Below are positions 1 to 64,000 of a stretch of DNA of 64,000 nt, piece after piece. The stretch lies in the NCBI GenBank assembly GCA_964429135.1, contig CAYSAU010000004.1, positions 31,499 through 95,498 of the forward strand, given 5' to 3'. The DNA comes from an uncultured Prolixibacteraceae bacterium. GTDB taxonomy: Bacteria; Bacteroidota; Bacteroidia; Bacteroidales; FEN-979. Position numbers and translations under genes: made by a program. Position 1 is the stretch's first letter; every line of letters starts with the position of its first letter. The notes beneath the pieces are model-generated. The model was given only the letters and a program-made list of their open reading frames with translations. It searched no databases and was not told the origin of the DNA.

Positions 1-293
<293 letters not shown>

Positions 294-308
294 CAGTTGA
301 ATTGCTAA

Positions 309-761
309 TTAATTCGTGATATAAAGCATCACCCCGTCATAGATGGCTTGATATTGCTTAAGCGGAAAATGAGAAGGACCGGCATAGGGAGTTCCATCTG
401 TCATGATAAATTTTGAGCCACAAATAGGACAGGTGCAGGTGATACTTGATTCATCCACCCTGATTTGAGCTCCCGTTACCAATGGATCAAAAGGGCAGGC
501 ACGTTCAAAAGCCACAAATTCATTGACAGACATGCGGTAGATCAGGATGCCCTGGTAGCCTCCATAAACAGTTTCCCAGCCTCCGACAGCATTCAGATGA
601 ATATACTCCGTGGAGTTTGGATTGATCTGAAAGTTGACATAAACATAAGGAATCTCAGGAGCCTGTTCTTCTTTTTTACAGGATAAAAAGAAGCATGCTA
701 AGACCGCAATGATATATATTGGCTTCACGGCCGTATTTTTTTTTGCATTTTCATACCACAA
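309..761 (-). CDS. Hypothetical lipoprotein with Rieske-fold-like, Cys-only metal-site pattern
   Basis: 150-aa ORF with a lipoprotein-type signal (IIAVLACFFLSC). The C-terminal half has CPF-x18-CTCPIC, which resembles Rieske spacing (CxH...CxxH) but has no His ligands. Confidence 0.6.
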   Translation of the reverse strand: MWYENAKKNTAVKPIYIIAVLACFFLSCKKEEQAPEIPYVYVNFQINPNSTEYIHLNAVGGWETVYGGYQGILIYRMSVNEFVAFERACPFDPLVTGAQIRVDESSITCTCPICGSKFIMTDGTPYAGPSHFPLKQYQAIYDGVMLYITN

Positions 762-817
762 AGTTCATACATTTAACGATTCATTCATCATAATATTATT
801 TTTTAAATAATTGGATC

Positions 818-1081
818 ATGTATCTATTCAAAAATCTGGCAGCTAAAATATGGGTGATCACCTTAATAACCTTTGTTCCTTTTGCTTATGGTTTTACTCC
901 GCAAAAAGCCAAGACCAATCAAAAACAAATTGAGCGGGAAAGGGAAAAGAAAAAAAAACAGGAACAAAAAAAGTATGATGCTGGGATTAAAAGACATCAA
1001 CGGATGCAATCCAAAGAAACAAGGGAACGGATGAAACAAACCAAAAAGGAATCGAAAAAAGCAACTCCTATACGACCCTGA
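818..1081 (+). CDS. Small hypothetical protein: one N-terminal hydrophobic helix and a Lys/Arg/Glu-rich tail
   Basis: 87-aa ORF and the only ORF in an otherwise non-coding gap. It has an N-terminal TM-like segment (IWVITLITFVPFAYGF) followed by a highly charged tail. It could be a chance product of A-rich DNA. Confidence 0.35.
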   Translation: MYLFKNLAAKIWVITLITFVPFAYGFTPQKAKTNQKQIEREREKKKKQEQKKYDAGIKRHQRMQSKETRERMKQTKKESKKATPIRP

Positions 1082-1169
1082 GACCGAGATTTTACCCGAA
1101 ATTTTAATAAAATGAACGATCGCATTTGCTTAGTCATATAATAGTGTGAATCATAATTTAGAATGGTTA

Positions 1170-1177
1170 TATATTTG
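1170..1177 (+). promoter_or_regulatory. Candidate Bacteroidota -7 promoter box (TATATTTG)
   Basis: Matches the TAnnTTTG consensus and lies in a 190-nt AT-rich gap about 97 nt upstream of the ATG at 1274. The -33 element is not convincing. Confidence 0.35.
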
Positions 1178-1273
1178 TACAGTGATTTAAAAATTTTTGA
1201 ATTTAGTTTTAAATAATTATTACTTTTACGACCTTTTTACTGCGCAATTTAATCTAACATAAAATTATATGGT

Positions 1274-4200
1274 ATGTTAAGACATTTACTGTTAACTATT
1301 GGATTAGTACTAGCAGCAAACGTGTTAGTATTCTCACAAACCGGGTCTGGAACCCTTAAAGGGAAAATTACAGATAAAATAACGAAGGAACCCATCGCTT
1401 TTGCAAATATTGTCGCTGAAGTGGGTGGTGTTCAGGTAGGTGGAGCTACTACTGATTTTGACGGCAATTTTCAGATTAAACCGGTTCCTCCCGGAAAAAT
1501 AGATTTAAAGGCAAGTTATGTTGGTTATAAACCATACATGGTCAAAGGAATTGTGGTAACTCCGGATAAAATCACATTCCAGAATGTCGAACTGGAAATG
1601 TCAACCACTAACCTGACCGAAATTGAAGTTGTTGATTATAAGGTGCCTCTTATTTCCAAAGACCAGACTACTTCTGGGGGTACTGTTACTTCTGATGAAA
1701 TTTCCAAAATGGCCAATAAATCAGCTTCTGCCGTTGCCACGACAGTAGGGGGTGTGACGACTGATGCCAATGGGAATATCACGAGTATGCGTGGTCAGCG
1801 TTCTACAGGTACGGTTTATTACATTGACGGGATGCGCGTGGTTGGAGGAAATGCATTGCCCCAGTCAGCCATCGAACAGGTTGAAGTGATCCTTGGGGGA
1901 ACTCCTGCTGCTTATGGAGATGCCACGGGTGGTATCATCAGTGTTACAACCAAAGGCCCTTCAAGGGAATTTTCAGGAGGGATTGACTTACAGACTTCCC
2001 AATACCTCGATGCTTTTGGCTATAACCGCCTGGGATTGAATTTCACGGGACCCCTCATTTCCAAGAAAGACACGCTTCGTGGCACCAAGACTCCCATCAT
2101 GGGCTTCTTTATCGCTGGTGATCTTATTTATCAGAAAGATGGCGCTCCAGCTGCATTTCCCCTTTATAAGGTTAAAGATGAGAAACTTGATTTCCTGAAA
2201 ACCAATCCCTTACGTCAGTATGGTCAAAGCCAGGCCGTTTTCTATAATGCCGAGTTTCTTACGTATAATGATATGGAAAAAACCAAACACACCCTGAATA
2301 GTGATGGTTATAATATCAATGTTTCCGGTAAACTTGATTTCCGTATCTCTCCTACCATTAATGTCTCTTTGGGCGGTACTTTCCAATGGTATGACCAGAA
2401 TAACTTCTCTTTTGGAAATTCTCTGCTTAACTGGAATTACAACTCGCATTCAAGTGGTTATACCTGGCGTGTAAACGGACGCTTCACCCAGCGCTTCCCC
2501 ACGGCTGCCGATAATAAATCCTTTGTTAAAAATATTTATTATTCCATCGGGGCCGACTTCACCCGCAGCGTGGCCAAAACAGAAGATCCTTGGCATAAAG
2601 ACAATCTGTTCCAATATTCCTATGTGGGCAGTTTTGCTACCCATACCATCAGGGCCTATACTCCTGAAATGTCTTATGATTCAGTGGCCAAAAAGTGGGC
2701 TCATCTGCAAAACGGAACCCGCGATACCATCGTTCTTTTCAATCCTTCCAATGTTAATCCGGAATCTTCAAATCTGACTTCTCAGTATTACAGTTTCTTC
2801 GATGATCCCACCGGACATTATGAAAACATCAGCCAGATCATCGCCGGTAAGGGACTTGTGAACGGTATGGAACCAGATGCCCCCTATAGCATGTGGACTA
2901 ATATCGGAAACCGTTCCAACGGTTATGCTAAAAGCACAAGTGATCAGATTGCAGTGAATGCATCCTTTGCTGCCGATTTTGGCCATCATGAAATCCAATT
3001 GGGGTTGCAGTATCAGCAACGTAAATCATCTGCCTATAATTTCGGAGGTGCCTCATTATTGTGGGAAACGATGAGAGGGCTCACCAATGCACAACTTCAG
3101 GATTTAGATCTTGCAAATCCCCAGGAAGTATACAGGGATGGTGTATTTATGGATACCATCAATTATTTCCGTAAATACGTTCCCTTGTTACAACGTAATT
3201 TCGATATCAACCTGCGTAAAAAGCTGGGTTTACCTGTTGACGGTACCGACTGGATTGACCTGTTTTCCTATGATTTTGGAAAGAATACGATCAATTATTA
3301 TGACAAATATATGCAATTGCATACCATTTCAATTGATCAGCAGATTTTTTCTGTAGATATGTTTAGCGCTGATGAATTATTGAATAATGGGGCCCCCCTT
3401 GTCGGCTATGCCGGATATGATTATATGGGAAATAAGATAAAAGGGCGTCCGAGCTTTGACGATTTCTTCACTGCCCGTGATGCTGCTGGGAATCTGACCC
3501 GACCCATTGGCGCTTATGAACCCATTTATATGGCGGGATATATCCAGGATAAATTCGCATTTAAAGACCTGATTTTCAATATTGGTTTACGTGTCGACCG
3601 CTTTGATGCCAACCAGATGGTATTGAAAGATCCTTATCTGTTCTATCCAGCATATACAGCCAGTGAAGTTAAAATTTTAAACGGCCAGAATGTTTATCAT
3701 CCTTCTGGCATCGGGAGTGATTATGTGGTTTATGTTGATGATGCGAACAATCCAACCTCCATCACAGGTTACCGTAGTAATAATAACTGGTACAATAAAG
3801 AAGGCAGCCCGGTTACCGACCCTAGAATCATTGACCCCAAAGGCGTGAAACCCTATCTCATTCCCGGATACAATAGTATTTCCCCTATCGTATTCAAGGA
3901 TTATGAGCCACAAACCAACTTTATGCCTCGTATTTCTTTCTCCTTCCCTATTTCGGATGATGCTTTGTTTTATGCCCATTATGACATTCTGACCCAGCGC
4001 CCTTCCTCAGCGGAAATTCAAATTTCCCCGGTTGCTTATTATTTTATTGGGGTGACAGGAAGTTCAGGTACGCTCAATAACCCAAACCTGAAACCTGAAA
4101 AAACCATTGATTATGAGTTGGGATTTCAACAGAAAATTAACAACGCATCCTCTCTGAAATTATCCGTTTTCTATCGTGAAATGCGTGACCAGATTCAGCA

Positions 4201-4981
4201 ATATCGATTATCCGGTGCTTATCCCAAAACGTATTATTCTTATACGAACATTGACTTTGGCACTGTCAAAGGCTTAACCCTGACCTATGATCTAAGAAGG
4301 ACAAGCAATGCCCGGGTTCGTTTTAACTATACCCTTCAGTTCGCCGATGGAACCGGTTCAGATCCCAATGCAGCCTCCACTATCGTCCGCTCTGACCAAC
4401 CTAACCTCCGTACCTTGAATCCATTGAATTTTGACCGTCGTCACCAGTTCAATATCAGCATTGACTACCGTTGGGGCAGTGGAAAAGATTATAACGGACC
4501 AGTTATCAACCGTAAAAAAAGCGGAAAATCTCCCGTACAGTTTCTCTCTAATTTTGGAGCAAACCTGACCATAACGGGTGGATCCGGAACGCCTTATACG
4601 AAATCAAGCAAGATCATGCCTTATGGTCAGATGGGACCCATCAAAGGCTCTGTGAACGGTGCCCGCTTACCTTGGCAGTTCCTGATCAATGGACGTCTTG
4701 ATAAAGACTTCAACTTTGCCCTGAATAAAAGAAATATGGGAACCATTAATGTTTATCTTGAAGTCAACAATATCCTGAATACCAAAAATGTTACATACCT
4801 ATATCCAGCCACCGGTGATCCGAGTGATGACGGATATCTTTCCGCACCTGAATACCAGAATGCCATTAGCCAACAGGTTGACCCCCAGGCATACCGGGAT
4901 TTATATTCTATTCAGATGAATAGTCCTTACAATTTCAGTTCGCCGCGTACAATTCGTCTGGGTGTTATGTTTAATTTCTAA
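1274..4981 (+). CDS. Oversized TonB-dependent-receptor-like outer membrane protein (CarboxypepD_reg-like domain + plug + beta-barrel)
   Basis: 1235 aa with a signal peptide. The N-terminal segment GTLKGKITDKITKEPIAFANIV...TDFDGNFQIKPVPPGKIDLKASYVGYKP is CarboxypepD_reg-like. A plug-like region follows (SMRGQRSTGTVYYIDGMRV...GDATGGIISVTTK). The rest is a long barrel ending in the aromatic terminus RLGVMFNF. Confidence 0.85.
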   Translation: MLRHLLLTIGLVLAANVLVFSQTGSGTLKGKITDKITKEPIAFANIVAEVGGVQVGGATTDFDGNFQIKPVPPGKIDLKASYVGYKPYMVKGIVVTPDKITFQNVELEMSTTNLTEIEVVDYKVPLISKDQTTSGGTVTSDEISKMANKSASAVATTVGGVTTDANGNITSMRGQRSTGTVYYIDGMRVVGGNALPQSAIEQVEVILGGTPAAYGDATGGIISVTTKGPSREFSGGIDLQTSQYLDAFGYNRLGLNFTGPLISKKDTLRGTKTPIMGFFIAGDLIYQKDGAPAAFPLYKVKDEKLDFLKTNPLRQYGQSQAVFYNAEFLTYNDMEKTKHTLNSDGYNINVSGKLDFRISPTINVSLGGTFQWYDQNNFSFGNSLLNWNYNSHSSGYTWRVNGRFTQRFPTAADNKSFVKNIYYSIGADFTRSVAKTEDPWHKDNLFQYSYVGSFATHTIRAYTPEMSYDSVAKKWAHLQNGTRDTIVLFNPSNVNPESSNLTSQYYSFFDDPTGHYENISQIIAGKGLVNGMEPDAPYSMWTNIGNRSNGYAKSTSDQIAVNASFAADFGHHEIQLGLQYQQRKSSAYNFGGASLLWETMRGLTNAQLQDLDLANPQEVYRDGVFMDTINYFRKYVPLLQRNFDINLRKKLGLPVDGTDWIDLFSYDFGKNTINYYDKYMQLHTISIDQQIFSVDMFSADELLNNGAPLVGYAGYDYMGNKIKGRPSFDDFFTARDAAGNLTRPIGAYEPIYMAGYIQDKFAFKDLIFNIGLRVDRFDANQMVLKDPYLFYPAYTASEVKILNGQNVYHPSGIGSDYVVYVDDANNPTSITGYRSNNNWYNKEGSPVTDPRIIDPKGVKPYLIPGYNSISPIVFKDYEPQTNFMPRISFSFPISDDALFYAHYDILTQRPSSAEIQISPVAYYFIGVTGSSGTLNNPNLKPEKTIDYELGFQQKINNASSLKLSVFYREMRDQIQQYRLSGAYPKTYYSYTNIDFGTVKGLTLTYDLRRTSNARVRFNYTLQFADGTGSDPNAASTIVRSDQPNLRTLNPLNFDRRHQFNISIDYRWGSGKDYNGPVINRKKSGKSPVQFLSNFGANLTITGGSGTPYTKSSKIMPYGQMGPIKGSVNGARLPWQFLINGRLDKDFNFALNKRNMGTINVYLEVNNILNTKNVTYLYPATGDPSDDGYLSAPEYQNAISQQVDPQAYRDLYSIQMNSPYNFSSPRTIRLGVMFNF

Positions 4982-5037
4982 AAGTGAAGGCTATGGTTAA
5001 GAGAAATAATATTGCTATCGTTAAAAACAATGCGACT

Positions 5038-8000
5038 ATGAAAAATATACTTCGCTATTTTGTGACGGCACTCTGCTGTATGTTGATCATTAATTCCGTT
5101 TTTGCAGAGGAATTTCACAAGCTTAGTGGTACCAAAAGCACAGGAACCATTAAACAAACGGCGGCCGGATGCGAATCAGGGTCCAACTATAAATACCTTG
5201 ACATTAACAATGTCAGAACCCTGATGTACTCTTATGGGAATGGATGGTTCTTGGAAAATGCCGAGTATGAAATTCCAAAGGGATCACGTAAAATGTCGAT
5301 GTTCTCTTTCTCCTTATGGGTTGGTGGAATCGATATCAATAATAACCTTAAACTTGCGGCATACCGTTATGGTCAGGGACCAACAACCGCCTCGGCACAC
5401 ACTAAAAATGATTTCTGGCCCGGGCCTTTGACCGTAGATGGCACCGCAGCCGTTGATGCTGAAACCTGCTCCAAATTCGACAAGCTTTTCCCAATAACCC
5501 GTGCGGAAGTTCAGGAATTTATTGCCTATAATGAAAACAAGTCGGAGTTTCCCAGCTATCAGATTCCTCAATCCATCTTGGAATGGCCAGCACATGGAAA
5601 TACTTCCAAAGGACAGGCCCGTTACCTTGCTCCCTTTATGGATGTTGACCATGATGGTTTCTATGATCCCCAAAAAGGGGACTACCCTTATTATGATTTG
5701 TCTAATAAGCTATGCCCGATGAATCGTAAACCCGGTGATACTGCCTGGGCCAAAGTCAGGAACGGTGAACCCGATGACACCCTTGGAATCCTTGTGGACC
5801 AGGTGCTGAAGGGTGACCAGACCCTCTGGAGTGTATATAATGACAAAGGAAATTTCCACTCTGAAACCCAAGGAGAGCCGATCGGAATGGAAATACGTGC
5901 CCAATACTTCGCGTTTGCGACCAATGACGAAATCAATAACATGACATTTTATTCTTATGAATTGGTAAACCGTTCAACTTATACACTGACTGGCACCTAT
6001 TTCAGTCAATGGGTTGATCCTGATCTGGGTTACGCTCAGGATGACTATGTGGGTTGTGACGTGAAACGTGGATTGGGTTATTGCTATAACGGGAAACCGG
6101 TGGACGGAACCGGACAGGTTGAAGCTTATGGGGCTCACCCGCCAGCCATCGGGGTTGACTTTTTCCAGGGACCTTATATGGATCCCGATAAGAGGGATAA
6201 CCCTAAATTTACCGGAGATTGTTCCATTATTACCAGCGAATATCCTCTGGATCAGATGGCTATTAACGGTGTCAATTTTGGCGATGGTATTGTGGACAAT
6301 GAACGTTTTGGAATGCGCCGCTTTGTTTATCATAACAATAATCTTTCAGGAGTTCCTGCTTATATGCAGGATCCTGATTATGCCCCTCAGTATTATCAAT
6401 TTCTGAGAGGTATTTGGAAAGATGGTTCAAAAATGCAGTATGGTGGCAATGCCCATGTTTCAGCAGGTGGTTATGGCCCCGCTTGCGATTTTATGTTTCC
6501 GAATGATTCTGATCCCTGCGACTGGGGTACGGGAGGACAACCACCCAACGGGCCGAAGATCTGGACTGAAGAAACAGCAAAAAATAATCCTTCCGATCGT
6601 CGTTTTATGCAATCTGCCGGACCTTTTACCTTGCAACCGGGTGCATGTAACTATATTACGGTGGGTATTCCATGGGCACGATCAATTTCAGGAACACCAT
6701 GGGAATCAGTAAAATTATTGCAGATAGTTGATGATAAATGTCAGACCCTATTTGATAATTGCTTTGCCGTCCTTAACGGTCCTAATGCCCCGGATATCGC
6801 GATCGAAGAAATGGATAAACAGTTGATCCTTTATATTTCTAATCGAAAAAGTAATGATGCCGGTAATAATTTTGGAGAAAAATATGTTGAATACGATCCG
6901 AATATTCCTAATCCTGAATCTTTACCTCATAATCAACGCAATGACTCCCTCTACCGTTTTGAAGGATATCAGATCTTTCAGGTGAAAGATGCTACGGTTT
7001 CAGCCGCTGATATTGATGACCCAGGGAAAGCAAGGCTGGTTGCCCAATGTGATATCCAGAATGGTGTGACAAAATTGGTAAACTGGTCCTATGATCAAAA
7101 TCTTGGAGGAAATGTAGGTTCTGTGATGGTGGATGGCTCAGATAAAGGGATTAAACATTCCTTTGTGATTACTGAAGACAAATTCGCCACAGGAGATGTA
7201 CGTCTGATCAACCATAAACAATATTATTATATGGCTGTGGCCTATGCTTACAATAATTATAAAACCTATAATCAAAGCGATCCCTCTGCCCTTGATGGTC
7301 AGAAACTGCCCTATCTGAGAGGCCGCAAAAATGCCAGCGGTAAACCCATACAAACCTATACGGCCATTCCGCATATTCCCCTGGCTGATGTTACTTATGC
7401 GAATTTCGGGGATGGTCCAATTATTACAAGAATTCAGGGACAGGGAAATGGAGGAATGATCATTGAAATGTCGGAGGAAACAATCGCCGAAATTTTATCA
7501 AAACCACCAGCTGACTCTGTAAAACGTACATACGGACATCCTGATTATCCGATCTCTTATAACCCGACTTATCTACAATCACAGGGTCCATTGTCGGTCA
7601 AGGTCGTTGATCCATTGAATGTCGTTAACGGAGAATATATGGTGACTTTTGATTCTATGACCCCAGCTCCGGTAAACGTGACAAGTCCATTCCAGAATTC
7701 GCTGATTAAATTTGGCAAATGGACACTGACAGATAAAAAAAGCGGAAAAGTTTATAGGGCTGATACCTCAACAATTTATCCTTATGAACAACTTCGTTTC
7801 TGGGATCAGCATGAGCAGCTTTGGGTAGATCTTGGATTGGCACTTACCATTAATCAGGTACCTTATCCAGGTGATACAAAAGATACCACCAAGGGAAATG
7901 TATATAGTGAAAACGGATTATTATGGGCTCCGGCAGCCATCTATGAAGACAGCACCAAAGTATGGTTATCAGGAGTCCCAGACTCTGACATTCCTGCTTC

Positions 8001-9345
8001 GGTAATGAATTGGATCCGGTCTGGAACCTATAAACAACTCGATGCTAACCAGAGTAATAAAAACTATGATTGGGATATGGATCAGAATAACCCCTGGGAT
8101 CCGAATAAAAATTACCAGAAAATTCAAAATGGGACCTGGGCTCCTTATTTCATGACTGCGTTTAAGAGGCAAAATTCAATGGCACCTGCAATTAATGACT
8201 ATTCAAAACGGAAAACAGCAACACTTGCTGATATTGCCAGCGTGGATATTGTGATTACTCCGGATAAAACCAAATGGACCCGTTGTGTTGTTGTGGAAAT
8301 GTGTCCCGACACTAACCTCGCACAAGGGAAAGCCAGACAATACTATCTCCGGAATGCCCCCTCGGTGAATGTGGACGGGGAAGCTGGCATCAGCAGTGCA
8401 GACCCGATGTTCAATTCAAATTATATCAGTTCAACCGGAATGGGCTGGTTCCCTGGTTATGCCATTAACCTTGAAACCGGAGAACGTCTGAATATCATGT
8501 TCGCGGAAAACTCATGGCTGGTTGCCGATAATGGACGGGATATGATCTGGAATCCGAGTTCGAGGGTCGTGGATGCTGCCGGGAGTCCGGTATTTGGGGG
8601 TCAGCATTACGTTTATATCATGAATCATATCAATATGGAGGGAGGAAATAATAAATTCTTTTTCCCTGCATACGATGCTGGTGCTTACCTGAGATCTCAC
8701 CTGAAAAAAACACATTCTGATGCTCAGGCTACCATTGACTGGGGTACTTATTGTTATGCAAGCACAATGTATACGGGAATTCCTCTTTCCATTACAGGAA
8801 AAGAATGGCTAAGCAATGCAGTGACCATAAAAATAAGAGTTACGAAACCTTACCAACGGTATTATTCTTTAGCTATACCTGACAGCCTAAAGGATACTGT
8901 GAATCGTAATTATCCTGTTTATTTATTCAACACTTCTTCCATTGCGACAAAGAAGAATAATCAGGAAAAAGCTTCCAATGATCTTAATCTGATTAATGTT
9001 GTGCCGAATCCATACTATGCTTATGATGATTATGAGAGAAATCAGCTGGATAACCGTATCAAGATCGTTAACCTGCCTTCAAAATGTACTGTGACAATCT
9101 TTGATTTGAGCGGAACATTGATCCGGCAGTTTATCGTGGATAAAACAGGTATTGATATGCCAAGATCTTCAACGGCAGGAATAAATACAGATGCTAAAAC
9201 ATCCATCGATTGGGATCTTAAGAATTTTGCCGGAATTCCTATTTCAGGAGGCGTTTACTTGATTCATGTCAAAGCAGACAACCTGGGTGAACGAACGCTC
9301 AAATGGTTTGGAATCTTACGCCCGGTTGACTTGAATTCACTGTAA
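5038..9345 (+). CDS. Very large secreted protein with T9SS C-terminal sorting domain; no recognisable catalytic domain
   Basis: The ORF opens at 4984 (GTG), but the ATG at 5038 gives a canonical signal peptide (MKNILRYFVTALCCMLIINSVFA/EE). The last ~110 aa (VVPNPYYAYDD...CTVTIFDLSGTLIRQF...WDLKNFAGIPISGGVYLIHVKA...) look like a type-A Por secretion tail. A DxDxDG calcium-loop motif (DVDHDG) is present. Confidence 0.85.
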   Translation: MKNILRYFVTALCCMLIINSVFAEEFHKLSGTKSTGTIKQTAAGCESGSNYKYLDINNVRTLMYSYGNGWFLENAEYEIPKGSRKMSMFSFSLWVGGIDINNNLKLAAYRYGQGPTTASAHTKNDFWPGPLTVDGTAAVDAETCSKFDKLFPITRAEVQEFIAYNENKSEFPSYQIPQSILEWPAHGNTSKGQARYLAPFMDVDHDGFYDPQKGDYPYYDLSNKLCPMNRKPGDTAWAKVRNGEPDDTLGILVDQVLKGDQTLWSVYNDKGNFHSETQGEPIGMEIRAQYFAFATNDEINNMTFYSYELVNRSTYTLTGTYFSQWVDPDLGYAQDDYVGCDVKRGLGYCYNGKPVDGTGQVEAYGAHPPAIGVDFFQGPYMDPDKRDNPKFTGDCSIITSEYPLDQMAINGVNFGDGIVDNERFGMRRFVYHNNNLSGVPAYMQDPDYAPQYYQFLRGIWKDGSKMQYGGNAHVSAGGYGPACDFMFPNDSDPCDWGTGGQPPNGPKIWTEETAKNNPSDRRFMQSAGPFTLQPGACNYITVGIPWARSISGTPWESVKLLQIVDDKCQTLFDNCFAVLNGPNAPDIAIEEMDKQLILYISNRKSNDAGNNFGEKYVEYDPNIPNPESLPHNQRNDSLYRFEGYQIFQVKDATVSAADIDDPGKARLVAQCDIQNGVTKLVNWSYDQNLGGNVGSVMVDGSDKGIKHSFVITEDKFATGDVRLINHKQYYYMAVAYAYNNYKTYNQSDPSALDGQKLPYLRGRKNASGKPIQTYTAIPHIPLADVTYANFGDGPIITRIQGQGNGGMIIEMSEETIAEILSKPPADSVKRTYGHPDYPISYNPTYLQSQGPLSVKVVDPLNVVNGEYMVTFDSMTPAPVNVTSPFQNSLIKFGKWTLTDKKSGKVYRADTSTIYPYEQLRFWDQHEQLWVDLGLALTINQVPYPGDTKDTTKGNVYSENGLLWAPAAIYEDSTKVWLSGVPDSDIPASVMNWIRSGTYKQLDANQSNKNYDWDMDQNNPWDPNKNYQKIQNGTWAPYFMTAFKRQNSMAPAINDYSKRKTATLADIASVDIVITPDKTKWTRCVVVEMCPDTNLAQGKARQYYLRNAPSVNVDGEAGISSADPMFNSNYISSTGMGWFPGYAINLETGERLNIMFAENSWLVADNGRDMIWNPSSRVVDAAGSPVFGGQHYVYIMNHINMEGGNNKFFFPAYDAGAYLRSHLKKTHSDAQATIDWGTYCYASTMYTGIPLSITGKEWLSNAVTIKIRVTKPYQRYYSLAIPDSLKDTVNRNYPVYLFNTSSIATKKNNQEKASNDLNLINVVPNPYYAYDDYERNQLDNRIKIVNLPSKCTVTIFDLSGTLIRQFIVDKTGIDMPRSSTAGINTDAKTSIDWDLKNFAGIPISGGVYLIHVKADNLGERTLKWFGILRPVDLNSL

Positions 9346-9363
9346 TGGCCAACATGATAAAAA

Positions 9364-10467
9364 ATGAAAACAACGAAAAATTTCAGGATTATGAAAAATA
9401 TCTATAGCTGCTTATTGGCAATATTCTTGATGGGATTGGTCATTATTCCCCTGGGCAATGCGACAGCAGGAAATAAAGATCGATCGGGGCAGGCTGGAGC
9501 CTCTGAATTGCTCATCAACCCGTGGGCGAGAAGTTCAGGCTGGGGTTCCGTGGGTACTTCATGCACACAAGGACTGGAGGCAATCTTTACCAATGTGGCA
9601 GGAACGGGTTTTACCAAGGGAACAGAAATAATATTTTCCTATACCAACTGGTTACAGGGTTCAGGTGTTAATATCATGTCCTTTGGTCTGAGCCAGAAAC
9701 TTGGTTCCAGCGGTGGAGTATTGACTGCAGCCGTTATGTCTATGTCATTTGGTGAAATTGATATTACGACCACCAACTCCCCGGAAGGAGGCATTGGAAC
9801 GTTTAAACCCAGTTACCTAAATATCAATCTGGCTTATGCCAAAGCATTCTCAAACAGCATTTATGGAGGCTTAGCCATCAAGATCATTTCGGAATCCATC
9901 TCGGATGCCAGTGCTATCGGCATTGCCCTTGATGCAGGGATACAATATGTGACGGGTGAAAAAGACCAAATCAAGTTTGGAATTGCTTTGAAAAACGTTG
10001 GGGCCCCGATGAAGTTCAACGGAGATGGACTGTCTTTTCGTGGGATTATTCCCGGACACGGAAATGATAATGACTTATTTACTGTTGAACAACGCTCTGC
10101 CCGTTATGAATTACCGGCAACTTTACGCATTGGCGCTTCCTATGATTTCCTGATCGGAGAAATGAACCGCATCACTCTGGCTGGTAACTTTACTTCCAAC
10201 TCTTTTACAAAAGATCAATTTAGCCTGGGCTTGGAATATGCTCTCAAATATTATCTCCAGATACGTGCTGGTTATACTTACCAGGGAGGAATGTTCAACA
10301 GCAGTGTTGCAGAAAGAGGCACGGTTTTTACAGGTCCAAGTGCTGGTTTTACCGTGTCTGTTCCGTTTAATAAGGAAAAAGAAACAGGAATCGCTATCGA
10401 TTATTCTTACAGGGCAACCAATCCTTTCTCAGGAACACATAGTATTGGTTTAAAACTTAACTTTTAA
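9364..10467 (+). CDS. PorV/PorQ-family-like outer membrane beta-barrel
   Basis: 367 aa (alternative ATG at 9391) with a signal peptide. The N-terminal motif GQAGASELLINPWARSSGWGSVG resembles the conserved start of PorV/PorQ/FadL-like barrels. The sequence has alternating beta-strand character and ends in an aromatic residue (GLKLNF). Confidence 0.6.
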   Translation: MKTTKNFRIMKNIYSCLLAIFLMGLVIIPLGNATAGNKDRSGQAGASELLINPWARSSGWGSVGTSCTQGLEAIFTNVAGTGFTKGTEIIFSYTNWLQGSGVNIMSFGLSQKLGSSGGVLTAAVMSMSFGEIDITTTNSPEGGIGTFKPSYLNINLAYAKAFSNSIYGGLAIKIISESISDASAIGIALDAGIQYVTGEKDQIKFGIALKNVGAPMKFNGDGLSFRGIIPGHGNDNDLFTVEQRSARYELPATLRIGASYDFLIGEMNRITLAGNFTSNSFTKDQFSLGLEYALKYYLQIRAGYTYQGGMFNSSVAERGTVFTGPSAGFTVSVPFNKEKETGIAIDYSYRATNPFSGTHSIGLKLNF

Positions 10468-10511
10468 TCCTTCGGGTAGAAGATTTCATAACCTAGTTAT
10501 TTTATTGGTAT

Positions 10512-10537
10512 AAGGACCCTTTCAAAAAGGGTCTTTT
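10512..10537 (+). terminator. Rho-independent terminator after the three-gene OM operon
   Basis: Stem GACCCTTT (10515-10522) pairs with AAAGGGTC (10526-10533) around a 3-nt loop and is followed by TTTT (10534-10537). It sits about 45 nt after the stop at 10467. Confidence 0.7.
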
Positions 10538-10572
10538 GCCTTATTATAAAAATCATTTTTAACTTTTTTGTA

Positions 10573-11046
10573 ATGTCGGAGCTTAAGTATTATACCCAAG
10601 AAGGCTTAAATAAGCTTAAAGACGAATTGAACCAGTTGATCACCGAGGAACGTCCGAATATAAGCAAACAGATCGCGGAAGCAAGAGATAAAGGTGATTT
10701 GTCGGAAAATGCTGAATATCATGCAGCCAAAGAAGCCCAGGGCTTGCTTGAAATAAAAATTTCAAAACTACAGACCATGGTCAGCAATGCCCGACTAATC
10801 GATGAATCAAAACTTGATTTTACTAAGGTGTTGATTTTTTCAACGATCAAATTGAAAAATACGCAAAATGGAAGCATGGTGACTTATACCCTCGTGCCTG
10901 AAAATGAAGCCAATGTGAAAACAGGCAAAATTTCGGTGAATTCACCTATTGCAAAAGGGATACTTGGGAAAACAATCGGCGATAAAGTGGAAATTGTCGT
11001 ACCTGCAGGAAAAGTATTTTTAGAAATTATTGAAATATCACGATAG
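10573..11046 (+). CDS. greA: Transcription elongation factor GreA
   Basis: 157 aa with an N-terminal coiled-coil carrying GDLSENAEYHAAKE and a typical C-terminal globular domain. Confidence 0.95.
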   Translation: MSELKYYTQEGLNKLKDELNQLITEERPNISKQIAEARDKGDLSENAEYHAAKEAQGLLEIKISKLQTMVSNARLIDESKLDFTKVLIFSTIKLKNTQNGSMVTYTLVPENEANVKTGKISVNSPIAKGILGKTIGDKVEIVVPAGKVFLEIIEISR

Positions 11047-11445
11047 ATGTCAAGTATTTTTACAAAAATCGTAAAGGGAGAAATTCCGTGTTATAAAATC
11101 GCTGAGGATGAGAACTATCTCGCGTTTCTGGATATTAATCCGTTGCAGGAAGGTCACACTTTAGTCATACCCAAAAAGGAAATTGATTATATCTTCGACA
11201 TAGATGACGAACTTTTTGCCGGATTGTGGAATTTCGCCAAAAAGGTTGGAAAAGCAATTGAAACCGTTGTTCCTTGTCAACGGATGGGAATTACCGTCAT
11301 CGGGCTTGAAGTTCCTCATGCCCATATCCATTTGATCCCCCTGAAAAGTATGTATGACATGGATTTTAAAAGACCAAAATTGTCCTTTTCACCTGAAGAA
11401 TTTAAAATCATTGCTGAAAAAATATCCGCTGAAATAAAAGGGTGA
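11047..11445 (+). CDS. HIT (histidine triad) family protein
   Basis: 132 aa with the HxHxHxx motif (HAHIHLIP). It starts immediately after the greA stop. Confidence 0.9.
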   Translation: MSSIFTKIVKGEIPCYKIAEDENYLAFLDINPLQEGHTLVIPKKEIDYIFDIDDELFAGLWNFAKKVGKAIETVVPCQRMGITVIGLEVPHAHIHLIPLKSMYDMDFKRPKLSFSPEEFKIIAEKISAEIKG

Positions 11446-11482
11446 TTTTTTCGGGAAAATGATAAAACAGTAAGAGCTACTG

Positions 11483-13384
11483 TTAATAGGCTCGGATGTT
11501 CTGTCCCTCAATATAATTAAGAAAAGCTCTGTTGACTACTTTATTCCCCCCGGGAGTTGGATAATCTCCTGTAAAATACCAATCTCCTTTATGATCTGGA
11601 CAGGCTGCATGAAGATCCTCAATCGTTTGGAAAATAATCTGAACCTTGGCGCGACAACCGTCTGGCGTTAGTAATTCTGTTATTTTTTCCGAAATTCTTT
11701 GCGGAGAGAAGGGGGCATAAATTTCTCTGACAAAGTTGACAATTTTTTCTTTGTCATATTTTTCCTGCAGCTTGGATTTCTTATAAACATCATTGATGAT
11801 GTGTTCCTGATGCGTTTCTTTCAATAATGCAATGGCTGCTTTAAAAGCAATAAAATCAGTTAGTTTTGACATGTCTATTCCGTAACAATCGGGATAACGG
11901 ATTTGAGGAGCGGAAGAAACGATAATAATTTTCTTGGGACCGAGACGGTCCAGGATGCGTAAAATGCTTTGTTTTAATGTCGTTCCCCTGACAATAGAAT
12001 CATCCAGGACCACGAGGGTATCTATTCCCTGTCGGATACTTCCATAAGTGATGTCATAAACATGGGTAGCGAGATCATCCCTTTGGGAGTCCTGGGTGAT
12101 AAAAGTCCTTAATTTTAAATCTTTAACAGCAACCTTCTCAACCCTTGGCTTAAATTGAAAGATGACATTTAACTTTTCCGCTGTAAGTTCATTCCTCGCA
12201 TGGAATATTTTTTCAATCTTAATCCGGTCGCAGAAATTGGCAACTTCTTCGATCAGGCCATAATAAGCATCAATAGCAGTGTTGGGAATGTAAGAAAATA
12301 CGGTGTTTTCAAGGTCATAATCAATTGACTGAAGGATGGGTTGGGCTAATAATTTTCCCAGTTGTTTTCTCTCCTGATAGATTTCAATATCACTTCCTCT
12401 AGAAAAATAAATACGTTCAAAAGAACAGGATCTTTTTTCTCTGGGCTTACAAAAAGGCAGTTCACTGATTTTTCCGTTCTTTTTGATAATGAGGGCATGT
12501 CCTGGTTTGATTTCATGAATGAGTTCATGCCCTACCCTGAAAGCAGTTTGAATGACGGGTCGCTCTGATGCTACGACTACAACCTCGTCATTACGGTAAA
12601 AGTAAGCAGGCCTAATCCCTGAAGGATCGCGCATGGTAAAAGCATCCCCATGTCCAAAAAGGCCTGTAATCACATAACCCCCATCCCATGTTTTGGCTGA
12701 GCGTTTTAAAATCTTCTGAATATTCAGATGGCTGGCAATCTGGAAAGTAATTTCTCTTTTCTGATAACCTTGTAATTTGAATTTTCGATATAATTCTTCA
12801 TTTTCTTCATCCAGAAAATGTCCGATTTTTTCAAGAATGGTGATGGTGTCGGATGTCTCCACCGGATATTGACCCAGATCGATCAATTTTTCAAACAGTT
12901 CATCCACATTGGTCAGGTTGAAATTCCCGGCTAGAACTAAGTTCTTCGTCATCCAGTTATTCTCTCTTACGAAAGGATGAAGACTCAGGAGGGTATTTTT
13001 TCCATAAGTGCCATATCTCAAATGCCCAAGGTAAATCTCTCCCAAAAGATCTACATGGTATTTCAACCAGTCGACATCTTTTAACCGCTGTGGGTAACGG
13101 TCTTCAATATCTTTAAGCTTCAGGGCTATGTTCGAAAAAATATCCCGGATTGGGGCATCCGCATTGGAACGTATCCTATTAATAAAACGATTCCCTGGTT
13201 CTAGATCAAATTTGATGACAGCAACTCCCGCCCCATCCTGTCCCCGGTTATGCTGTTTTTGCATGAGGAGGTGAAGTTTGTTCAGACCGTAAAAAGCAGT
13301 TCCGTATTTGGCAAGATAGAACTCAAGCGGTTTAAGGAGACGTATTAAAGCAATGCCACATTCATGATGGATAAAATCGCTCAT
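11483..13384 (-). CDS. purF: Amidophosphoribosyltransferase (long Bacteroidota-type)
   Basis: 633 aa with an N-terminal class-II amidotransferase Cys (HHECGIALI) and the PRPP-binding motif VVLDDSIVRGTT. Confidence 0.9.
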   Translation of the reverse strand: MSDFIHHECGIALIRLLKPLEFYLAKYGTAFYGLNKLHLLMQKQHNRGQDGAGVAVIKFDLEPGNRFINRIRSNADAPIRDIFSNIALKLKDIEDRYPQRLKDVDWLKYHVDLLGEIYLGHLRYGTYGKNTLLSLHPFVRENNWMTKNLVLAGNFNLTNVDELFEKLIDLGQYPVETSDTITILEKIGHFLDEENEELYRKFKLQGYQKREITFQIASHLNIQKILKRSAKTWDGGYVITGLFGHGDAFTMRDPSGIRPAYFYRNDEVVVVASERPVIQTAFRVGHELIHEIKPGHALIIKKNGKISELPFCKPREKRSCSFERIYFSRGSDIEIYQERKQLGKLLAQPILQSIDYDLENTVFSYIPNTAIDAYYGLIEEVANFCDRIKIEKIFHARNELTAEKLNVIFQFKPRVEKVAVKDLKLRTFITQDSQRDDLATHVYDITYGSIRQGIDTLVVLDDSIVRGTTLKQSILRILDRLGPKKIIIVSSAPQIRYPDCYGIDMSKLTDFIAFKAAIALLKETHQEHIINDVYKKSKLQEKYDKEKIVNFVREIYAPFSPQRISEKITELLTPDGCRAKVQIIFQTIEDLHAACPDHKGDWYFTGDYPTPGGNKVVNRAFLNYIEGQNIRAY

Positions 13385-13407
13385 GGAGTAAGCTCTATGA
13401 TGAAATG

Positions 13408-13415
13408 CAAAGATA
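13408..13415 (-). promoter_or_regulatory. Candidate -7 box TATCTTTG for purF
   Basis: The reverse complement of caaagata matches TAnnTTTG. It lies 24 nt upstream of the purF ATG (13384). Confidence 0.45.
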
Positions 13416-13444
13416 GGGAATATTTAATGTGAAATTCCTTTTGT

Positions 13445-15625
13445 CTATCTACCTGAACAATGCTTTTCAATAAGTTTTAGTGCCTTTGTGCTTCCCATGT
13501 CAGCACCTCTCCGCCAATCACGACATGCACCATCCAGGTCCTTCAATTGAAATTTCACAGATCCTCTTCCCATATATGCATCTCCATAACTCGGATTAAG
13601 CCTTATTGCGCTGTCAAAATCACTTAGGGATGCTGAAAATTGTTTTAAGGAAAATGCGCGGATGATAGCTCTATTATTGTAAGCTTTATAATATCCCGGA
13701 TTTAATTTTATGGCCATAGTGAATTCAGCGATCTCAGCAGAAAACTTTCCTTCAATGTAGTTTTGGTTTCCGTTATTAAAATGGATAATTGCCTTTTCTG
13801 AATTTTCCCTTGTAATTCCCGGAGGGTAAATTAAAGCCGGATTTATTGCATTCTCATCGGTAATCCTAGATATTTCTGACAAAGCAGCAAAAAGAGCAGG
13901 GTTTTTCCCAGCGGATTTCTGCAGAGCATGCAGAAAAAAAATTTTTGCTGTTGCGTAATCTCTGGTTTGGAAATAAAAAGAACCGATATTTTGTAGGGCA
14001 TTGATTGAGTAATCATATTTTTTATAAAATCCCTCCAGCCATGTAATGGGGGAAGAATTCTCCCCTCGATTTAAAATATGCATGATTTCTGTCGAGTCAA
14101 GCCAGGTGGAAAGGTTAAACTTGGATAAGATCCCGAATGTCGCGGGAGCTCCCATGGTGGGTTTATATCCCTGACGGGCATAAACGACTGCAATCCCATC
14201 AATATATATCAGTCTCCATTCAGGATGCTGTAAAAGCTGTTCTGTCCATGGATAATAAACTTGATAATTATATATTATAAGATCGGGTCTGTATTTCTCT
14301 ATTAATTTTTGTAATTCCCCATTCCAGCTGTTATAAACCTCCTGATAAAGATCTTCCCTGATCACTTCCAACCTGGCATCAATAAAAACAGGTTGGGGGA
14401 TGCTCCAGGATAACCATCCACCAATACAAAGACTATTGATGATTTTGCCAGAAAGATGATTTTGCTTCAGGAATGCGGAGACCAAAACAGGTTGTTGATA
14501 AGTATCAATGCCCATCCCTGTTTTATTGTAAGATTTATTGGAAACATAGTAAGCATTGGTATAAATCCTGGCTGAAATACCCAGGGTCACGATTGTTAAT
14601 AATATAATTAGCAAGGATTCTATGATATGAAAGCTTTTTCTAAAAGTATTCCGAAAACGATACCGGATTTTTTCATTGACTTCTTTCAAAGCAGTACTGA
14701 GGATTGGAAAAACGATGATAATGAATAAAGGTATATTGCGAATTGCAATTAGCGAAAGGTATAAAAACAATAGAATGAGTATGAACTCATGTGGTTTTCT
14801 TTTCTTCCAGGTCAAAACACTTAGGAAGAGAGTGAAAAAGCTAAAAATGAGGAAAAGATATTCTTTAACGGTAAACGTTTTCATATGGAATATTGAGATG
14901 AACTCCCTGATGTGTTGATTGAAGATGTTATCATGTTCAAACCGGGTGAACAATTCAAGAGGGAAAGTTAACCCTTTGAAAAAATATGGATTGCATAAAC
15001 AAATAAACATCGATATCACCATCCACAACAAGAAGGCTCGATCTAATGTTCTTTTTTTAATGGAAACAGAGATGAAATAAGCAAATAATAAGATCAAACC
15101 TAAAATAAACAAAGCCTGTGTGTTACACCAAAGTAACATGATTCCGGGAATGAAAAAAAGATAATTTTTACGGGTATAGTAGTATTTATCCAGAATGATT
15201 AAAACCACGGAAATATATATAAAGGTCAGCATTTCCGGTCTAAGCATGATACGAGGCTCAATAATTAAATACGCCGATAATAATAGAACAGAAGTTATTG
15301 GAGCGGGAATACCGTACATACGGTTTCTCAGTAAAAGCAAACACAGAAGAGAAAGGCTTAAAAATGTAACCAATAAATTTAATGCCGTATATCCGCCTGA
15401 CCGATAGAAAGAAAATACGAAAACCTGGAATAACCAATGAAGATCGATATATTCATGATTACTTACCGTGTATGTGGAAATGTCATGACGAGGAATTTCC
15501 CTGTTTTCCAGTATCCATTTCCCTGCTTTCAGGTGAAAACCCAGATCGGGATCTGACAACATTCTGAAAGAAAGTAAGAAGACAAGAATGATTATGGCTG
15601 TGAAAGGGATGTACCACTTTGACAT
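13445..15625 (-). CDS. Polytopic membrane protein with C-terminal TPR repeats (possible GT-C-type glycosyltransferase)
   Basis: 726 aa. The first ~400 aa contain about 10 or more hydrophobic helices, and the C-terminus has TPR-like repeats (YNNRAIIRAF...AIRLNPSYGDAYMGRG). The function is inferred from architecture only. Confidence 0.7.
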   Translation of the reverse strand: MSKWYIPFTAIIILVFLLSFRMLSDPDLGFHLKAGKWILENREIPRHDISTYTVSNHEYIDLHWLFQVFVFSFYRSGGYTALNLLVTFLSLSLLCLLLLRNRMYGIPAPITSVLLLSAYLIIEPRIMLRPEMLTFIYISVVLIILDKYYYTRKNYLFFIPGIMLLWCNTQALFILGLILLFAYFISVSIKKRTLDRAFLLWMVISMFICLCNPYFFKGLTFPLELFTRFEHDNIFNQHIREFISIFHMKTFTVKEYLFLIFSFFTLFLSVLTWKKRKPHEFILILLFLYLSLIAIRNIPLFIIIVFPILSTALKEVNEKIRYRFRNTFRKSFHIIESLLIILLTIVTLGISARIYTNAYYVSNKSYNKTGMGIDTYQQPVLVSAFLKQNHLSGKIINSLCIGGWLSWSIPQPVFIDARLEVIREDLYQEVYNSWNGELQKLIEKYRPDLIIYNYQVYYPWTEQLLQHPEWRLIYIDGIAVVYARQGYKPTMGAPATFGILSKFNLSTWLDSTEIMHILNRGENSSPITWLEGFYKKYDYSINALQNIGSFYFQTRDYATAKIFFLHALQKSAGKNPALFAALSEISRITDENAINPALIYPPGITRENSEKAIIHFNNGNQNYIEGKFSAEIAEFTMAIKLNPGYYKAYNNRAIIRAFSLKQFSASLSDFDSAIRLNPSYGDAYMGRGSVKFQLKDLDGACRDWRRGADMGSTKALKLIEKHCSGR

Positions 15626-15665
15626 GGTTGTCTTTTAATAAGATAAAATTAGCAACAATTATTAT

Positions 15666-15673
15666 TACTTTTG
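15666..15673 (+). promoter_or_regulatory. Candidate -7 box TACTTTTG for selU operon
   Basis: Matches TAnnTTTG and lies 20 nt upstream of the ATG at 15693. Confidence 0.45.
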
Positions 15674-15692
15674 CGATCACTATGGGAAGAAA

Positions 15693-16727
15693 ATGATTGA
15701 TAGGGTTGAACCTGCTTATTTCCTGAAACAAATTACCAACTTTCTCATTCTCGATGTAAGGTCGCCCATGGAATACCAGCAGGGGCATATTCCCGGATCA
15801 GTGAATATTCCACTTTTTTCCGATTCTGATAGAGCAACAATTGGTACTTTGTACCAAAAACTCGGGAAGGGACCAGCCATCCTCCGGGGTTTGGATATTT
15901 GTCTGCCTAAAATTAAGGATTACCTCAAAACACTATCAAAAATCAGCAATCAGCGAAAAATATTGATTTATTGCTGGCGGGGTGGAATGAGAAGTACCCT
16001 TATAGCTGAGGTGTTCTCTAAAGCCGGTCATCCAATTGTTATTTTAAACGGTGGATATCAGGCATACCGCAAGCAAATCCGCAGCGGTTTTTCAAATAAA
16101 GCGGTTATGTTGGTCTTGGGAGGCTTTACTGGAAGCGGAAAAACTCAACTGTTGCAACACATAGCTGATCAGGGAGAACAGGTCATTGACCTGGAGAAAT
16201 CCGCCCGTCACAAAGGCTCTGTTTTTGGTGCTCTGGGACAAGCTTCACAACCGACCAACCAGCAATTTGAAAACGATCTCTATCAGCAATGGTCGGAATT
16301 TGATTTCTCCCGACCAATCTGGATTGAAGATGAAAGCCGGAGGATGGGGAAACTTGACCTGCCGGATCCCTTAGTCCGACAAATTTCAGAAGCTATCCTG
16401 ATAGATCTGGAAGTTCCGGTATCCGTTAGAGTAAAGCGATTGGTAAGGGAATATGCAGATTTTGACAAGCTGCTTCTCAAAGAAGCCATCGTCAAACTAA
16501 AAGAAAGATTAGGAAACAGGAATACAAAAAAAGCGCTTTTCGAGCTGGAATCGGAACATTTTGAAGCAGTAGCAGAAATTCTTCTGGCTTATTATGATAA
16601 GACTTACAGGTTTACTAGGAAAAAGAGAGTTCAAGATAAAATCATTCAAGTACAATTATCATCGGAAGACATGGAAGAAGAGGCAAAGAAATTGATTCTC
16701 CTGGCAAGAAAAATTTTATTTTTATGA
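15693..16727 (+). CDS. selU: tRNA 2-selenouridine synthase
   Basis: 344 aa with a rhodanese domain whose active-site loop is CWRGGMRS, followed by the P-loop GFTGSGKT. This is the SelU/MnmH architecture. Confidence 0.85.
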   Translation: MIDRVEPAYFLKQITNFLILDVRSPMEYQQGHIPGSVNIPLFSDSDRATIGTLYQKLGKGPAILRGLDICLPKIKDYLKTLSKISNQRKILIYCWRGGMRSTLIAEVFSKAGHPIVILNGGYQAYRKQIRSGFSNKAVMLVLGGFTGSGKTQLLQHIADQGEQVIDLEKSARHKGSVFGALGQASQPTNQQFENDLYQQWSEFDFSRPIWIEDESRRMGKLDLPDPLVRQISEAILIDLEVPVSVRVKRLVREYADFDKLLLKEAIVKLKERLGNRNTKKALFELESEHFEAVAEILLAYYDKTYRFTRKKRVQDKIIQVQLSSEDMEEEAKKLILLARKILFL

Positions 16728-18910
16728 AACCAATCTACCTTGACTATAATGCCACAACACCAATGGCAAAGGAAGTCATCACTGCGATGATCCCCTTTTT
16801 CAACGATTTATTTGGAAACCCTTCCAGTAAGCATGCGTATGGACTGGAAGCTAAAAAAGCAATAGAGAATGCTAGAAAAAAAGTAGCCTGTCTTCTGCAT
16901 GCTCATCAGGATGAAATTATTTTTACCAGCGGTGGAACAGAAGCAAACAACCTTGCCATTAAAGGGATAGCCTTCTCAATGAAAGGGAGAGGAAATCATA
17001 TTATTACTTCCTCCATTGAACATCCGGCCGTTATGGAAGTTTGCAGGTTCCTTGAAACACAGGGCTTTCAGATCACCTATTTACCGGTTGATGTGATGGG
17101 GAAAGTAAACCCTTCAGAGGTGGAAAAAAGTATCCGTCCGGAAACCATTTTGATCTCCATTATGCATGCGAACAATGAAGTGGGTACGATTCAACCAATA
17201 ACTAAAATTGCTGAAATTGCTCATCAGAGAAATATTCTTATGCATACTGACGCTGCTCAAAGCATTGGAAAGATTCCTGTAAAGATAAGTGAACTAAAGG
17301 TGGATTTGCTCTCCGTGGCCGGTCATAAATTATATGCACCCAAAGGGATAGGTGCCCTGTACATTCGCAGGGGTGTTCATCTGGAAAAGCAAATTCATGG
17401 AGCTGATCATGAAACCAACCTCAGGGCGGGTACGGAAAATGTTATGCAAATTGTGGGTTTAGGTGTGGCTGCAGACCTTTGCGCTGAATATGATACGCTG
17501 GATTTGAAAATATTGCGCGATCAGCTTTATCATGGAATTCTTGCAGAAATTCCAAATGTCAGATTAAACGGACATCCTGACGACCGGCTTCCGAATACGC
17601 TGAGTATTGGATTCCCTGGTGTTGATGCCTCCATCTTGCTTAATGAAATGGTAAATATTGCTGCTTCAGCAGGAGCTGCATGCCATTCGGAGGATGAAAA
17701 AGTTTCTGGTGTCCTCTCTGCCATGAGGGTTAACCCTGAATATGCCCTGGGAACGATACGTTTTTCGCTGGGAAGAATGACGACAGATGAAGAAATTAAA
17801 CAGGCTGTCTCAGCGATCGTTGAAGCATATCATAGGCTAAGGGGAAATGAACAGAATGGAAAGATTGGGCAGTCAGGTTCTGTAAAATTGACAGAGTATT
17901 CCCATACATTGGGCTGTGCATGTAAAATATCTCCCCAACATTTAAAAAAAATCCTTAGCGATCTTCCATCTTATCCTGATGCTAATGTCCTTGTTGATCA
18001 TCTTACCAGTGATGATGCAGCAGTTTACCGGATCAATGATGAGAGTGCGTTAGTGGAAACAGTGGATGTCATTCCTCCGGTTGTAGATGATCCTTACACT
18101 TATGGAGCAATTGCTGCAGCCAATGCGCTTAGTGATATTTATGCCATGGGAGCAGAACCGATTTTTGCCCTGAGTATTTTGGCATTTCCTGAAAAAAGGC
18201 TCCCCACTGAGATTCTCCGGAGGATTTTGAAAGGAGGGGAGGATAAAGCGGCTGAGGCAGGGATCAGAATCATTGGAGGGCATAGCCTTGAAGATCCAGG
18301 ACTGAAATTTGGTATGGTGATTACCGGGAAAGTTCACCCTGAAAAGATTTTACGAAATTCCACAGCTAAGCCGGGTGATGCACTGATTCTGACCAAACCC
18401 CTTGGGACAGGCATCCTGACAACAGCAATGAAACGGGGATTGGCCGATCCGGAACATATTCACGCTGCCATTGCCTCCATGATTGAACTCAATCGGGTTG
18501 CCGCCAGGGTGATGAGAAGTTATCCGGTGAATGCTTGCACGGATGTGACAGGTTTCGGATTGTTGGGACACTTGAAGGAAATTCTTGATGGCGCGAGATT
18601 GAGTGCTGTAATTGATGCATCAAAAATTCCCGTTTTGAATGGTAGTTGGGAGAATGCAGCAGCCGGGACAATACCTGGAGGAACTTGGAATAATCTGGAA
18701 TTTACCAAACCGATAACACACTGGGAAAGCAGTGTCCCGGAAACTCTCCGGCTTATCCTCGCGGATGCCCAGACTTCAGGAGGATTACTGATTACCTTAC
18801 CCCTTGACCAGGCTGATGCTATGCTGGATGAACTGCAGGGCTGCGGTTGTATTCATGCGCGGCAAATTGGCCTTATCATTGAAGGGAAAACTGAAATTTT
18901 CGTTCGGTAA
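16724..18910 (+). CDS. selD: Fusion protein: NifS-like cysteine desulfurase/selenocysteine lyase (aa 1-~375) + selenide, water dikinase SelD (aa ~387-728)
   Basis: The N-terminal domain has a PLP lysine (SVAGHKLY, K202) and a catalytic Cys (SAGAACHS, C320). After the linker RGNEQNGKIGQSGS, the segment VKLTEYSHTLGCACKISP matches the SelD N-terminal motif (E. coli LTQYSHGAGCGCKISP), with Cys, not Sec, at the Cys17-equivalent position. A PurM-like fold follows. ATGA overlap with the selU stop. Confidence 0.85.
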   Translation: MKPIYLDYNATTPMAKEVITAMIPFFNDLFGNPSSKHAYGLEAKKAIENARKKVACLLHAHQDEIIFTSGGTEANNLAIKGIAFSMKGRGNHIITSSIEHPAVMEVCRFLETQGFQITYLPVDVMGKVNPSEVEKSIRPETILISIMHANNEVGTIQPITKIAEIAHQRNILMHTDAAQSIGKIPVKISELKVDLLSVAGHKLYAPKGIGALYIRRGVHLEKQIHGADHETNLRAGTENVMQIVGLGVAADLCAEYDTLDLKILRDQLYHGILAEIPNVRLNGHPDDRLPNTLSIGFPGVDASILLNEMVNIAASAGAACHSEDEKVSGVLSAMRVNPEYALGTIRFSLGRMTTDEEIKQAVSAIVEAYHRLRGNEQNGKIGQSGSVKLTEYSHTLGCACKISPQHLKKILSDLPSYPDANVLVDHLTSDDAAVYRINDESALVETVDVIPPVVDDPYTYGAIAAANALSDIYAMGAEPIFALSILAFPEKRLPTEILRRILKGGEDKAAEAGIRIIGGHSLEDPGLKFGMVITGKVHPEKILRNSTAKPGDALILTKPLGTGILTTAMKRGLADPEHIHAAIASMIELNRVAARVMRSYPVNACTDVTGFGLLGHLKEILDGARLSAVIDASKIPVLNGSWENAAAGTIPGGTWNNLEFTKPITHWESSVPETLRLILADAQTSGGLLITLPLDQADAMLDELQGCGCIHARQIGLIIEGKTEIFVR

Positions 18911-18926
18911 GTTGGGAACCTTTGGC

Positions 18927-18960
18927 TTTCTTCTTTTCATCGGATTGAAGAAACTTTTTA
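18927..18960 (+). terminator. Weak candidate terminator after selD fusion
   Basis: A 7-bp AT-rich stem (TTTCTTC 18927-18933 with GAAGAAA 18947-18953), a 13-nt loop, then CTTTTTA. Thermodynamically weak. Confidence 0.3.
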
Positions 18961-18992
18961 CCTCGGTTTTGTTTCGCCGTATTTATTTTTTC

Positions 18993-19000
18993 TATCTTTG
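18993..19000 (+). promoter_or_regulatory. Candidate -7 box TATCTTTG for TetR-TolC pair
   Basis: Matches TAnnTTTG. It overlaps the GTG start given by the ORF track (19000), which argues for the downstream ATG at 19015 as the true start. Confidence 0.45.
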
Positions 19001-19014
19001 TGACTCAATATTTC

Positions 19015-19659
19015 ATGCAGGCAATGATAATGGATAGTTCTTTGGTGGACATTCTGGAAAGGGTTCGGGAACTTTTTTTCAAATACGGGGTTAGGAGTAT
19101 ATCGATGGATGATATATGCCGGGATATTGGCATTTCAAAAAAGAAACTCTATCGGTTTGTCCATAGTAAAAATGAATTGGTTGAGAAATTGCTTGAACTG
19201 GAGCGAGAAAATTTTGAAATTATTTTTGAAAAAAACAATTTTGATGGGGTCAACGCAATTGATGTCTTATTGATAGTCAGTCATGACGTGGGAGATCGTT
19301 TCAAAGATGTAAGCCCTTCCATGACTTTCGACCTGAAAAAATATTACCCGGAGATTTATCATCATCATGTCGAAAGCAGAATTGAGTTCGTTTACCAGAA
19401 TATCAAGCTGAATATCCAGAAAGGGATCAGACAGGGTATGTATCGTGATGATTTAAGTGTCGAACTGGTAGCACGGTTGTATATTCGTCGTTTAATTGAT
19501 TTGCATAACCCTGAATTTTTTCCCGCGGATAAGTTTTCATTTCAAACCCTCTTCGATGTCATGTTCGATAATTTCATCCGTGGAATTGCCAATGAAGAAG
19601 GTACAAAGTACTATGAAAAGCAGAAACGGAAAGTGAATTTAAAAAAATTTTATCAATGA
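19015..19659 (+). CDS. TetR/AcrR family transcriptional regulator
   Basis: N-terminal HTH (SISMDDICRDIGISKKKLYRFVHSKNELV). The ORF track start is 19000; in-frame ATGs occur at 19015, 19024 and 19030. Confidence 0.85.
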   Translation: MQAMIMDSSLVDILERVRELFFKYGVRSISMDDICRDIGISKKKLYRFVHSKNELVEKLLELERENFEIIFEKNNFDGVNAIDVLLIVSHDVGDRFKDVSPSMTFDLKKYYPEIYHHHVESRIEFVYQNIKLNIQKGIRQGMYRDDLSVELVARLYIRRLIDLHNPEFFPADKFSFQTLFDVMFDNFIRGIANEEGTKYYEKQKRKVNLKKFYQ

Positions 19660-21014
19660 TCAGATATCGCATCCTCCTGGTTTTATTTTTCTGTCTGCGG
19701 TTTTTTCATACAGGCCTGGCACAGCAGGAGAGTGACGCAGTTCCCGGTCTGACTTTTTCGATGCAGCAAGCTCAGGATTATGCGTATGAGCATAATTATG
19801 ATCTGAAAAATTCTGCTTTTGATGTCGAGATCGCGAGAAAAATGGTAAAGCAAAATACGGCCATTGGCTTGCCTCAAATCAATGGCAATATTGAATACAA
19901 TGATTTTATTGATCGCCCGACTTCCCTGCTGCCCGGTGAATTCTTCGGAAAACCGGGAACCGAGATCCCAGTTCAATTTGGTACAAAATATAATACGACA
20001 TTCAAGGCTACGCTAACCCAGTTGGTCTATAGCGGGCAATACCTTGTTGGATTGCAGACCGCTAAAGCATACCTGGAAACAGTTAGGGAGAAAAACCTGA
20101 AAGACAAAATTGATGTCAGGGATCTGGTGGCTGACGCTTATATCAGGGTCTTGGTCATTGAGCAAAGCCTGGCCATTCTGGATTCGACTTATATCGTTGT
20201 CAGTAAACTTGTGGATGAGGCTAAAAAAAGTTATCAGCAGGGCTTGATTGAAGATATCGATGTGGATCAGGCCGACCTGAACCGTTCTAATTTGGAGGCC
20301 CAGTTGGCTGATCTCCAAAGCAACCGGAATGTTGCTTATGCAATGTTGAAATTTTTAATTGGACTAAAAGACAACCAACCGATTAGCCTATCCGATAAAC
20401 TAGATTATTTTCTTGCACAGGTTGACCGGGATGCTTTGATCAATCAACCTTTTAACTATGAAAGGAACATTGATTACCTGCTGCTGAAAAAATCGGATTA
20501 CCTGATTCTGATGCAGTATAAACTTGCTAAAACCGCTTATCATCCCACCCTGGCTGGATTCATTGGTATTTCGGAAAATGCCCAACGTAATTCCTGGAAT
20601 TTCTTTAAATCAAATGAACCCTGGTATCGCACCACAAACTGGGGTTTATCCCTTAGCATACCGATCTGGAGTAGCGGAAGCCGGAAATATTCAGTGGATC
20701 AGGCCAGACTGAATGTGGAAAAAACAAAAGTCAGCGATGAAAAACTCAGGGTTGGACTTGAATTACAGGTTGAGACAGCAAAAAAAGATTTCAACAATGC
20801 ATATTTTGTATACAAGAACAAAATGAAAGGGTTTGAAACTGCGCTGAAAATATATCAGAAAACCATGGCAAAATACAATCTGGGGGTTTCTTCCAGCACC
20901 GACTTAAATCAGCGATACACCCAGTTCCTTCAAGCCAATAGTGATTATATGCAATCCATGTACACAGTACTGAGCAGCAAAATCAAACTGAATAAACTGC
21001 TTGAAACATTCTGA
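19656..21014 (+). CDS. TolC-family outer membrane efflux protein
   Basis: 452 aa with a signal peptide and two OEP-type repeats. ATGA overlap with the TetR stop. Confidence 0.85.
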   Translation: MIRYRILLVLFFCLRFFHTGLAQQESDAVPGLTFSMQQAQDYAYEHNYDLKNSAFDVEIARKMVKQNTAIGLPQINGNIEYNDFIDRPTSLLPGEFFGKPGTEIPVQFGTKYNTTFKATLTQLVYSGQYLVGLQTAKAYLETVREKNLKDKIDVRDLVADAYIRVLVIEQSLAILDSTYIVVSKLVDEAKKSYQQGLIEDIDVDQADLNRSNLEAQLADLQSNRNVAYAMLKFLIGLKDNQPISLSDKLDYFLAQVDRDALINQPFNYERNIDYLLLKKSDYLILMQYKLAKTAYHPTLAGFIGISENAQRNSWNFFKSNEPWYRTTNWGLSLSIPIWSSGSRKYSVDQARLNVEKTKVSDEKLRVGLELQVETAKKDFNNAYFVYKNKMKGFETALKIYQKTMAKYNLGVSSSTDLNQRYTQFLQANSDYMQSMYTVLSSKIKLNKLLETF

Positions 21015-24000
21015 TTATTTCGCTAATTTCCTGTTGGATTTTCTACGTTTAAGCCAGATATTCATACGTACATCGATCAATAATAAGGCCGGAACAAAGA
21101 CCAGGGTTAGGAAGGTGGCAAAGCTCAATCCGAAAATGATGGTCCAGGATAGAGGTCCCCAGAATAAAACATTATCTCCCCCGAAATATAAATGAGGATT
21201 GAGTTCTGTAAAGAGGGTGATGAAGTTGATATTCATGCCAACGGCCAATGGTACAAGACCCAGCATGGTCGCGGTGGCCGTAAGCACCACTGGCGTGACC
21301 CTGGTTTTTCCAGCCTGAATAATGGCTTCTTTTGTTTTCAATCCCCTAGATTTCAATTCATCAGCAAACTCAACAATCAGTATTCCATTTCTCACCACGA
21401 TACCTCCCAATGCTACGATCCCGAGTCCGGTCATGATCACACTGATCGGCATATGAAAGATGGCAATTCCCAGAAGTACGCCGATGATGCTGAAAATGAC
21501 CTCGCTGAGTATGATCAGTGATTTGCTGAGGGATCCAAATTGGGTGATAAGGATAAAAAAGATCAGACCAATGGCAATCATCATTGCTTTGGTCAGGAAA
21601 ATCATGGTTTCTGCCTGATCCTCTCTTTCGCCCGTAAGGGTAATTTCCACACCCTTTGGTTTTTCAAAGGAAGGAATTGTTTTATTGATCATGGCGACAA
21701 TTTCATTCGCAGTATAGCCTGAAAGGACTTCTGAGGATATGGTAATCACCCGCTTAAGATTTTTCCTGTGGATCCCCCCGTAAGTATCTTTGTACTGGAT
21801 GCTGGCTACTGAAGAAATCGGAATCTGCCGTAATTGTCCGGAATTCATATCACGGTAAGTGATTTTTGCATTGATGACCTGGTTAATACTTTTTCTTTCC
21901 TTCTCGGAATACCTGAGCTGGATAGGATATTCGTCTTCATCTTCCTTGTATTTAGAAACCTCTTTCCCATAGATCCCAGTTCGTAATTCCATCCCGATCT
22001 GACCAAGGGATAAGCCCTCACGGTTCGCACGAACTCTGTCAATGTTGATGATTATCTCAGGCTTATTGTTGTCGAAATCACTTTTCAGCTTTTCAATCCC
22101 GGGAATGTGAATGGAATCCAGAAAACTCTTAAATGCATTGGCCGTGGGAATTAACTCATCCAGATTTTCACCGCTGATCTCAATGTTGATTGGCTTTCCT
22201 GTCGGCGGCCCCATTTTGTTCTTTTCCACGCTAAGCGTGACTCCGGGTATGTTGTTCAGGTTTTCACGAACTTCATCCATGTATTTTTGGGTAGAAACGT
22301 TATTCCGGAATTTGCTTTCGATAAAATTTACCGTGATTTTTCCCTTGTTGGAAGAAACCGAACGATCGAACATCCCTTCACCGGCACCAAAACCTACGTT
22401 GGAAATCACGGATTCAACGATGGGATTGTTTTTGCCCAGAACGGCATAAACCCTTTGTTCAACCAGTTTGGTTACAGAGTCTGTAATGCTTTGATCAGTT
22501 CCTTCAGGTAATTTAATATAAACAATCACGCTCGATGGCATGTTGTTCGGGAAGAAAAGCACCTTGGGCTTTGTCAATCCGGTGATAAAAATGGCGACAA
22601 AAAATAATACGATTACCGCATAAAACAAATACCAGGGATTTCTTCCTTTCAGGAAGAATAAAAGGGCTTTCTCATAAATCCTCATTATCCAGGGCCATGT
22701 TCTAGTTTGGAATTTTGCAATGGCATTTTTAAGTATCAACCGATAGAAGGCATTAAGAATCATGGCAAGAATCAAAATATTTCCGATGGCAAATCCTCCG
22801 GCAATATAACTGATGAAGGCCATAACCAGCATAACCGTACTATGGATAAGGAGTTTTTTCTTATTGGCTTTATGCTCAACCTCATCGTATTCATGTTTCA
22901 TAAAAGTCACGGCAAAGACAGGATTGATAATATAAGCCACAAAGAGTGAAGCAAATAAAGTCAGGATTAAAGTTACTGGAAGATAATGCATGAATTTCCC
23001 GACAATTCCGGGCCAAAAAGCCAATGGAAAGAAAGGCGCCAGGGTAGTTAGGGTTCCTGAAAGAATAGGCAGAAATACTTCTCCGGCTGCATGTTTGGCC
23101 GCTTTGACAATATCAGGTTCATCCCGGTGTAGCCGGTGTGTATTTTCTATCACGACTATGGCATCATCCACGATGATACCCAGTGCAAAGATGAATCCAA
23201 ACATCACGATCATGTTCATAGTAAATCCAAGACTGGGCATGATAAGGTAGGCAACAAACATGGAAAGTGGTACTGATAAGGCAACAAAGAAAGCGTTATT
23301 GAATCCCATGAAGAACATCAGCACGATCACCACCATGATGAATCCGATAATGATGGTATTATTCAGTTCTTCAAGTGTACTTTTGGTGAAACGGGACTGG
23401 TCACCGGTGATGGTTACTTTCAGATCAGGTGGGTAATTGTCCTTTTTCAGGTCACTGATGATCTCCTTGATTTCATCCGAAGCCTTGATCAGATTTTCTC
23501 CGCTTTTTTTTATGACGTTGAGGGTGATTACGTTTTTTCCGTCAAAACGGGCAAAACTCTCCTGTTCCTTAAATGAGTCTTTTATTTCTGCGATGTCCTG
23601 AATATACACGATGGCTCCACTGGCCGATTTCAGCATGATGGTCTTGATCTGATCAGGGGTCGAAAACTGACCAGCCAGGCGAATGGTGTATTTTGTTCCG
23701 AAAGAAGTGATGGTTCCGGCTGAGATGGTCACATTTTCAGCCGAAATGGCTGATTCAATATCACGAAAGGACACGCTAGCGGCCTGCATTTTATACATAT
23801 CGACATCCACCTGGATTTCACGTTCAAGAGCCCCGACAATGTCAACACGGGTGATTTCTTTCAGGGTTTCAATTTTATCCTGGGCATCTTCTGCATACTT
23901 TTTCAAACGCTGAAGATCGTAATCCCCGGCAAGATTGATATTCATAATCGGAATTTCCGAAAGATCAATTTCTTTAATATCCGGGTCCTTGGGAAGGTTA

Positions 24001-24392
24001 TTGGGAAGATCAGTCTTGGACTTGTCAACGGCATCCCTAACCCTCTGCTTGGCTTCGGAAATTTCAATTCCGGGGTTAAATTCTACCACTATTGTGGAAA
24101 AATCTTGTATCGAATTGCTGGTGATTTTCTTGACATCGGCCAGTGATTTGCATTGTTTCTCAATGGGGCGGGTTACCAGATTTTCCATATCCTCGGGAGA
24201 GGTGCCTGGATAAACGGTATTCACCAGAATAGTAGGAATAACAATTTCCGGCAATTGTTCTTTAGGAATACTGAAATATGAAAGCAATCCCAAAGTGGTA
24301 ATGATAATAGTCAGCACATAGATGCTCACTTTGTTGTCGATAGCCCAACTGGTTGCAAAAAATTCTTTGACCCTATTCTTCTTGTTTTTCAT
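21015..24392 (-). CDS. RND efflux transporter permease (AcrB/HAE1 family)
   Basis: 1125 aa with the 12-TM plus two large periplasmic loops architecture and typical AcrB-family sequence throughout. Confidence 0.95.
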   Translation of the reverse strand: MKNKKNRVKEFFATSWAIDNKVSIYVLTIIITTLGLLSYFSIPKEQLPEIVIPTILVNTVYPGTSPEDMENLVTRPIEKQCKSLADVKKITSNSIQDFSTIVVEFNPGIEISEAKQRVRDAVDKSKTDLPNNLPKDPDIKEIDLSEIPIMNINLAGDYDLQRLKKYAEDAQDKIETLKEITRVDIVGALEREIQVDVDMYKMQAASVSFRDIESAISAENVTISAGTITSFGTKYTIRLAGQFSTPDQIKTIMLKSASGAIVYIQDIAEIKDSFKEQESFARFDGKNVITLNVIKKSGENLIKASDEIKEIISDLKKDNYPPDLKVTITGDQSRFTKSTLEELNNTIIIGFIMVVIVLMFFMGFNNAFFVALSVPLSMFVAYLIMPSLGFTMNMIVMFGFIFALGIIVDDAIVVIENTHRLHRDEPDIVKAAKHAAGEVFLPILSGTLTTLAPFFPLAFWPGIVGKFMHYLPVTLILTLFASLFVAYIINPVFAVTFMKHEYDEVEHKANKKKLLIHSTVMLVMAFISYIAGGFAIGNILILAMILNAFYRLILKNAIAKFQTRTWPWIMRIYEKALLFFLKGRNPWYLFYAVIVLFFVAIFITGLTKPKVLFFPNNMPSSVIVYIKLPEGTDQSITDSVTKLVEQRVYAVLGKNNPIVESVISNVGFGAGEGMFDRSVSSNKGKITVNFIESKFRNNVSTQKYMDEVRENLNNIPGVTLSVEKNKMGPPTGKPINIEISGENLDELIPTANAFKSFLDSIHIPGIEKLKSDFDNNKPEIIINIDRVRANREGLSLGQIGMELRTGIYGKEVSKYKEDEDEYPIQLRYSEKERKSINQVINAKITYRDMNSGQLRQIPISSVASIQYKDTYGGIHRKNLKRVITISSEVLSGYTANEIVAMINKTIPSFEKPKGVEITLTGEREDQAETMIFLTKAMMIAIGLIFFILITQFGSLSKSLIILSEVIFSIIGVLLGIAIFHMPISVIMTGLGIVALGGIVVRNGILIVEFADELKSRGLKTKEAIIQAGKTRVTPVVLTATATMLGLVPLAVGMNINFITLFTELNPHLYFGGDNVLFWGPLSWTIIFGLSFATFLTLVFVPALLLIDVRMNIWLKRRKSNRKLAK

Positions 24393-24402
24393 GCTTTATT
24401 CA

Positions 24403-25521
24403 TTAAAACTCGATGGGCTGTCCATCATAAAGATCTTTATAACCAGCAGTAATAATTTTATCTCCTTCGTTAAGGCCGCTCACAATCTCTGTCAGACCGT
24501 TGAATGAAATAAAAGAGATCACGGATTTTTTACGTGCCAGTTTTTTCCCATTCTCTTCTGAAGCGACAAAAACAAATTGCCCATCATTTCTTGAATTCTG
24601 TATAAAATTCTGAGGAATAGCCACCGTTGAAGGATTGTCATAATCCTTAATTCGCAAAACTGCGATCATATTGGCACGAAAAGTAATATGGTTAACCGGA
24701 AGTTCCACTTCCACCAAAAAAGTACGGTTGGTTGGATTGATGTATTTGCTCGCAAAAGTAACCTTCTGGTCCAGTTCCTGGTTAAAATCTGGTAAAAAAA
24801 CTTTAACTGGTGCTCCCGTCTTTATTTTGGAGGAATAGGCCTCACCGACATCGGCAAGTGCTTTTGCCTTTGAAAAATTCACGATCCTGAATGCAGGAAT
24901 GGGGGATGCAGAGGAAGCCATCTGCCCAACTTTAATTGGGATATCTTCCACATTTCCATCAATGGGGGAGGTGATGACCGACATCTTAATCTGATCCTGT
25001 AAAGTGTTGATGCCGTTTTGAGCAGATTCCATGTCGTTCTTGGTTTTGAGATACTGAACTTCAGAACCTATTTTCTGATCCCAGAGGGTCTTCTGCCGTT
25101 CATAAATATCCGTAAGAAAGGCAAGTTTGTTTTGAAGATCCTTGAGTTGCTGTTTCAGCACATCGGCATCCAGTTCAGCTAACACCTGTCCTTTTGTTAC
25201 GTAATCGCCTTCTTTAACAAGAATTTTTGTGACGACACCGCCCTGGTTTCTTGGACTGACACCGATGTTCTCATTGCCATCAATTCTCCCCTGAACTTCA
25301 ATGTAATGCTGAAATGATTGCTTTTTAATCGGCTCAACGATAACCTTGGTGGCAGATACCGAACCCATTGGATGAAGTTCCTTTTCCAGCTTCAGAATTT
25401 CCTGGGTTATATTATTTCTTTCCTTTTTCAGTTGTTCCAGCCTGAGCTTTTTATCCCCTTCCTTACTTCCGCAGGAAAGAAGAAAAAAAACAAGCCCAAC
25501 AAAAAAAAATAAATTTTTCAT
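24403..25521 (-). CDS. RND efflux periplasmic adaptor (membrane fusion protein), lipoprotein
   Basis: HlyD/MFP-like with coiled-coil and barrel-sandwich regions and the lipobox FFLLSC. The ORF track start at 25545 is TTG and lies inside the -7 box, so the ATG at 25521 is preferred. Confidence 0.9.
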   Translation of the reverse strand: MKNLFFFVGLVFFLLSCGSKEGDKKLRLEQLKKERNNITQEILKLEKELHPMGSVSATKVIVEPIKKQSFQHYIEVQGRIDGNENIGVSPRNQGGVVTKILVKEGDYVTKGQVLAELDADVLKQQLKDLQNKLAFLTDIYERQKTLWDQKIGSEVQYLKTKNDMESAQNGINTLQDQIKMSVITSPIDGNVEDIPIKVGQMASSASPIPAFRIVNFSKAKALADVGEAYSSKIKTGAPVKVFLPDFNQELDQKVTFASKYINPTNRTFLVEVELPVNHITFRANMIAVLRIKDYDNPSTVAIPQNFIQNSRNDGQFVFVASEENGKKLARKKSVISFISFNGLTEIVSGLNEGDKIITAGYKDLYDGQPIEF

Positions 25522-25542
25522 AGAAGAAATGTTTTTGGAGCG

Positions 25543-25550
25543 CAAAGATA
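25543..25550 (-). promoter_or_regulatory. Candidate -7 box TATCTTTG for MFP-RND operon
   Basis: The reverse complement of caaagata lies 22 nt upstream of the ATG at 25521. Confidence 0.45.
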
Positions 25551-25663
25551 GAAATTTCCAGAGCAGGTAAAAAACTTTTTAGGCGAAAATCGTTTCCGTG
25601 TACTCTTTTAATGCTTTTTTTGTATCTTTATTTTTTCAATAGAAAAAGTTTATCAGGATAAAA

Positions 25664-26905
25664 ATGAAAAGAAAAAGGGTGATGATATGCTTGTCAGTAG
25701 GTTTAATGACAGTTTTTTCTGCCATATCCCAGACAAATTGGTATAAAATTCCACAATTTGCGGTACCTCTTGCGGTGGTTTCCGAGAATATAGGATTCAG
25801 CTGTCTAAATGAAAGTTTAGGATCCCATGGGAATAAATATACCCTTTTTAAATCTATCGATGGGATGTGCAGTTATACAGTTATTAAATCTAATTATGGA
25901 GACCTTGGTGGGGTTTATTTGGCAGAACTTTTCTTCTGCAATGATACGCTTGGATTTATAGCAGAATCTGATAAAGGATTTCCTTCATTTTTTAGAACAT
26001 TGGACGGAGGGGGTCATTGGCAAAACATATCAGGAGACGGAAACGTTTCAAATTTTAAAATATTTTTTTTAAATAAAAACTTGGGATATTATTGTTTTTA
26101 TCCGGAAGGGTCCAATTACAGTTATCTGAGGAAATATGAGAATGGAATTATTCGTCCTATTTTAGAAACGCATCAATATTTATTTAAACAACCGGTGATT
26201 TTTTTCAAGTCAGATGTTCTGGGTTTTATACTTTGTGATGATTCCTTGGGTGGACATGTCATTCTCCGTACGCAGGATTCAGGATTATCATGGATGGAAG
26301 TCCTAAGGGATTCTCTGAATAAATTCCGTGATTTTTGTTTTATCAATGATACTATGGCCATAACTATTGGGGATAATGCGACTATATACATTTCTTACGA
26401 CCAAGGATCTGCCTGGAAGAAAATCCAGCTTCCCTGGACACAACATCTCAATTCGGTTTATTTTTATAGGGACAGTCTTGGATATGTTGCTGGAAATAAT
26501 GGCTTATTAATCTCCATGAAAATATCATCACTGGGTCTTGATTACCATTCTGTAGAATTTCCATCAGAAAAAAACCTTAAATATGTCAGGGTTTTTGGCG
26601 AAAATAAATGCTTTGTAATAGAAACAGATGGTTCTTTGTATCGTAATTTTTCACCTCAAGGCACGGTCAACATTAATACTGACTATTTCAATATTTTCCC
26701 CAACCCCGTTAATGATATATTATTTATTGAACCCCGGAATCATGTCGTGGAATTTGAAATCAAGCTGATTTCTTGTCTTGGGAGAGAGATACTATTAGGT
26801 AATAACATCAGAAAGATTGATTTTACAAATTATTCCTCCGGAGTCTATTTTATTCTTTTTATGGGAAAAGGAACTTTTGCAGTGAAAAAGATACTAAAAC
26901 AATAA
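25664..26905 (+). CDS. BNR/Asp-box beta-propeller protein (Ycf48/sialidase-like) with T9SS C-terminal sorting domain
   Basis: 413 aa with a signal peptide and Asp-box motifs (TLDGGGHW, TQDSGLSW, SYDQGSAW). The C-terminus (FNIFPNPVNDILFIEP...SSGVYFILFMGKGTFAVKKILKQ) is a type-A Por secretion tail. Confidence 0.75.
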   Translation: MKRKRVMICLSVGLMTVFSAISQTNWYKIPQFAVPLAVVSENIGFSCLNESLGSHGNKYTLFKSIDGMCSYTVIKSNYGDLGGVYLAELFFCNDTLGFIAESDKGFPSFFRTLDGGGHWQNISGDGNVSNFKIFFLNKNLGYYCFYPEGSNYSYLRKYENGIIRPILETHQYLFKQPVIFFKSDVLGFILCDDSLGGHVILRTQDSGLSWMEVLRDSLNKFRDFCFINDTMAITIGDNATIYISYDQGSAWKKIQLPWTQHLNSVYFYRDSLGYVAGNNGLLISMKISSLGLDYHSVEFPSEKNLKYVRVFGENKCFVIETDGSLYRNFSPQGTVNINTDYFNIFPNPVNDILFIEPRNHVVEFEIKLISCLGREILLGNNIRKIDFTNYSSGVYFILFMGKGTFAVKKILKQ

Positions 26906-26916
26906 ACATTAGAAAA

Positions 26917-27540
26917 ATGGAGTCAAAAACCATGGCTATTCTTGATCAGGTCAGAAAACTATATCAGAGATATGGCATTAAGAGTGTTACAATGGATGAT
27001 GTAGCTCAAAGCTTGAATATTTCAAAAAAAACCTTATATGCTCATTTTAAAGACAAAGAAGATCTCATCCGACAAGTCATGAGGGATGAAGACGAAAATC
27101 GTTGTGATTTTTTCAGTGAAATTGAAAAGAAAAATCAGAATGCGATTGATGAATTATTCGAAGTGCATAAAATGATTAATGGAATATTCAAGGAATATAA
27201 TCCTGCTATGGAATATGACATCAGGAAATCCTACCCTGGTTTATTTTTTCAAATTAAAGAAACCAGAAGAAAAAGGATGGTTGATGCTGTTCAGAAAAAC
27301 CTGAATAAGGGGAAAAAGGAAGGATTATACAGAAATGAAATGAATTCCGGAATCCTTGTCAAATTTCATGTTTTTTCTATTGAAAACCTAATTGATAACG
27401 ATTTCTTTTCTCAAGACGAGCTTACTTCTTTCAAGGTTTTCCACGAAATATTTATTTACCATCTTCAGGGAATATTAAGTCATGAAGGAAGGATATATTT
27501 TGAAAACAATTATGGGAAGTTTAAACTTGCTTCGGATTAG
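26917..27540 (+). CDS. TetR/AcrR family transcriptional regulator (paralog of 19015-19659)
   Basis: HTH segment SVTMDDVAQSLNISKKTLYAHFKDKEDLI. Confidence 0.85.
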   Translation: MESKTMAILDQVRKLYQRYGIKSVTMDDVAQSLNISKKTLYAHFKDKEDLIRQVMRDEDENRCDFFSEIEKKNQNAIDELFEVHKMINGIFKEYNPAMEYDIRKSYPGLFFQIKETRRKRMVDAVQKNLNKGKKEGLYRNEMNSGILVKFHVFSIENLIDNDFFSQDELTSFKVFHEIFIYHLQGILSHEGRIYFENNYGKFKLASD

Positions 27541-27592
27541 CGGGGAATCCTAAAAAAAAGTATATTTACATCCTTAATATGTTCAGGAAGAA

Positions 27593-28126
27593 ATGATGTC
27601 AGACCAGGACCTGATCCAAGGATGTCTTCAACATGATGTTCATGCCCAGGAGTTATTTTATCGGCGTTTTGCAGGTAAGATGTTCGGGGTATGCCTGAGG
27701 TATGCTTCAGATTATATGGAAGCTGAAGATATTCTTCAGGAGGGGTTTATCAGGGCCTTCAATAATCTATATCAATTTCGTTTTGAGGGGTCTCTGGAAG
27801 GTTGGCTGAAGAGAATCATCGTGAATACAGCGATTAATTTTGTTAAAAAGCAGATCAGGCAGCAAAGAATGGAAGTCAATATTGAAAGCGCCTCAGGTTA
27901 TGCAACGATAACCGAGGATGTCTTGTCTAAATTATCAGTAGAAGAATTATTAGTGATGATTCAACGTTTACCGGTCGGTTATCGTACTGTATTTAACCTG
28001 TATGTCATAGAAGGATATAATCATAAAGAGATTGGATTGAAGCTCGGGATATCAGAGAATACGTCTAAATCACAATTATTCCGGGCAAAACAGGCGATTC
28101 AGAAAGAACTGTTAAAATCAGGCTAA
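27593..28126 (+). CDS. ECF-type RNA polymerase sigma-70 factor
   Basis: 177 aa with region 2 (EDILQEGFIRAF...WLKRIIVNTAINF) and a region 4 HTH (GYNHKEIGLKLGISENTSKSQLFRAK). Confidence 0.9.
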   Translation: MMSDQDLIQGCLQHDVHAQELFYRRFAGKMFGVCLRYASDYMEAEDILQEGFIRAFNNLYQFRFEGSLEGWLKRIIVNTAINFVKKQIRQQRMEVNIESASGYATITEDVLSKLSVEELLVMIQRLPVGYRTVFNLYVIEGYNHKEIGLKLGISENTSKSQLFRAKQAIQKELLKSG

Positions 28127-28137
28127 GGGAAATCCAG

Positions 28138-28713
28138 ATGGAAGAAAATTACGATATCGGAACAAAATTCCGGGAAATGTTTTCCGATTTTGAGCCTTCA
28201 CCCCCAGAAAGGGGATGGGTTCGGTTGAAGAATCATTTGTACGCGGAACCCCGGTATGAAGGGCTCTGGTCATGGATAGCTCAGCTCCCGGTGACTTCAC
28301 CCCGGATTTTCAGGCTTTCTGCCGGATTCATCATACTTATCATAGGATTGCTCCTTAGCCTGGTATGGTTTTCTTCGGGGGAACATTTTGCCTTACGTGG
28401 ACATGCCTATTCGGGAGAACTGAGATTATGCAGAGGAACAGCTTACCTGTTTAAGGTTGAGGATAAAGCAAAGCCTTTTGATTCACTGAAGAACATCAGG
28501 TCATCTGATATCGATGAACAAGGGTATTATGAATTTTCACGGATTGAACCCGGGAGATACCTCGTCAGGGTTGCTCCCATGAGGAATACCGAGGGGCATA
28601 AACGATTTCACCCCTCCTGGTACGACCAGCAGATTGCTCCGGATTCAGCTCAGGTAATCCATATCGAAAGCACGGATATGACTGTAGATGTTCATCTTTT
28701 GCCTCGCCATTAA
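28138..28713 (+). CDS. Putative anti-sigma-like membrane protein with CarboxypepD_reg-like extracytoplasmic domain
   Basis: 191 aa, starting 11 nt after the sigma gene, with a single TM (FIILIIGLLLSLVWF). The C-terminal part (GHAYSGELRLCRGTAYLF...DEQGYYEFSRIEPGRYLVRV) fits the carboxypeptidase-regulatory fold pattern. The anti-sigma role is inferred from position. Confidence 0.5.
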   Translation: MEENYDIGTKFREMFSDFEPSPPERGWVRLKNHLYAEPRYEGLWSWIAQLPVTSPRIFRLSAGFIILIIGLLLSLVWFSSGEHFALRGHAYSGELRLCRGTAYLFKVEDKAKPFDSLKNIRSSDIDEQGYYEFSRIEPGRYLVRVAPMRNTEGHKRFHPSWYDQQIAPDSAQVIHIESTDMTVDVHLLPRH

Positions 28714-28728
28714 AAAAATAAATTAAAA

Positions 28729-29187
28729 TTATTCATTATCTGAGGCATACCATTCAGCATAAGAGGTTGAGGTTTCACGTAACTTCATATGGTGGAGTTT
28801 TACTCCATTAGGCAATATTTTTGTGATACGCTTGGCAAAATCGACTAACAGGTTTTCACTGGTTGGCTGATAGGGCAATGAAATGATGTTGCAGAAAGGC
28901 TCCCCGGTGTTTTTTAACGATTCAATCGGGTCATTCGAGCAAATCATCAGTGCATGGTCCAGTGGATCGACAATGTGTTGTTTGATCAGTTTTTTCATGT
29001 CGCTGAAGTCCATCACCATTCCAAGTTTGGAAGAACCCGCTTCGTTTAACGGATTTCCCGTAATAGTAACAGAAAAGGCATAGGAATGACCGTGAATATT
29101 TTTACACGGGCCGTCATAACCCTTTAGGGCATGGGCTGCTTCAAACCGGAATTCCTTTGTGACACGGATGATTGGTTGAACATTCAT
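28729..29187 (-). CDS. queD: 6-carboxy-5,6,7,8-tetrahydropterin synthase (QueD-type COG0720)
   Basis: 152 aa with the motif C-x3-HGH (PCKNIHGHSY), which is the QueD subfamily spacing. Confidence 0.8.
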   Translation of the reverse strand: MNVQPIIRVTKEFRFEAAHALKGYDGPCKNIHGHSYAFSVTITGNPLNEAGSSKLGMVMDFSDMKKLIKQHIVDPLDHALMICSNDPIESLKNTGEPFCNIISLPYQPTSENLLVDFAKRITKILPNGVKLHHMKLRETSTSYAEWYASDNE

Positions 29188-29229
29188 AGCGTAAAGGTTA
29201 AAGATTTGATAACGAATATGGAACGAAGA

Positions 29230-29790
29230 TTATTGAAGAAGGATATGTTCGATAAGGATTTTTAATCCGATTCCAATGAGAACCAATCCGCCAAATCTTT
29301 CAGCCCAGCGAACAGGAAGAAAAGTCGTTTTACCTCCGATTTTTGATCCTAAAAGGGAGACAAGAAAAGTTGTCAGGGTGATCAGGATCACGGCGAATAG
29401 AATGTTTACCCTGATAAATCCAAACGATATGCCCATAATCAGGGCATCAATGCTCGTTGCGACAGAGAGACTGAGCAGAACAGTGATTTTCCGGATATCC
29501 ACAATTTTTTTTTCATCAGGGTTTTTAAAAGATTGGAAAATCATCTTCAATCCGATAAATGATAAGATTCCAAAAGCAAACCAATGATCGATACTTGAAA
29601 TAAACACCAACAGGCTTTTTCCAATAAACCATCCCATCAATGGCATCAGTCCTTGAAAAACCCCGAAGAACAATGCTATCCTGAAAGTTTCTTTCCAATT
29701 GGGTTTTTGGGAAGTCCCGAAACTTAATGAAACGGCAAAACAATCCATGGAGAGTCCAAGGGCAATTAAAAAAATCTCCAGCAGGCTCAT
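29230..29790 (-). CDS. mntP: Manganese efflux pump MntP
   Basis: 186 aa and about 6 TM, with the duplicated MntP motifs LSMDCFAVS and SIDALIMG. Confidence 0.85.
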   Translation of the reverse strand: MSLLEIFLIALGLSMDCFAVSLSFGTSQKPNWKETFRIALFFGVFQGLMPLMGWFIGKSLLVFISSIDHWFAFGILSFIGLKMIFQSFKNPDEKKIVDIRKITVLLSLSVATSIDALIMGISFGFIRVNILFAVILITLTTFLVSLLGSKIGGKTTFLPVRWAERFGGLVLIGIGLKILIEHILLQ

Positions 29791-29794
29791 CTAA

Positions 29795-31168
29795 TCAGGC
29801 TAAATCCAATTCCACAGTAAAATGACGCATAATGGGAGCCTCATTAACAATTTTTAAACCATTTTTGATTTCGTCTCTACGATCAAAAATGTTTTTCATG
29901 GCGACGGCCACCACATCCATATGGTTGTTTGTGTAAACTCTTCTGGGAATAGCCAGGCGTAATAATTCCAGGGCAGGATATCTATTCTCACGGGTCAGCG
30001 GGTCGCGGTCAGCGAGTAGTGCGCCGATTTCAACGCCCCTCACACCGGCTTCGCGATAAAGTTCAACGGCAAGGATCTGGGCCGGAAATTCTTCCTTAGG
30101 AACATGTGGGATGAACCGTTTGGCGTCCACAAAAACAGCATGTCCGCCTATAGGTTGTTGAATGGGGATGTTGAAATCCATCAGCCGCTTACCAAGATAT
30201 TCCACTTGCCTGATCCTGGATTCCAGGTAGGAAAACTCCGTCCCTTCATATAAGCCCTGGGACAAAGCATTCATATCCCGTCCTGACATTCCGCCATAGG
30301 TAATATAACCTTCGAACATGATGTTGAACATACTGGCTTTACGGTGAAGTTCCGGATCATGCATGGCAATGAAACCGCCCATGTTGACGATGGCATCTTT
30401 CTTTGCACTCATGGTCATCATGTCTGCATTTAAAAACATCTCCCGGACAATTTCCCGGATAGATTTATCAGAAAAACCCTTTTCGCGAATTTTAATTAAA
30501 TAAGCATTTTCAGCAAAACGTGCAGAATCAAATAAAATGGGTTTATTATATCGCCTTGCTATTTCGCGGACTTGTTTCAGATTTTCCATCGAGACTGGCT
30601 GTCCCCCGGAAGAATTACAAGTCACTGTCATGATGATAAAGGGAATACGCGCTGCATTTTCCTTCAGCACTTTTTCAAGTTTTTCAGGATCTACGTTCCC
30701 TTTGAAAGGATGATCCAAGGTGGTATCAAAAGCCTCATCGATGGTGCAATCCACGGTAATGGCTTTACGGAATTCAATATGGCCTTTAGTGGTATCGAAA
30801 TGGGAATTACCAGGAATGATATCTCCTTCTTTAACCAGTACTGAAAATAATACATTTTCAGCAGCCCTTCCCTGATGTGTGGGAAGAAAATATTCAAATC
30901 CGAAAATATTCTCAATGGCTTCCTTCATTTTAAAATAGGACGAGGCTCCGGCATAACTTTCATCTCCCAGCATCAGTTCCGACCATTGATGATCACTCAT
31001 AGCTCCGGTTCCGGAATCCGTTAAAAGGTCAATAAAAACCTGTTCACTTTTCAATCGGAAGAGGTTATATTTGGCTTCCTTGATCCATTGTTCGCGTTCC
31101 TGGCGGTTGCTTTTACGGATAGATTCCACCATCTTGATTTTGTATGACTCAGCAAAGGGTAAATCCAT
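29795..31168 (-). CDS. tnaA: Tryptophanase-like beta-eliminating lyase (tryptophan indole-lyase / tyrosine phenol-lyase family)
   Basis: DLLTDSGTGAMSD, FDTTKGH, SARFAENAYLIK, MSAKKDAIVNMGG (PLP Lys) and LLRLAIPRRVYT are closer to TnaA than to TPL motifs as I recall them. The ORF track start at 31195 is TTG inside the -7 box, so the ATG at 31168 (MDLPFAESYKIK) is preferred. Confidence 0.8.
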   Translation of the reverse strand: MDLPFAESYKIKMVESIRKSNRQEREQWIKEAKYNLFRLKSEQVFIDLLTDSGTGAMSDHQWSELMLGDESYAGASSYFKMKEAIENIFGFEYFLPTHQGRAAENVLFSVLVKEGDIIPGNSHFDTTKGHIEFRKAITVDCTIDEAFDTTLDHPFKGNVDPEKLEKVLKENAARIPFIIMTVTCNSSGGQPVSMENLKQVREIARRYNKPILFDSARFAENAYLIKIREKGFSDKSIREIVREMFLNADMMTMSAKKDAIVNMGGFIAMHDPELHRKASMFNIMFEGYITYGGMSGRDMNALSQGLYEGTEFSYLESRIRQVEYLGKRLMDFNIPIQQPIGGHAVFVDAKRFIPHVPKEEFPAQILAVELYREAGVRGVEIGALLADRDPLTRENRYPALELLRLAIPRRVYTNNHMDVVAVAMKNIFDRRDEIKNGLKIVNEAPIMRHFTVELDLA

Positions 31169-31192
31169 GTCTTTAGAATTGGTTGTTATCAA

Positions 31193-31200
31193 CAAAGGTA
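31193..31200 (-). promoter_or_regulatory. Candidate -7 box TACCTTTG for tnaA-mntP-queD
   Basis: The reverse complement of caaaggta lies 25 nt upstream of the ATG at 31168. Confidence 0.45.
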
Positions 31201-31258
31201 GAAAAATTTTTTAACCAAAAATTTTTCATAACACCTTGTCAAATTGGTAAAATTCCTG

Positions 31259-31266
31259 TAGGTTTG
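31259..31266 (+). promoter_or_regulatory. Candidate -7 box TAGGTTTG for ptb operon
   Basis: Matches TAnnTTTG and has CTTG about 20 nt upstream. It lies 58 nt before the ATG at 31324. Confidence 0.4.
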
Positions 31267-31323
31267 CCATTTGCGAATCCATTGTTATTATAATATCAAT
31301 TAAATTTTAGGAGGATAAATACC

Positions 31324-32253
31324 ATGACTGCAGCAACAGTAGGAAGTGAAAATGCTTCCTTGAGGAAGTTAACAGACCTTTATGAAAGAGCAAAAAACTC
31401 ACGGAAAAAAAAGTTAGCCGTAGCGGTGGCCCATGATGAACATTGCCTTGAAGCAATTTGTGCCGTGGATAAAATGGGTTTGGTTGAGGCCATCCTGGTC
31501 GGGAATGAAAAAAAGATCAAAGAAATTGCTGCCAGGCTTCAACTCGATGTTCATGGGATGACAATTATCAATGAGGAAACGGATGCCAATTCGGTAAAAA
31601 TTGCCGTTAAAATGGTGAGGGAAAAGGAAGCAGATGTCCTGATGAAAGGGAATGTGCCAACGGCAGTCTTTCTGAGGGGGGTATTGGACAAGGAAGTCGG
31701 GTTACGAAAAGGTGATGTTCTTTCACATTTCGCTTTGTTTGAAGTGCCTACTTATCATAAGTTGTTGGGTTTAAGTGATGCCGCGATGATACCAAATCCG
31801 GATTTCAAAACAAAAATAGCGATCATTAATAATGCTGTGGAATTTATGAATAAACTTGGGTATACTAAACCTAAGGTTGCTGTTCTCGCTGCAGTTGAAA
31901 TGGTTAATGAAGCCATGCCAGCTACCTTGGATGCAGCGCTTTTATCAAAAATGAACCAAAGAGGGCAAATAAAAAATTGTATTATCGATGGTCCGCTTGC
32001 TTATGATAACGCAGTCAGCACAGCTAGTGCAAAGCATAAAGGAATCATCAGTGAGGTGGCAGGAGATGCCGATTTGCTGATTGTTCCCGATATTGAAGCC
32101 GGAAATATTTTATATAAAGCCTATGGGTTTTCGGCCAATGCAAAACTTGCAGCCTGTGTTCTCGGAGCCGCTGCCCCAATTGTGCTCACCTCCCGTTCCG
32201 ATACTGAGGAGTCCAAACAGGCTTCCATTATCATGGCAGCTGCGATCAATTAA
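31324..32253 (+). CDS. ptb: Phosphate butyryltransferase (phosphate acyltransferase family)
   Basis: 309 aa of the Pta/Ptb family (AVAVAHDEHCLEA...VLMKG...SDAAM...ADLLIVPDIEAGNILYK). Confidence 0.85.
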   Translation: MTAATVGSENASLRKLTDLYERAKNSRKKKLAVAVAHDEHCLEAICAVDKMGLVEAILVGNEKKIKEIAARLQLDVHGMTIINEETDANSVKIAVKMVREKEADVLMKGNVPTAVFLRGVLDKEVGLRKGDVLSHFALFEVPTYHKLLGLSDAAMIPNPDFKTKIAIINNAVEFMNKLGYTKPKVAVLAAVEMVNEAMPATLDAALLSKMNQRGQIKNCIIDGPLAYDNAVSTASAKHKGIISEVAGDADLLIVPDIEAGNILYKAYGFSANAKLAACVLGAAAPIVLTSRSDTEESKQASIIMAAAIN

Positions 32254-32263
32254 GTTAGGCATC

Positions 32264-33799
32264 ATGGCCAGTAGACTTTTTCAGACAAAATCCCTGCAAG
32301 CGCTTCTTGATGAAGCTGCAGATCCGAAAAACGGCTTTAAAAAAACGTTAACAGCGACCAATCTTACCACCCTGGGAATCGGGGCAATCATCGGTGCCGG
32401 GATTTTTGTACTTACCGGCCAGGCAGCAGCGCAATATGCAGGACCTGCCATCGTGATCTCTTTCCTAATCTCAGGGATTGCCTGCGCATTTGCCGGTTTA
32501 TGTTATGCTGAATTTGCTTCGATGATCCCCATTGCCGGCAGTGCTTATACCTATGCTTATACTACTTTGGGGGAATTTTTAGCATGGATTATCGGCTGGG
32601 ACCTGATCCTGGAATATCTTTTTGCAGCCTCGACCGTCAGCGTGGGTTGGTCGGGATATGTTGTCAGTTTTCTGAAGGATTTCGGGATCAACCTTCCAAC
32701 TGCCTTATGCTATGCAACCGGGACTGACCTGATCAAGCTTCCGGATATCGGCTGGGTACAAAAAACACCTGACCTGATCCGGCATTTGATCAGTAAAGGA
32801 TTGAGCCCGGTGGATTTCCCTCAATCCGATGCCATCTTAAATGTTCCTGCAATGTTCGTGATCGGGATGATTACCCTCTTATTGATCATCGGAATCAGGG
32901 AATCAGCCGGATTTAATAATGTGATGGTGATCACTAAGGTGGGGGTGATCATTTTATTTATCGTGATCGGTTTTTTCTTCGTCAAAAGCATTAATTGGCA
33001 TCCTTTTATCCCTAAAAACACGGGTGAGTGGGGGCATTTTGGCTGGTCAGGGATTTTTCGAGCGGCAGGTGTCATTTTTTTCGCCTATATCGGATTCGAT
33101 GCGGTTTCAACCGCTGCACAGGAGGCGAAAAATCCTCAGAAGCATATGCCAATTGGGATACTCGGTTCTTTGACCGTATCGACCATTTTGTACATTCTCG
33201 TGGCTATCGTCCTTACCGGTATCATCGCTTATCCCGAACTTCTGGTTCCTGACCCTGTTGCAGTTGGGGTTAACGCTATGGGTAAGGGCCTTTTTTGGCT
33301 TCGTCCTATTGTGAAGCTCGCTGCTATTGCCGGTTTAAGTTCAGTAATCCTGGTGATGCTGATGGGGCAGCCGAGGATATTTTATTCCATGTCGAAAGAC
33401 GGATTGCTGCCGGCGGTATTCAGCAAAATACATCCTCAGTTTAAGACTCCTTATATCAGTACGATTTTAACTGGTTTTGTGGCCATGATCTTGGCCGGAA
33501 TACTTCCGATCAGTATATTAGGAGAACTGGTATCCATTGGAACTTTGCTTGCATTTACTATTGTTTGCATCAGCATAATTTTTCTTCGTGTGAAAAAGCC
33601 GGATATCCCCAGACCATTCAGGACCCCTCTGGTTCCTTTAATCCCCATCCTCGGAGCGGGATTCTGTCTGGTACAGATGGTCTCTCTACCAATGGATACA
33701 TGGCTCCGCCTTATCATCTGGATGTCTCTTGGACTGGTGGTATATTTTACCTATGGGATAAAAAAAAGCAAACTGAGGAAGTTGAATAATCGTCATTAA
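32264..33799 (+). CDS. APC-superfamily amino acid permease (cationic amino acid transporter / YfnA-like)
   Basis: 511 aa from the ATG at 32264 (MASRLFQTKSLQALLDEA...LGIGAIIGAGIFVLTG). It is polytopic. The ORF-track extension back to 32081 overlaps ptb and has no protein-like character. Confidence 0.9.
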   Translation: MASRLFQTKSLQALLDEAADPKNGFKKTLTATNLTTLGIGAIIGAGIFVLTGQAAAQYAGPAIVISFLISGIACAFAGLCYAEFASMIPIAGSAYTYAYTTLGEFLAWIIGWDLILEYLFAASTVSVGWSGYVVSFLKDFGINLPTALCYATGTDLIKLPDIGWVQKTPDLIRHLISKGLSPVDFPQSDAILNVPAMFVIGMITLLLIIGIRESAGFNNVMVITKVGVIILFIVIGFFFVKSINWHPFIPKNTGEWGHFGWSGIFRAAGVIFFAYIGFDAVSTAAQEAKNPQKHMPIGILGSLTVSTILYILVAIVLTGIIAYPELLVPDPVAVGVNAMGKGLFWLRPIVKLAAIAGLSSVILVMLMGQPRIFYSMSKDGLLPAVFSKIHPQFKTPYISTILTGFVAMILAGILPISILGELVSIGTLLAFTIVCISIIFLRVKKPDIPRPFRTPLVPLIPILGAGFCLVQMVSLPMDTWLRLIIWMSLGLVVYFTYGIKKSKLRKLNNRH

Positions 33800-33809
33800 A
33801 AAAACAGGT

Positions 33810-34886
33810 ATGAAAAATGTCCGTATCATTGCTATAAACCCTGGTTCGACCTCTACAAAAATTGCGGTTTTTCAGAATACGGAACCGATATTTTTAAAAA
33901 ATATCAAGCACAGCGCCGAGGAACTGTCGCCTTTTCCAAGAATAACAGACCAGTTTGAGTTTCGCAAAGACATAATCATCAGGCAGATTAAAGAAGCGGA
34001 AATCGATCTTGATTCTATCCATGCAGTGGTCGGACGCGGAGGATTATTAAAACCCATTCCATCCGGTGTTTATGAAGTGAACGAGGCCATGATCCACGAT
34101 ATGGTGAACAGTCCGCTGGGAGAACATGCCAGTAATCTCGGTGGTTTGATCGCTAAAGACATGATCCAATCCATGCCCAAGGCCAGGGCATTTATTGCTG
34201 ATCCGGTAGTCGTGGATGAATTGGATGATATTGCACGCATTGCCGGCCATCCTTTGTTCGAAAGGATTTCAATTTTTCATGCATTGAATCAAAAAGCAGT
34301 AGCTCGTGAATTTGCCAAATCGACCAACAAGAATTATGAGGATCTTAATTTGATTGTTGTCCATCTCGGCGGCGGAATTTCTGTAGGTGCCCATCATAAA
34401 GGCAGGGTGATTGATGTCAACCAGGCCCTTGACGGAGAGGGACCTTTCAGCCCTGAAAGAAGCGGAACCCTACCGGTGGGGCAATTGGTAAAACTTTGTT
34501 TCAGCGGAAAATACAGCTTGAAGGAAGTCCAAAAAATGATTAAAGGGGAGGGCGGCCTGGTAGCCTATCTTTCCACAAACAATGCTGTTGATGTCGAAAA
34601 AATGGTGGATTCAGGTGATCAAACTGCAGCTCTGATATATCATGCCATGGCTTATCAGGTGGCAAAGGCTGTTGGGGAAATGTACACCGTACTGAGATGT
34701 GAAGTGGATGCCATTTTAATCACAGGCGGAATCGCATATGATAAACGCTTTGTAGGATGGATACAGGAAAGAATCCATAAACTGTCACCTGTTCATGTTT
34801 TTCCCGGAGAGGATGAAATGCGAGCGCTGGCTATCAATGCCCTGATGGTGATCCGGGGAGAATTAACTGTCAAGCTATATGGCTGA
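33810..34886 (+). CDS. buk: Butyrate kinase
   Basis: 358 aa of the ASKHA fold with N-terminal ILAINPGSTSTKIAVF-type motif (IIAINPGSTSTKIAVF). Confidence 0.9.
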   Translation: MKNVRIIAINPGSTSTKIAVFQNTEPIFLKNIKHSAEELSPFPRITDQFEFRKDIIIRQIKEAEIDLDSIHAVVGRGGLLKPIPSGVYEVNEAMIHDMVNSPLGEHASNLGGLIAKDMIQSMPKARAFIADPVVVDELDDIARIAGHPLFERISIFHALNQKAVAREFAKSTNKNYEDLNLIVVHLGGGISVGAHHKGRVIDVNQALDGEGPFSPERSGTLPVGQLVKLCFSGKYSLKEVQKMIKGEGGLVAYLSTNNAVDVEKMVDSGDQTAALIYHAMAYQVAKAVGEMYTVLRCEVDAILITGGIAYDKRFVGWIQERIHKLSPVHVFPGEDEMRALAINALMVIRGELTVKLYG

Positions 34887-35522
34887 GATCATTGCCTTTA
34901 CAATATTGTCAGTGCCTTCAGCAATCTGACTGATACTGGCATCCAGCATGTAACATGGAGTAGTGAAAAGTTTTCTGTTCTTGTCTGTGATGACATCTCC
35001 ATGACTTGCAGGAGTATAACGGTTTCCCATCTTTTCAATAAACCCCTTTGAAGCTGGATCCTTTCCGGTAGTGAAATTACTGCCTTTGAAAAGTTTTCCC
35101 AGAATAACCGGTGCAATACACATTGCCCCAATGGGTTTTTTTGCTTCAAACATAGCCTGAACAACTTTTTCCACTTCTGAATTGACCTGGCATTTATCTC
35201 CAACTATCGCCCAATTACATAGGTTTTTGGCACATCCAAACCCACCCGGAAAAATCAGGGCATCATAGTCTTTTTCGTAGAAAATGCTCAGTGGCTTGAT
35301 GTTTCCCCTTGCAATCCTTGCAGATTCTGTCAAAACATTGCGTTTTTCTGCAGTTTCCTTTCCGCTGAGGTGATCAATCACATGATGTTGCATGACGTCC
35401 GGAGCAAAACATTGATAAGATGCCCCATTTCGGTCAATAGCAAGAAGGGTTAGGACAGCTTCCTGGATTTCTGCCCCATCATAAACTCCACAACCAGCTA
35501 ATATAACGGCAAATTTTTTCAT
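34875..35522 (-). CDS. elbB: ElbB-like DJ-1/PfpI family protein
   Basis: 215 aa. MKKFAVILAGCGVYDGAEIQEAV and the nucleophile-elbow Cys (GAMCIAP) resemble ElbB. The 3' end overlaps the buk 3' end by 12 nt. Confidence 0.75.
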   Translation of the reverse strand: MKKFAVILAGCGVYDGAEIQEAVLTLLAIDRNGASYQCFAPDVMQHHVIDHLSGKETAEKRNVLTESARIARGNIKPLSIFYEKDYDALIFPGGFGCAKNLCNWAIVGDKCQVNSEVEKVVQAMFEAKKPIGAMCIAPVILGKLFKGSNFTTGKDPASKGFIEKMGNRYTPASHGDVITDKNRKLFTTPCYMLDASISQIAEGTDNIVKAMISAI

Positions 35523-35604
35523 ATTCTTATGGTATTTACTTGATTTAATATTTTTATCCGGGTGTTAAAATTAAAAAAAATTAGTCCTTAACGTGCATTA
35601 ATTA

Positions 35605-35612
35605 TAAATTTG
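35605..35612 (+). promoter_or_regulatory. Candidate -7 box TAAATTTG for the sugar-nucleotide operon
   Basis: Matches TAnnTTTG and lies about 80 nt upstream of the ATG at 35692. Confidence 0.35.
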
Positions 35613-35691
35613 CAGAGATTTAGAAAAAAGCATTTCTGAAGACTTATAAAGGAAAAAGTTAAGTATTTTTATCATATTAAATTGATTGTTA

Positions 35692-36822
35692 ATGCAAAAA
35701 ATTCAAATGGTTGACCTGAAAGGTCAATACCTGAAGATTAAAGACGAAATTGATTCTGGGATACAGCAGGTGATTGATTCCTGTTTCTTTATCAATGGCC
35801 CGGTAGTCAAACAATTCCAGGAGGATCTTGAAAAATATTTACAGGTTAAGCATGTCATACCCTGTGCCAATGGCACAGATGCTCTTCAGGTTTCTATGAT
35901 GGCACTGGGTCTTAAACCCGGGGATGAAGTTATTACAACTTCTTTTACTTTTATCGCCACTGCAGAAGTGATCGCCTTGCTTCAACTGACTCCTGTTCTG
36001 GTTGATGTTGACCCCGACACATTCAACATTGATCCCAAAGCCATTGAAAAAGCCATTACCTCTCGAACCAGGGCCATTGTGCCTGTTCATCTTTTCGGGC
36101 AGTCGGCGCCCATGGAGGAGATCATGGAACTGGCAAACAGATATAAACTGTTCGTGATAGAAGATAATTGCCAAGCCATAGGTTCTGATTATATTTTTAG
36201 GGATGGTCGCCGTCAAAAATCAGGAACCATAGGCCAGATTGGCTGCACTTCATTTTTCCCTTCCAAGAATCTTGGGTGTTATGGGGATGGTGGTGCAATT
36301 TTCACTCATGATGATGATCTTGCAAAACAGATGAGGATTATTGTCAATCATGGTATGACAGTTCGTTATTATCATGATTATATCGGGGTGAATTCCAGAC
36401 TCGACAGCATTCAGGCTGCTGTACTGAAAGCAAAACTGCCTCATCTTGATGAATATGCGGCAAAACGCCGGGAAGTCGCTGATTTTTACGATATTGCCTT
36501 TGGGAAACATCCAAAATTAAAGATACCCGCCCGCTGCTCCAGATCCACTCACGTCTTTCACCAATATACTTTGGTTACCCGTGATCTTGACAGGAATGCC
36601 CTGATAGAACATTTAGCCTCAAAAGGAATCCCGGCCATGATCTACTATCCGGTACCTTTGCATCTTCAAAAAGCCTATCTTGATCCCCGTTATAAATCTG
36701 GTGATTTTCCTGTCACAGAACATTTGTCCGAAAGGGTTGTTTCTTTACCCATGCATACGGAATTGGATGATGAACAATTGAATTATATCACCGGATCAGT
36801 ACTTGAATTCGTTAATCGTTGA
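35692..36822 (+). CDS. DegT/DnrJ/EryC1/StrS family sugar aminotransferase (WbpE/WlbC-like)
   Basis: PLP-dependent fold with the lysine motif SFFPSKNLG. The N-terminus [10 protein letters not shown] is typical of the family. The ORF track start is 35686 (TTG). Confidence 0.9.
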
Positions 36823-36823
36823 T

Positions 36824-37414
36824 ATGGAAAAGGATTATTTTGCTCATGAGACGGCTATTATTGACCCTGATTGCCAGATTGGCAGGGGGACAAAAATATG
36901 GCATTTTACTCACATTATGAGCCATTGTGAAATTGGGGATCACTGTAGTTTTGGTCAGAATGTTGTGGTATCCCCGCATGTCAGACTGGGAAATAATGTA
37001 AAAGTTCAGAATAACGTATCCATTTATACTGGTGTAATCTGTGAGGATGATGTATTCCTGGGTCCCTCAATGGTATTTACTAATGTAATCAATCCACGCA
37101 GTCAGATCCTTCGCCGTGATCAGTATCAGAAAACCCTTGTCAAAAAAGGTGCTACCATTGGAGCCAATGCAACCATTGTATGCGGTCATGAAATCGGTGA
37201 GTTTGCCTTCATCGGTGCAGGCAGTGTGGTTACCCGGGATGTTCCTGCCTATGCCCTGATCGTTGGAAATCCAGGACGACAAACGGGATGGATGAGTGAA
37301 TATGGTCATCGTTTGTATTTTGATCAGGAGGGATGGGCTGTTTGCCCTGAAAGTAAGGAATCATATCGCTTGACTACTGAAGGAAAAGTAATAAAACAAG
37401 AAAGAAAACAATGA
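36824..37414 (+). CDS. Hexapeptide-repeat (left-handed beta-helix) sugar N-acetyltransferase (WbpD/WlbB-like)
   Basis: Repeated [LIV]-G-x4 hexapeptides ([36 protein letters not shown]). The ATG lies 1 nt after the preceding stop. Confidence 0.8.
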
Positions 37415-38400
37415 CTCCCTCCTCAAAAAAAAAGAATTTTGCCCTGATCGGTGCGGCAGGTTACATCGCTCCACGCCATATGAAAGCCATCAAGGACACA
37501 GGTAACCTGTTGATTACCGCACTTGACCCCTATGATGGTGTGGGGATCATGGATAGTTTTTTCCCGGATGCTGATTTTTTTATTGAACCTGAAAGGTTTG
37601 ACCGCCACCTGGATAAACTGCGCCGGATGGCTAATTCAAGAAAGCGCCTTGATGACATGAAAATTGACTATGTCAGCATCTGTTCACCTAATTATATGCA
37701 TGATTCACATATCCGGCTCGCTTTACGAAACGATGCACATGCCATTTGCGAAAAACCCATTGTCTTGAATCCCTGGAATGTAGATGCATTAAAGAATATT
37801 GAAAAAGAAACAGGGAAAAATGTTTACACCGTTTTGCAGCTTCGTCTCCACCCTGCCATTATTGCTCTGAAAGAAGAGATTGAAAAGGGACCTAAAAATA
37901 AAATTTACGACCTTGATCTTACCTATATTACTTCAAGGGGAAAATGGTATTACAGGGCCTGGAAAGGTGATATCTCCAAATCAGGGGGAATAGGGACAAA
38001 TATTGGCATTCATTTTTTTGATATGCTGGGCTGGATTTTCGGTGAAGTCAGGGACAACAAGGTTCACGTGCTCGAAATAAATAGGGCAGCAGGTTTCCTT
38101 CGACTGGACAAAGCCAGGGTACGATGGTTGCTAAGTCTTGATTACGATGATATCCCTGAAAAAATAAAGCAGCAAGGAAAAAGAACCTATCGTAGCCTGA
38201 ATATGGACGGGAGGGAGATTGAATTCAGTGATGGATTTACCGATCTTCATACCACAACTTACCGGGAAATTCTTGCCGGGAGAGGCTTCCGTTTATCTGA
38301 TGCAAAACACAGCGTAAATATTGTGTATCATATCAGAAATGCAAAACCCCTTGGCCTTAAAGGCGATTATCATCCGCTATTGAAAAATATTATAAAATAA
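37411..38400 (+). CDS. Gfo/Idh/MocA family oxidoreductase (WbpB/WlbA-like)
   Basis: N-terminal Rossmann motif ([14 protein letters not shown]) and the EKP motif (CEKPIV). ATGA-type overlap with the upstream gene. Confidence 0.8.
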
Positions 38401-38405
38401 GAGAG

Positions 38406-39434
38406 ATGAAAATTCTGGTTACCGGTGGTACAGGCTATATTGGCTCCCATACCGTTGTTGAGTTACAGGAAAAGGGTTTTGAAGTCATCATCGTGGATAA
38501 TCTTTCCAATTCCTCTATCGAGGTTCTGGATAATATCGCGAAGATTACAGGGAAGAAACCTTTGTTTGAAAAGTTTGACCTGACTGATTCTGAAAGAACC
38601 GCTGCCTTTTTTTCTTTGCATAATGATATTAAGGCGGTTATTCATTTTGCTGCCTTTAAAGCAGTGGGAGAGTCGGTGGAATTTCCACTGCTTTATTACC
38701 GTAATAACCTTATTTCACTGGTCAATATATTGCAGGGAATGACTGATAATGGTATACGGGATATTGTTTTTTCTTCCTCTTGTACTGTATATGGACAGCC
38801 GGAAAAATTACCGGCAAGAGAAGATACACCCATCCAGAAAGCGGCATCACCTTATGGGAATACCAAACAAATTTCCGAGGAAATGATCACCGATACGGCT
38901 GTAAATGCTGATATTCAAGCAATACTTCTGAGATATTTCAACCCGATCGGAGCGCATGAGTCTGCCATCATTGGTGAATTGCCCCTTGGGGTCCCCAATT
39001 GCCTGATGCCATATATCACTCAGACAGCCATTGGTAAACGTCCTTTTTTGAGGGTCTGGGGGAATGATTACAAAACTCCAGACGGGACAGCGATCCGTGA
39101 TTATATTCATGTTGTTGATTTGGCTAAGGCTCATGTCATAGCCGTTGAACGGATGATTAAAGGAAAAACCAAAAGGAAAGTTGAAGTTTTTAACCTGGGA
39201 ACCGGACATGGATTTTCTGTTCTTGAAGTCATCCGCTCATTTGAACGAACCTCTGGGATCAAATTGGATTATAGGATTATGGATCGCAGGCCAGGAGATG
39301 TAGAAAAGGTTTGGGCCGACACTAATTTTGCAAACAGTGAATTGGGATGGAAAGCCGAAAAATCCCTCGATGAAATGACACATTCTGCCTGGAAATGGGA
39401 AAAAGCCCTGTCACAAAAAAACATAAAATCATGA
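38406..39434 (+). CDS. galE: UDP-glucose 4-epimerase
   Basis: 342 aa SDR with GGTGYIGSH and the catalytic YGNTK. Confidence 0.9.
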   Translation: MKILVTGGTGYIGSHTVVELQEKGFEVIIVDNLSNSSIEVLDNIAKITGKKPLFEKFDLTDSERTAAFFSLHNDIKAVIHFAAFKAVGESVEFPLLYYRNNLISLVNILQGMTDNGIRDIVFSSSCTVYGQPEKLPAREDTPIQKAASPYGNTKQISEEMITDTAVNADIQAILLRYFNPIGAHESAIIGELPLGVPNCLMPYITQTAIGKRPFLRVWGNDYKTPDGTAIRDYIHVVDLAKAHVIAVERMIKGKTKRKVEVFNLGTGHGFSVLEVIRSFERTSGIKLDYRIMDRRPGDVEKVWADTNFANSELGWKAEKSLDEMTHSAWKWEKALSQKNIKS

Positions 39435-40480
39435 AAACAATCCTAATCACCGGCGGGGCCGGGTTCATTGGAAGTCATGTGGTCCGACGGTTTGTGAATA
39501 GATATCCGGAATACCATATCGTGAATCTGGATAAGCTGACTTATGCCGGTAACCTGGCTAACCTCAGAGATATTGAGAATGCTCCCAATTACGAGTTTAT
39601 TAAAGCAGATATTATTGATGGTGAGCAGATGAAGATGATATTTGAGCAATACAGATTCGAAAAAGTCCTTCATCTGGCTGCCGAATCCCATGTTGACCGG
39701 TCGATTTCAAGTCCCATGGAGTTCATTTATGCCAATATTATTGGTACGGTTAACTTGCTCAATGCCGCTCGGCTTATCTGGTCCCATCAAGAAGGGAATA
39801 GATTTTATCATATCTCTACGGATGAAGTTTACGGATCTTTAGGGGAGACCGGTTTTTTTTATGAAAATACCGCTTATGACCCGAGAAGCCCCTATTCAGC
39901 TTCCAAAGCTAGCTCAGATCACTTGGTCAGGGCTTATTATCATACGTACGGGTTGCCTGTAGTAATTTCAAATTGTTCCAATAATTACGGACCTTTTCAG
40001 TTCCCTGAAAAATTGATTCCGCTCTGCATTCATAATATTAAGCACAACAAACCCATTCCTGTTTACGGGAAAGGGGAGAATATCCGCGACTGGCTTTTTG
40101 TTGAGGATCATGCAGCAGCCATTGACCTGATTTTACATCGTGGAAAAACCGGTGAAACCTATAATATCGGTGGTCAAAATGAATGGAAAAACATCGACCT
40201 TATCTCTTTATTGTGTGAGATCATGGATCGTAAACTCAAGCGTCAACCCGGAACCTCTGCAGGACTGATCACTTTTGTTAAAGATCGCGCCGGCCATGAC
40301 CTGAGGTATGCAATACATTCAGGGAAGATTCAGTCGGAACTGGGCTGGAAACCCAGTCTTCAGTTTGCGGAAGGACTTGAAAAAACCGTTGACTGGTACC
40401 TCTTCAATGAGGATTGGCTAAACAATGTCACCTCAGGAGACTATCAAAAGTACTATGAAACCCAATATGAGAAGCGTTGA
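39431..40480 (+). CDS. rfbB: dTDP-glucose 4,6-dehydratase
   Basis: GGAGFIGSH, STDEVYG and YSASKASSDH. The ATG at 39431 overlaps the galE stop (ATGA). The ORF-track start at 39395 is unlikely. Confidence 0.9.
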   Translation: MKTILITGGAGFIGSHVVRRFVNRYPEYHIVNLDKLTYAGNLANLRDIENAPNYEFIKADIIDGEQMKMIFEQYRFEKVLHLAAESHVDRSISSPMEFIYANIIGTVNLLNAARLIWSHQEGNRFYHISTDEVYGSLGETGFFYENTAYDPRSPYSASKASSDHLVRAYYHTYGLPVVISNCSNNYGPFQFPEKLIPLCIHNIKHNKPIPVYGKGENIRDWLFVEDHAAAIDLILHRGKTGETYNIGGQNEWKNIDLISLLCEIMDRKLKRQPGTSAGLITFVKDRAGHDLRYAIHSGKIQSELGWKPSLQFAEGLEKTVDWYLFNEDWLNNVTSGDYQKYYETQYEKR

Positions 40481-41359
40481 CTAAAGGCCAGAAACACTGA
40501 CCTCCTTTCCGATCTTCGCAATCAATCCCTGTAAAACATTACCGGGACCAACTTCTATAAACGACTGGGCTCCATCTGTGATCATATGCTGAATTATCTG
40601 TGTCCATAAAACCGGAGCGGTTAACTGGGCCACAAGGTTATCTTTAATGATCTTAGGGTCAGCTACCTTTTGAGCAGTTGCATTTTGATAAATGGGACAA
40701 ATGGGGGTACTGAACTGGGTTGCATGGATGGCTTCCGCAAGTTCAACACGGGCAGGCTCCATGAGCGGAGAATGGAAAGCACCCCCAACTTTTAAAGGCA
40801 AGGCTCTTCGGGCACCGGCCGCTTTTAGCTTTTCACAGGCTATTTCAATTCCCCTGAAGCTTCCCGAAATCACAAGTTGGCCAGGACTATTATAATTAGC
40901 TGGGACCACAATTTCATCACAGGATTGGCAAATTTCTTCCACCTTCTGATCTTCCAATCCAAGGATGGCGGCCATGGTGGAGGCTTCCTTTTCGCAGGCT
41001 TTTTGCATGGCAGAAGCTCGCGAGGCAACCAGTTTCAGGCCATCCTCGAAATTCAGAACGCGGTTTGCAACAAGGGCAGAAAACTCACCCAGAGAATGAC
41101 CGGCAACCATGTCCGGTACAAACTTTTCTCCAAGATTCAATGCCAGGATGACAGAATGAAGAAAAATAGCTGGCTGGGTGACTTTTGTCTGTCTCAGATC
41201 TTCGTCAGTTCCAGAAAACATCAGGTCAGTAATACGGAAGCCAAGGATCTCATTGGCATTTTCAAAAAGTTCTCTGGCTTTTTGTGAATGATCGTAAAGG
41301 TCTTTACCCATCCCCACGAACTGCGCACCCTGTCCGGGAAATACATAGGCTGTTTTCAT
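40481..41359 (-). CDS. fabD: Malonyl CoA-ACP transacylase
   Basis: 292 aa with the active-site motif GHSLGEFSAL. Confidence 0.95.
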   Translation of the reverse strand: MKTAYVFPGQGAQFVGMGKDLYDHSQKARELFENANEILGFRITDLMFSGTDEDLRQTKVTQPAIFLHSVILALNLGEKFVPDMVAGHSLGEFSALVANRVLNFEDGLKLVASRASAMQKACEKEASTMAAILGLEDQKVEEICQSCDEIVVPANYNSPGQLVISGSFRGIEIACEKLKAAGARRALPLKVGGAFHSPLMEPARVELAEAIHATQFSTPICPIYQNATAQKVADPKIIKDNLVAQLTAPVLWTQIIQHMITDGAQSFIEVGPGNVLQGLIAKIGKEVSVSGL

Positions 41360-41368
41360 GATTTGGTT

Positions 41369-42106
41369 TTATTTTCTGTCTCCAAGAAATCTTAAAAGAA
41401 AAAGAAAAAGATTGATAAAGTCAAGATACAAGGTCAGTGCACCAAGAATGCTGAGTTTACGGACATTGACTTCTCCAAATTCACCGGCTCCACCACCTAT
41501 TCTTTTCAGGCGTTGGACATCATATGCCGTCAGCCCTGTGAATACAAGCACGCCGATGACACTGATGAGGTAATCCATAGTACTGCTGTGCATAAAATAG
41601 TTGACCAGCATGGCGATTAAAATACCGATTAACCCCATCATCATGATACTGCCGAATTTGGTCAGGTCGGTTTTGGTAGTATAACCCGTAATGGCCATGA
41701 TACCAAACATGGCGGCAGCAACTGCAAAAGTTTTATATACGGAAGCAGCTGTATAAGTGAGTAAAATAAAACTAAGGCTCATTCCCATTAAAATGGAAAA
41801 AGTCAGAAACAAAAGTGTCAAAACGGCAGGGGATAGTTTTTGGAATCCGAGTGACATCAGTAAGACAAAACCAATGGGAGCAAGAGTGACAACCCAGCCG
41901 AGCATACTTAACCCCATGGTTTCCGGATTAATGAGGCTGCTTCTTAATTCATCGGAACCGGCGAACCAAAATGCTGTAATAGCTGTAACTACCATGGCCA
42001 GAGTCATCCAGCCAAACACCTGGGTCATGAAAGATTTTGCGACACTGGTATCTTGGCTGGTGGGTTGTGCCGTAAAAAGACCTCTATTGTTAGATTGTTC
42101 AAACAT
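41369..42106 (-). CDS. Bax inhibitor-1/YccA family membrane protein
   Basis: 245 aa and 7 TM, with a family-typical charged C-terminal tail. Confidence 0.8.
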   Translation of the reverse strand: MFEQSNNRGLFTAQPTSQDTSVAKSFMTQVFGWMTLAMVVTAITAFWFAGSDELRSSLINPETMGLSMLGWVVTLAPIGFVLLMSLGFQKLSPAVLTLLFLTFSILMGMSLSFILLTYTAASVYKTFAVAAAMFGIMAITGYTTKTDLTKFGSIMMMGLIGILIAMLVNYFMHSSTMDYLISVIGVLVFTGLTAYDVQRLKRIGGGAGEFGEVNVRKLSILGALTLYLDFINLFLFLLRFLGDRK

Positions 42107-42183
42107 GTTAAAATCTCCTTTTCGTATGATATGTTTAATGGATTAATGCAGTTTGACCTATTGAGTGTTTTTTATTTAGTTTG

Positions 42184-42798
42184 TTAATGTAGCTTAGTCC
42201 CGATGAGGTGCAAAAACTCGGCCCTGGTTTTATCCCGCTCAAAAGCTCCAACGAAATCGGATGTCGTTGTGACAGAATTTTGTTTTTGAACCCCACGCAT
42301 TGACATACACAAATGTTGTGCCTCGATCACTACCGCAACACCAAGTGGTTTCAAAGTATCGTTGATGGCGTCTTTAATCTGCATGGTGAGGCGCTCCTGA
42401 ACCTGAAGGCGACGGGCGTAAATATCCACTACCCTGGCAATTTTACTCAAACCTGTAATGTATTTATCCGGTATATAGGCCACATGGGCTTTGCCAATAA
42501 ACGGAATCATGTGATGTTCACACATGGAATATATTTCTATATCTTTGACAATGACCATTTCACGGTAGTCTTCCCTGAATTTGGCAGAACTTAGAATTTC
42601 CTTGGGATCAAGGGCATAACCTTGGGTAAGATATTGCAAGGCTTTGGCTACCCTCAATGGAGTTTTTTCCAATCCTTCGCGATTTACATTTTCTCCTATC
42701 AGCCTAAGAATTTCTTTATAATGACTGGCAAGTGCTTCAGTCGTCTTGGGATCGAATTCTTCAAATTTTTCGTAATTTAGTTTTTGGGGTTTAGTCAT
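42184..42798 (-). CDS. folE: GTP cyclohydrolase I
   Basis: 204 aa with the zinc/active-site segment [19 protein letters not shown]. Confidence 0.95.
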
Positions 42799-42806
42799 GT
42801 TGGTTT

Positions 42807-43223
42807 TTATTTATCTCCAAAATATTCGACTATATTGTTTTCAGATTGTTCCAGCCTTATGCACTGCAGTTTAGCTCCCAGCTTAGAGATTTCCTCGTGC
42901 AATTCATTCCAGATTCCCATGGCGACATTTTCGCTTGTTGGGACTTTTCCACTAAGAAAGTCAACTTCAAGGTTAAGGTTTTTATGATCCAGTTTTTTTA
43001 ATATTTTATCCTCAATGAGTTGGCTTATATGGCGAAGGTGAATAACCAAACCTGTCCCTGGGTCTATCTCGCCCCTTATGGTCACATAAAGGATATAATT
43101 GTGCCCGTGCCAGTTTGGATTTGAACATTTCCCAAAAATCCTGAAATTTTCTTCATCATCATATTCCGGAAGAAATAAGCGATGGGCTGCACTGAAATGT
43201 TCCCTGCGGATAATGTCCACCAT
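42807..43223 (-). CDS. 6-pyruvoyl-tetrahydropterin synthase family protein (COG0720), C-x5-HGH type
   Basis: 138 aa with the motif [12 protein letters not shown], which has five residues between the Cys and HGH. It lies 8 nt upstream of folE on the same strand. Confidence 0.8.
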
Positions 43224-43240
43224 AAATGTGAATTATACCG

Positions 43241-43248
43241 CAAAGTTA
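43241..43248 (-). promoter_or_regulatory. Candidate -7 box TAACTTTG for PTPS-folE
   Basis: The reverse complement of caaagtta lies 18 nt upstream of the ATG at 43223. Confidence 0.45.
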
Positions 43249-43312
43249 TGATTTTATTTTTATATATGGAGACCTGCGAAGTGCATGACTTTTCGCCAGT
43301 TCAACAAATGGT

Positions 43313-43714
43313 TTAACCTTTGCTTTTATCGGAAAGATCTCCCGTTTTTTTCAATAGAATTACTACTTCAAAAACCGTATAGCATAGGTAGAGGATGAAA
43401 AAACTGAGTAAAAATGGGACAGCATCTTCCCGGTGAATCAGCACATATATCACCATGACTGCAACATATAAGAGGAGTTTTATGGCAGTAATCAGAAGAA
43501 AAGTATTTGTAAACCGGATAAATTTTTTCTTCATGGATTTCAGAAGGTAATAATAGGAAAGGAGGCTGGAAGCGATGAAAAAGAAGAAAAGAAAGGGGAG
43601 AGAGGGGGAGATGAATATTTTGGGAAGAAAAAAAACGAATAGGACAGTGATCAAGCCAAGAATCAAAGAAAAAAGCAACAGTCGTTTGAGGAATCTGAGG
43701 TAAGGAGAATTCAT
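43313..43714 (-). CDS. Hypothetical 4-TM membrane protein (AtpI-like size and topology)
   Basis: 133 aa with four hydrophobic helices. It lies 25 nt downstream of the AtpZ-like gene. No motif-level identification. Confidence 0.5.
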   Translation of the reverse strand: MNSPYLRFLKRLLLFSLILGLITVLFVFFLPKIFISPSLPFLFFFFIASSLLSYYYLLKSMKKKFIRFTNTFLLITAIKLLLYVAVMVIYVLIHREDAVPFLLSFFILYLCYTVFEVVILLKKTGDLSDKSKG

Positions 43715-43739
43715 GTTATTAAGATAAAGTGATATTGGG

Positions 43740-43949
43740 TTACTTTTTCAACAGGTCTCGGATGATAAAATAAATCGATAAAATTACGGCTGCGACAGAA
43801 AAAATGACAGTAAAAACAGGCTTTGTTTGTAACCACTGATCCAGTTTAAAACCGCCGAAAACACCAGCCAGGATGATCACCAGCATTTGAATAGCCATAC
43901 TAGAATACCGGGCATAAGTGTCAAGACTTTTCTTTGGGTCTGGGATCAT
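43740..43949 (-). CDS. AtpZ/AtpI-family small membrane protein
   Basis: YARYSSMAIQMLVIILAGVFGGFKLDQWLQTKPVFTVIFSVAAVILSIYFIIRDL fits the AtpZ pattern (G..G..LD.WL.T.P.FT). The ORF track extends to 44072, but that part overlaps the bactofilin gene, so the ATG at 43949 is preferred. Confidence 0.55.
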   Translation of the reverse strand: MIPDPKKSLDTYARYSSMAIQMLVIILAGVFGGFKLDQWLQTKPVFTVIFSVAAVILSIYFIIRDLLKK

Positions 43950-44325
43950 CTGGTAGTGAGCTGAGGTGAGGTAAACCTGTTGGGGTGTTTTCCATGGTAC
44001 AGGTGCCTGAGAATTTCGCACCGGGTTCAATGGCCAATTTTCCTGTAATGATATCTCCGCTGAATTTTGCACTTTCCTTCAGGGTCAGCAATTCTGCTAC
44101 TTTCACGCTGGCTTTTAAATCTCCAGAAAAATCGGCATTCTGACAACGGATTTCACCCTCAATGGAGCCTGTTGTTCCAACCACAATCTTACCCTTGCAG
44201 TGTATGTTTCCCACCAGGGTTCCGTCAATCCGAAAATCGCCATTGACATTGATCTCTCCCTTAACGATTGTTCCGACACCCAACAGATTGATGACGGGTA
44301 ATTCCGGTTCTTTGTTCTTGGCCAT
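43921..44325 (-). CDS. Bactofilin (polymer-forming cytoskeletal protein)
   Basis: Beta-helical repeat core (GTIVKGEINVNGDFRIDGTLVGNIHCKGKIVVGTTGSIEGEIRCQNADFSGDL...). The ATG at 44325 lies 4 nt after the sprE stop. The ORF-track start at 44358 would overlap sprE. Confidence 0.85.
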   Translation of the reverse strand: MAKNKEPELPVINLLGVGTIVKGEINVNGDFRIDGTLVGNIHCKGKIVVGTTGSIEGEIRCQNADFSGDLKASVKVAELLTLKESAKFSGDIITGKLAIEPGAKFSGTCTMENTPTGLPHLSSLPDDPRPKEKS

Positions 44326-44329
44326 AACA

Positions 44330-46990
44330 TTATTTATTAAGCGGGTAATATTTTTCAAAGAAACGAAGATACTGAGAAATATCTTTGTTACGGTAAAAAA
44401 CAGGATAATTTTCAGCCGAAATAGTAAAATCAGAATAGCCTCCGGAATTTTCCAGCTTGGTAAAAATATATTTACTGTTCCTGATGTTGATCAGATAATT
44501 CAAGGCTTTTTCTGCATTGTCAAAATTATTGACCGTTATCATTTGCCGGTCATTATCCAGTAACAGGTTGTTTATCTTCAGGTTTTCCAGGTCATGAAAT
44601 TTCTGGTTGAAGTCAGAAATTTTTACTTTCAGTGCTTCCACATCCACGTTATTTCCATCAACCACCAATACATAGAAATGTACAGCTTCGGGAGTAAAGT
44701 GGTACATTTTTAATCCGGGATCAAAAAGGACAGAAGAATCATTGACAATGGGCTCTCCCTGGGAATTTCTTTGTTTACCTAAAAAGTTCAGAACCTCTTG
44801 TGCCAATGCTTTGACTTCGCTTTTTGGATAGTCTTTGATGATCTGATACATGGATGCAGCCAGGGAGTCGACAACTTCAATTTTCCCCAAGGCCAGCCCA
44901 CGGAGGTAATCAAATCTGGGCATGAGTACAGAATCTGATCGGTATTGGTTTCTTGCCAGGTCAGCATTGTTGATCACCATATAATATTGCTGATTTTCAA
45001 AGGCCTTATAAGTGTCTTCGTAAAGGCGGGAAGCGTCGGATCTTCGGTCGTTGATTTCTTTATAGTAATTTGGGTTGTTGAGTAATTTGGCATAATCGGT
45101 TTCCGGAAAATTATTCAGGATAAGGTTTTTATAGTAATCACTCTTAGGTTTGTTATCGAGTTCGCGGTAGAGGACATAGAGCATATAATTGGCCTGCACG
45201 TGGTAGGTATTCACGGGAAAACGTTCCTGCAGTGTCTCAAAGGTGTTTATTGAACGGCCATAGTCGCCCAAGCCTTCATAATAAATGAAGCCGGTCTTGT
45301 AATAGGCCTGGATTATTTTTTCATCTGAGGCATTCTTTTGTTCTTTTGAAAATGGAATATTCTGGTTATAATAATTCCGGTCTTTGGGATTGTTTGATCT
45401 TGGTTTCACTCCCCTGGCTTGCAGGATAGTATCAGTGCCGGGAGAAGGGGTAAGGGTATCATTAGCTTCCGTTGTATTCATCGCAACGATGTTCTTATCG
45501 CTCAGGAACCAGTTATCTTCCAGTTTTCGTCGTCCCCATTTTCTGGAGAAATTGGTAAACCCGTTGGCCATGGTAGTTGGGTTGTAAAAATACCATCGTC
45601 CAACTGATGCTACAGAGGATTGCTGGTCAGCATTGACTCCGAACAAATTCAGGTTTTCGGCTTTCTCCTGTTCCTCTTCCCGTTTTTTGATTTCTTCTGC
45701 AATTAACTTGTTGATGATTTTGTCGAAAATGAGATTTCTCTCTTCGTCCGGCATTGAAGCCAGTTTTTGCAGACTGTCCTGGAGGCTGATCATGTTCAGA
45801 TTGGTCACCAGGTCCGTTAAGACTGTTGTTTTTTTCTGAATATCCTGGTATCCGGGATAATCTTTTGGGAGGAACTGCATGGTACTGTCATAATAAGCTT
45901 GTGCACCTGGATAGTCAGAACGGGCAAAACAGAGATCCGCCAGGAGTAAAGAAGAGATGGCTTTCTGATAGTTATTTTTGGTGCTTAAGGAGACGGATTT
46001 TTCGAGGTATTTTATAGTGGCAGTAGTATCTTTATCCCTAAGGGTGATCTGTGCCAGTGAATAATAAATCTGATCCTTCAGATCCTTGTTTTTATCATCC
46101 TTCAACATCCGGGTCAGTTTCTTGATGATATACTCCCTGTTTCCGCTTTTTGTGTCATAGCATTGTGCCAAATTAATTTTGGCATTGAATTCCATTTCAA
46201 ACTGGGGATTGCGTTTGATCACTTTTTCATAATAGCGGGATGCATTGTCGAGTTCTCCGTTCAGTTGATGTATCTGTCCCAGGATGAAATAGCATCGTGT
46301 CCGCATATTCCGGTCGGGGTTTAATTCAAGGGCTCTCTCAATAAAAGGAGAAGCGGAAGTATATTGTTTTTGAAGAATGTAGGATTGGCCGTAAGCAAGA
46401 TTCATACCTGTTTCAAGTTTCTGTGGCGCCTGACCTTGTTTGATCTTACTCTGAAGCATGTCAAGCATGGGTTCAGCCCGGGTAAAATCACTGAGCTGGA
46501 TATTTGAGAGTGCTTGCCAAAGCATGGCTTCATACTTGATTTCATTTTCATTGTATGTTTTTATAACAAACTCAAAAGTCCGGCGTGCCATGGGATAATC
46601 CTGCTTATAAAAATATGCTTTACCGATCAGTAGATATGAATCATCTATCCATCTCACGTATTCCTTGCGGTTAAACACCATGGAGTGTTTCTGAATAGTC
46701 TTGGAAGCCTTTTTAATCGCGATATCAGCGTATTGAGAAATTTTTCCGCTGCTGGTTTTATCCCCGAAATTATAAACAGGCAGTACCAGGGAATAATTAT
46801 CTGTCAATCCGGATTCAAATTCTTTTTTCCCCTGCCTCATATTATCCATCCCATTCCAGTATACATTATAGTGGGAAGTAAGGTTGTGATAAGTCCGTCG
46901 GATGAAGGTATTTTTCTTGGTAGAACAACTGCTGCCAAAAATAATGACAGAGATAACTAGAACCAACCCGGCAATGGAAAAAAACTTCAT
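44330..46990 (-). CDS. sprE: T9SS periplasmic TPR lipoprotein, SprE/PorW-like
   Basis: About 886 aa. A lipobox (FGSSC) is followed by STKKNTFIRRTYHNLTSHYNVYWNG, which matches the conserved N-terminus I recall for SprE/PorW. There are many TPR-like repeats. The ORF track start at 46999 is TTG; the ATG is at 46990. Confidence 0.7.
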   Translation of the reverse strand: MKFFSIAGLVLVISVIIFGSSCSTKKNTFIRRTYHNLTSHYNVYWNGMDNMRQGKKEFESGLTDNYSLVLPVYNFGDKTSSGKISQYADIAIKKASKTIQKHSMVFNRKEYVRWIDDSYLLIGKAYFYKQDYPMARRTFEFVIKTYNENEIKYEAMLWQALSNIQLSDFTRAEPMLDMLQSKIKQGQAPQKLETGMNLAYGQSYILQKQYTSASPFIERALELNPDRNMRTRCYFILGQIHQLNGELDNASRYYEKVIKRNPQFEMEFNAKINLAQCYDTKSGNREYIIKKLTRMLKDDKNKDLKDQIYYSLAQITLRDKDTTATIKYLEKSVSLSTKNNYQKAISSLLLADLCFARSDYPGAQAYYDSTMQFLPKDYPGYQDIQKKTTVLTDLVTNLNMISLQDSLQKLASMPDEERNLIFDKIINKLIAEEIKKREEEQEKAENLNLFGVNADQQSSVASVGRWYFYNPTTMANGFTNFSRKWGRRKLEDNWFLSDKNIVAMNTTEANDTLTPSPGTDTILQARGVKPRSNNPKDRNYYNQNIPFSKEQKNASDEKIIQAYYKTGFIYYEGLGDYGRSINTFETLQERFPVNTYHVQANYMLYVLYRELDNKPKSDYYKNLILNNFPETDYAKLLNNPNYYKEINDRRSDASRLYEDTYKAFENQQYYMVINNADLARNQYRSDSVLMPRFDYLRGLALGKIEVVDSLAASMYQIIKDYPKSEVKALAQEVLNFLGKQRNSQGEPIVNDSSVLFDPGLKMYHFTPEAVHFYVLVVDGNNVDVEALKVKISDFNQKFHDLENLKINNLLLDNDRQMITVNNFDNAEKALNYLINIRNSKYIFTKLENSGGYSDFTISAENYPVFYRNKDISQYLRFFEKYYPLNK

Positions 46991-47038
46991 AGATTTCAAA
47001 TGGAGTAAGCCTATTATTCTTAATAAACAGAATTTTTA

Positions 47039-47046
47039 CAAAAATA
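47039..47046 (-). promoter_or_regulatory. Candidate -7 box TATTTTTG for sprE operon
   Basis: The reverse complement of caaaaata lies 49 nt upstream of the ATG at 46990. Confidence 0.3.
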
Positions 47047-47142
47047 TTTTAATTTTTCGATATAGCGCTGAAAACCCAGAACATTTGTCGGTTGACATAT
47101 TTTTCCGATCTTTGCAATGTTTATAGGAAATATCATCCATTC

Positions 47143-48033
47143 ATGGCCTCAGTTAAGAAGGAAAAGAAAAAGCACCCTTGGGTTAGTAAATTGAGAAACA
47201 AATACCGACTGGTATTCATGAATGATGAAAACATGGAGGAACGTTTAACATTCCGGCTTTCCCGTTTAAATGTTTTTGTCGCCCTTGGCACCCTGACCAT
47301 TCTTCTGATTATTCTGACCACTATCCTAATTGCTTTTACTCCTTTAAAAGAATATATTCCGGGATATACCAATGTCGGTCTTCAGAAAAAGCTGTACGAA
47401 CTACAATTAAAAACAGACTCCATTGAAAAGGATTTGCAAAGGAAAGATAAATTTATTCAAAACCTGAAGGATATCATTAATGGCAGGGATTTATCAGAAA
47501 ATATTCCCTTGGTCAGAGATACCCTTGCCCGTTACAAGAATATAAAGCTAAAACGATCTGAAGATGATTCTTTACTGAGAATACAGGTTGAAAATCAATC
47601 GAAATACCGTCTTTTTAAGATGGAAACCTTGGAAAACCTGGGGCAGAAAAAATCAACCATCGGGACCTTTTTGTTTTTTATTCCGCTCAAAGGGATAATA
47701 ACCAATGAATTTAATCGTTCTCAACAACACTACGGTGTGGATATTGTCGCCAAAGAGAATGAGGCTATAAAATCTGTACTGGATGGCACTGTCCTGTTTA
47801 CCAACTGGACACTTGAGACTGGTTATGTCATTGCCGTTCAGCATCCCCATAACATTGTTTCTATTTATAAACATAACTCCGCGATCCTGAAAAAATCAGG
47901 GGATCTTGTCAAAGCCGGTGAACCCATTGCGATTATCGGGAATAGTGGTGAACTGGCTACAGGTCCTCATCTTCATTTTGAGCTGTGGAATGATGGATAC
48001 CCTGTAAACCCAAAGGATTATATTACTTTTTAA
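47143..48033 (+). CDS. M23 family (LytM-type) metallopeptidase, membrane-anchored
   Basis: HYGVDI...IGNSGELATGPHLHFELW are M23 zinc-site motifs, and there is one N-terminal TM. The ATG at 47143 is preferred over the ORF-track start at 47092. Confidence 0.85.
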   Translation: MASVKKEKKKHPWVSKLRNKYRLVFMNDENMEERLTFRLSRLNVFVALGTLTILLIILTTILIAFTPLKEYIPGYTNVGLQKKLYELQLKTDSIEKDLQRKDKFIQNLKDIINGRDLSENIPLVRDTLARYKNIKLKRSEDDSLLRIQVENQSKYRLFKMETLENLGQKKSTIGTFLFFIPLKGIITNEFNRSQQHYGVDIVAKENEAIKSVLDGTVLFTNWTLETGYVIAVQHPHNIVSIYKHNSAILKKSGDLVKAGEPIAIIGNSGELATGPHLHFELWNDGYPVNPKDYITF

Positions 48034-48049
48034 TGTTGAACAGGCTGCT

Positions 48050-49216
48050 TTGAAAAAAAGAATAGCAATACTCGGCTCGACTGGATCCATAGGCACTCAG
48101 ACACTGGAAGTTATCCGGTTACATCCTGAATATTTTACCGTTGAGGTGCTGTCTGCCCAGAATAATTGCGATCTTCTTATCCGCCAGGCAATAGCATTCA
48201 AACCGAATGCAGTGGTGATCGGAAATAAAAACAGTTACGGTAAGGTTAAAGCTGCCTTGGCCTCTGACCCGGTCAAAGTCTTTGCTGGAGAAGAGGCAAT
48301 CAACCAGATCGTGGAAATGGACAGTATTGATCTGGTACTAAACGCCCAGGTTGGGTTTTCTGGATTTCAACCCACATTGAATGCCATCAGGCATGGGAAA
48401 AATATTGCGCTGGCCAATAAGGAAACGCTGGTGGTTGCAGGGAAAATGGTCATGGAGCAGGCAGCCCTTCACCATTCATGGATCCTTCCTGTTGATTCAG
48501 AACATTCGGCAATTTTTCAGTGTCTGATCGGCGAACAGAGATCTACCTTAGAAAAAATATATCTCACGGCTTCAGGCGGCCCTTTTCTCGGATATTCCCG
48601 AAATCAACTCAAAGGGGTAAGCAGGGAGGCCGCTTTAAATCATCCTAACTGGAAAATGGGGAGTAAAATCACCATTGATTCAGCAACGATGATGAATAAA
48701 GGGCTTGAGGTGATTGAAGCCCGTTGGCTTTTTAATCTTAAACCTGAACAGATCGATGTCATCATCCACCCTCAGTCAGTCATTCATTCCATTATACAGT
48801 TCCATGATGGATCCATGAAAGCGCAGATGGGAAGACCTGATATGAAACTTCCCATCCTTTTTGCATTGGCTTATCCTGAGCGGATTAGGTCAACTTTCCC
48901 GCGCTTCAGTTTTCCGGATTATCCCCAGATGACATTTACTGCACCCGATGTCTCGGTATTCCCTTGCTTATTGTTGGCTTATTCCGCCCTGGAAAAAGGA
49001 GGCAATCTTGCCTGTATTGTTAATGCAGCCAATGAAAGTGCAGTAGCCGCTTTTCTGAATAACAGGATTGAGTTCTTACAGATTCCTGAAGTCATTGAAC
49101 GCTGCATGCACACCTTGCCTTTCATTCCTGAGCCCTCTGATGAGGATTATCTACGTTCACACAGGGAGACCATGATTAAAGCCGAAGAATTTATACGAAA
49201 AATAGAAATAAATTAA
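48050..49216 (+). CDS. dxr: 1-deoxy-D-xylulose 5-phosphate reductoisomerase
   Basis: 388 aa with the NADPH motif ILGSTGSIG and conserved LANKE and SEHSA segments. The start is TTG in the ORF track. Confidence 0.95.
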   Translation: MKKRIAILGSTGSIGTQTLEVIRLHPEYFTVEVLSAQNNCDLLIRQAIAFKPNAVVIGNKNSYGKVKAALASDPVKVFAGEEAINQIVEMDSIDLVLNAQVGFSGFQPTLNAIRHGKNIALANKETLVVAGKMVMEQAALHHSWILPVDSEHSAIFQCLIGEQRSTLEKIYLTASGGPFLGYSRNQLKGVSREAALNHPNWKMGSKITIDSATMMNKGLEVIEARWLFNLKPEQIDVIIHPQSVIHSIIQFHDGSMKAQMGRPDMKLPILFALAYPERIRSTFPRFSFPDYPQMTFTAPDVSVFPCLLLAYSALEKGGNLACIVNAANESAVAAFLNNRIEFLQIPEVIERCMHTLPFIPEPSDEDYLRSHRETMIKAEEFIRKIEIN

Positions 49217-49229
49217 CTAAATCATTTAA

Positions 49230-50552
49230 ATGATGGAGATCGTTGTCAAGATTACACAATTATTGCTGAGCCTTTCCATACTGGTTATTTTTCATGAATT
49301 CGGTCATTACATTACGGCCAGAATATTCAGGACCAGAGTGGAGAAATTCTATCTGTTTTTTAATCCCTGGTTTTCACTTTTTAAGTTTAAAAAAGGTGAA
49401 ACAGAATATGGGTTGGGATGGATTCCTCTTGGAGGTTATGTGAAAATATCAGGAATGATTGATGAATCCATGGATGTGGAGCAAATGAAACAAGCTCCCC
49501 AAGCCTGGGAATTCAGGTCGAAACCTGCCTGGCAACGACTGATCATCATGCTGGGCGGAGTCACGGTAAATATCCTCCTGGCCATTGGAATTTATATTGT
49601 CATGTTGTTTGCCTGGGGAGAGCAATACCTTCCTGCTTCGGAATTAAAATATGGGATTACTGTGGATTCTCTGGGATATCAAATGGGACTCAGAAACGGA
49701 GATAAAATTTTATCCATAGACCATAAGATGGTCGATGATTTTGCTTCCATTCCAAAGGTAATCATTCTGGAGGAAGCCAAAACTATCCAGGTACTCAGAG
49801 GGGATCAGGCAACGGAAATATCAATCCCTAAAGGAGCGATAAGTCAGATGATCAAAAGAAAAACCCCGGATTTTATTTCTTATCGTATTCCTTTTGAAAT
49901 TGGTGATTTTACAAAAAACTCTCCTGCCAGACAAGCCGGATTGGCTATCAACGACAGGATCATTGGTATCAACGACAGCCTGCTTGGTTATTTCGATCAG
50001 TTTCGGGCGATGATCGGGCGTTTTAAAAACAGGGAAGTCAGCATCCTCGTGCTGCGCGGAAGCGATACCCTGCAAATCCCAGTTATGGTTCCTCAGGAAG
50101 GCCTGATCGGTGTTTATCCAAAGGGTCCAACGAATTATTTCAACCTGAAAGAAAAAAAATATTCGTTGATCTCTGCAATTCCGGCGGGTGTCACAAAAAC
50201 TTGGAACGGGGTCGGCAATTATCTAAAATCGATCAAACTTCTTTTTTCACAGGAGAAAGCCTATGAATCGGTGGGTGGATTTATCACCATCGGAAGTATT
50301 TTCCCTTCGACCTGGGATTGGCAGGCATTCTGGTCGTTGACTGCATTTTTATCGATTATGCTGGCCATACTGAATGTTTTACCCATTCCAGCACTGGATG
50401 GCGGGCATGTGATGTTTCTGTTTTATGAAATTATTTTCCGGAAAAAACCCAGTGATAAATTCATGGAATATGCCCAGTATGCGGGAATGGCTATCCTTTT
50501 TGGACTTCTTATTTTTGCCAATGGGAATGACATTGTTAAACTATTCAGGTAA
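49230..50552 (+). CDS. rseP: RIP site-2 metalloprotease RseP
   Basis: 440 aa with HEFGH in the first TM, PDZ region(s), and a C-terminal NVLPIPALDGG motif. The dxr-rseP synteny is classical. Confidence 0.9.
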   Translation: MMEIVVKITQLLLSLSILVIFHEFGHYITARIFRTRVEKFYLFFNPWFSLFKFKKGETEYGLGWIPLGGYVKISGMIDESMDVEQMKQAPQAWEFRSKPAWQRLIIMLGGVTVNILLAIGIYIVMLFAWGEQYLPASELKYGITVDSLGYQMGLRNGDKILSIDHKMVDDFASIPKVIILEEAKTIQVLRGDQATEISIPKGAISQMIKRKTPDFISYRIPFEIGDFTKNSPARQAGLAINDRIIGINDSLLGYFDQFRAMIGRFKNREVSILVLRGSDTLQIPVMVPQEGLIGVYPKGPTNYFNLKEKKYSLISAIPAGVTKTWNGVGNYLKSIKLLFSQEKAYESVGGFITIGSIFPSTWDWQAFWSLTAFLSIMLAILNVLPIPALDGGHVMFLFYEIIFRKKPSDKFMEYAQYAGMAILFGLLIFANGNDIVKLFR

Positions 50553-50557
50553 TCGAC

Positions 50558-51454
50558 TTATTCTGATACCTTTTCCCTCAGCGATTTAAATCCTTCCCCG
50601 AGAATTTCGGTCGCATCCGTCACGGTCAAAAATGCTTTTGGATCAATTTCGTGGATGAATTCTTCCAGCATGCCTAATTCGCGCCGGCTGATAACCGTAA
50701 AAATTATCCGTCTCTCTGCATTATTGTACATGCCCTTACCATCGATAAAAGTTCCGCCACGGTCAAGGTTGTTGATGATTTTATCCCTGATTTCTTCATG
50801 CTTTTCGGAAATAATAAAAACACTTTTATCATAACTTACGCCTTCAAGCACAATGTCGATTACCTTTCCTGTGATAAAAATCACGATCCAGGAGTATAAT
50901 GGAATTTTCCAGTCCTGGAATACGATCAGACCAACCAAAACGATGACAGAGTCCACATAGATCATTAGCATGCCCAGAGGAAGCCTTGTATATTTTGCGA
51001 TGATCATGGCAACGATATCACTTCCGCCCGAAGTCGCCTTGGATTTGAAGATCAAACCCAATCCCAGTCCCGCCAGTACTCCTCCGAACACAGAAGACAG
51101 AAGCGCATCTCCTTCAACCAGGGGGTTAAAGCCCCAGAAAAATGTGAGGGTATCCGTAAATATTGCGGTCAGTGAAAATCCAAGAACGGTTTTATAGCCA
51201 AATCTCGGCCCAAGAAATTTTATTCCGATCAGGGTCAGGGGAATATCAAAACATAAGGCAACCAGCCCCACAGGGGTGCCAAAAAGGTAATGAAGTACAA
51301 TGGAGATTCCGTAAACACCGCCGGGGACAATTTTATAAGGGGTGATGAAGAGTACAAAACCGCTTGCCAGAATAAAGGATCCAATGATGATCAGACCATG
51401 GGAAACAAACCATTTACGGGTGAATGGTTTTTCTTTGATTAAAAAAAATGCCAT
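50558..51454 (-). CDS. YitT family membrane protein (DUF2179 C-terminal domain)
   Basis: 298 aa with a polytopic N-terminus and a soluble C-terminal domain, the typical YitT architecture. Confidence 0.8.
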   Translation of the reverse strand: MAFFLIKEKPFTRKWFVSHGLIIIGSFILASGFVLFITPYKIVPGGVYGISIVLHYLFGTPVGLVALCFDIPLTLIGIKFLGPRFGYKTVLGFSLTAIFTDTLTFFWGFNPLVEGDALLSSVFGGVLAGLGLGLIFKSKATSGGSDIVAMIIAKYTRLPLGMLMIYVDSVIVLVGLIVFQDWKIPLYSWIVIFITGKVIDIVLEGVSYDKSVFIISEKHEEIRDKIINNLDRGGTFIDGKGMYNNAERRIIFTVISRRELGMLEEFIHEIDPKAFLTVTDATEILGEGFKSLREKVSE

Positions 51455-51484
51455 AAATTAGATTTTTGAATATCAGATTAAATG

Positions 51485-51492
51485 CAAAGATA
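51485..51492 (-). promoter_or_regulatory. Candidate -7 box TATCTTTG for yitT
   Basis: The reverse complement of caaagata lies 31 nt upstream of the ATG at 51454. Confidence 0.3.
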
Positions 51493-51627
51493 TTTGTTAT
51501 TGAACAATTGAATTTCAAAAAAACTGTTATTGTATTAACAAAAAATTGTACTTTTATCGCAGTTTTAGAAGCTATAACAACACTATTTTTGATCCTGCTC
51601 CGTAACATTTGCTCACCGGTTAACAGA

Positions 51628-52566
51628 ATGAAGAGATTTTTTATACTGGTGGTGTTTTTATCTGGGGGTTGGCCATTGGTCTTCTCTCAGCAGAATACGC
51701 TCATCACCCAGTATATGTTCAATAATATGGCGTTTAATCCTGCCTATGCTGGGAGCAGTGGGGGAATTTGTGTCAAAGGCCTGGTACGGGAACAATGGAT
51801 TGGTTTCAAAGATGAAGACGGGAACACGATAGCTCCCGAAACTTTTTTACTGACTGTGGATGCACCCATCCGGATTCTGCATGGGGGAATTGGCGGAAGT
51901 ATTTCTCAGGATAAACTCGGATTTTTCAGTAATATCGCAGTTAAACTGGGTTATGCCTATATCATGGGATTGGGTCAGGGCGACTTGTCGATCGGACTTC
52001 AACTGGATTTCCAGAATACCAAACTGGACTTTTCAAAATTCAAACCCGTTGACTCTGATGATGAACTGATCAATGGTAAATCCAGTGAGACGGACATGAT
52101 GTTTGATCTGTCTGCGGGGTTATTTTACAAGATACAGGATAAATTCTGGGTCGGGTTATCCGGAGATCAGTTACTTCAATCAAAAGGGCATAATACAAAT
52201 TATCAGCTTAAGCGACATTTCTACCTGGCTTCAGGATATCAATGGGTCATCCCCAACCACCCCTTATTCGAACTTCAGCCATCATTGCTGTTGAAATACG
52301 ATGGGGCTGTTTTTCAGTTCGACCTGAGTGGCCTAGTCTGGTATAACAATAAATTCTATGGAGGGTTGTCGTATCGTTATCAAGATGCCGTTTCTATTCT
52401 TGCCGGTTTATCCATTAAAAGTTTCAGGGTAGGCCTTGCATACGACATTAACACCTCTAAATTGAGCAAATATAATAATGGCAGTATTGAAGTTATGCTG
52501 GGATACTGTTTTAAAATAGATACTGATAAATTTAGAAAAAGTTACCGGAACACACGTTTCCTGTAA
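51628..52566 (+). CDS. porP: PorP/SprF family T9SS outer membrane protein
   Basis: From the ATG at 51628 the sequence runs MKRFFILVVFLSGGWPLVFSQQNTLITQYMFNNMAFNPAYAG, the hallmark PorP/SprF N-terminus. The barrel ends in RNTRFL. The ORF-track extension to 51466 is implausible. Confidence 0.8.
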   Translation: MKRFFILVVFLSGGWPLVFSQQNTLITQYMFNNMAFNPAYAGSSGGICVKGLVREQWIGFKDEDGNTIAPETFLLTVDAPIRILHGGIGGSISQDKLGFFSNIAVKLGYAYIMGLGQGDLSIGLQLDFQNTKLDFSKFKPVDSDDELINGKSSETDMMFDLSAGLFYKIQDKFWVGLSGDQLLQSKGHNTNYQLKRHFYLASGYQWVIPNHPLFELQPSLLLKYDGAVFQFDLSGLVWYNNKFYGGLSYRYQDAVSILAGLSIKSFRVGLAYDINTSKLSKYNNGSIEVMLGYCFKIDTDKFRKSYRNTRFL

Positions 52567-52578
52567 TAAAATATATTG

Positions 52579-52586
52579 TAGATTTG
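52579..52586 (+). promoter_or_regulatory. Candidate -7 box TAGATTTG upstream of gldK
   Basis: Matches TAnnTTTG with TTTC 18 nt upstream. It lies 83 nt before the ATG at 52669. Confidence 0.35.
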
Positions 52587-52668
52587 CACCTTTATTTTTC
52601 AATTGTTAGGCTTAAATATAATAATCATTAATAAGTAGCGTTATTTTTCATCATTAATCGGCCAAAAA

Positions 52669-54036
52669 ATGAAAAAACTGCTCATTTATTCAGCCTTGCT
52701 CATATTCCTGGCCAGTTGTGGTAATTCAGGAAATGGTGAGCTTACAGGCGTGAAAAACCGGAAGCGATACTACCAACCTGATCCATTTGGCATGGTTTAC
52801 GTGCCCATGGGCTCTTATACCATGGGTGTGAGCGATGAAGATGTGCCATATGCCCAGTTAAATAATCCCAAAACGGTTACCGTCCAGGCTTTTTATATGG
52901 ACCAAACGGAGATAACCAACAATCAGTATAGGCAATTCGTTTACTGGGTGCGGGATTCCATTGCAAGACGTATTCTGGGTGAGATTAAACCGGAATTGTA
53001 TTTCATCACTGAAAATAAAAAAACAGGGGAAACTTTTGATCCCCCCTTCCTGAACTGGCAGACCAAGCTTTCATGGAACCCAGAAGAGCAGGATATGCGC
53101 GATGCTTTGGCACAGATGTACCTGCCGGAAAATGAACGCTATTTCAGGCGCAAGGAAATCGATACCCGTAAGTTGTATTACGAATATTATTTTGTTGATT
53201 TGAAAGCTGCGGCCAGAAAGGATTATAGCGGGCAGTCTGATCCTAAAGATGCTGGCCTTGCTAACCGCCCACAGGGCATGAAAGACCGTTCCGTATATGT
53301 GCGCAAAGAAGTCATCGGGGTCTATCCTGATACCCTTTGCTGGATTCATGATTTTGCCTATTCTTTCAATGATCCCAGCACTGAGAAATATTTCTGGCAT
53401 CCTGCCTATGATCATTATCCCGTGGTCGGTGTGAACTGGAAGCAAGCCAATGCCTTCTGTATCTGGCGAACCAATTTAAAAAACAGCAGTCTGTACGGGA
53501 AAAAGGGTGAAACCTTTATTTCGGAATTTCGTTTGCCAACAGAAGGAGAATGGGAATGGGCCGCCCGTGGTGGCTATGATGGTAACCCCTATCCCTGGGG
53601 CGGACCCTATACAAGAAATGACAAAGGCTGTTTCCTGGCTAATTTTAAACCGATGAGAGGCAATTATATCGATGACGGAGGAGCCATTACTGTGATCGTT
53701 GCACATTATCCGGCCAATGATTTTGGATTGTATGATATGGCTGGTAACGTTTCCGAATGGACAAGTTCTGCCTTCCATACTTCATCCTATAACTTTACCT
53801 GGGATTTAAATCCCGATTATAAATACAATGCCAAGGATACAGATCCTTCTACTTTGAAACGCAAAGTGATACGAGGAGGTTCTTGGAAAGATGTATCCTA
53901 TTTTCTGAGGGTTTCTACCCGATCGTATGAATTTCAGGATACGGCCAAGTGTTATATTGGTTTCCGCTGTGTTCAAAGTTATCTGGGAAGACAGAAAGAC
54001 GATAACCCGGCCCGTGCATCAAAAGTTTACCGTTAA
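52669..54036 (+). CDS. gldK: Gliding motility/T9SS lipoprotein GldK (PorK), FGE-sulfatase-fold
   Basis: 455 aa with the lipobox FLASC. FGE/SUMF1-like motifs are present (YMDQTEITNNQYRQF, RLPTEGEWEWAARGG, RGGSWKD). Confidence 0.9.
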   Translation: MKKLLIYSALLIFLASCGNSGNGELTGVKNRKRYYQPDPFGMVYVPMGSYTMGVSDEDVPYAQLNNPKTVTVQAFYMDQTEITNNQYRQFVYWVRDSIARRILGEIKPELYFITENKKTGETFDPPFLNWQTKLSWNPEEQDMRDALAQMYLPENERYFRRKEIDTRKLYYEYYFVDLKAAARKDYSGQSDPKDAGLANRPQGMKDRSVYVRKEVIGVYPDTLCWIHDFAYSFNDPSTEKYFWHPAYDHYPVVGVNWKQANAFCIWRTNLKNSSLYGKKGETFISEFRLPTEGEWEWAARGGYDGNPYPWGGPYTRNDKGCFLANFKPMRGNYIDDGGAITVIVAHYPANDFGLYDMAGNVSEWTSSAFHTSSYNFTWDLNPDYKYNAKDTDPSTLKRKVIRGGSWKDVSYFLRVSTRSYEFQDTAKCYIGFRCVQSYLGRQKDDNPARASKVYR

Positions 54037-54099
54037 TCGTTATAACCATTTAATCTGTTAATAAATCAATTGTTTATAATCACTTAATTTTTCATCAAC

Positions 54100-55131
54100 A
54101 TGGGTTTACTCGATTTAGTTCGGACAAAACATTACCGGAATTTTATGGCCAAATTGTATGGCTGGGGAGCAGCAGTGGTAATCATTGGTGCATTATTTAA
54201 AATCAATCATTATACCGGAGCGGATATCATGCTAATTATCGGGTTGGGAACCGAATCCATCATATTCTTTTTCTCAGCCTTCGAACCGCCGCATGTTGAA
54301 CCCGACTGGAGCCTTGTTTACCCACAGTTGGCAGGAATGTACCATAATGGTGAAATGGATCCCAATAAAGCCATCTCCAAAGGAGAGACCGTAACCCAGG
54401 AACTGGATAAAATGCTAGAGAAAGCAAAAATTGGCCCTGAACTCATTCAAAGTCTTGGAGATGGATTAAGAACCCTGACCGATACCACTTCCAAAATTTC
54501 CAACGTTGCCAATGTTTCCGTGGCCAACGATCAATATGTGAACACTTTGAAAAATGCCACAGAATCTGCCGGACAGCTTACTGATACTTACCGGAAAACT
54601 GCTCGTACTCTTGAACTGGGTGTAACGGCATCGGAAGAACAACTTAAAAATATACAGGCTTCTTCAAAAAGCGCTGCTACACTTACCCATATGTTTACGG
54701 AGGTTTCAGACTCCCTTAAAGAAGACATTCATGCCAATAAGGCCTTCTCTACCAGTATGAATAATGCCATTGCCTCCGCTAATCAATTCGTGGAAAAATA
54801 CAATGAATCTGCAAACCTGTTATCGAAAACTGCTGAAACGCTTACTGCCTCTGCTTCTGAAGGGAATAATTATAACCAGCAACTCCAGCGGATTTCTTCT
54901 AATCTTTCTGCACTTAATGCTTTATATGAACTTCATCTTCAAGGATCTAACACTCAGATGGAGACTTCGGCTAAATTCAATGACGTTTTAGCGAAATTCT
55001 CTTCAAACCTCAACGATTCAATGGCCAATACCATTAAATTTAAAGAAGAAGTTGACACTCTGACTAAAAACATTATCGCCCTTAACAAGGTCTATGGGAA
55101 CATGCTTTCCGCAATGAATGTTACCAAATAA
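54100..55131 (+). CDS. gldL: GldL (PorL) T9SS/gliding motor protein
   Basis: The N-terminus YGWGAAVVIIGALFKINHYTGADIMLIIGLGTESIIFFFSAFEP matches the two-TM GldL core. A long polar C-terminal region follows (343 aa total). Confidence 0.85.
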   Translation: MGLLDLVRTKHYRNFMAKLYGWGAAVVIIGALFKINHYTGADIMLIIGLGTESIIFFFSAFEPPHVEPDWSLVYPQLAGMYHNGEMDPNKAISKGETVTQELDKMLEKAKIGPELIQSLGDGLRTLTDTTSKISNVANVSVANDQYVNTLKNATESAGQLTDTYRKTARTLELGVTASEEQLKNIQASSKSAATLTHMFTEVSDSLKEDIHANKAFSTSMNNAIASANQFVEKYNESANLLSKTAETLTASASEGNNYNQQLQRISSNLSALNALYELHLQGSNTQMETSAKFNDVLAKFSSNLNDSMANTIKFKEEVDTLTKNIIALNKVYGNMLSAMNVTK

Positions 55132-55175
55132 CGAAGTTAAATTCTGCATTATTCACTTGTAAAATCGCAATTTAA

Positions 55176-56783
55176 ATGGCTGGATATAAAGAGACACCGA
55201 GGCAGAAGATGATTGGGATGATGTATCTCGTTTTAACTGCATTGCTCGCATTGAATGTCTCGAAACAAATCTTGGATGCATTCGTGGTTGTAAATGAGAG
55301 CATGGAAACAACCAATGTAAACTTTTCTAAAAAGCTTGACAATTCTTATACCAAATTTAAAATTCAGTACCAGTTAAATCCGAATAAGGTTGGGCCTTAC
55401 TGGGAAAAAGCCCAGAGAGCCCAGAAATTATCAAGGGATCTTGTAAATTATGTGGATAGTATTAAGTATGTTGTGATTCAGCGCACAGAGAAACTTCCCA
55501 CTCTGGAGGAAGCAAAAAAACTAAATCTGCAAAATGTTCAGCGGAAAGATAACTATGACACCCCTACCCGTTTTTTCATAGGTAGCTCCACGGATGGCTC
55601 AGCCGGGGAATCGAAAATTCTGAGGGAGAAAATTGAAACCTATAAAAAGCAGATGGTTGAACTTGTGGATGACAAGTATAAATCAACCATCAAAATAGGG
55701 ATGGATACCAAAGGTCCTTTCTATGATGCTGATGGTCAAAAGCAGAACTGGGAGATGCATAATTTTTATCGCACCATTCTGGTTGCCACGGTCACTATCC
55801 TGAATAAAATTGAAGCTGAGATCTACAATGCTGAATTTGATGTAGTCAACAATCTGTTATCTACGATTTCAGCAGAAGACTGGAAATTTGATGTGATCCG
55901 GGCAAAGGTTATCCCTAAAAGCGCGTATGTGTTTATGGGTGATGAATATCAGGCTGAAATTCTCGTTGCCGCCTATGATACCAAACAAAATCCGGATGTC
56001 CGTTACACATTCGGAGCAGATACACTAACCCCGGCGAATTTTAAAAACGCTACTCGGCTGGAAGGCTCAGAGGGAGTTGTTACCCTTAAGATGGGTGCCA
56101 ATGGTGAAGGCCTGAAACGGTTTGCTGGCATTATTAAAATTGTTAGCCCATTGGGAGATACCATGTCTTTCCATTTTAAGGATGAATTTATCGTTGCAAA
56201 ACCGATCATTACGATCTCCCCGACCAAAATGAATGTATTTTATATCGGGGTTGACAATCCTGTGGCCATCAGTGTTCCCGGAAGCCCGGAAAAGGTACTG
56301 CCAACTATTTCAGTAGGCAATATCCGTCAGGATGGGAAGGACTGGATGGTTTCTGGCTTGCCGAATTCAGCCCGGGAAGCTGTGATTACAGTTAACGCCA
56401 TTTTTTCTGGCAAATTAAAAAAAATGGGAACCTATTCAGCCAGACTAAAAACTGTTCCTGATCCCATCATCAAAATTGCCGGAAAAAATGAAGGATTTAT
56501 ATCCAAAAGCCTTGTCGCAGCAAGCCCTATTCTTGTTCCTACCATGCCCCCGGGATTTGATTTCGACCTTCATTACCAGGTCACTTCCTTTGTGTTTTCA
56601 ACTGCAACTTCAGCGGGTGAAGGAAACGATATTAAAGTTCAGGGGAACCGGCTGACTCCGGAAATATTGAAGATCATTAACAATGCCAGGAGGAATCAGA
56701 GGATTTGGTTTGATGAGATCTATGTCAAAGGCCCGGATGGCTCCCGTAAAGTTAATACAAACCTCAGTTTGAAATTAAACTGA
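55176..56783 (+). CDS. gldM: GldM (PorM) T9SS/gliding motor protein
   Basis: The N-terminus KETPRQKMIGMMYLVLTALLALNVSKQILDAF matches the conserved GldM start. 535 aa with a periplasmic multi-domain body. Confidence 0.9.
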   Translation: MAGYKETPRQKMIGMMYLVLTALLALNVSKQILDAFVVVNESMETTNVNFSKKLDNSYTKFKIQYQLNPNKVGPYWEKAQRAQKLSRDLVNYVDSIKYVVIQRTEKLPTLEEAKKLNLQNVQRKDNYDTPTRFFIGSSTDGSAGESKILREKIETYKKQMVELVDDKYKSTIKIGMDTKGPFYDADGQKQNWEMHNFYRTILVATVTILNKIEAEIYNAEFDVVNNLLSTISAEDWKFDVIRAKVIPKSAYVFMGDEYQAEILVAAYDTKQNPDVRYTFGADTLTPANFKNATRLEGSEGVVTLKMGANGEGLKRFAGIIKIVSPLGDTMSFHFKDEFIVAKPIITISPTKMNVFYIGVDNPVAISVPGSPEKVLPTISVGNIRQDGKDWMVSGLPNSAREAVITVNAIFSGKLKKMGTYSARLKTVPDPIIKIAGKNEGFISKSLVAASPILVPTMPPGFDFDLHYQVTSFVFSTATSAGEGNDIKVQGNRLTPEILKIINNARRNQRIWFDEIYVKGPDGSRKVNTNLSLKLN

Positions 56784-56804
56784 TAATATCCAATCGGAGG
56801 CAAT

Positions 56805-57662
56805 ATGAAAAATGCACTGTTCTTGGTTTTAGTATTCGTTTTTTTAGCGGGTATCAAACAAACGGCTTATTCCCAGGTTCTGGAAGGACCACCAAGGGAT
56901 GGAGTTTATGATAAAACAGCCATTACTCAGGTTCAACCTATTCCCTACCCCTATCTCAGGGAAGCTGATATTGTCTGGACCAAAAGAATCTGGCGTGTCC
57001 TGGATATGCGGGAGAAAATGAATCAACCCTTCTACTTCCCCGAACGGGCACAGAACAACTGGCGCAGTTTTGTCCAGATTATCATCGATGGATTAAAAGA
57101 AGGTGTGATCACCGCATATTCTTCAGAATCAGATCAATTTCTTTATCCACTAACTCCCAATGAAGTGATGGACAAGCTTAGCAGTGTTGATTCTGTAAAA
57201 CTCCCCAGGCCAGATAATCCGGATATTATGTATGATACAGTCATAAAAACGGAGTTTGAATCTGCAAATGTTAAAAAATTCAGGATTAAAGAAGATTTCT
57301 ATTTTGACAAACAAAGATCTGTTTTTGAGGTCAGAATACTTGGGATAGGTCCGGTGATCGATGTAAACGATAAAGTTACAGGAGAAAAGCGTTTTGAGAA
57401 AACCCTGTTTTGGATTTATTTTCCCGAATGCCGTCAGCTTTTTGCACGCAGCGAAATGTTTAACCTGAAAAATGGCTCAGCCGGCAGATTGAGTTATGAT
57501 GACGTGTTCATGAAAAGGATGTTCTCCAGTTATATCTATAAGGAAGAAAATGTTTATGATCGCGCCATCGTTGAATATGCAACCGGTGTTGATGCCCTGC
57601 TTGAAGCAGAAAAAGCAAAAACAAACCTTTTTGAGTGGGAACAAAATCTCTGGGAGTACTAA
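56805..57662 (+). CDS. gldN: GldN (PorN) T9SS/gliding periplasmic ring protein
   Basis: 285 aa with a signal peptide. It occupies the conserved position after gldM, with family-typical segments (READIVWTKRIWRVLDMREKMNQPFYFP). Confidence 0.85.
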   Translation: MKNALFLVLVFVFLAGIKQTAYSQVLEGPPRDGVYDKTAITQVQPIPYPYLREADIVWTKRIWRVLDMREKMNQPFYFPERAQNNWRSFVQIIIDGLKEGVITAYSSESDQFLYPLTPNEVMDKLSSVDSVKLPRPDNPDIMYDTVIKTEFESANVKKFRIKEDFYFDKQRSVFEVRILGIGPVIDVNDKVTGEKRFEKTLFWIYFPECRQLFARSEMFNLKNGSAGRLSYDDVFMKRMFSSYIYKEENVYDRAIVEYATGVDALLEAEKAKTNLFEWEQNLWEY

Positions 57663-57680
57663 TTTTCTCTCCCGGACTCT

Positions 57681-59786
57681 ATGTCGTCCTTTTTTCTTGA
57701 AACTCCGATAGAATACCTCAAAGGGGTTGGCCCAGCCAGAGCCGAAGTACTAAAATCAGAGGTCAGTGTTTTTACTTTCGCGGACCTTCTCACTTTTTTT
57801 CCATTTCGTTATGTTGACCGAAGCAGGTTTTATCTGATTTCTGATATCAGGGATGAGTCAACCTATATTCAACTGAAAGTTAAGCTCGAAAACAAGCAGT
57901 CTGTCGGAAAACTCCATGCACAAAGGCTGATCGCAACGGTGAGGGATGAGAGCGGAATGATTGAACTGGTTTGGTTCCAGGGAGGGAAATGGATTTCCGA
58001 CAGACTCATCATGGGTAAGGAATATATTGTATTTGGTAAACCGACTTTCTTCAAGGGTCAGTGGAACATTCCACATCCTGAGATTGAAGTCCCTACCGAT
58101 GAACCGATTCCCCTGAACGAAACCATGCGTCCCATCTACCGTTCTACCGAAAAATTAAAATCCAAAGGATTGGATTATAAAGGCTTGGGGAAGTTGTTGA
58201 AAACCCTTATGTTGAATGAGAAATTTCATGTGCCTGAAAATCTTACGGCAACAATCCTGAAGGAGTTGAAGCTGATGAGCCGTCAGGAGGCTTTTATCAA
58301 TATTCATTTTCCTTCCAGCCCGGAAACTTTAAAGCGCGCCCAGGCAAGACTTAAATTTGAAGAATTATTTTTCATTCAGTTACGACTGATGAAACACCGT
58401 TATGGCCGCCTGGAAAAGAAGTCAGGACATGTGTTTTCAAATGTTGGAGATTACCTCAATCATTTTTATCGACAGCATCTAACTTTCGATCTCACCAATG
58501 CACAAAAAAGGGTGATTAAAGAGATCCGCCATGATCTTGGGTCGGGAACCCAGATGAACCGTTTGCTTCAGGGAGATGTGGGAAGCGGCAAAACACTGGT
58601 TGCCCTAATGACTATGTTGATCGCTCTTGACAATGGATACCAGGCTTGCCTGATGGCCCCGACGGAAATACTGGCACAGCAACATTTCAATACGATTTCG
58701 GGTCTGCTTTCCGGAATGAAAATTGTCCTTGGACTGCTTACCGGAGCGACAAAGCCCCAAGCCAGGGAAACGATCACAGAAAACTTGAAGAACGGTGTTC
58801 TTCAGATTTTGATCGGAACCCATGCTTTGATTGAAGATCCGGTCAGATTCAGGCATCTTGGATTGGTGGTTATAGATGAACAACACCGATTCGGAGTGGC
58901 ACAAAGGGCAAAGTTGTGGGAGAAAAACACCATGGCTCCACATGTTTTGGTGATGACCGCAACACCTATCCCCCGAACTCTCGCCATGACCCTTTATGGT
59001 GATCTTGATGTTTCCATTATTGACGAAATGCCTCCTGGTAGAAAGGGAATCATCACCCGTTTTGTGGCGGAACATGATCGCTTGAAAGTGTATGGTTTTG
59101 TCCGTCAGAAAATTAAAGAAGGCCGCCAGGTGTACATTGTTTACCCCCTGATCATGGAATCGGAAACTCTGGACCTTAAAAATCTCAAGGAAGGATATAC
59201 TCAAATCATCAAAGAATTTCCCCCTCCGGAATATACGGTTTGCATGGTTCATGGTAAGATGAAACCCCGTGAAAAAAATGAAGCCATGCAACGATTTCTT
59301 AACCATGAAGCTCAGATCATGGTTGCCACTACAGTCATTGAAGTCGGGGTAGATGTGCCAAACGCTTCAGTGATGCTGATTGAAAACGCAGAACGTTTTG
59401 GCCTTTCTCAACTTCACCAGTTACGCGGAAGAGTGGGAAGAGGAAGCGACCAGTCCTATTGCATTCTGATGTCATCAGAAAATATCGGGATAGATGCAAG
59501 AAAACGTATCTCCACAATGGTGAAAACACATGATGGATTCGAAATAGCCGAAGCGGACCTCCGGTTACGGGGACCAGGAGATCTGCAGGGAACCCAACAA
59601 AGCGGAATACTCGATTTGCGTATTGCCGATATTGTGGAAGATGAAAAAATCCTGAAATTTGCCAGAAAACTAGCCGAAGAGATCATTCAGTCTGATCCGT
59701 ACCTGCATGACAAAAACAACCTTGTCCTGCGCTCCCATCTTCAAAGCATGGATAAGCATCACCAAAATTGGGGGCTAATCTCTTAG
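57681..59786 (+). CDS. recG: ATP-dependent DNA helicase RecG
   Basis: 701 aa with a wedge/OB N-terminus, Walker A (GDVGSGKT), the DEQH box (VIDEQHRFG) and the TRG motif region. Confidence 0.95.
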   Translation: MSSFFLETPIEYLKGVGPARAEVLKSEVSVFTFADLLTFFPFRYVDRSRFYLISDIRDESTYIQLKVKLENKQSVGKLHAQRLIATVRDESGMIELVWFQGGKWISDRLIMGKEYIVFGKPTFFKGQWNIPHPEIEVPTDEPIPLNETMRPIYRSTEKLKSKGLDYKGLGKLLKTLMLNEKFHVPENLTATILKELKLMSRQEAFINIHFPSSPETLKRAQARLKFEELFFIQLRLMKHRYGRLEKKSGHVFSNVGDYLNHFYRQHLTFDLTNAQKRVIKEIRHDLGSGTQMNRLLQGDVGSGKTLVALMTMLIALDNGYQACLMAPTEILAQQHFNTISGLLSGMKIVLGLLTGATKPQARETITENLKNGVLQILIGTHALIEDPVRFRHLGLVVIDEQHRFGVAQRAKLWEKNTMAPHVLVMTATPIPRTLAMTLYGDLDVSIIDEMPPGRKGIITRFVAEHDRLKVYGFVRQKIKEGRQVYIVYPLIMESETLDLKNLKEGYTQIIKEFPPPEYTVCMVHGKMKPREKNEAMQRFLNHEAQIMVATTVIEVGVDVPNASVMLIENAERFGLSQLHQLRGRVGRGSDQSYCILMSSENIGIDARKRISTMVKTHDGFEIAEADLRLRGPGDLQGTQQSGILDLRIADIVEDEKILKFARKLAEEIIQSDPYLHDKNNLVLRSHLQSMDKHHQNWGLIS

Positions 59787-59805
59787 ATTGATCGCGATAT
59801 TTTAC

Positions 59806-59813
59806 TACATTTG
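59806..59813 (+). promoter_or_regulatory. Candidate -7 box TACATTTG for pheT
   Basis: Matches TAnnTTTG and lies 22 nt upstream of the ATG at 59835. Confidence 0.45.
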
Positions 59814-59834
59814 CCCCTTAAATTTCACTAACAA

Positions 59835-62357
59835 ATGAAAATTGCCTTAAGTTGGCTTAAACAGTATATCCACCTTGATCATTCCCCTGAAAAAATCAGT
59901 GAATTGTTGACGGGCTGCGGACTGGAAGTTGAAGGAGTAGAAACTTTCCAGTCAGTAAAAGGGGGATTGGAAGGAGTAGTGGTCGGCGAGGTTATTCATT
60001 GTGAAAAACACCCGAATTCCGATCATTTGAGTTTGACACTGGTCAACATCGGGAAAGAAGAACCCTTGAAAATTGTTTGTGGGGCATCCAATGTTGCCAT
60101 TGGCCAGAAAGTTGCTGTAGCTACAATTGGAACCACACTGTATTTTAAAGAAAAGGAAATCACACTACAAAAAACGAAAATCCGGGGTGAAGTTTCTGAA
60201 GGTATGATTTGTGCCGAAGATGAACTTGGACTTGGTTCTTCCCATGAGGGAATCATGATCCTTGACCCTGAGGCTAAAGTCGGCATGCCTGCTTCTTCTT
60301 ATTTCAACATTCTGGAAGATGTAGTGTTTTCTATCGGATTAACTCCAAACCGCGCAGATGCCACTTCCCATATTGGCGTGGCCAGAGATCTTGTAGCAGT
60401 GCTTAATAATTTCGGCTGTTCAGAACCTCAGCCCGGAAACCGGAAATCTTTGATACTTCCCGATATTTCTGAATTCAAGCGGGATACTCAGGCTAGAAAA
60501 ATTTCTATTCAGGTTGAAGATACAGCTTCCTGTCCCAGATATTCAGGTTTGACTCTCACCGGAGTAACAGTTAAAGAATCACCCTCCTGGTTGAAAAACA
60601 AACTCCTGTCGGTTGGACTCCGCCCCATCAACAATATTGTTGATGTGACCAATTATGTGCTGATGGAAACAGGACAACCACTTCATGCTTTCGATGCGGA
60701 TAAGATCACCGGAGACAAGGTGATTGTAAAAAAATGTCAGAAAGGCACAAAATTTACCACATTGGATGGTATTGAAAGGGAACTTACCGGAAATGATCTG
60801 ATGATTTGTAATATCCAAGAACCCATGTGCATTGCCGGAGTTTTTGGCGGGACAAAATCCGGTGTTGTTTTTGAAACAAAAAATATCTTCCTCGAAAGTG
60901 CCTACTTTTTCCCTACCGGCATTCGCAGGACAGCCCGCCACCATGGCTTACAAACTGACGCTTCCTTCCGCTTCGAAAGGGGAACCGATCCCGAGATTAC
61001 CCTTTTTGCCTTGCAACGTGCTGCATTGTTGATCAGGGAGATTGCCGGAGGCGTGATCTCATCCGACATGGTGGATGTATATCCTCAGCCTGTCATACAA
61101 AAAAAGGTTGAACTTTTTTTTAATCATCTGGATAACCTGATCGGTAAGAAACTTGAGCCAAAGGTAGTGGTCGATATCCTTCATGATCTTGGCATGAAGG
61201 TAAAACTTGACTATGATTCATCTACTGACATCTGCTATCCTTGTCCTGCCGGATGGCAAGCGCCATCTTCCATATGGGTAAGCATTCCTCCGTATAAAAC
61301 GGATGTGACCCGTGAAGCTGATCTGATAGAAGAAATTTTGCGAATTTATGGCTACAATAATATTGAAATTTCATCGGAAATAAAATCTTCCATCTCTTAT
61401 TCAAGGAAACCAGATCCGGATAAAATTCAAAACCTGGTTTCGGAATATTTGGTTGGAAACGGTTTTATGGAGATTATGAACAATTCCCTGAATCCTTCCT
61501 CTTACTATGCCGGAAATGAATGGTTTAGTTTGAATTTATGTGTGAATATCCTGAATCCCATCAGCCGTGATCTTGATGTTTTACGCCAAACTCTTTTATT
61601 TGGCGGACTGGAGACCATATTATATAACCAGAACAGGAAAGCAGAGAATCTTAGATTATTCGAATTTGGAAATGTTTATCGTAAAGCGATTTCAGGGGAT
61701 AAAGATAATAGCTTGCCAGCCTATCATGAGGAAAAACACCTGGCTTTGTTTTTAACAGGGTTGTCAAACGCAGAAAGTTGGAATACTAAACCCGAAAACA
61801 TTGATTTTTTCCTGCTTAAAGGATATATCCAGGCTATTCTGGCCAAACTCGGCATAGTCATGGAAAGCCTGGTTATAGATGATTTTCGGTCTTCAATGAT
61901 CCCTGAGGGTTTATGTTTTTCATCTGGAGAGGAAAAACTTGTTATTTGCGGTTTCCTTTCGGAATCTGTCCTGAAACTATTTGATCGCCGACAGCCTGTG
62001 CTCTATGCTGAGTTTAACTGGGATAGGGTACTCGGTCAAATACCAAAGAAAATGCTGCGTTTCAGGGAATTGCCTAAATTTCCCGAAGTCAGGCGTGATC
62101 TGGCTTTGCTTGTTGATCAGTCTGTGTCTTTTAACCAGATTAAACAGACTGTTTTTGAGGCAGAAAAGAAAGTGCTTAAAAAAGTCGGTTTGTTTGATGT
62201 TTATGAAGGAGAGAAAATTGATGCAGGGAAGAAATCTTATGCCATCCACTTGATGCTGCAAGATGAGTCAAAAACATTAACAGATAAAGAAATTGAAAAA
62301 GTCATTCAAAAAATAATTCAAGTACTGACAGAGAAACTCAAGGTGCAAATCAGATAA
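59835..62357 (+). CDS. pheT: Phenylalanine--tRNA ligase beta subunit
   Basis: 840 aa with an N-terminal tRNA-binding OB domain (KHPNSDHLSL...KIRGEVSEGMICAEDELG), B3/4 and B5 domains, and a C-terminal FDX-ACB domain. Confidence 0.95.
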   Translation: MKIALSWLKQYIHLDHSPEKISELLTGCGLEVEGVETFQSVKGGLEGVVVGEVIHCEKHPNSDHLSLTLVNIGKEEPLKIVCGASNVAIGQKVAVATIGTTLYFKEKEITLQKTKIRGEVSEGMICAEDELGLGSSHEGIMILDPEAKVGMPASSYFNILEDVVFSIGLTPNRADATSHIGVARDLVAVLNNFGCSEPQPGNRKSLILPDISEFKRDTQARKISIQVEDTASCPRYSGLTLTGVTVKESPSWLKNKLLSVGLRPINNIVDVTNYVLMETGQPLHAFDADKITGDKVIVKKCQKGTKFTTLDGIERELTGNDLMICNIQEPMCIAGVFGGTKSGVVFETKNIFLESAYFFPTGIRRTARHHGLQTDASFRFERGTDPEITLFALQRAALLIREIAGGVISSDMVDVYPQPVIQKKVELFFNHLDNLIGKKLEPKVVVDILHDLGMKVKLDYDSSTDICYPCPAGWQAPSSIWVSIPPYKTDVTREADLIEEILRIYGYNNIEISSEIKSSISYSRKPDPDKIQNLVSEYLVGNGFMEIMNNSLNPSSYYAGNEWFSLNLCVNILNPISRDLDVLRQTLLFGGLETILYNQNRKAENLRLFEFGNVYRKAISGDKDNSLPAYHEEKHLALFLTGLSNAESWNTKPENIDFFLLKGYIQAILAKLGIVMESLVIDDFRSSMIPEGLCFSSGEEKLVICGFLSESVLKLFDRRQPVLYAEFNWDRVLGQIPKKMLRFRELPKFPEVRRDLALLVDQSVSFNQIKQTVFEAEKKVLKKVGLFDVYEGEKIDAGKKSYAIHLMLQDESKTLTDKEIEKVIQKIIQVLTEKLKVQIR

Positions 62358-62375
62358 ACAAATCCGAATCTAATT

Positions 62376-64000
62376 ATGACAACAAAAAATGAAATCAAGT
62401 ATTCCATCGGTCCGAATGGAGAAAAATTCATGCTTCCTGCCGCGACAGCGTATTCAAAAGAATTAAAGCGTATTGAAAAACTGGTCGTGCAGGCCAGGAA
62501 AGAAAAGAAAGAAATAGTGGTGGTGATGGGCCTTGGTTTTGTGGGGGCGGTCATGGCTGCCATCGTGGCCGATACGAAAGATAAAAAAGGGAAAAACAGT
62601 AAACTGGTAATCGGATGCCAGCGTCCCAGTATCAGGAGTTACTGGAAAATTGAAATGATCAATAAGGGGGAATCCCCTGTTAAAGCTGAAGATCCTGAGG
62701 TAGATGTCTTGATACATCGTTGTGTGATTAAGTCTAAAACACTAGTGGCAACGTATAACAGCGATTGTCTGAAATTTGCCGACTGTGTGGTAGTTGATGT
62801 ACAATGTGATTTTTCCAAAAAACAACTTGGAAACATGAAGTCGGGTGAAGCCGATATGGCTGCTCTGGAGGATACCATGAAAACCATAGGGGATAAAATC
62901 CCACCCGAATGCCTAGTATTGATAGAAACCACTGTGGCTCCGGGGACTACGGAATTTGTAGCCTGGCCGATCCTGAAAAAAGCTTTCAATAAACGAGGGA
63001 TTAAGAAGACTCCGCTTCTGGCTCATAGTTTTGAAAGGGTTATGCCGGGGAAGGATTATGTAGCCTCAATTCGTGATTTCTGGAGGGTTTGCTCAGGGTG
63101 TGACCCAGAGGCAAGAAGCAGAGTGGAAAAATTTCTTCATGAAGTTTTGAATACAAAAGATTTTCCACTTACTGTCATGGATCGCCCCATTGAATCTGAA
63201 ACAACCAAGATCATAGAAAATTCTTACCGTGCAACTATTCTTGCCTTTTTGAATGAATGGAGTCTTTTTTCAGAGCGAAACGGAGTGGACCTCATCAAGG
63301 TGATCAAAGCCATAAAAATGCGTCCGACTCATAGTAATATTATATTTCCGGGACCCGGGATCGGAGGTTATTGTTTGCCGAAAGATGGTGGATTGGGTTA
63401 TTGGTCATATAAGCATATTTTGGGATTTGAAGATGGAGACAAAATATTTAAATTAACTCCCACAGCCATTGATATCAATGACACCCGAGGACTTCATGTT
63501 GCTGAGCTGACCCGTGATGCGCTACGTAATATGGGGCGTTATATTGCCGGTGCTGAAGTCCTGATTTGTGGTGCTTCTTACCGACAGGATGTTGGTGATA
63601 CCCGGTACAGCGGCAGTGAAATGGTTGTACGAAAACTGTCGGAGATGAGTGCAGAGATTAGGGTACATGATCCTTATGTGGATCATTGGTACGAACTTGA
63701 AGACCAGGAAGAATACCCTGCCCCCGGTTCTTCCTGGAAAAGGTTTTTTCGCAACCAGGATAATCTTAAAAATGCCGTAGTACAGAAAGATTTGAAAAAG
63801 GCATTAAAGGGCGTAGAGGTGATGATCCTAGCCGTTCCGCATTCCGATTACCTTGACCTCAACCCTGATGATATTGTGAAGTGGGCCGGCGGTCCCATCG
63901 CTGTCGTGGATGCCTTTGGCATTCTGACAGATGAAAAAATTTGCCGTTATTTTGAACTGGGATGTGAAGTGAAAGCCCTGGGTCGTGGTCATCTTGCAAG
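62376..64000 (+). CDS. Nucleotide-sugar dehydrogenase (UDP-glucose/GDP-mannose dehydrogenase family), 3'-truncated by window edge
   Basis: Not in the ORF track because no stop occurs before the window end. I translated it by hand with no stops from the ATG at 62376. It has a Rossmann motif (VVMGLGFVGAVMA) that begins only at about aa 48, plus ETTVAPGTT, ERVMPG, ENSYRA and the catalytic GGYCLPKD. Confidence 0.85.
   Translation, partial: MTTKNEIKYSIGPNGEKFMLPAATAYSKELKRIEKLVVQARKEKKEIVVVMGLGFVGAVMAAIVADTKDKKGKNSKLVIGCQRPSIRSYWKIEMINKGESPVKAEDPEVDVLIHRCVIKSKTLVATYNSDCLKFADCVVVDVQCDFSKKQLGNMKSGEADMAALEDTMKTIGDKIPPECLVLIETTVAPGTTEFVAWPILKKAFNKRGIKKTPLLAHSFERVMPGKDYVASIRDFWRVCSGCDPEARSRVEKFLHEVLNTKDFPLTVMDRPIESETTKIIENSYRATILAFLNEWSLFSERNGVDLIKVIKAIKMRPTHSNIIFPGPGIGGYCLPKDGGLGYWSYKHILGFEDGDKIFKLTPTAIDINDTRGLHVAELTRDALRNMGRYIAGAEVLICGASYRQDVGDTRYSGSEMVVRKLSEMSAEIRVHDPYVDHWYELEDQEEYPAPGSSWKRFFRNQDNLKNAVVQKDLKKALKGVEVMILAVPHSDYLDLNPDDIVKWAGGPIAVVDAFGILTDEKICRYFELGCEVKALGRGHLA

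Follow-up and report, generated by a model that had tools for sequence, protein, structure and literature searches.

A conserved three-gene outer-membrane cassette of Bacteroidota that encodes a TonB-dependent transporter, a predicted T9SS surface protein and a PorV/PorQ-family barrel

What a TonB-dependent transporter, a very large protein with a T9SS sorting domain and a PorV/PorQ-like barrel might do together when their genes stand side by side is the question raised by a locus in a 64,000-nt stretch of DNA (hereafter, the window) from an uncultured Prolixibacteraceae bacterium (GCA_964429135.1, contig CAYSAU010000004.1, positions 31,499-95,498, forward strand). The preliminary description of this DNA knew of no module that joins a TonB-dependent-like barrel to a cargo/barrel pair, and our own search agreed with it, as no paper describing the three-gene module was found in the literature searched. 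On the analysis presented here, the cassette most likely serves as a nutrient-capture and import device that would be built in a previously undescribed way.

Organization and distribution of the three-gene unit

The listing of open reading frames confirmed three tightly packed genes on the same strand (Table 1). The open reading frame of gene 2 spans 4984-9345 and encodes 1453 aa from a GTG; because homologues start at the methionine of MKNILR..., we placed its start at the ATG at 5038, as had been preferred earlier, which gives a gap of 56 nt after gene 1. Gene 3 may start at the ATG at 9391, because M10-K11 is conserved among its homologues, in which case the gap before it is 45 nt, compared with 18 nt from 9364.

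Table 1. Positions in the window of the three genes and their flanking elements
Feature	Position	Strand	Description
Upstream intergenic AT-rich region	1082..1273	+	Putative promoter region; GC 0.34 over 1001-1500
Gene 1	1274..4981	+	TonB-dependent transporter, 1235 aa; CarboxypepD_reg N-terminal domain, plug, oversized barrel with large folded insertions
Gene 2	5038..9345	+	Predicted surface protein, 1435 aa; Sec signal, mostly beta, multi-domain; very large uncharacterised family
Gene 2 CTD	8989..9342	+	Predicted type-A-like T9SS sorting domain, nearest to PorZ and PorU CTDs
Gene 3	9364..10467 (or from ATG 9391)	+	Outer-membrane beta-barrel of the PorV/PorQ family, 367 aa (358 aa from ATG 9391)
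Intrinsic-terminator-like hairpin	10507..10540	+	Closes the three-gene unit, upstream of greA

The sequence ahead of gene 1, which had been described as a 190-nt AT-rich promoter region, was indeed AT-rich (GC 0.34 over 1001-1500) and, on inspection of the letters, showed a -7-like TATATTTG at 1170-1177. However, the full Bacteroidota-type pattern scanned for (TTTG-N-TAnnTTTG) had no match in 1082..1273, and a scan of the upstream region for sigma-70 promoters returned matches at chance level; the base composition stood as described, while the promoter function of this region is putative. No riboswitch or other Rfam element was found within 1082..1273. At the other end of the unit, the terminator that had been called at 10515-10537 held up well: the hairpin at about 10507-10540 folds strongly (-17.9 kcal/mol, z = -4.26), and 121 of 129 related loci show a similar terminator-like hairpin and T tract in the corresponding gap, as opposed to 7 of 129 shuffled controls.

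The preliminary description had treated cross-genome synteny as a point on which its view of the locus could fail. Gene 1, gene 2 and gene 3 were collinear and adjacent in 143/143 informative loci, that is, those containing all three, with median gaps of 48 and 44 nt; seven loci flagged as odd in the synteny survey were paralogue or split-alignment artefacts. Conserved order and the terminator together bear out one operon-like unit. Downstream of the terminator stand two housekeeping genes, greA and that of a HIT hydrolase, and their order was likewise kept in all 143 loci with enough flanking sequence. No catabolic, regulatory or riboswitch element pointing to a substrate was found linked to the cassette. 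The loci surveyed come from Bacteroidales, Chitinophagales isolates and marine metagenomes, and the Chitinophagales isolates Taibaiella soli and Polluticoccus soli showed the same order at about 33-41% identity to the window proteins. The arrangement is not unique to this genome; it spans orders of Bacteroidota and has homologues in Rhodothermota, a linkage that is near-universal and crosses phyla. The cassette is ancient, very widespread in Bacteroidota and their relatives, and unstudied.

Identity of the three products

The domain assignments first made for all three products were upheld, for gene 2 with a tail just below threshold in the window protein (see below). Gene 1 encodes a true TonB-dependent transporter on the evidence of both HMM matches and predicted fold. 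PF13620, PF13715, PF07715 and PF00593 all scored above their Pfam cut-offs, with 36.8 bits for the plug (PF07715, cut-off 23.9) and 69.2 bits for the barrel (PF00593, cut-off 27), and the gene 1 profile matched the plugs of Cir and PfeA in the PDB (E 1e-13). All 175 PDB matches obtained with Foldseek at E<1e-3 for its AF2 model (pLDDT 69.8) were 22-strand TonB-dependent transporters, the best of them FptA (E 4e-15, TM about 0.5 relative to the target; about 0.45-0.58 over the targets), and the BtuB-BtuG and XusA-XusB complexes appeared among these structural neighbours; the plug region of the model was of very low confidence (pLDDT about 25). The candidate TonB box 'EIEVVDYKVPLI' was conserved in the family alignment; a conserved TonB-box-like motif, 'E(V/I)EVVDYKVPLI', follows the N-terminal domain and precedes the plug. 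A SusC-type identity for the barrel did not survive, since TIGR04056 (SusC/RagA) gave no match at E<=0.01 and the plug resembles those of Cir/PfeA-type transporters. The accompanying observation that no SusD lies behind the transporter was correct, as gene 2 matched no SusD model or any other Pfam or NCBIfam model. A SusC/RagA-type transporter with a SusD partner was therefore rejected.

The N-terminus of gene 2, MKNILRYFVTALCCMLIINSVFA/EE, reads as a Sec signal peptide with no lipobox, and its body had no Pfam, NCBIfam or PDB sequence match. Far from being the orphan that it had been called, the protein belongs to an enormous and highly conserved family, with >6754 homologues at 64-89% identity and 7255 clusters at 50% identity (E<1e-3). 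At least 97% conservation was found at 304 of its 1435 positions among 82 sequences (the window protein and 81 from 80 species-representative loci, some of which hold two copies), and many Asp, Glu, His and aromatic residues were invariant. Gene 2 alone is duplicated in some genomes. The AF2 model (pLDDT 75.8) was mostly beta and gave weak Foldseek matches to beta-sandwich and FN3-like modules (best E 5e-5, TM <= 0.2). Part of it weakly resembles the N-terminal beta-sandwiches of enzymes of the GH94, GH116, GH15 and GH65 types (E 5e-5 to 1e-2), which, together with the invariant residues and the polysaccharide loci that hold similarly annotated strings of genes in Rhodothermus (see below), would suit a glycan- or peptide-processing surface enzyme that makes the substrate imported by gene 1, in the manner of PUL surface glycanases rather than of a SusD-type binder. 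We regard this as very unlikely, given that the matched part is the accessory sandwich only, at the low TM noted above, that the mostly-beta model lacks a catalytic domain, whether (alpha/alpha)6 or of another kind, and that CAZy-type and peptidase HMMs did not match gene 2 even at E <= 10.

The tail of gene 2 appears to be a type-A-like T9SS C-terminal domain (CTD), whose nearest counterparts are found in PorZ and PorU. For the window protein, TIGR04183 reached 20.3 bits, under the cut-off of 23 (E 4e-4 when the tail was searched by itself), while all 35 diverse relatives matched this model at E <= 0.01 (best E 1.5e-7), these being E-values and not cut-off scores. The window CTD aligned to region 663-747 of the PorZ model NF052228 (E 3.9e-7, 28.9 bits); among the 35 relatives, the PorZ CTD was matched by all (best E 3e-11) and the PorU CTD by 23, and the best PDB profile match was the CTD of PorZ (5m11, E 1e-3). 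The CTD alignment showed the conserved motifs VVPNPYY, GGVYLIHV and KWFG.LRP. We rejected PorZ proper as the identity of gene 2, because NF052228 (cut-off 260) aligns at the CTD only, and PorU sortase, because no C25-type peptidase or PorU body was matched even at E<=10. Type B cargo with a PorP/SprF shuttle was also rejected, as TIGR04131 (type B CTD) had no match in gene 2 and PF11751 none in gene 3. The same genome has a T9SS, of which the window itself encodes PorW/SprE (676.7 bits), PorK/GldK (591.6 bits) and PorM/GldM (330.6 bits).

Gene 3 belongs to the PorV/PorQ family of barrels but is neither PorV nor PorQ proper. It scored 147.9 bits against the family model NF033709 (cut-off 90) and missed both equivalog cut-offs (72.6 bits against 220 for PorQ, NF033711; 68.1 bits against 250 for PorV, NF033710), with the N-terminal half alone aligning in each case; Pfam matches, to PorV (PF19572) and DUF5723, were all sub-threshold. 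A FadL-like identity had been named earlier as a result that would count against the PorV/PorQ-like assignment. The closest solved relative of the gene 3 family profile was F. johnsoniae PorV (6h3i and related structures, E 7.9e-21), with FadL-type TodX at 2e-4 only, and a generic FadL was thus rejected.

A predicted device for TonB-dependent uptake

Our preferred reading, in which we place about even confidence, is that the three genes specify one outer-membrane device for TonB-dependent uptake, whose surface partner would be delivered by the T9SS and anchored by a barrel instead of being a lipoprotein. Gene 1, with its plug, roughly 22-strand barrel and TonB-box-like motif, would be the energised channel; gene 2 would be exported by Sec and then cross the outer membrane by the T9SS via its PorZ/PorU-like CTD. 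This CTD would probably stay uncleaved and docked in the dedicated gene 3 barrel, as PorZ on PorQ and PorU on PorV, and docking would keep the 1300-residue beta-rich body of gene 2 at the surface beside the transporter, where it may capture substrate and pass it on, or cap the transporter, a role that would match that of the SusD, BtuG and XusB lipoproteins of other Bacteroidota transporters. PorZ and PorU are reported to keep their CTDs, bound to PorQ and PorV respectively (review PMC10202324), and in Bacteroides the lids of non-SusC transporters are lipoproteins of several unrelated kinds (bioRxiv 10.1101/2023.03.17.533168). Type A CTD cargo is collected by PorV (PMC12618676), and gene 3 may therefore be the final anchor only, or no partner of gene 2. 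Further points speak against this reading: no fold known for binding or catalysis could be recognised in the body of gene 2, no linked element names a substrate and the neighbours are housekeeping genes, the plug of gene 1 was modelled at very low confidence, the window CTD stays just short of the TIGR04183 cut-off, and the degree of conservation (304 near-invariant gene 2 positions; gene 1 identity of 37-86%) would be more usual for envelope-biogenesis machinery than for nutrient scavengers.

Several known systems resemble the cassette in part. In PorZ-PorQ and PorU-PorV of Porphyromonas gingivalis, a protein exported by Sec and the T9SS, with a type-A-like CTD, adjoins or works with a PorV/PorQ-family barrel, as predicted for gene 2 and gene 3, and a CTD held on the barrel is the known mode there (PMC10202324); the gene 2 body, however, has neither the C25 peptidase of PorU nor a match to the PorZ propeller, the CTD region alone aligning, and the known pairs include no TonB-dependent transporter. 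SusC-SusD and the transporters with other lids (BtuB-BtuG, XusA-XusB, DUF4625/DUF4876/DUF4374) share with the cassette a transporter followed by a surface partner in conserved adjacency, and gene 1 has the CarboxypepD_reg N-terminal domain that is common in Bacteroidota transporters. In contrast to the lipoprotein lids, gene 2 lacks a lipobox and would be a T9SS cargo with its own barrel, which makes three components and not two, and it is unrelated to SusD or the lids listed in 10.1101/2023.03.17.533168. SprB-SprF and other type-B cargo of Flavobacterium johnsoniae also pair the gene of a large surface protein with that of a cognate barrel directly behind it, and there the cognate barrel determines secretion and final location (PMC12618676), whereas in the cassette the gene 2 CTD is type-A-like, gene 3 is PorV/PorQ and not PorP/SprF, and a transporter gene is joined into the unit.

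Relatives in Rhodothermus marinus and alternative functions

Plasmid pRMAR01 of R. marinus contains a diverged triplet (RMAR_RS14120-14110) in which every gene is homologous to its counterpart in the cassette and the order is retained (transporter E 4e-28; gene 2 core E 5e-13 and CTD E 3e-10; barrel 216 bits). At 897 and 1132 aa, its proteins fall well short of those in the window, with only 21-31% identity, and the gene 1 homologue has 'EEVVITAQRPLV' at the position of the candidate TonB box. Because all three genes are homologous and keep their order on a plasmid, the cassette moves as a unit. The triplet adjoins peptidoglycan-recognition-like and class-A beta-lactamase-like genes, and its surroundings are accessory or catabolic and not, as in the window, greA-HIT.

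This triplet bears on the idea that gene 3 is a private T9SS shuttle or anchor that extracts and displays gene 2, as SprF does for SprB, with gene 2 an independent adhesin or enzyme and gene 1 merely co-transcribed and working independently. In porU followed by porV, the cargo gene precedes the barrel gene. The cassette mirrors this order and that of type-B cargo followed by porP/sprF (PMC12618676, PMC10202324), and its gene 2 model is rich in adhesin-like FN3/Ig-like beta-sandwich modules. Gene 1, however, was never separated from genes 2 and 3, both in the 143/143 loci and in the Rhodothermus homologue, and the gaps of about 50 nt and the single conserved terminator also argue against its independence. 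Since the linkage has been kept despite 26-31% identity and relocation, chance co-transcription would not have survived, and we consider this alternative distinctly unlikely.

Two further contexts from the literature resemble the triplet. The alginate locus of R. marinus contains tonB-hypA-hypB, annotated as a TonB-dependent receptor, a T9SS type A sorting protein and a PorV/PorQ family protein (PMC9530828), and in the xylan locus Rmar_1070-1073 the gene of a transporter precedes that of a hypothetical protein carrying a Por CTD (PMC6987092); both loci were likened to the cassette by annotation alone. Against these contexts must be set a housekeeping role, in which the complex would build or maintain a surface structure (glycan, LPS or an S-layer-like coat) or serve T9SS-linked attachment, the barrel acting as a platform or an export/turnover channel and not as a nutrient importer. 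The very strong sequence conservation and mostly single copy, the greA and HIT neighbourhood that is invariable from Bacteroidales to Chitinophagales, the absence of substrate-specific enzymes or regulators nearby, and a CTD that most resembles those of PorZ and PorU, both parts of the machinery and not ordinary cargo, would all fit such a role, as would the precedent of BamG, a 14-stranded FadL-like barrel of the Bacteroidota BAM complex that anchors a surface protein (PMC12578637). Yet gene 1 retains the full transporter architecture with plug and TonB-box-like motif, and the duplication of gene 2 alone in some genomes is as expected of a specificity component. The plasmid-borne triplet and the similarly annotated strings inside R. 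marinus polysaccharide loci fit accessory nutrient uptake and not core biogenesis, and we consider the housekeeping role unlikely.

The papers on the R. marinus loci left the arrangement uninterpreted (PMC9530828, PMC6987092). If the alginate and xylan strings are related to the triplet, they would tie this architecture to nutrient uptake.

The three-gene unit and its conservation

The three open reading frames lay where the preliminary description had placed them, all on the forward strand, and its preferred start for gene 2, the large middle protein, was upheld: homologues open with MKNILR..., so the true start is taken as the ATG at 5038, which yields a protein of 1435 aa and a gap of 56 nt behind gene 1, the TonB-dependent transporter. 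The gap of 18 nt between gene 2 and gene 3 (the PorV/PorQ-family barrel) stood if gene 3 begins at 9364 but widens to 45 nt with the ATG at 9391, which may be the start because relatives keep Met10-Lys11. The terminator proposed after gene 3 was recovered as a hairpin (-17.9 kcal/mol, z = -4.3), and a hairpin followed by a T tract was present between gene 3 and the downstream greA in 121 of 129 loci, compared with 7 of 129 shuffled controls; genes 1-3 therefore constitute a conserved transcription unit separate from greA. The hairpin sequence itself (core GGACCC...GGGTC, with flanking A/T runs) was kept in the window and in the closer Bacteroidales loci (L002-L037 of the relatives retrieved).

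The region upstream of gene 1 was AT-rich as described, but the promoter claimed there was not located by pattern or sigma-70 scan: the sigma-70 scan stayed at chance level, the strict Bacteroidota -33/-7 pattern was not found, and a -7-like TATATTTG was the sole promoter-like feature visible. A search of the same region for a riboswitch or other Rfam element, sought as a substrate clue, returned none. Ahead of gene 1, two small ORFs were conserved in position across many Bacteroidales loci; Chitinophagales loci lacked them and had genes for an rRNA adenine dimethylase and a 2-hydroxyacid dehydrogenase upstream of the cassette (genes 1-2-3) instead.

Neighbourhood analysis bore out the cassette as a unit, given that all 143 pooled loci holding the three genes had them collinear and adjacent (median gaps of 48 and 44 nt), the seven flagged exceptions being second paralogues or split alignments. 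Wherever the contig sufficed, the 80 species-representative Bacteroidales genomes (Prolixibacteraceae, Lentimicrobiaceae, Draconibacterium and others) had genes 1, 2 and 3 followed in turn by greA and HIT, and the identical five-gene order occurred in Taibaiella soli and Polluticoccus soli, two Chitinophagales isolates whose cassette proteins were at ~33-41% identity. The order was likewise kept in 80 metagenome contigs, retrieved with an alignment of more distant gene 2 family members, in which gene 2 was 36%-55% identical to that of the window. The extreme sequence conservation favours the main rival to an uptake function, namely that the cassette is a housekeeping envelope machine. So do its usual presence as one copy, its position beside greA-HIT and the lack of catabolic genes linked to it; duplications that involve gene 2 but not genes 1 and 3 argue the other way. 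A second full-length gene 2 paralogue was encountered in a few Bacteroidales genomes without a second transporter or barrel, the extra copy sitting between greA and HIT or, in locus L067, after gene 3. Because gene 2 alone is duplicated, two surface proteins may share a single transporter/anchor set.

Elsewhere in the window, genes for tryptophanase and butyrate kinase fit a host that is an anaerobic, amino-acid-fermenting member of the Bacteroidales.

Features of the window and of related loci (L-numbers denote retrieved relative loci; coordinates are those of the sequence named)
Feature	Sequence	Coordinates	Strand	Detail
Small ORF	Window	309-761	-	150 aa, no family match
Small ORF	Window	818-1081	+	87 aa, no family match
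-7-like element	Window	1170-1177		
Gene 1	Window	1274-4981	+	1235 aa
Gene 1 plug	Window	~1604-1954		Residues ~111-227
Gene 2, open reading frame	Window	4984-9345	+	
Gene 2, from ATG	Window	5038-9345	+	
Loop insertion in gene 2 CTD	Window	~9145-9195		Residues ~1370-1386
Gene 3, open reading frame	Window	9364-10467	+	
Hairpin	Window	10507-10540		
Selenium-utilisation pair	Window	15693-18910	+	tRNA 2-selenouridine synthase MnmH, then 728-aa NifS/IscS-like cysteine desulfurase-SelD (selenophosphate synthetase) fusion
RND efflux set	Window	19656-25545	+/-	TolC-family outer-membrane protein (+), divergent from RND permease (1125 aa) and periplasmic adaptor (-)
Tryptophanase	Window	29795-31195	-	861 bits
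Butyrate kinase	Window	33810-34886	+	520 bits
PorW/SprE	Window	44330-46999	-	676.7 bits
PorK/GldK	Window	52669-54036	+	591.6 bits
Candidate PorL/GldL	Window	54100-55131	+	By position between PorK/GldK and PorM/GldM alone
PorM/GldM	Window	55176-56783	+	330.6 bits
Candidate PorN/GldN	Window	56805-57662	+	By position after PorM/GldM alone
Second gene 2 paralogue	L035	8001-12197		
Second gene 2 paralogue	L040	8001-12176		
Second gene 2 paralogue	L042	14087-18283		
Second gene 2 paralogue	L067	14031-17960		
Homologues of genes 1-3 with flanking genes	pRMAR01 (L163)	2711-15190		
TonB-dependent receptor	pRMAR01			897 aa; E 4e-28 to gene 1
Hypothetical protein	pRMAR01			1132 aa; core E 5e-13, CTD E 3e-10 to gene 2
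PorV/PorQ family protein	pRMAR01			216 bits; homologue of gene 3

Identities of the three products

The CarboxypepD_reg, Plug and TonB-dependent receptor barrel domains assigned to gene 1 from the sequence all exceeded Pfam cut-offs, and its family profile matched the plugs of Cir and PfeA. The AlphaFold2 model (pLDDT 69.8), for which the alignment was shallow and mostly at 69-83% identity, matched 175 solved TonB-dependent transporters at E<1e-3 and had big, confidently modelled insertions between the barrel strands. The transporter architecture is intact, which counts against an envelope machine. A SusC identity was ruled out, as no SusC/RagA signature was present. Although the plug was matched clearly in Pfam and by PDB profile, it was modelled at a pLDDT of ~25, and this may reflect either the shallow alignment or a truly divergent plug.

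Gene 3 scored 147.9 bits against the NCBI PorV/PorQ family model (cut-off 90), in agreement with its provisional assignment, and fell below both the PorV and the PorQ equivalog cut-offs. Because the family model was passed, both equivalogs were failed and PorV structures were nearest, gene 3 is, judged by its sequence, a third kind of PorV/PorQ barrel. A FadL identity was ruled out, since the profile reached Flavobacterium PorV structures at E 8e-21 and the FadL-type TodX at 2e-4.

The T9SS tail attributed to gene 2 was supported by its relatives, although the window's own protein remained below the TIGR04183 cut-off (20.3 bits vs 23). The C-terminal domain (CTD) comprises the last ~120 residues, and when a 148-aa tail fragment was scanned the match to the CTD part of the PorZ model (E 4e-7) was stronger than that to TIGR04183, if still sub-threshold. 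Tails of 35 diverse relatives all matched TIGR04183 (E <= 0.01) and the PorZ CTD (35/35), with the PorU CTD matched by 23 of them, and the best solved match was the PorZ CTD (5m11). Of T9SS cargoes, the two reported to retain their CTD, bound to PorQ and PorV, respectively, are PorZ and PorU (PMC10202324). Gene 2 is itself neither PorU nor PorZ, as the alignment was limited to the CTD. A ~17-residue loop insertion in the CTD, GIDMPRSSTAGINTDAK, was present in the window's clade and missing from most other aligned relatives, a comparable one occurring in the metagenome locus L107.

Upstream of the CTD, the body of gene 2 had no Pfam or NCBIfam match at E<=10 and no PDB sequence match. The protein is not the orphan that had been supposed: among the matches listed there were >6754 full-length homologues at 64-89% identity, and when the 50%-identity representatives were searched exhaustively, 7255 clusters fell in the family at E<1e-3, 2052 of them at E<1e-30. 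Across 82 sequences (the window's protein and 81 from 80 species-representative loci), 304 of 1435 positions were >=97% conserved. Residues 1-1200 were predicted by AlphaFold2 to be nearly all beta (pLDDT 75.8, pTM 0.58), and Foldseek comparison of the model with PDB and viral structures gave weak matches (E >= 5e-5, TM <= 0.2) to the accessory beta-sandwich of GH94/GH116-type enzymes and to FN3-rich phage proteins. Because these matches were weak, with TM <= 0.2, glycoside-hydrolase and phage-tail readings were dropped. No catalytic or known ligand-binding fold was recognisable in the model, and the proposal that gene 2 may be enzymatic is, on structural grounds, a very weak one.

Rhodothermus counterparts of the cassette

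A tblastn search of plasmids gave a single informative record, Rhodothermus marinus pRMAR01 (NC_013502.1), which carries homologues of genes 1, 2 and 3 in unchanged order. That the linkage survives transfer between phyla makes it hard to reconcile the cassette with a cargo and its private shuttle lying beside an unrelated transporter, and the plasmid-borne location of the homologue is a further point against a housekeeping envelope machine. Upstream of the plasmid triplet lies an FG-GAP-like T9SS cargo whose type A CTD exceeds the cut-off (27 bits on TIGR04183). Downstream, a gene for a peptidoglycan recognition family protein is accompanied by one for a class-A beta-lactamase-like serine hydrolase. 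These neighbours hint at a cell-wall-fragment or related substrate for the pRMAR01 copy.

As claimed beforehand, no published description of the triplet was found by full-text search of the openly accessible literature; the traces were incidental figure and table mentions in two Rhodothermus papers. In the R. marinus alginate locus (PMC9530828), genes annotated as TonB-dependent receptor, T9SS type A sorting domain protein and PorV/PorQ family protein form a string, and in the xylan locus (PMC6987092) the transporter Rmar_1070 precedes hypothetical proteins that carry Por CTDs. These strings resemble the window's triplet by annotation alone, and the arrangement is uncommented in both papers; within that limit, their polysaccharide-locus setting also speaks against the envelope machine.

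A putative three-component uptake device

The best-supported reading is that of a three-component TonB-dependent uptake device, in which gene 1 would be the energised channel and gene 2 would be exported via the T9SS, its PorZ/PorU-like CTD remaining docked in the private gene 3 barrel while its beta-rich body is held at the surface, beside or over gene 1, as a capture or lid component. A T9SS is present in the organism: its PorW/SprE, PorK/GldK and PorM/GldM are encoded in the same 64-kb window. The core T9SS genes lie 35-47 kb away from the cassette. What these data establish is the identity of the three components, the occurrence of a T9SS and the gene linkage. We infer the retention of the CTD, the physical contacts among the three proteins, the direction of transport and that there is a substrate. 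More specifically, and at somewhat less than an even chance, the cassette may be the conserved housekeeping representative of an unrecognised Bacteroidota-Rhodothermota class of uptake machine, composed of a TonB-dependent transporter, its T9SS-delivered capture/lid protein with an uncleaved PorZ/PorU-like CTD, and a dedicated third-type PorV/PorQ barrel that holds this protein. Because isolates in culture carry the cassette (Taibaiella soli, Polluticoccus soli and R. marinus), this hypothesis is directly testable.

By analogy, genes 2 and 3 may be likened to PorZ-PorQ and PorU-PorV, from which they differ in that the equivalog cut-offs were failed and the bodies are unrelated. Similarly, genes 1 and 2 may be compared with SusC-SusD, BtuB-BtuG and XusA-XusB, yet gene 1 is no SusC-type transporter and its partner, gene 2, no lipoprotein. 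Several lipoprotein lids have been proposed for non-SusC Bacteroides transporters (10.1101/2023.03.17.533168); in contrast to these and to SusC-SusD, T9SS delivery and a barrel anchor would take the place of lipoprotein export. The cargo-then-barrel order echoes that of type-B cargo with SprF-like shuttles (PMC12618676), although the CTD here is type-A-like. According to current literature, it is PorV that collects type A CTDs (PMC12618676); a type-A-like cargo with its own PorV/PorQ-family barrel would, outside the attachment complex, be a new finding.

If the proposal is correct, the cassette would contain a third cognate pair of type-A-like CTD and barrel, next to PorU-PorV and PorZ-PorQ, and such pairs would be used beyond the secretion machinery. 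A TonB-dependent transporter would be given its surface partner by a T9SS cargo and anchor barrel rather than by a surface lipoprotein, a three-component alternative to SusC-SusD and lipoprotein lids that would link the T9SS directly to nutrient import. It may also explain why transporter genes in Rhodothermus polysaccharide loci are followed by Por-CTD proteins, beside or replacing SusCD pairs. Finally, a role would be assigned to a family of thousands of clusters of ~1400-aa proteins without a Pfam or NCBIfam model, which is among the best-conserved outer-membrane proteins of environmental Bacteroidales and Chitinophagales.
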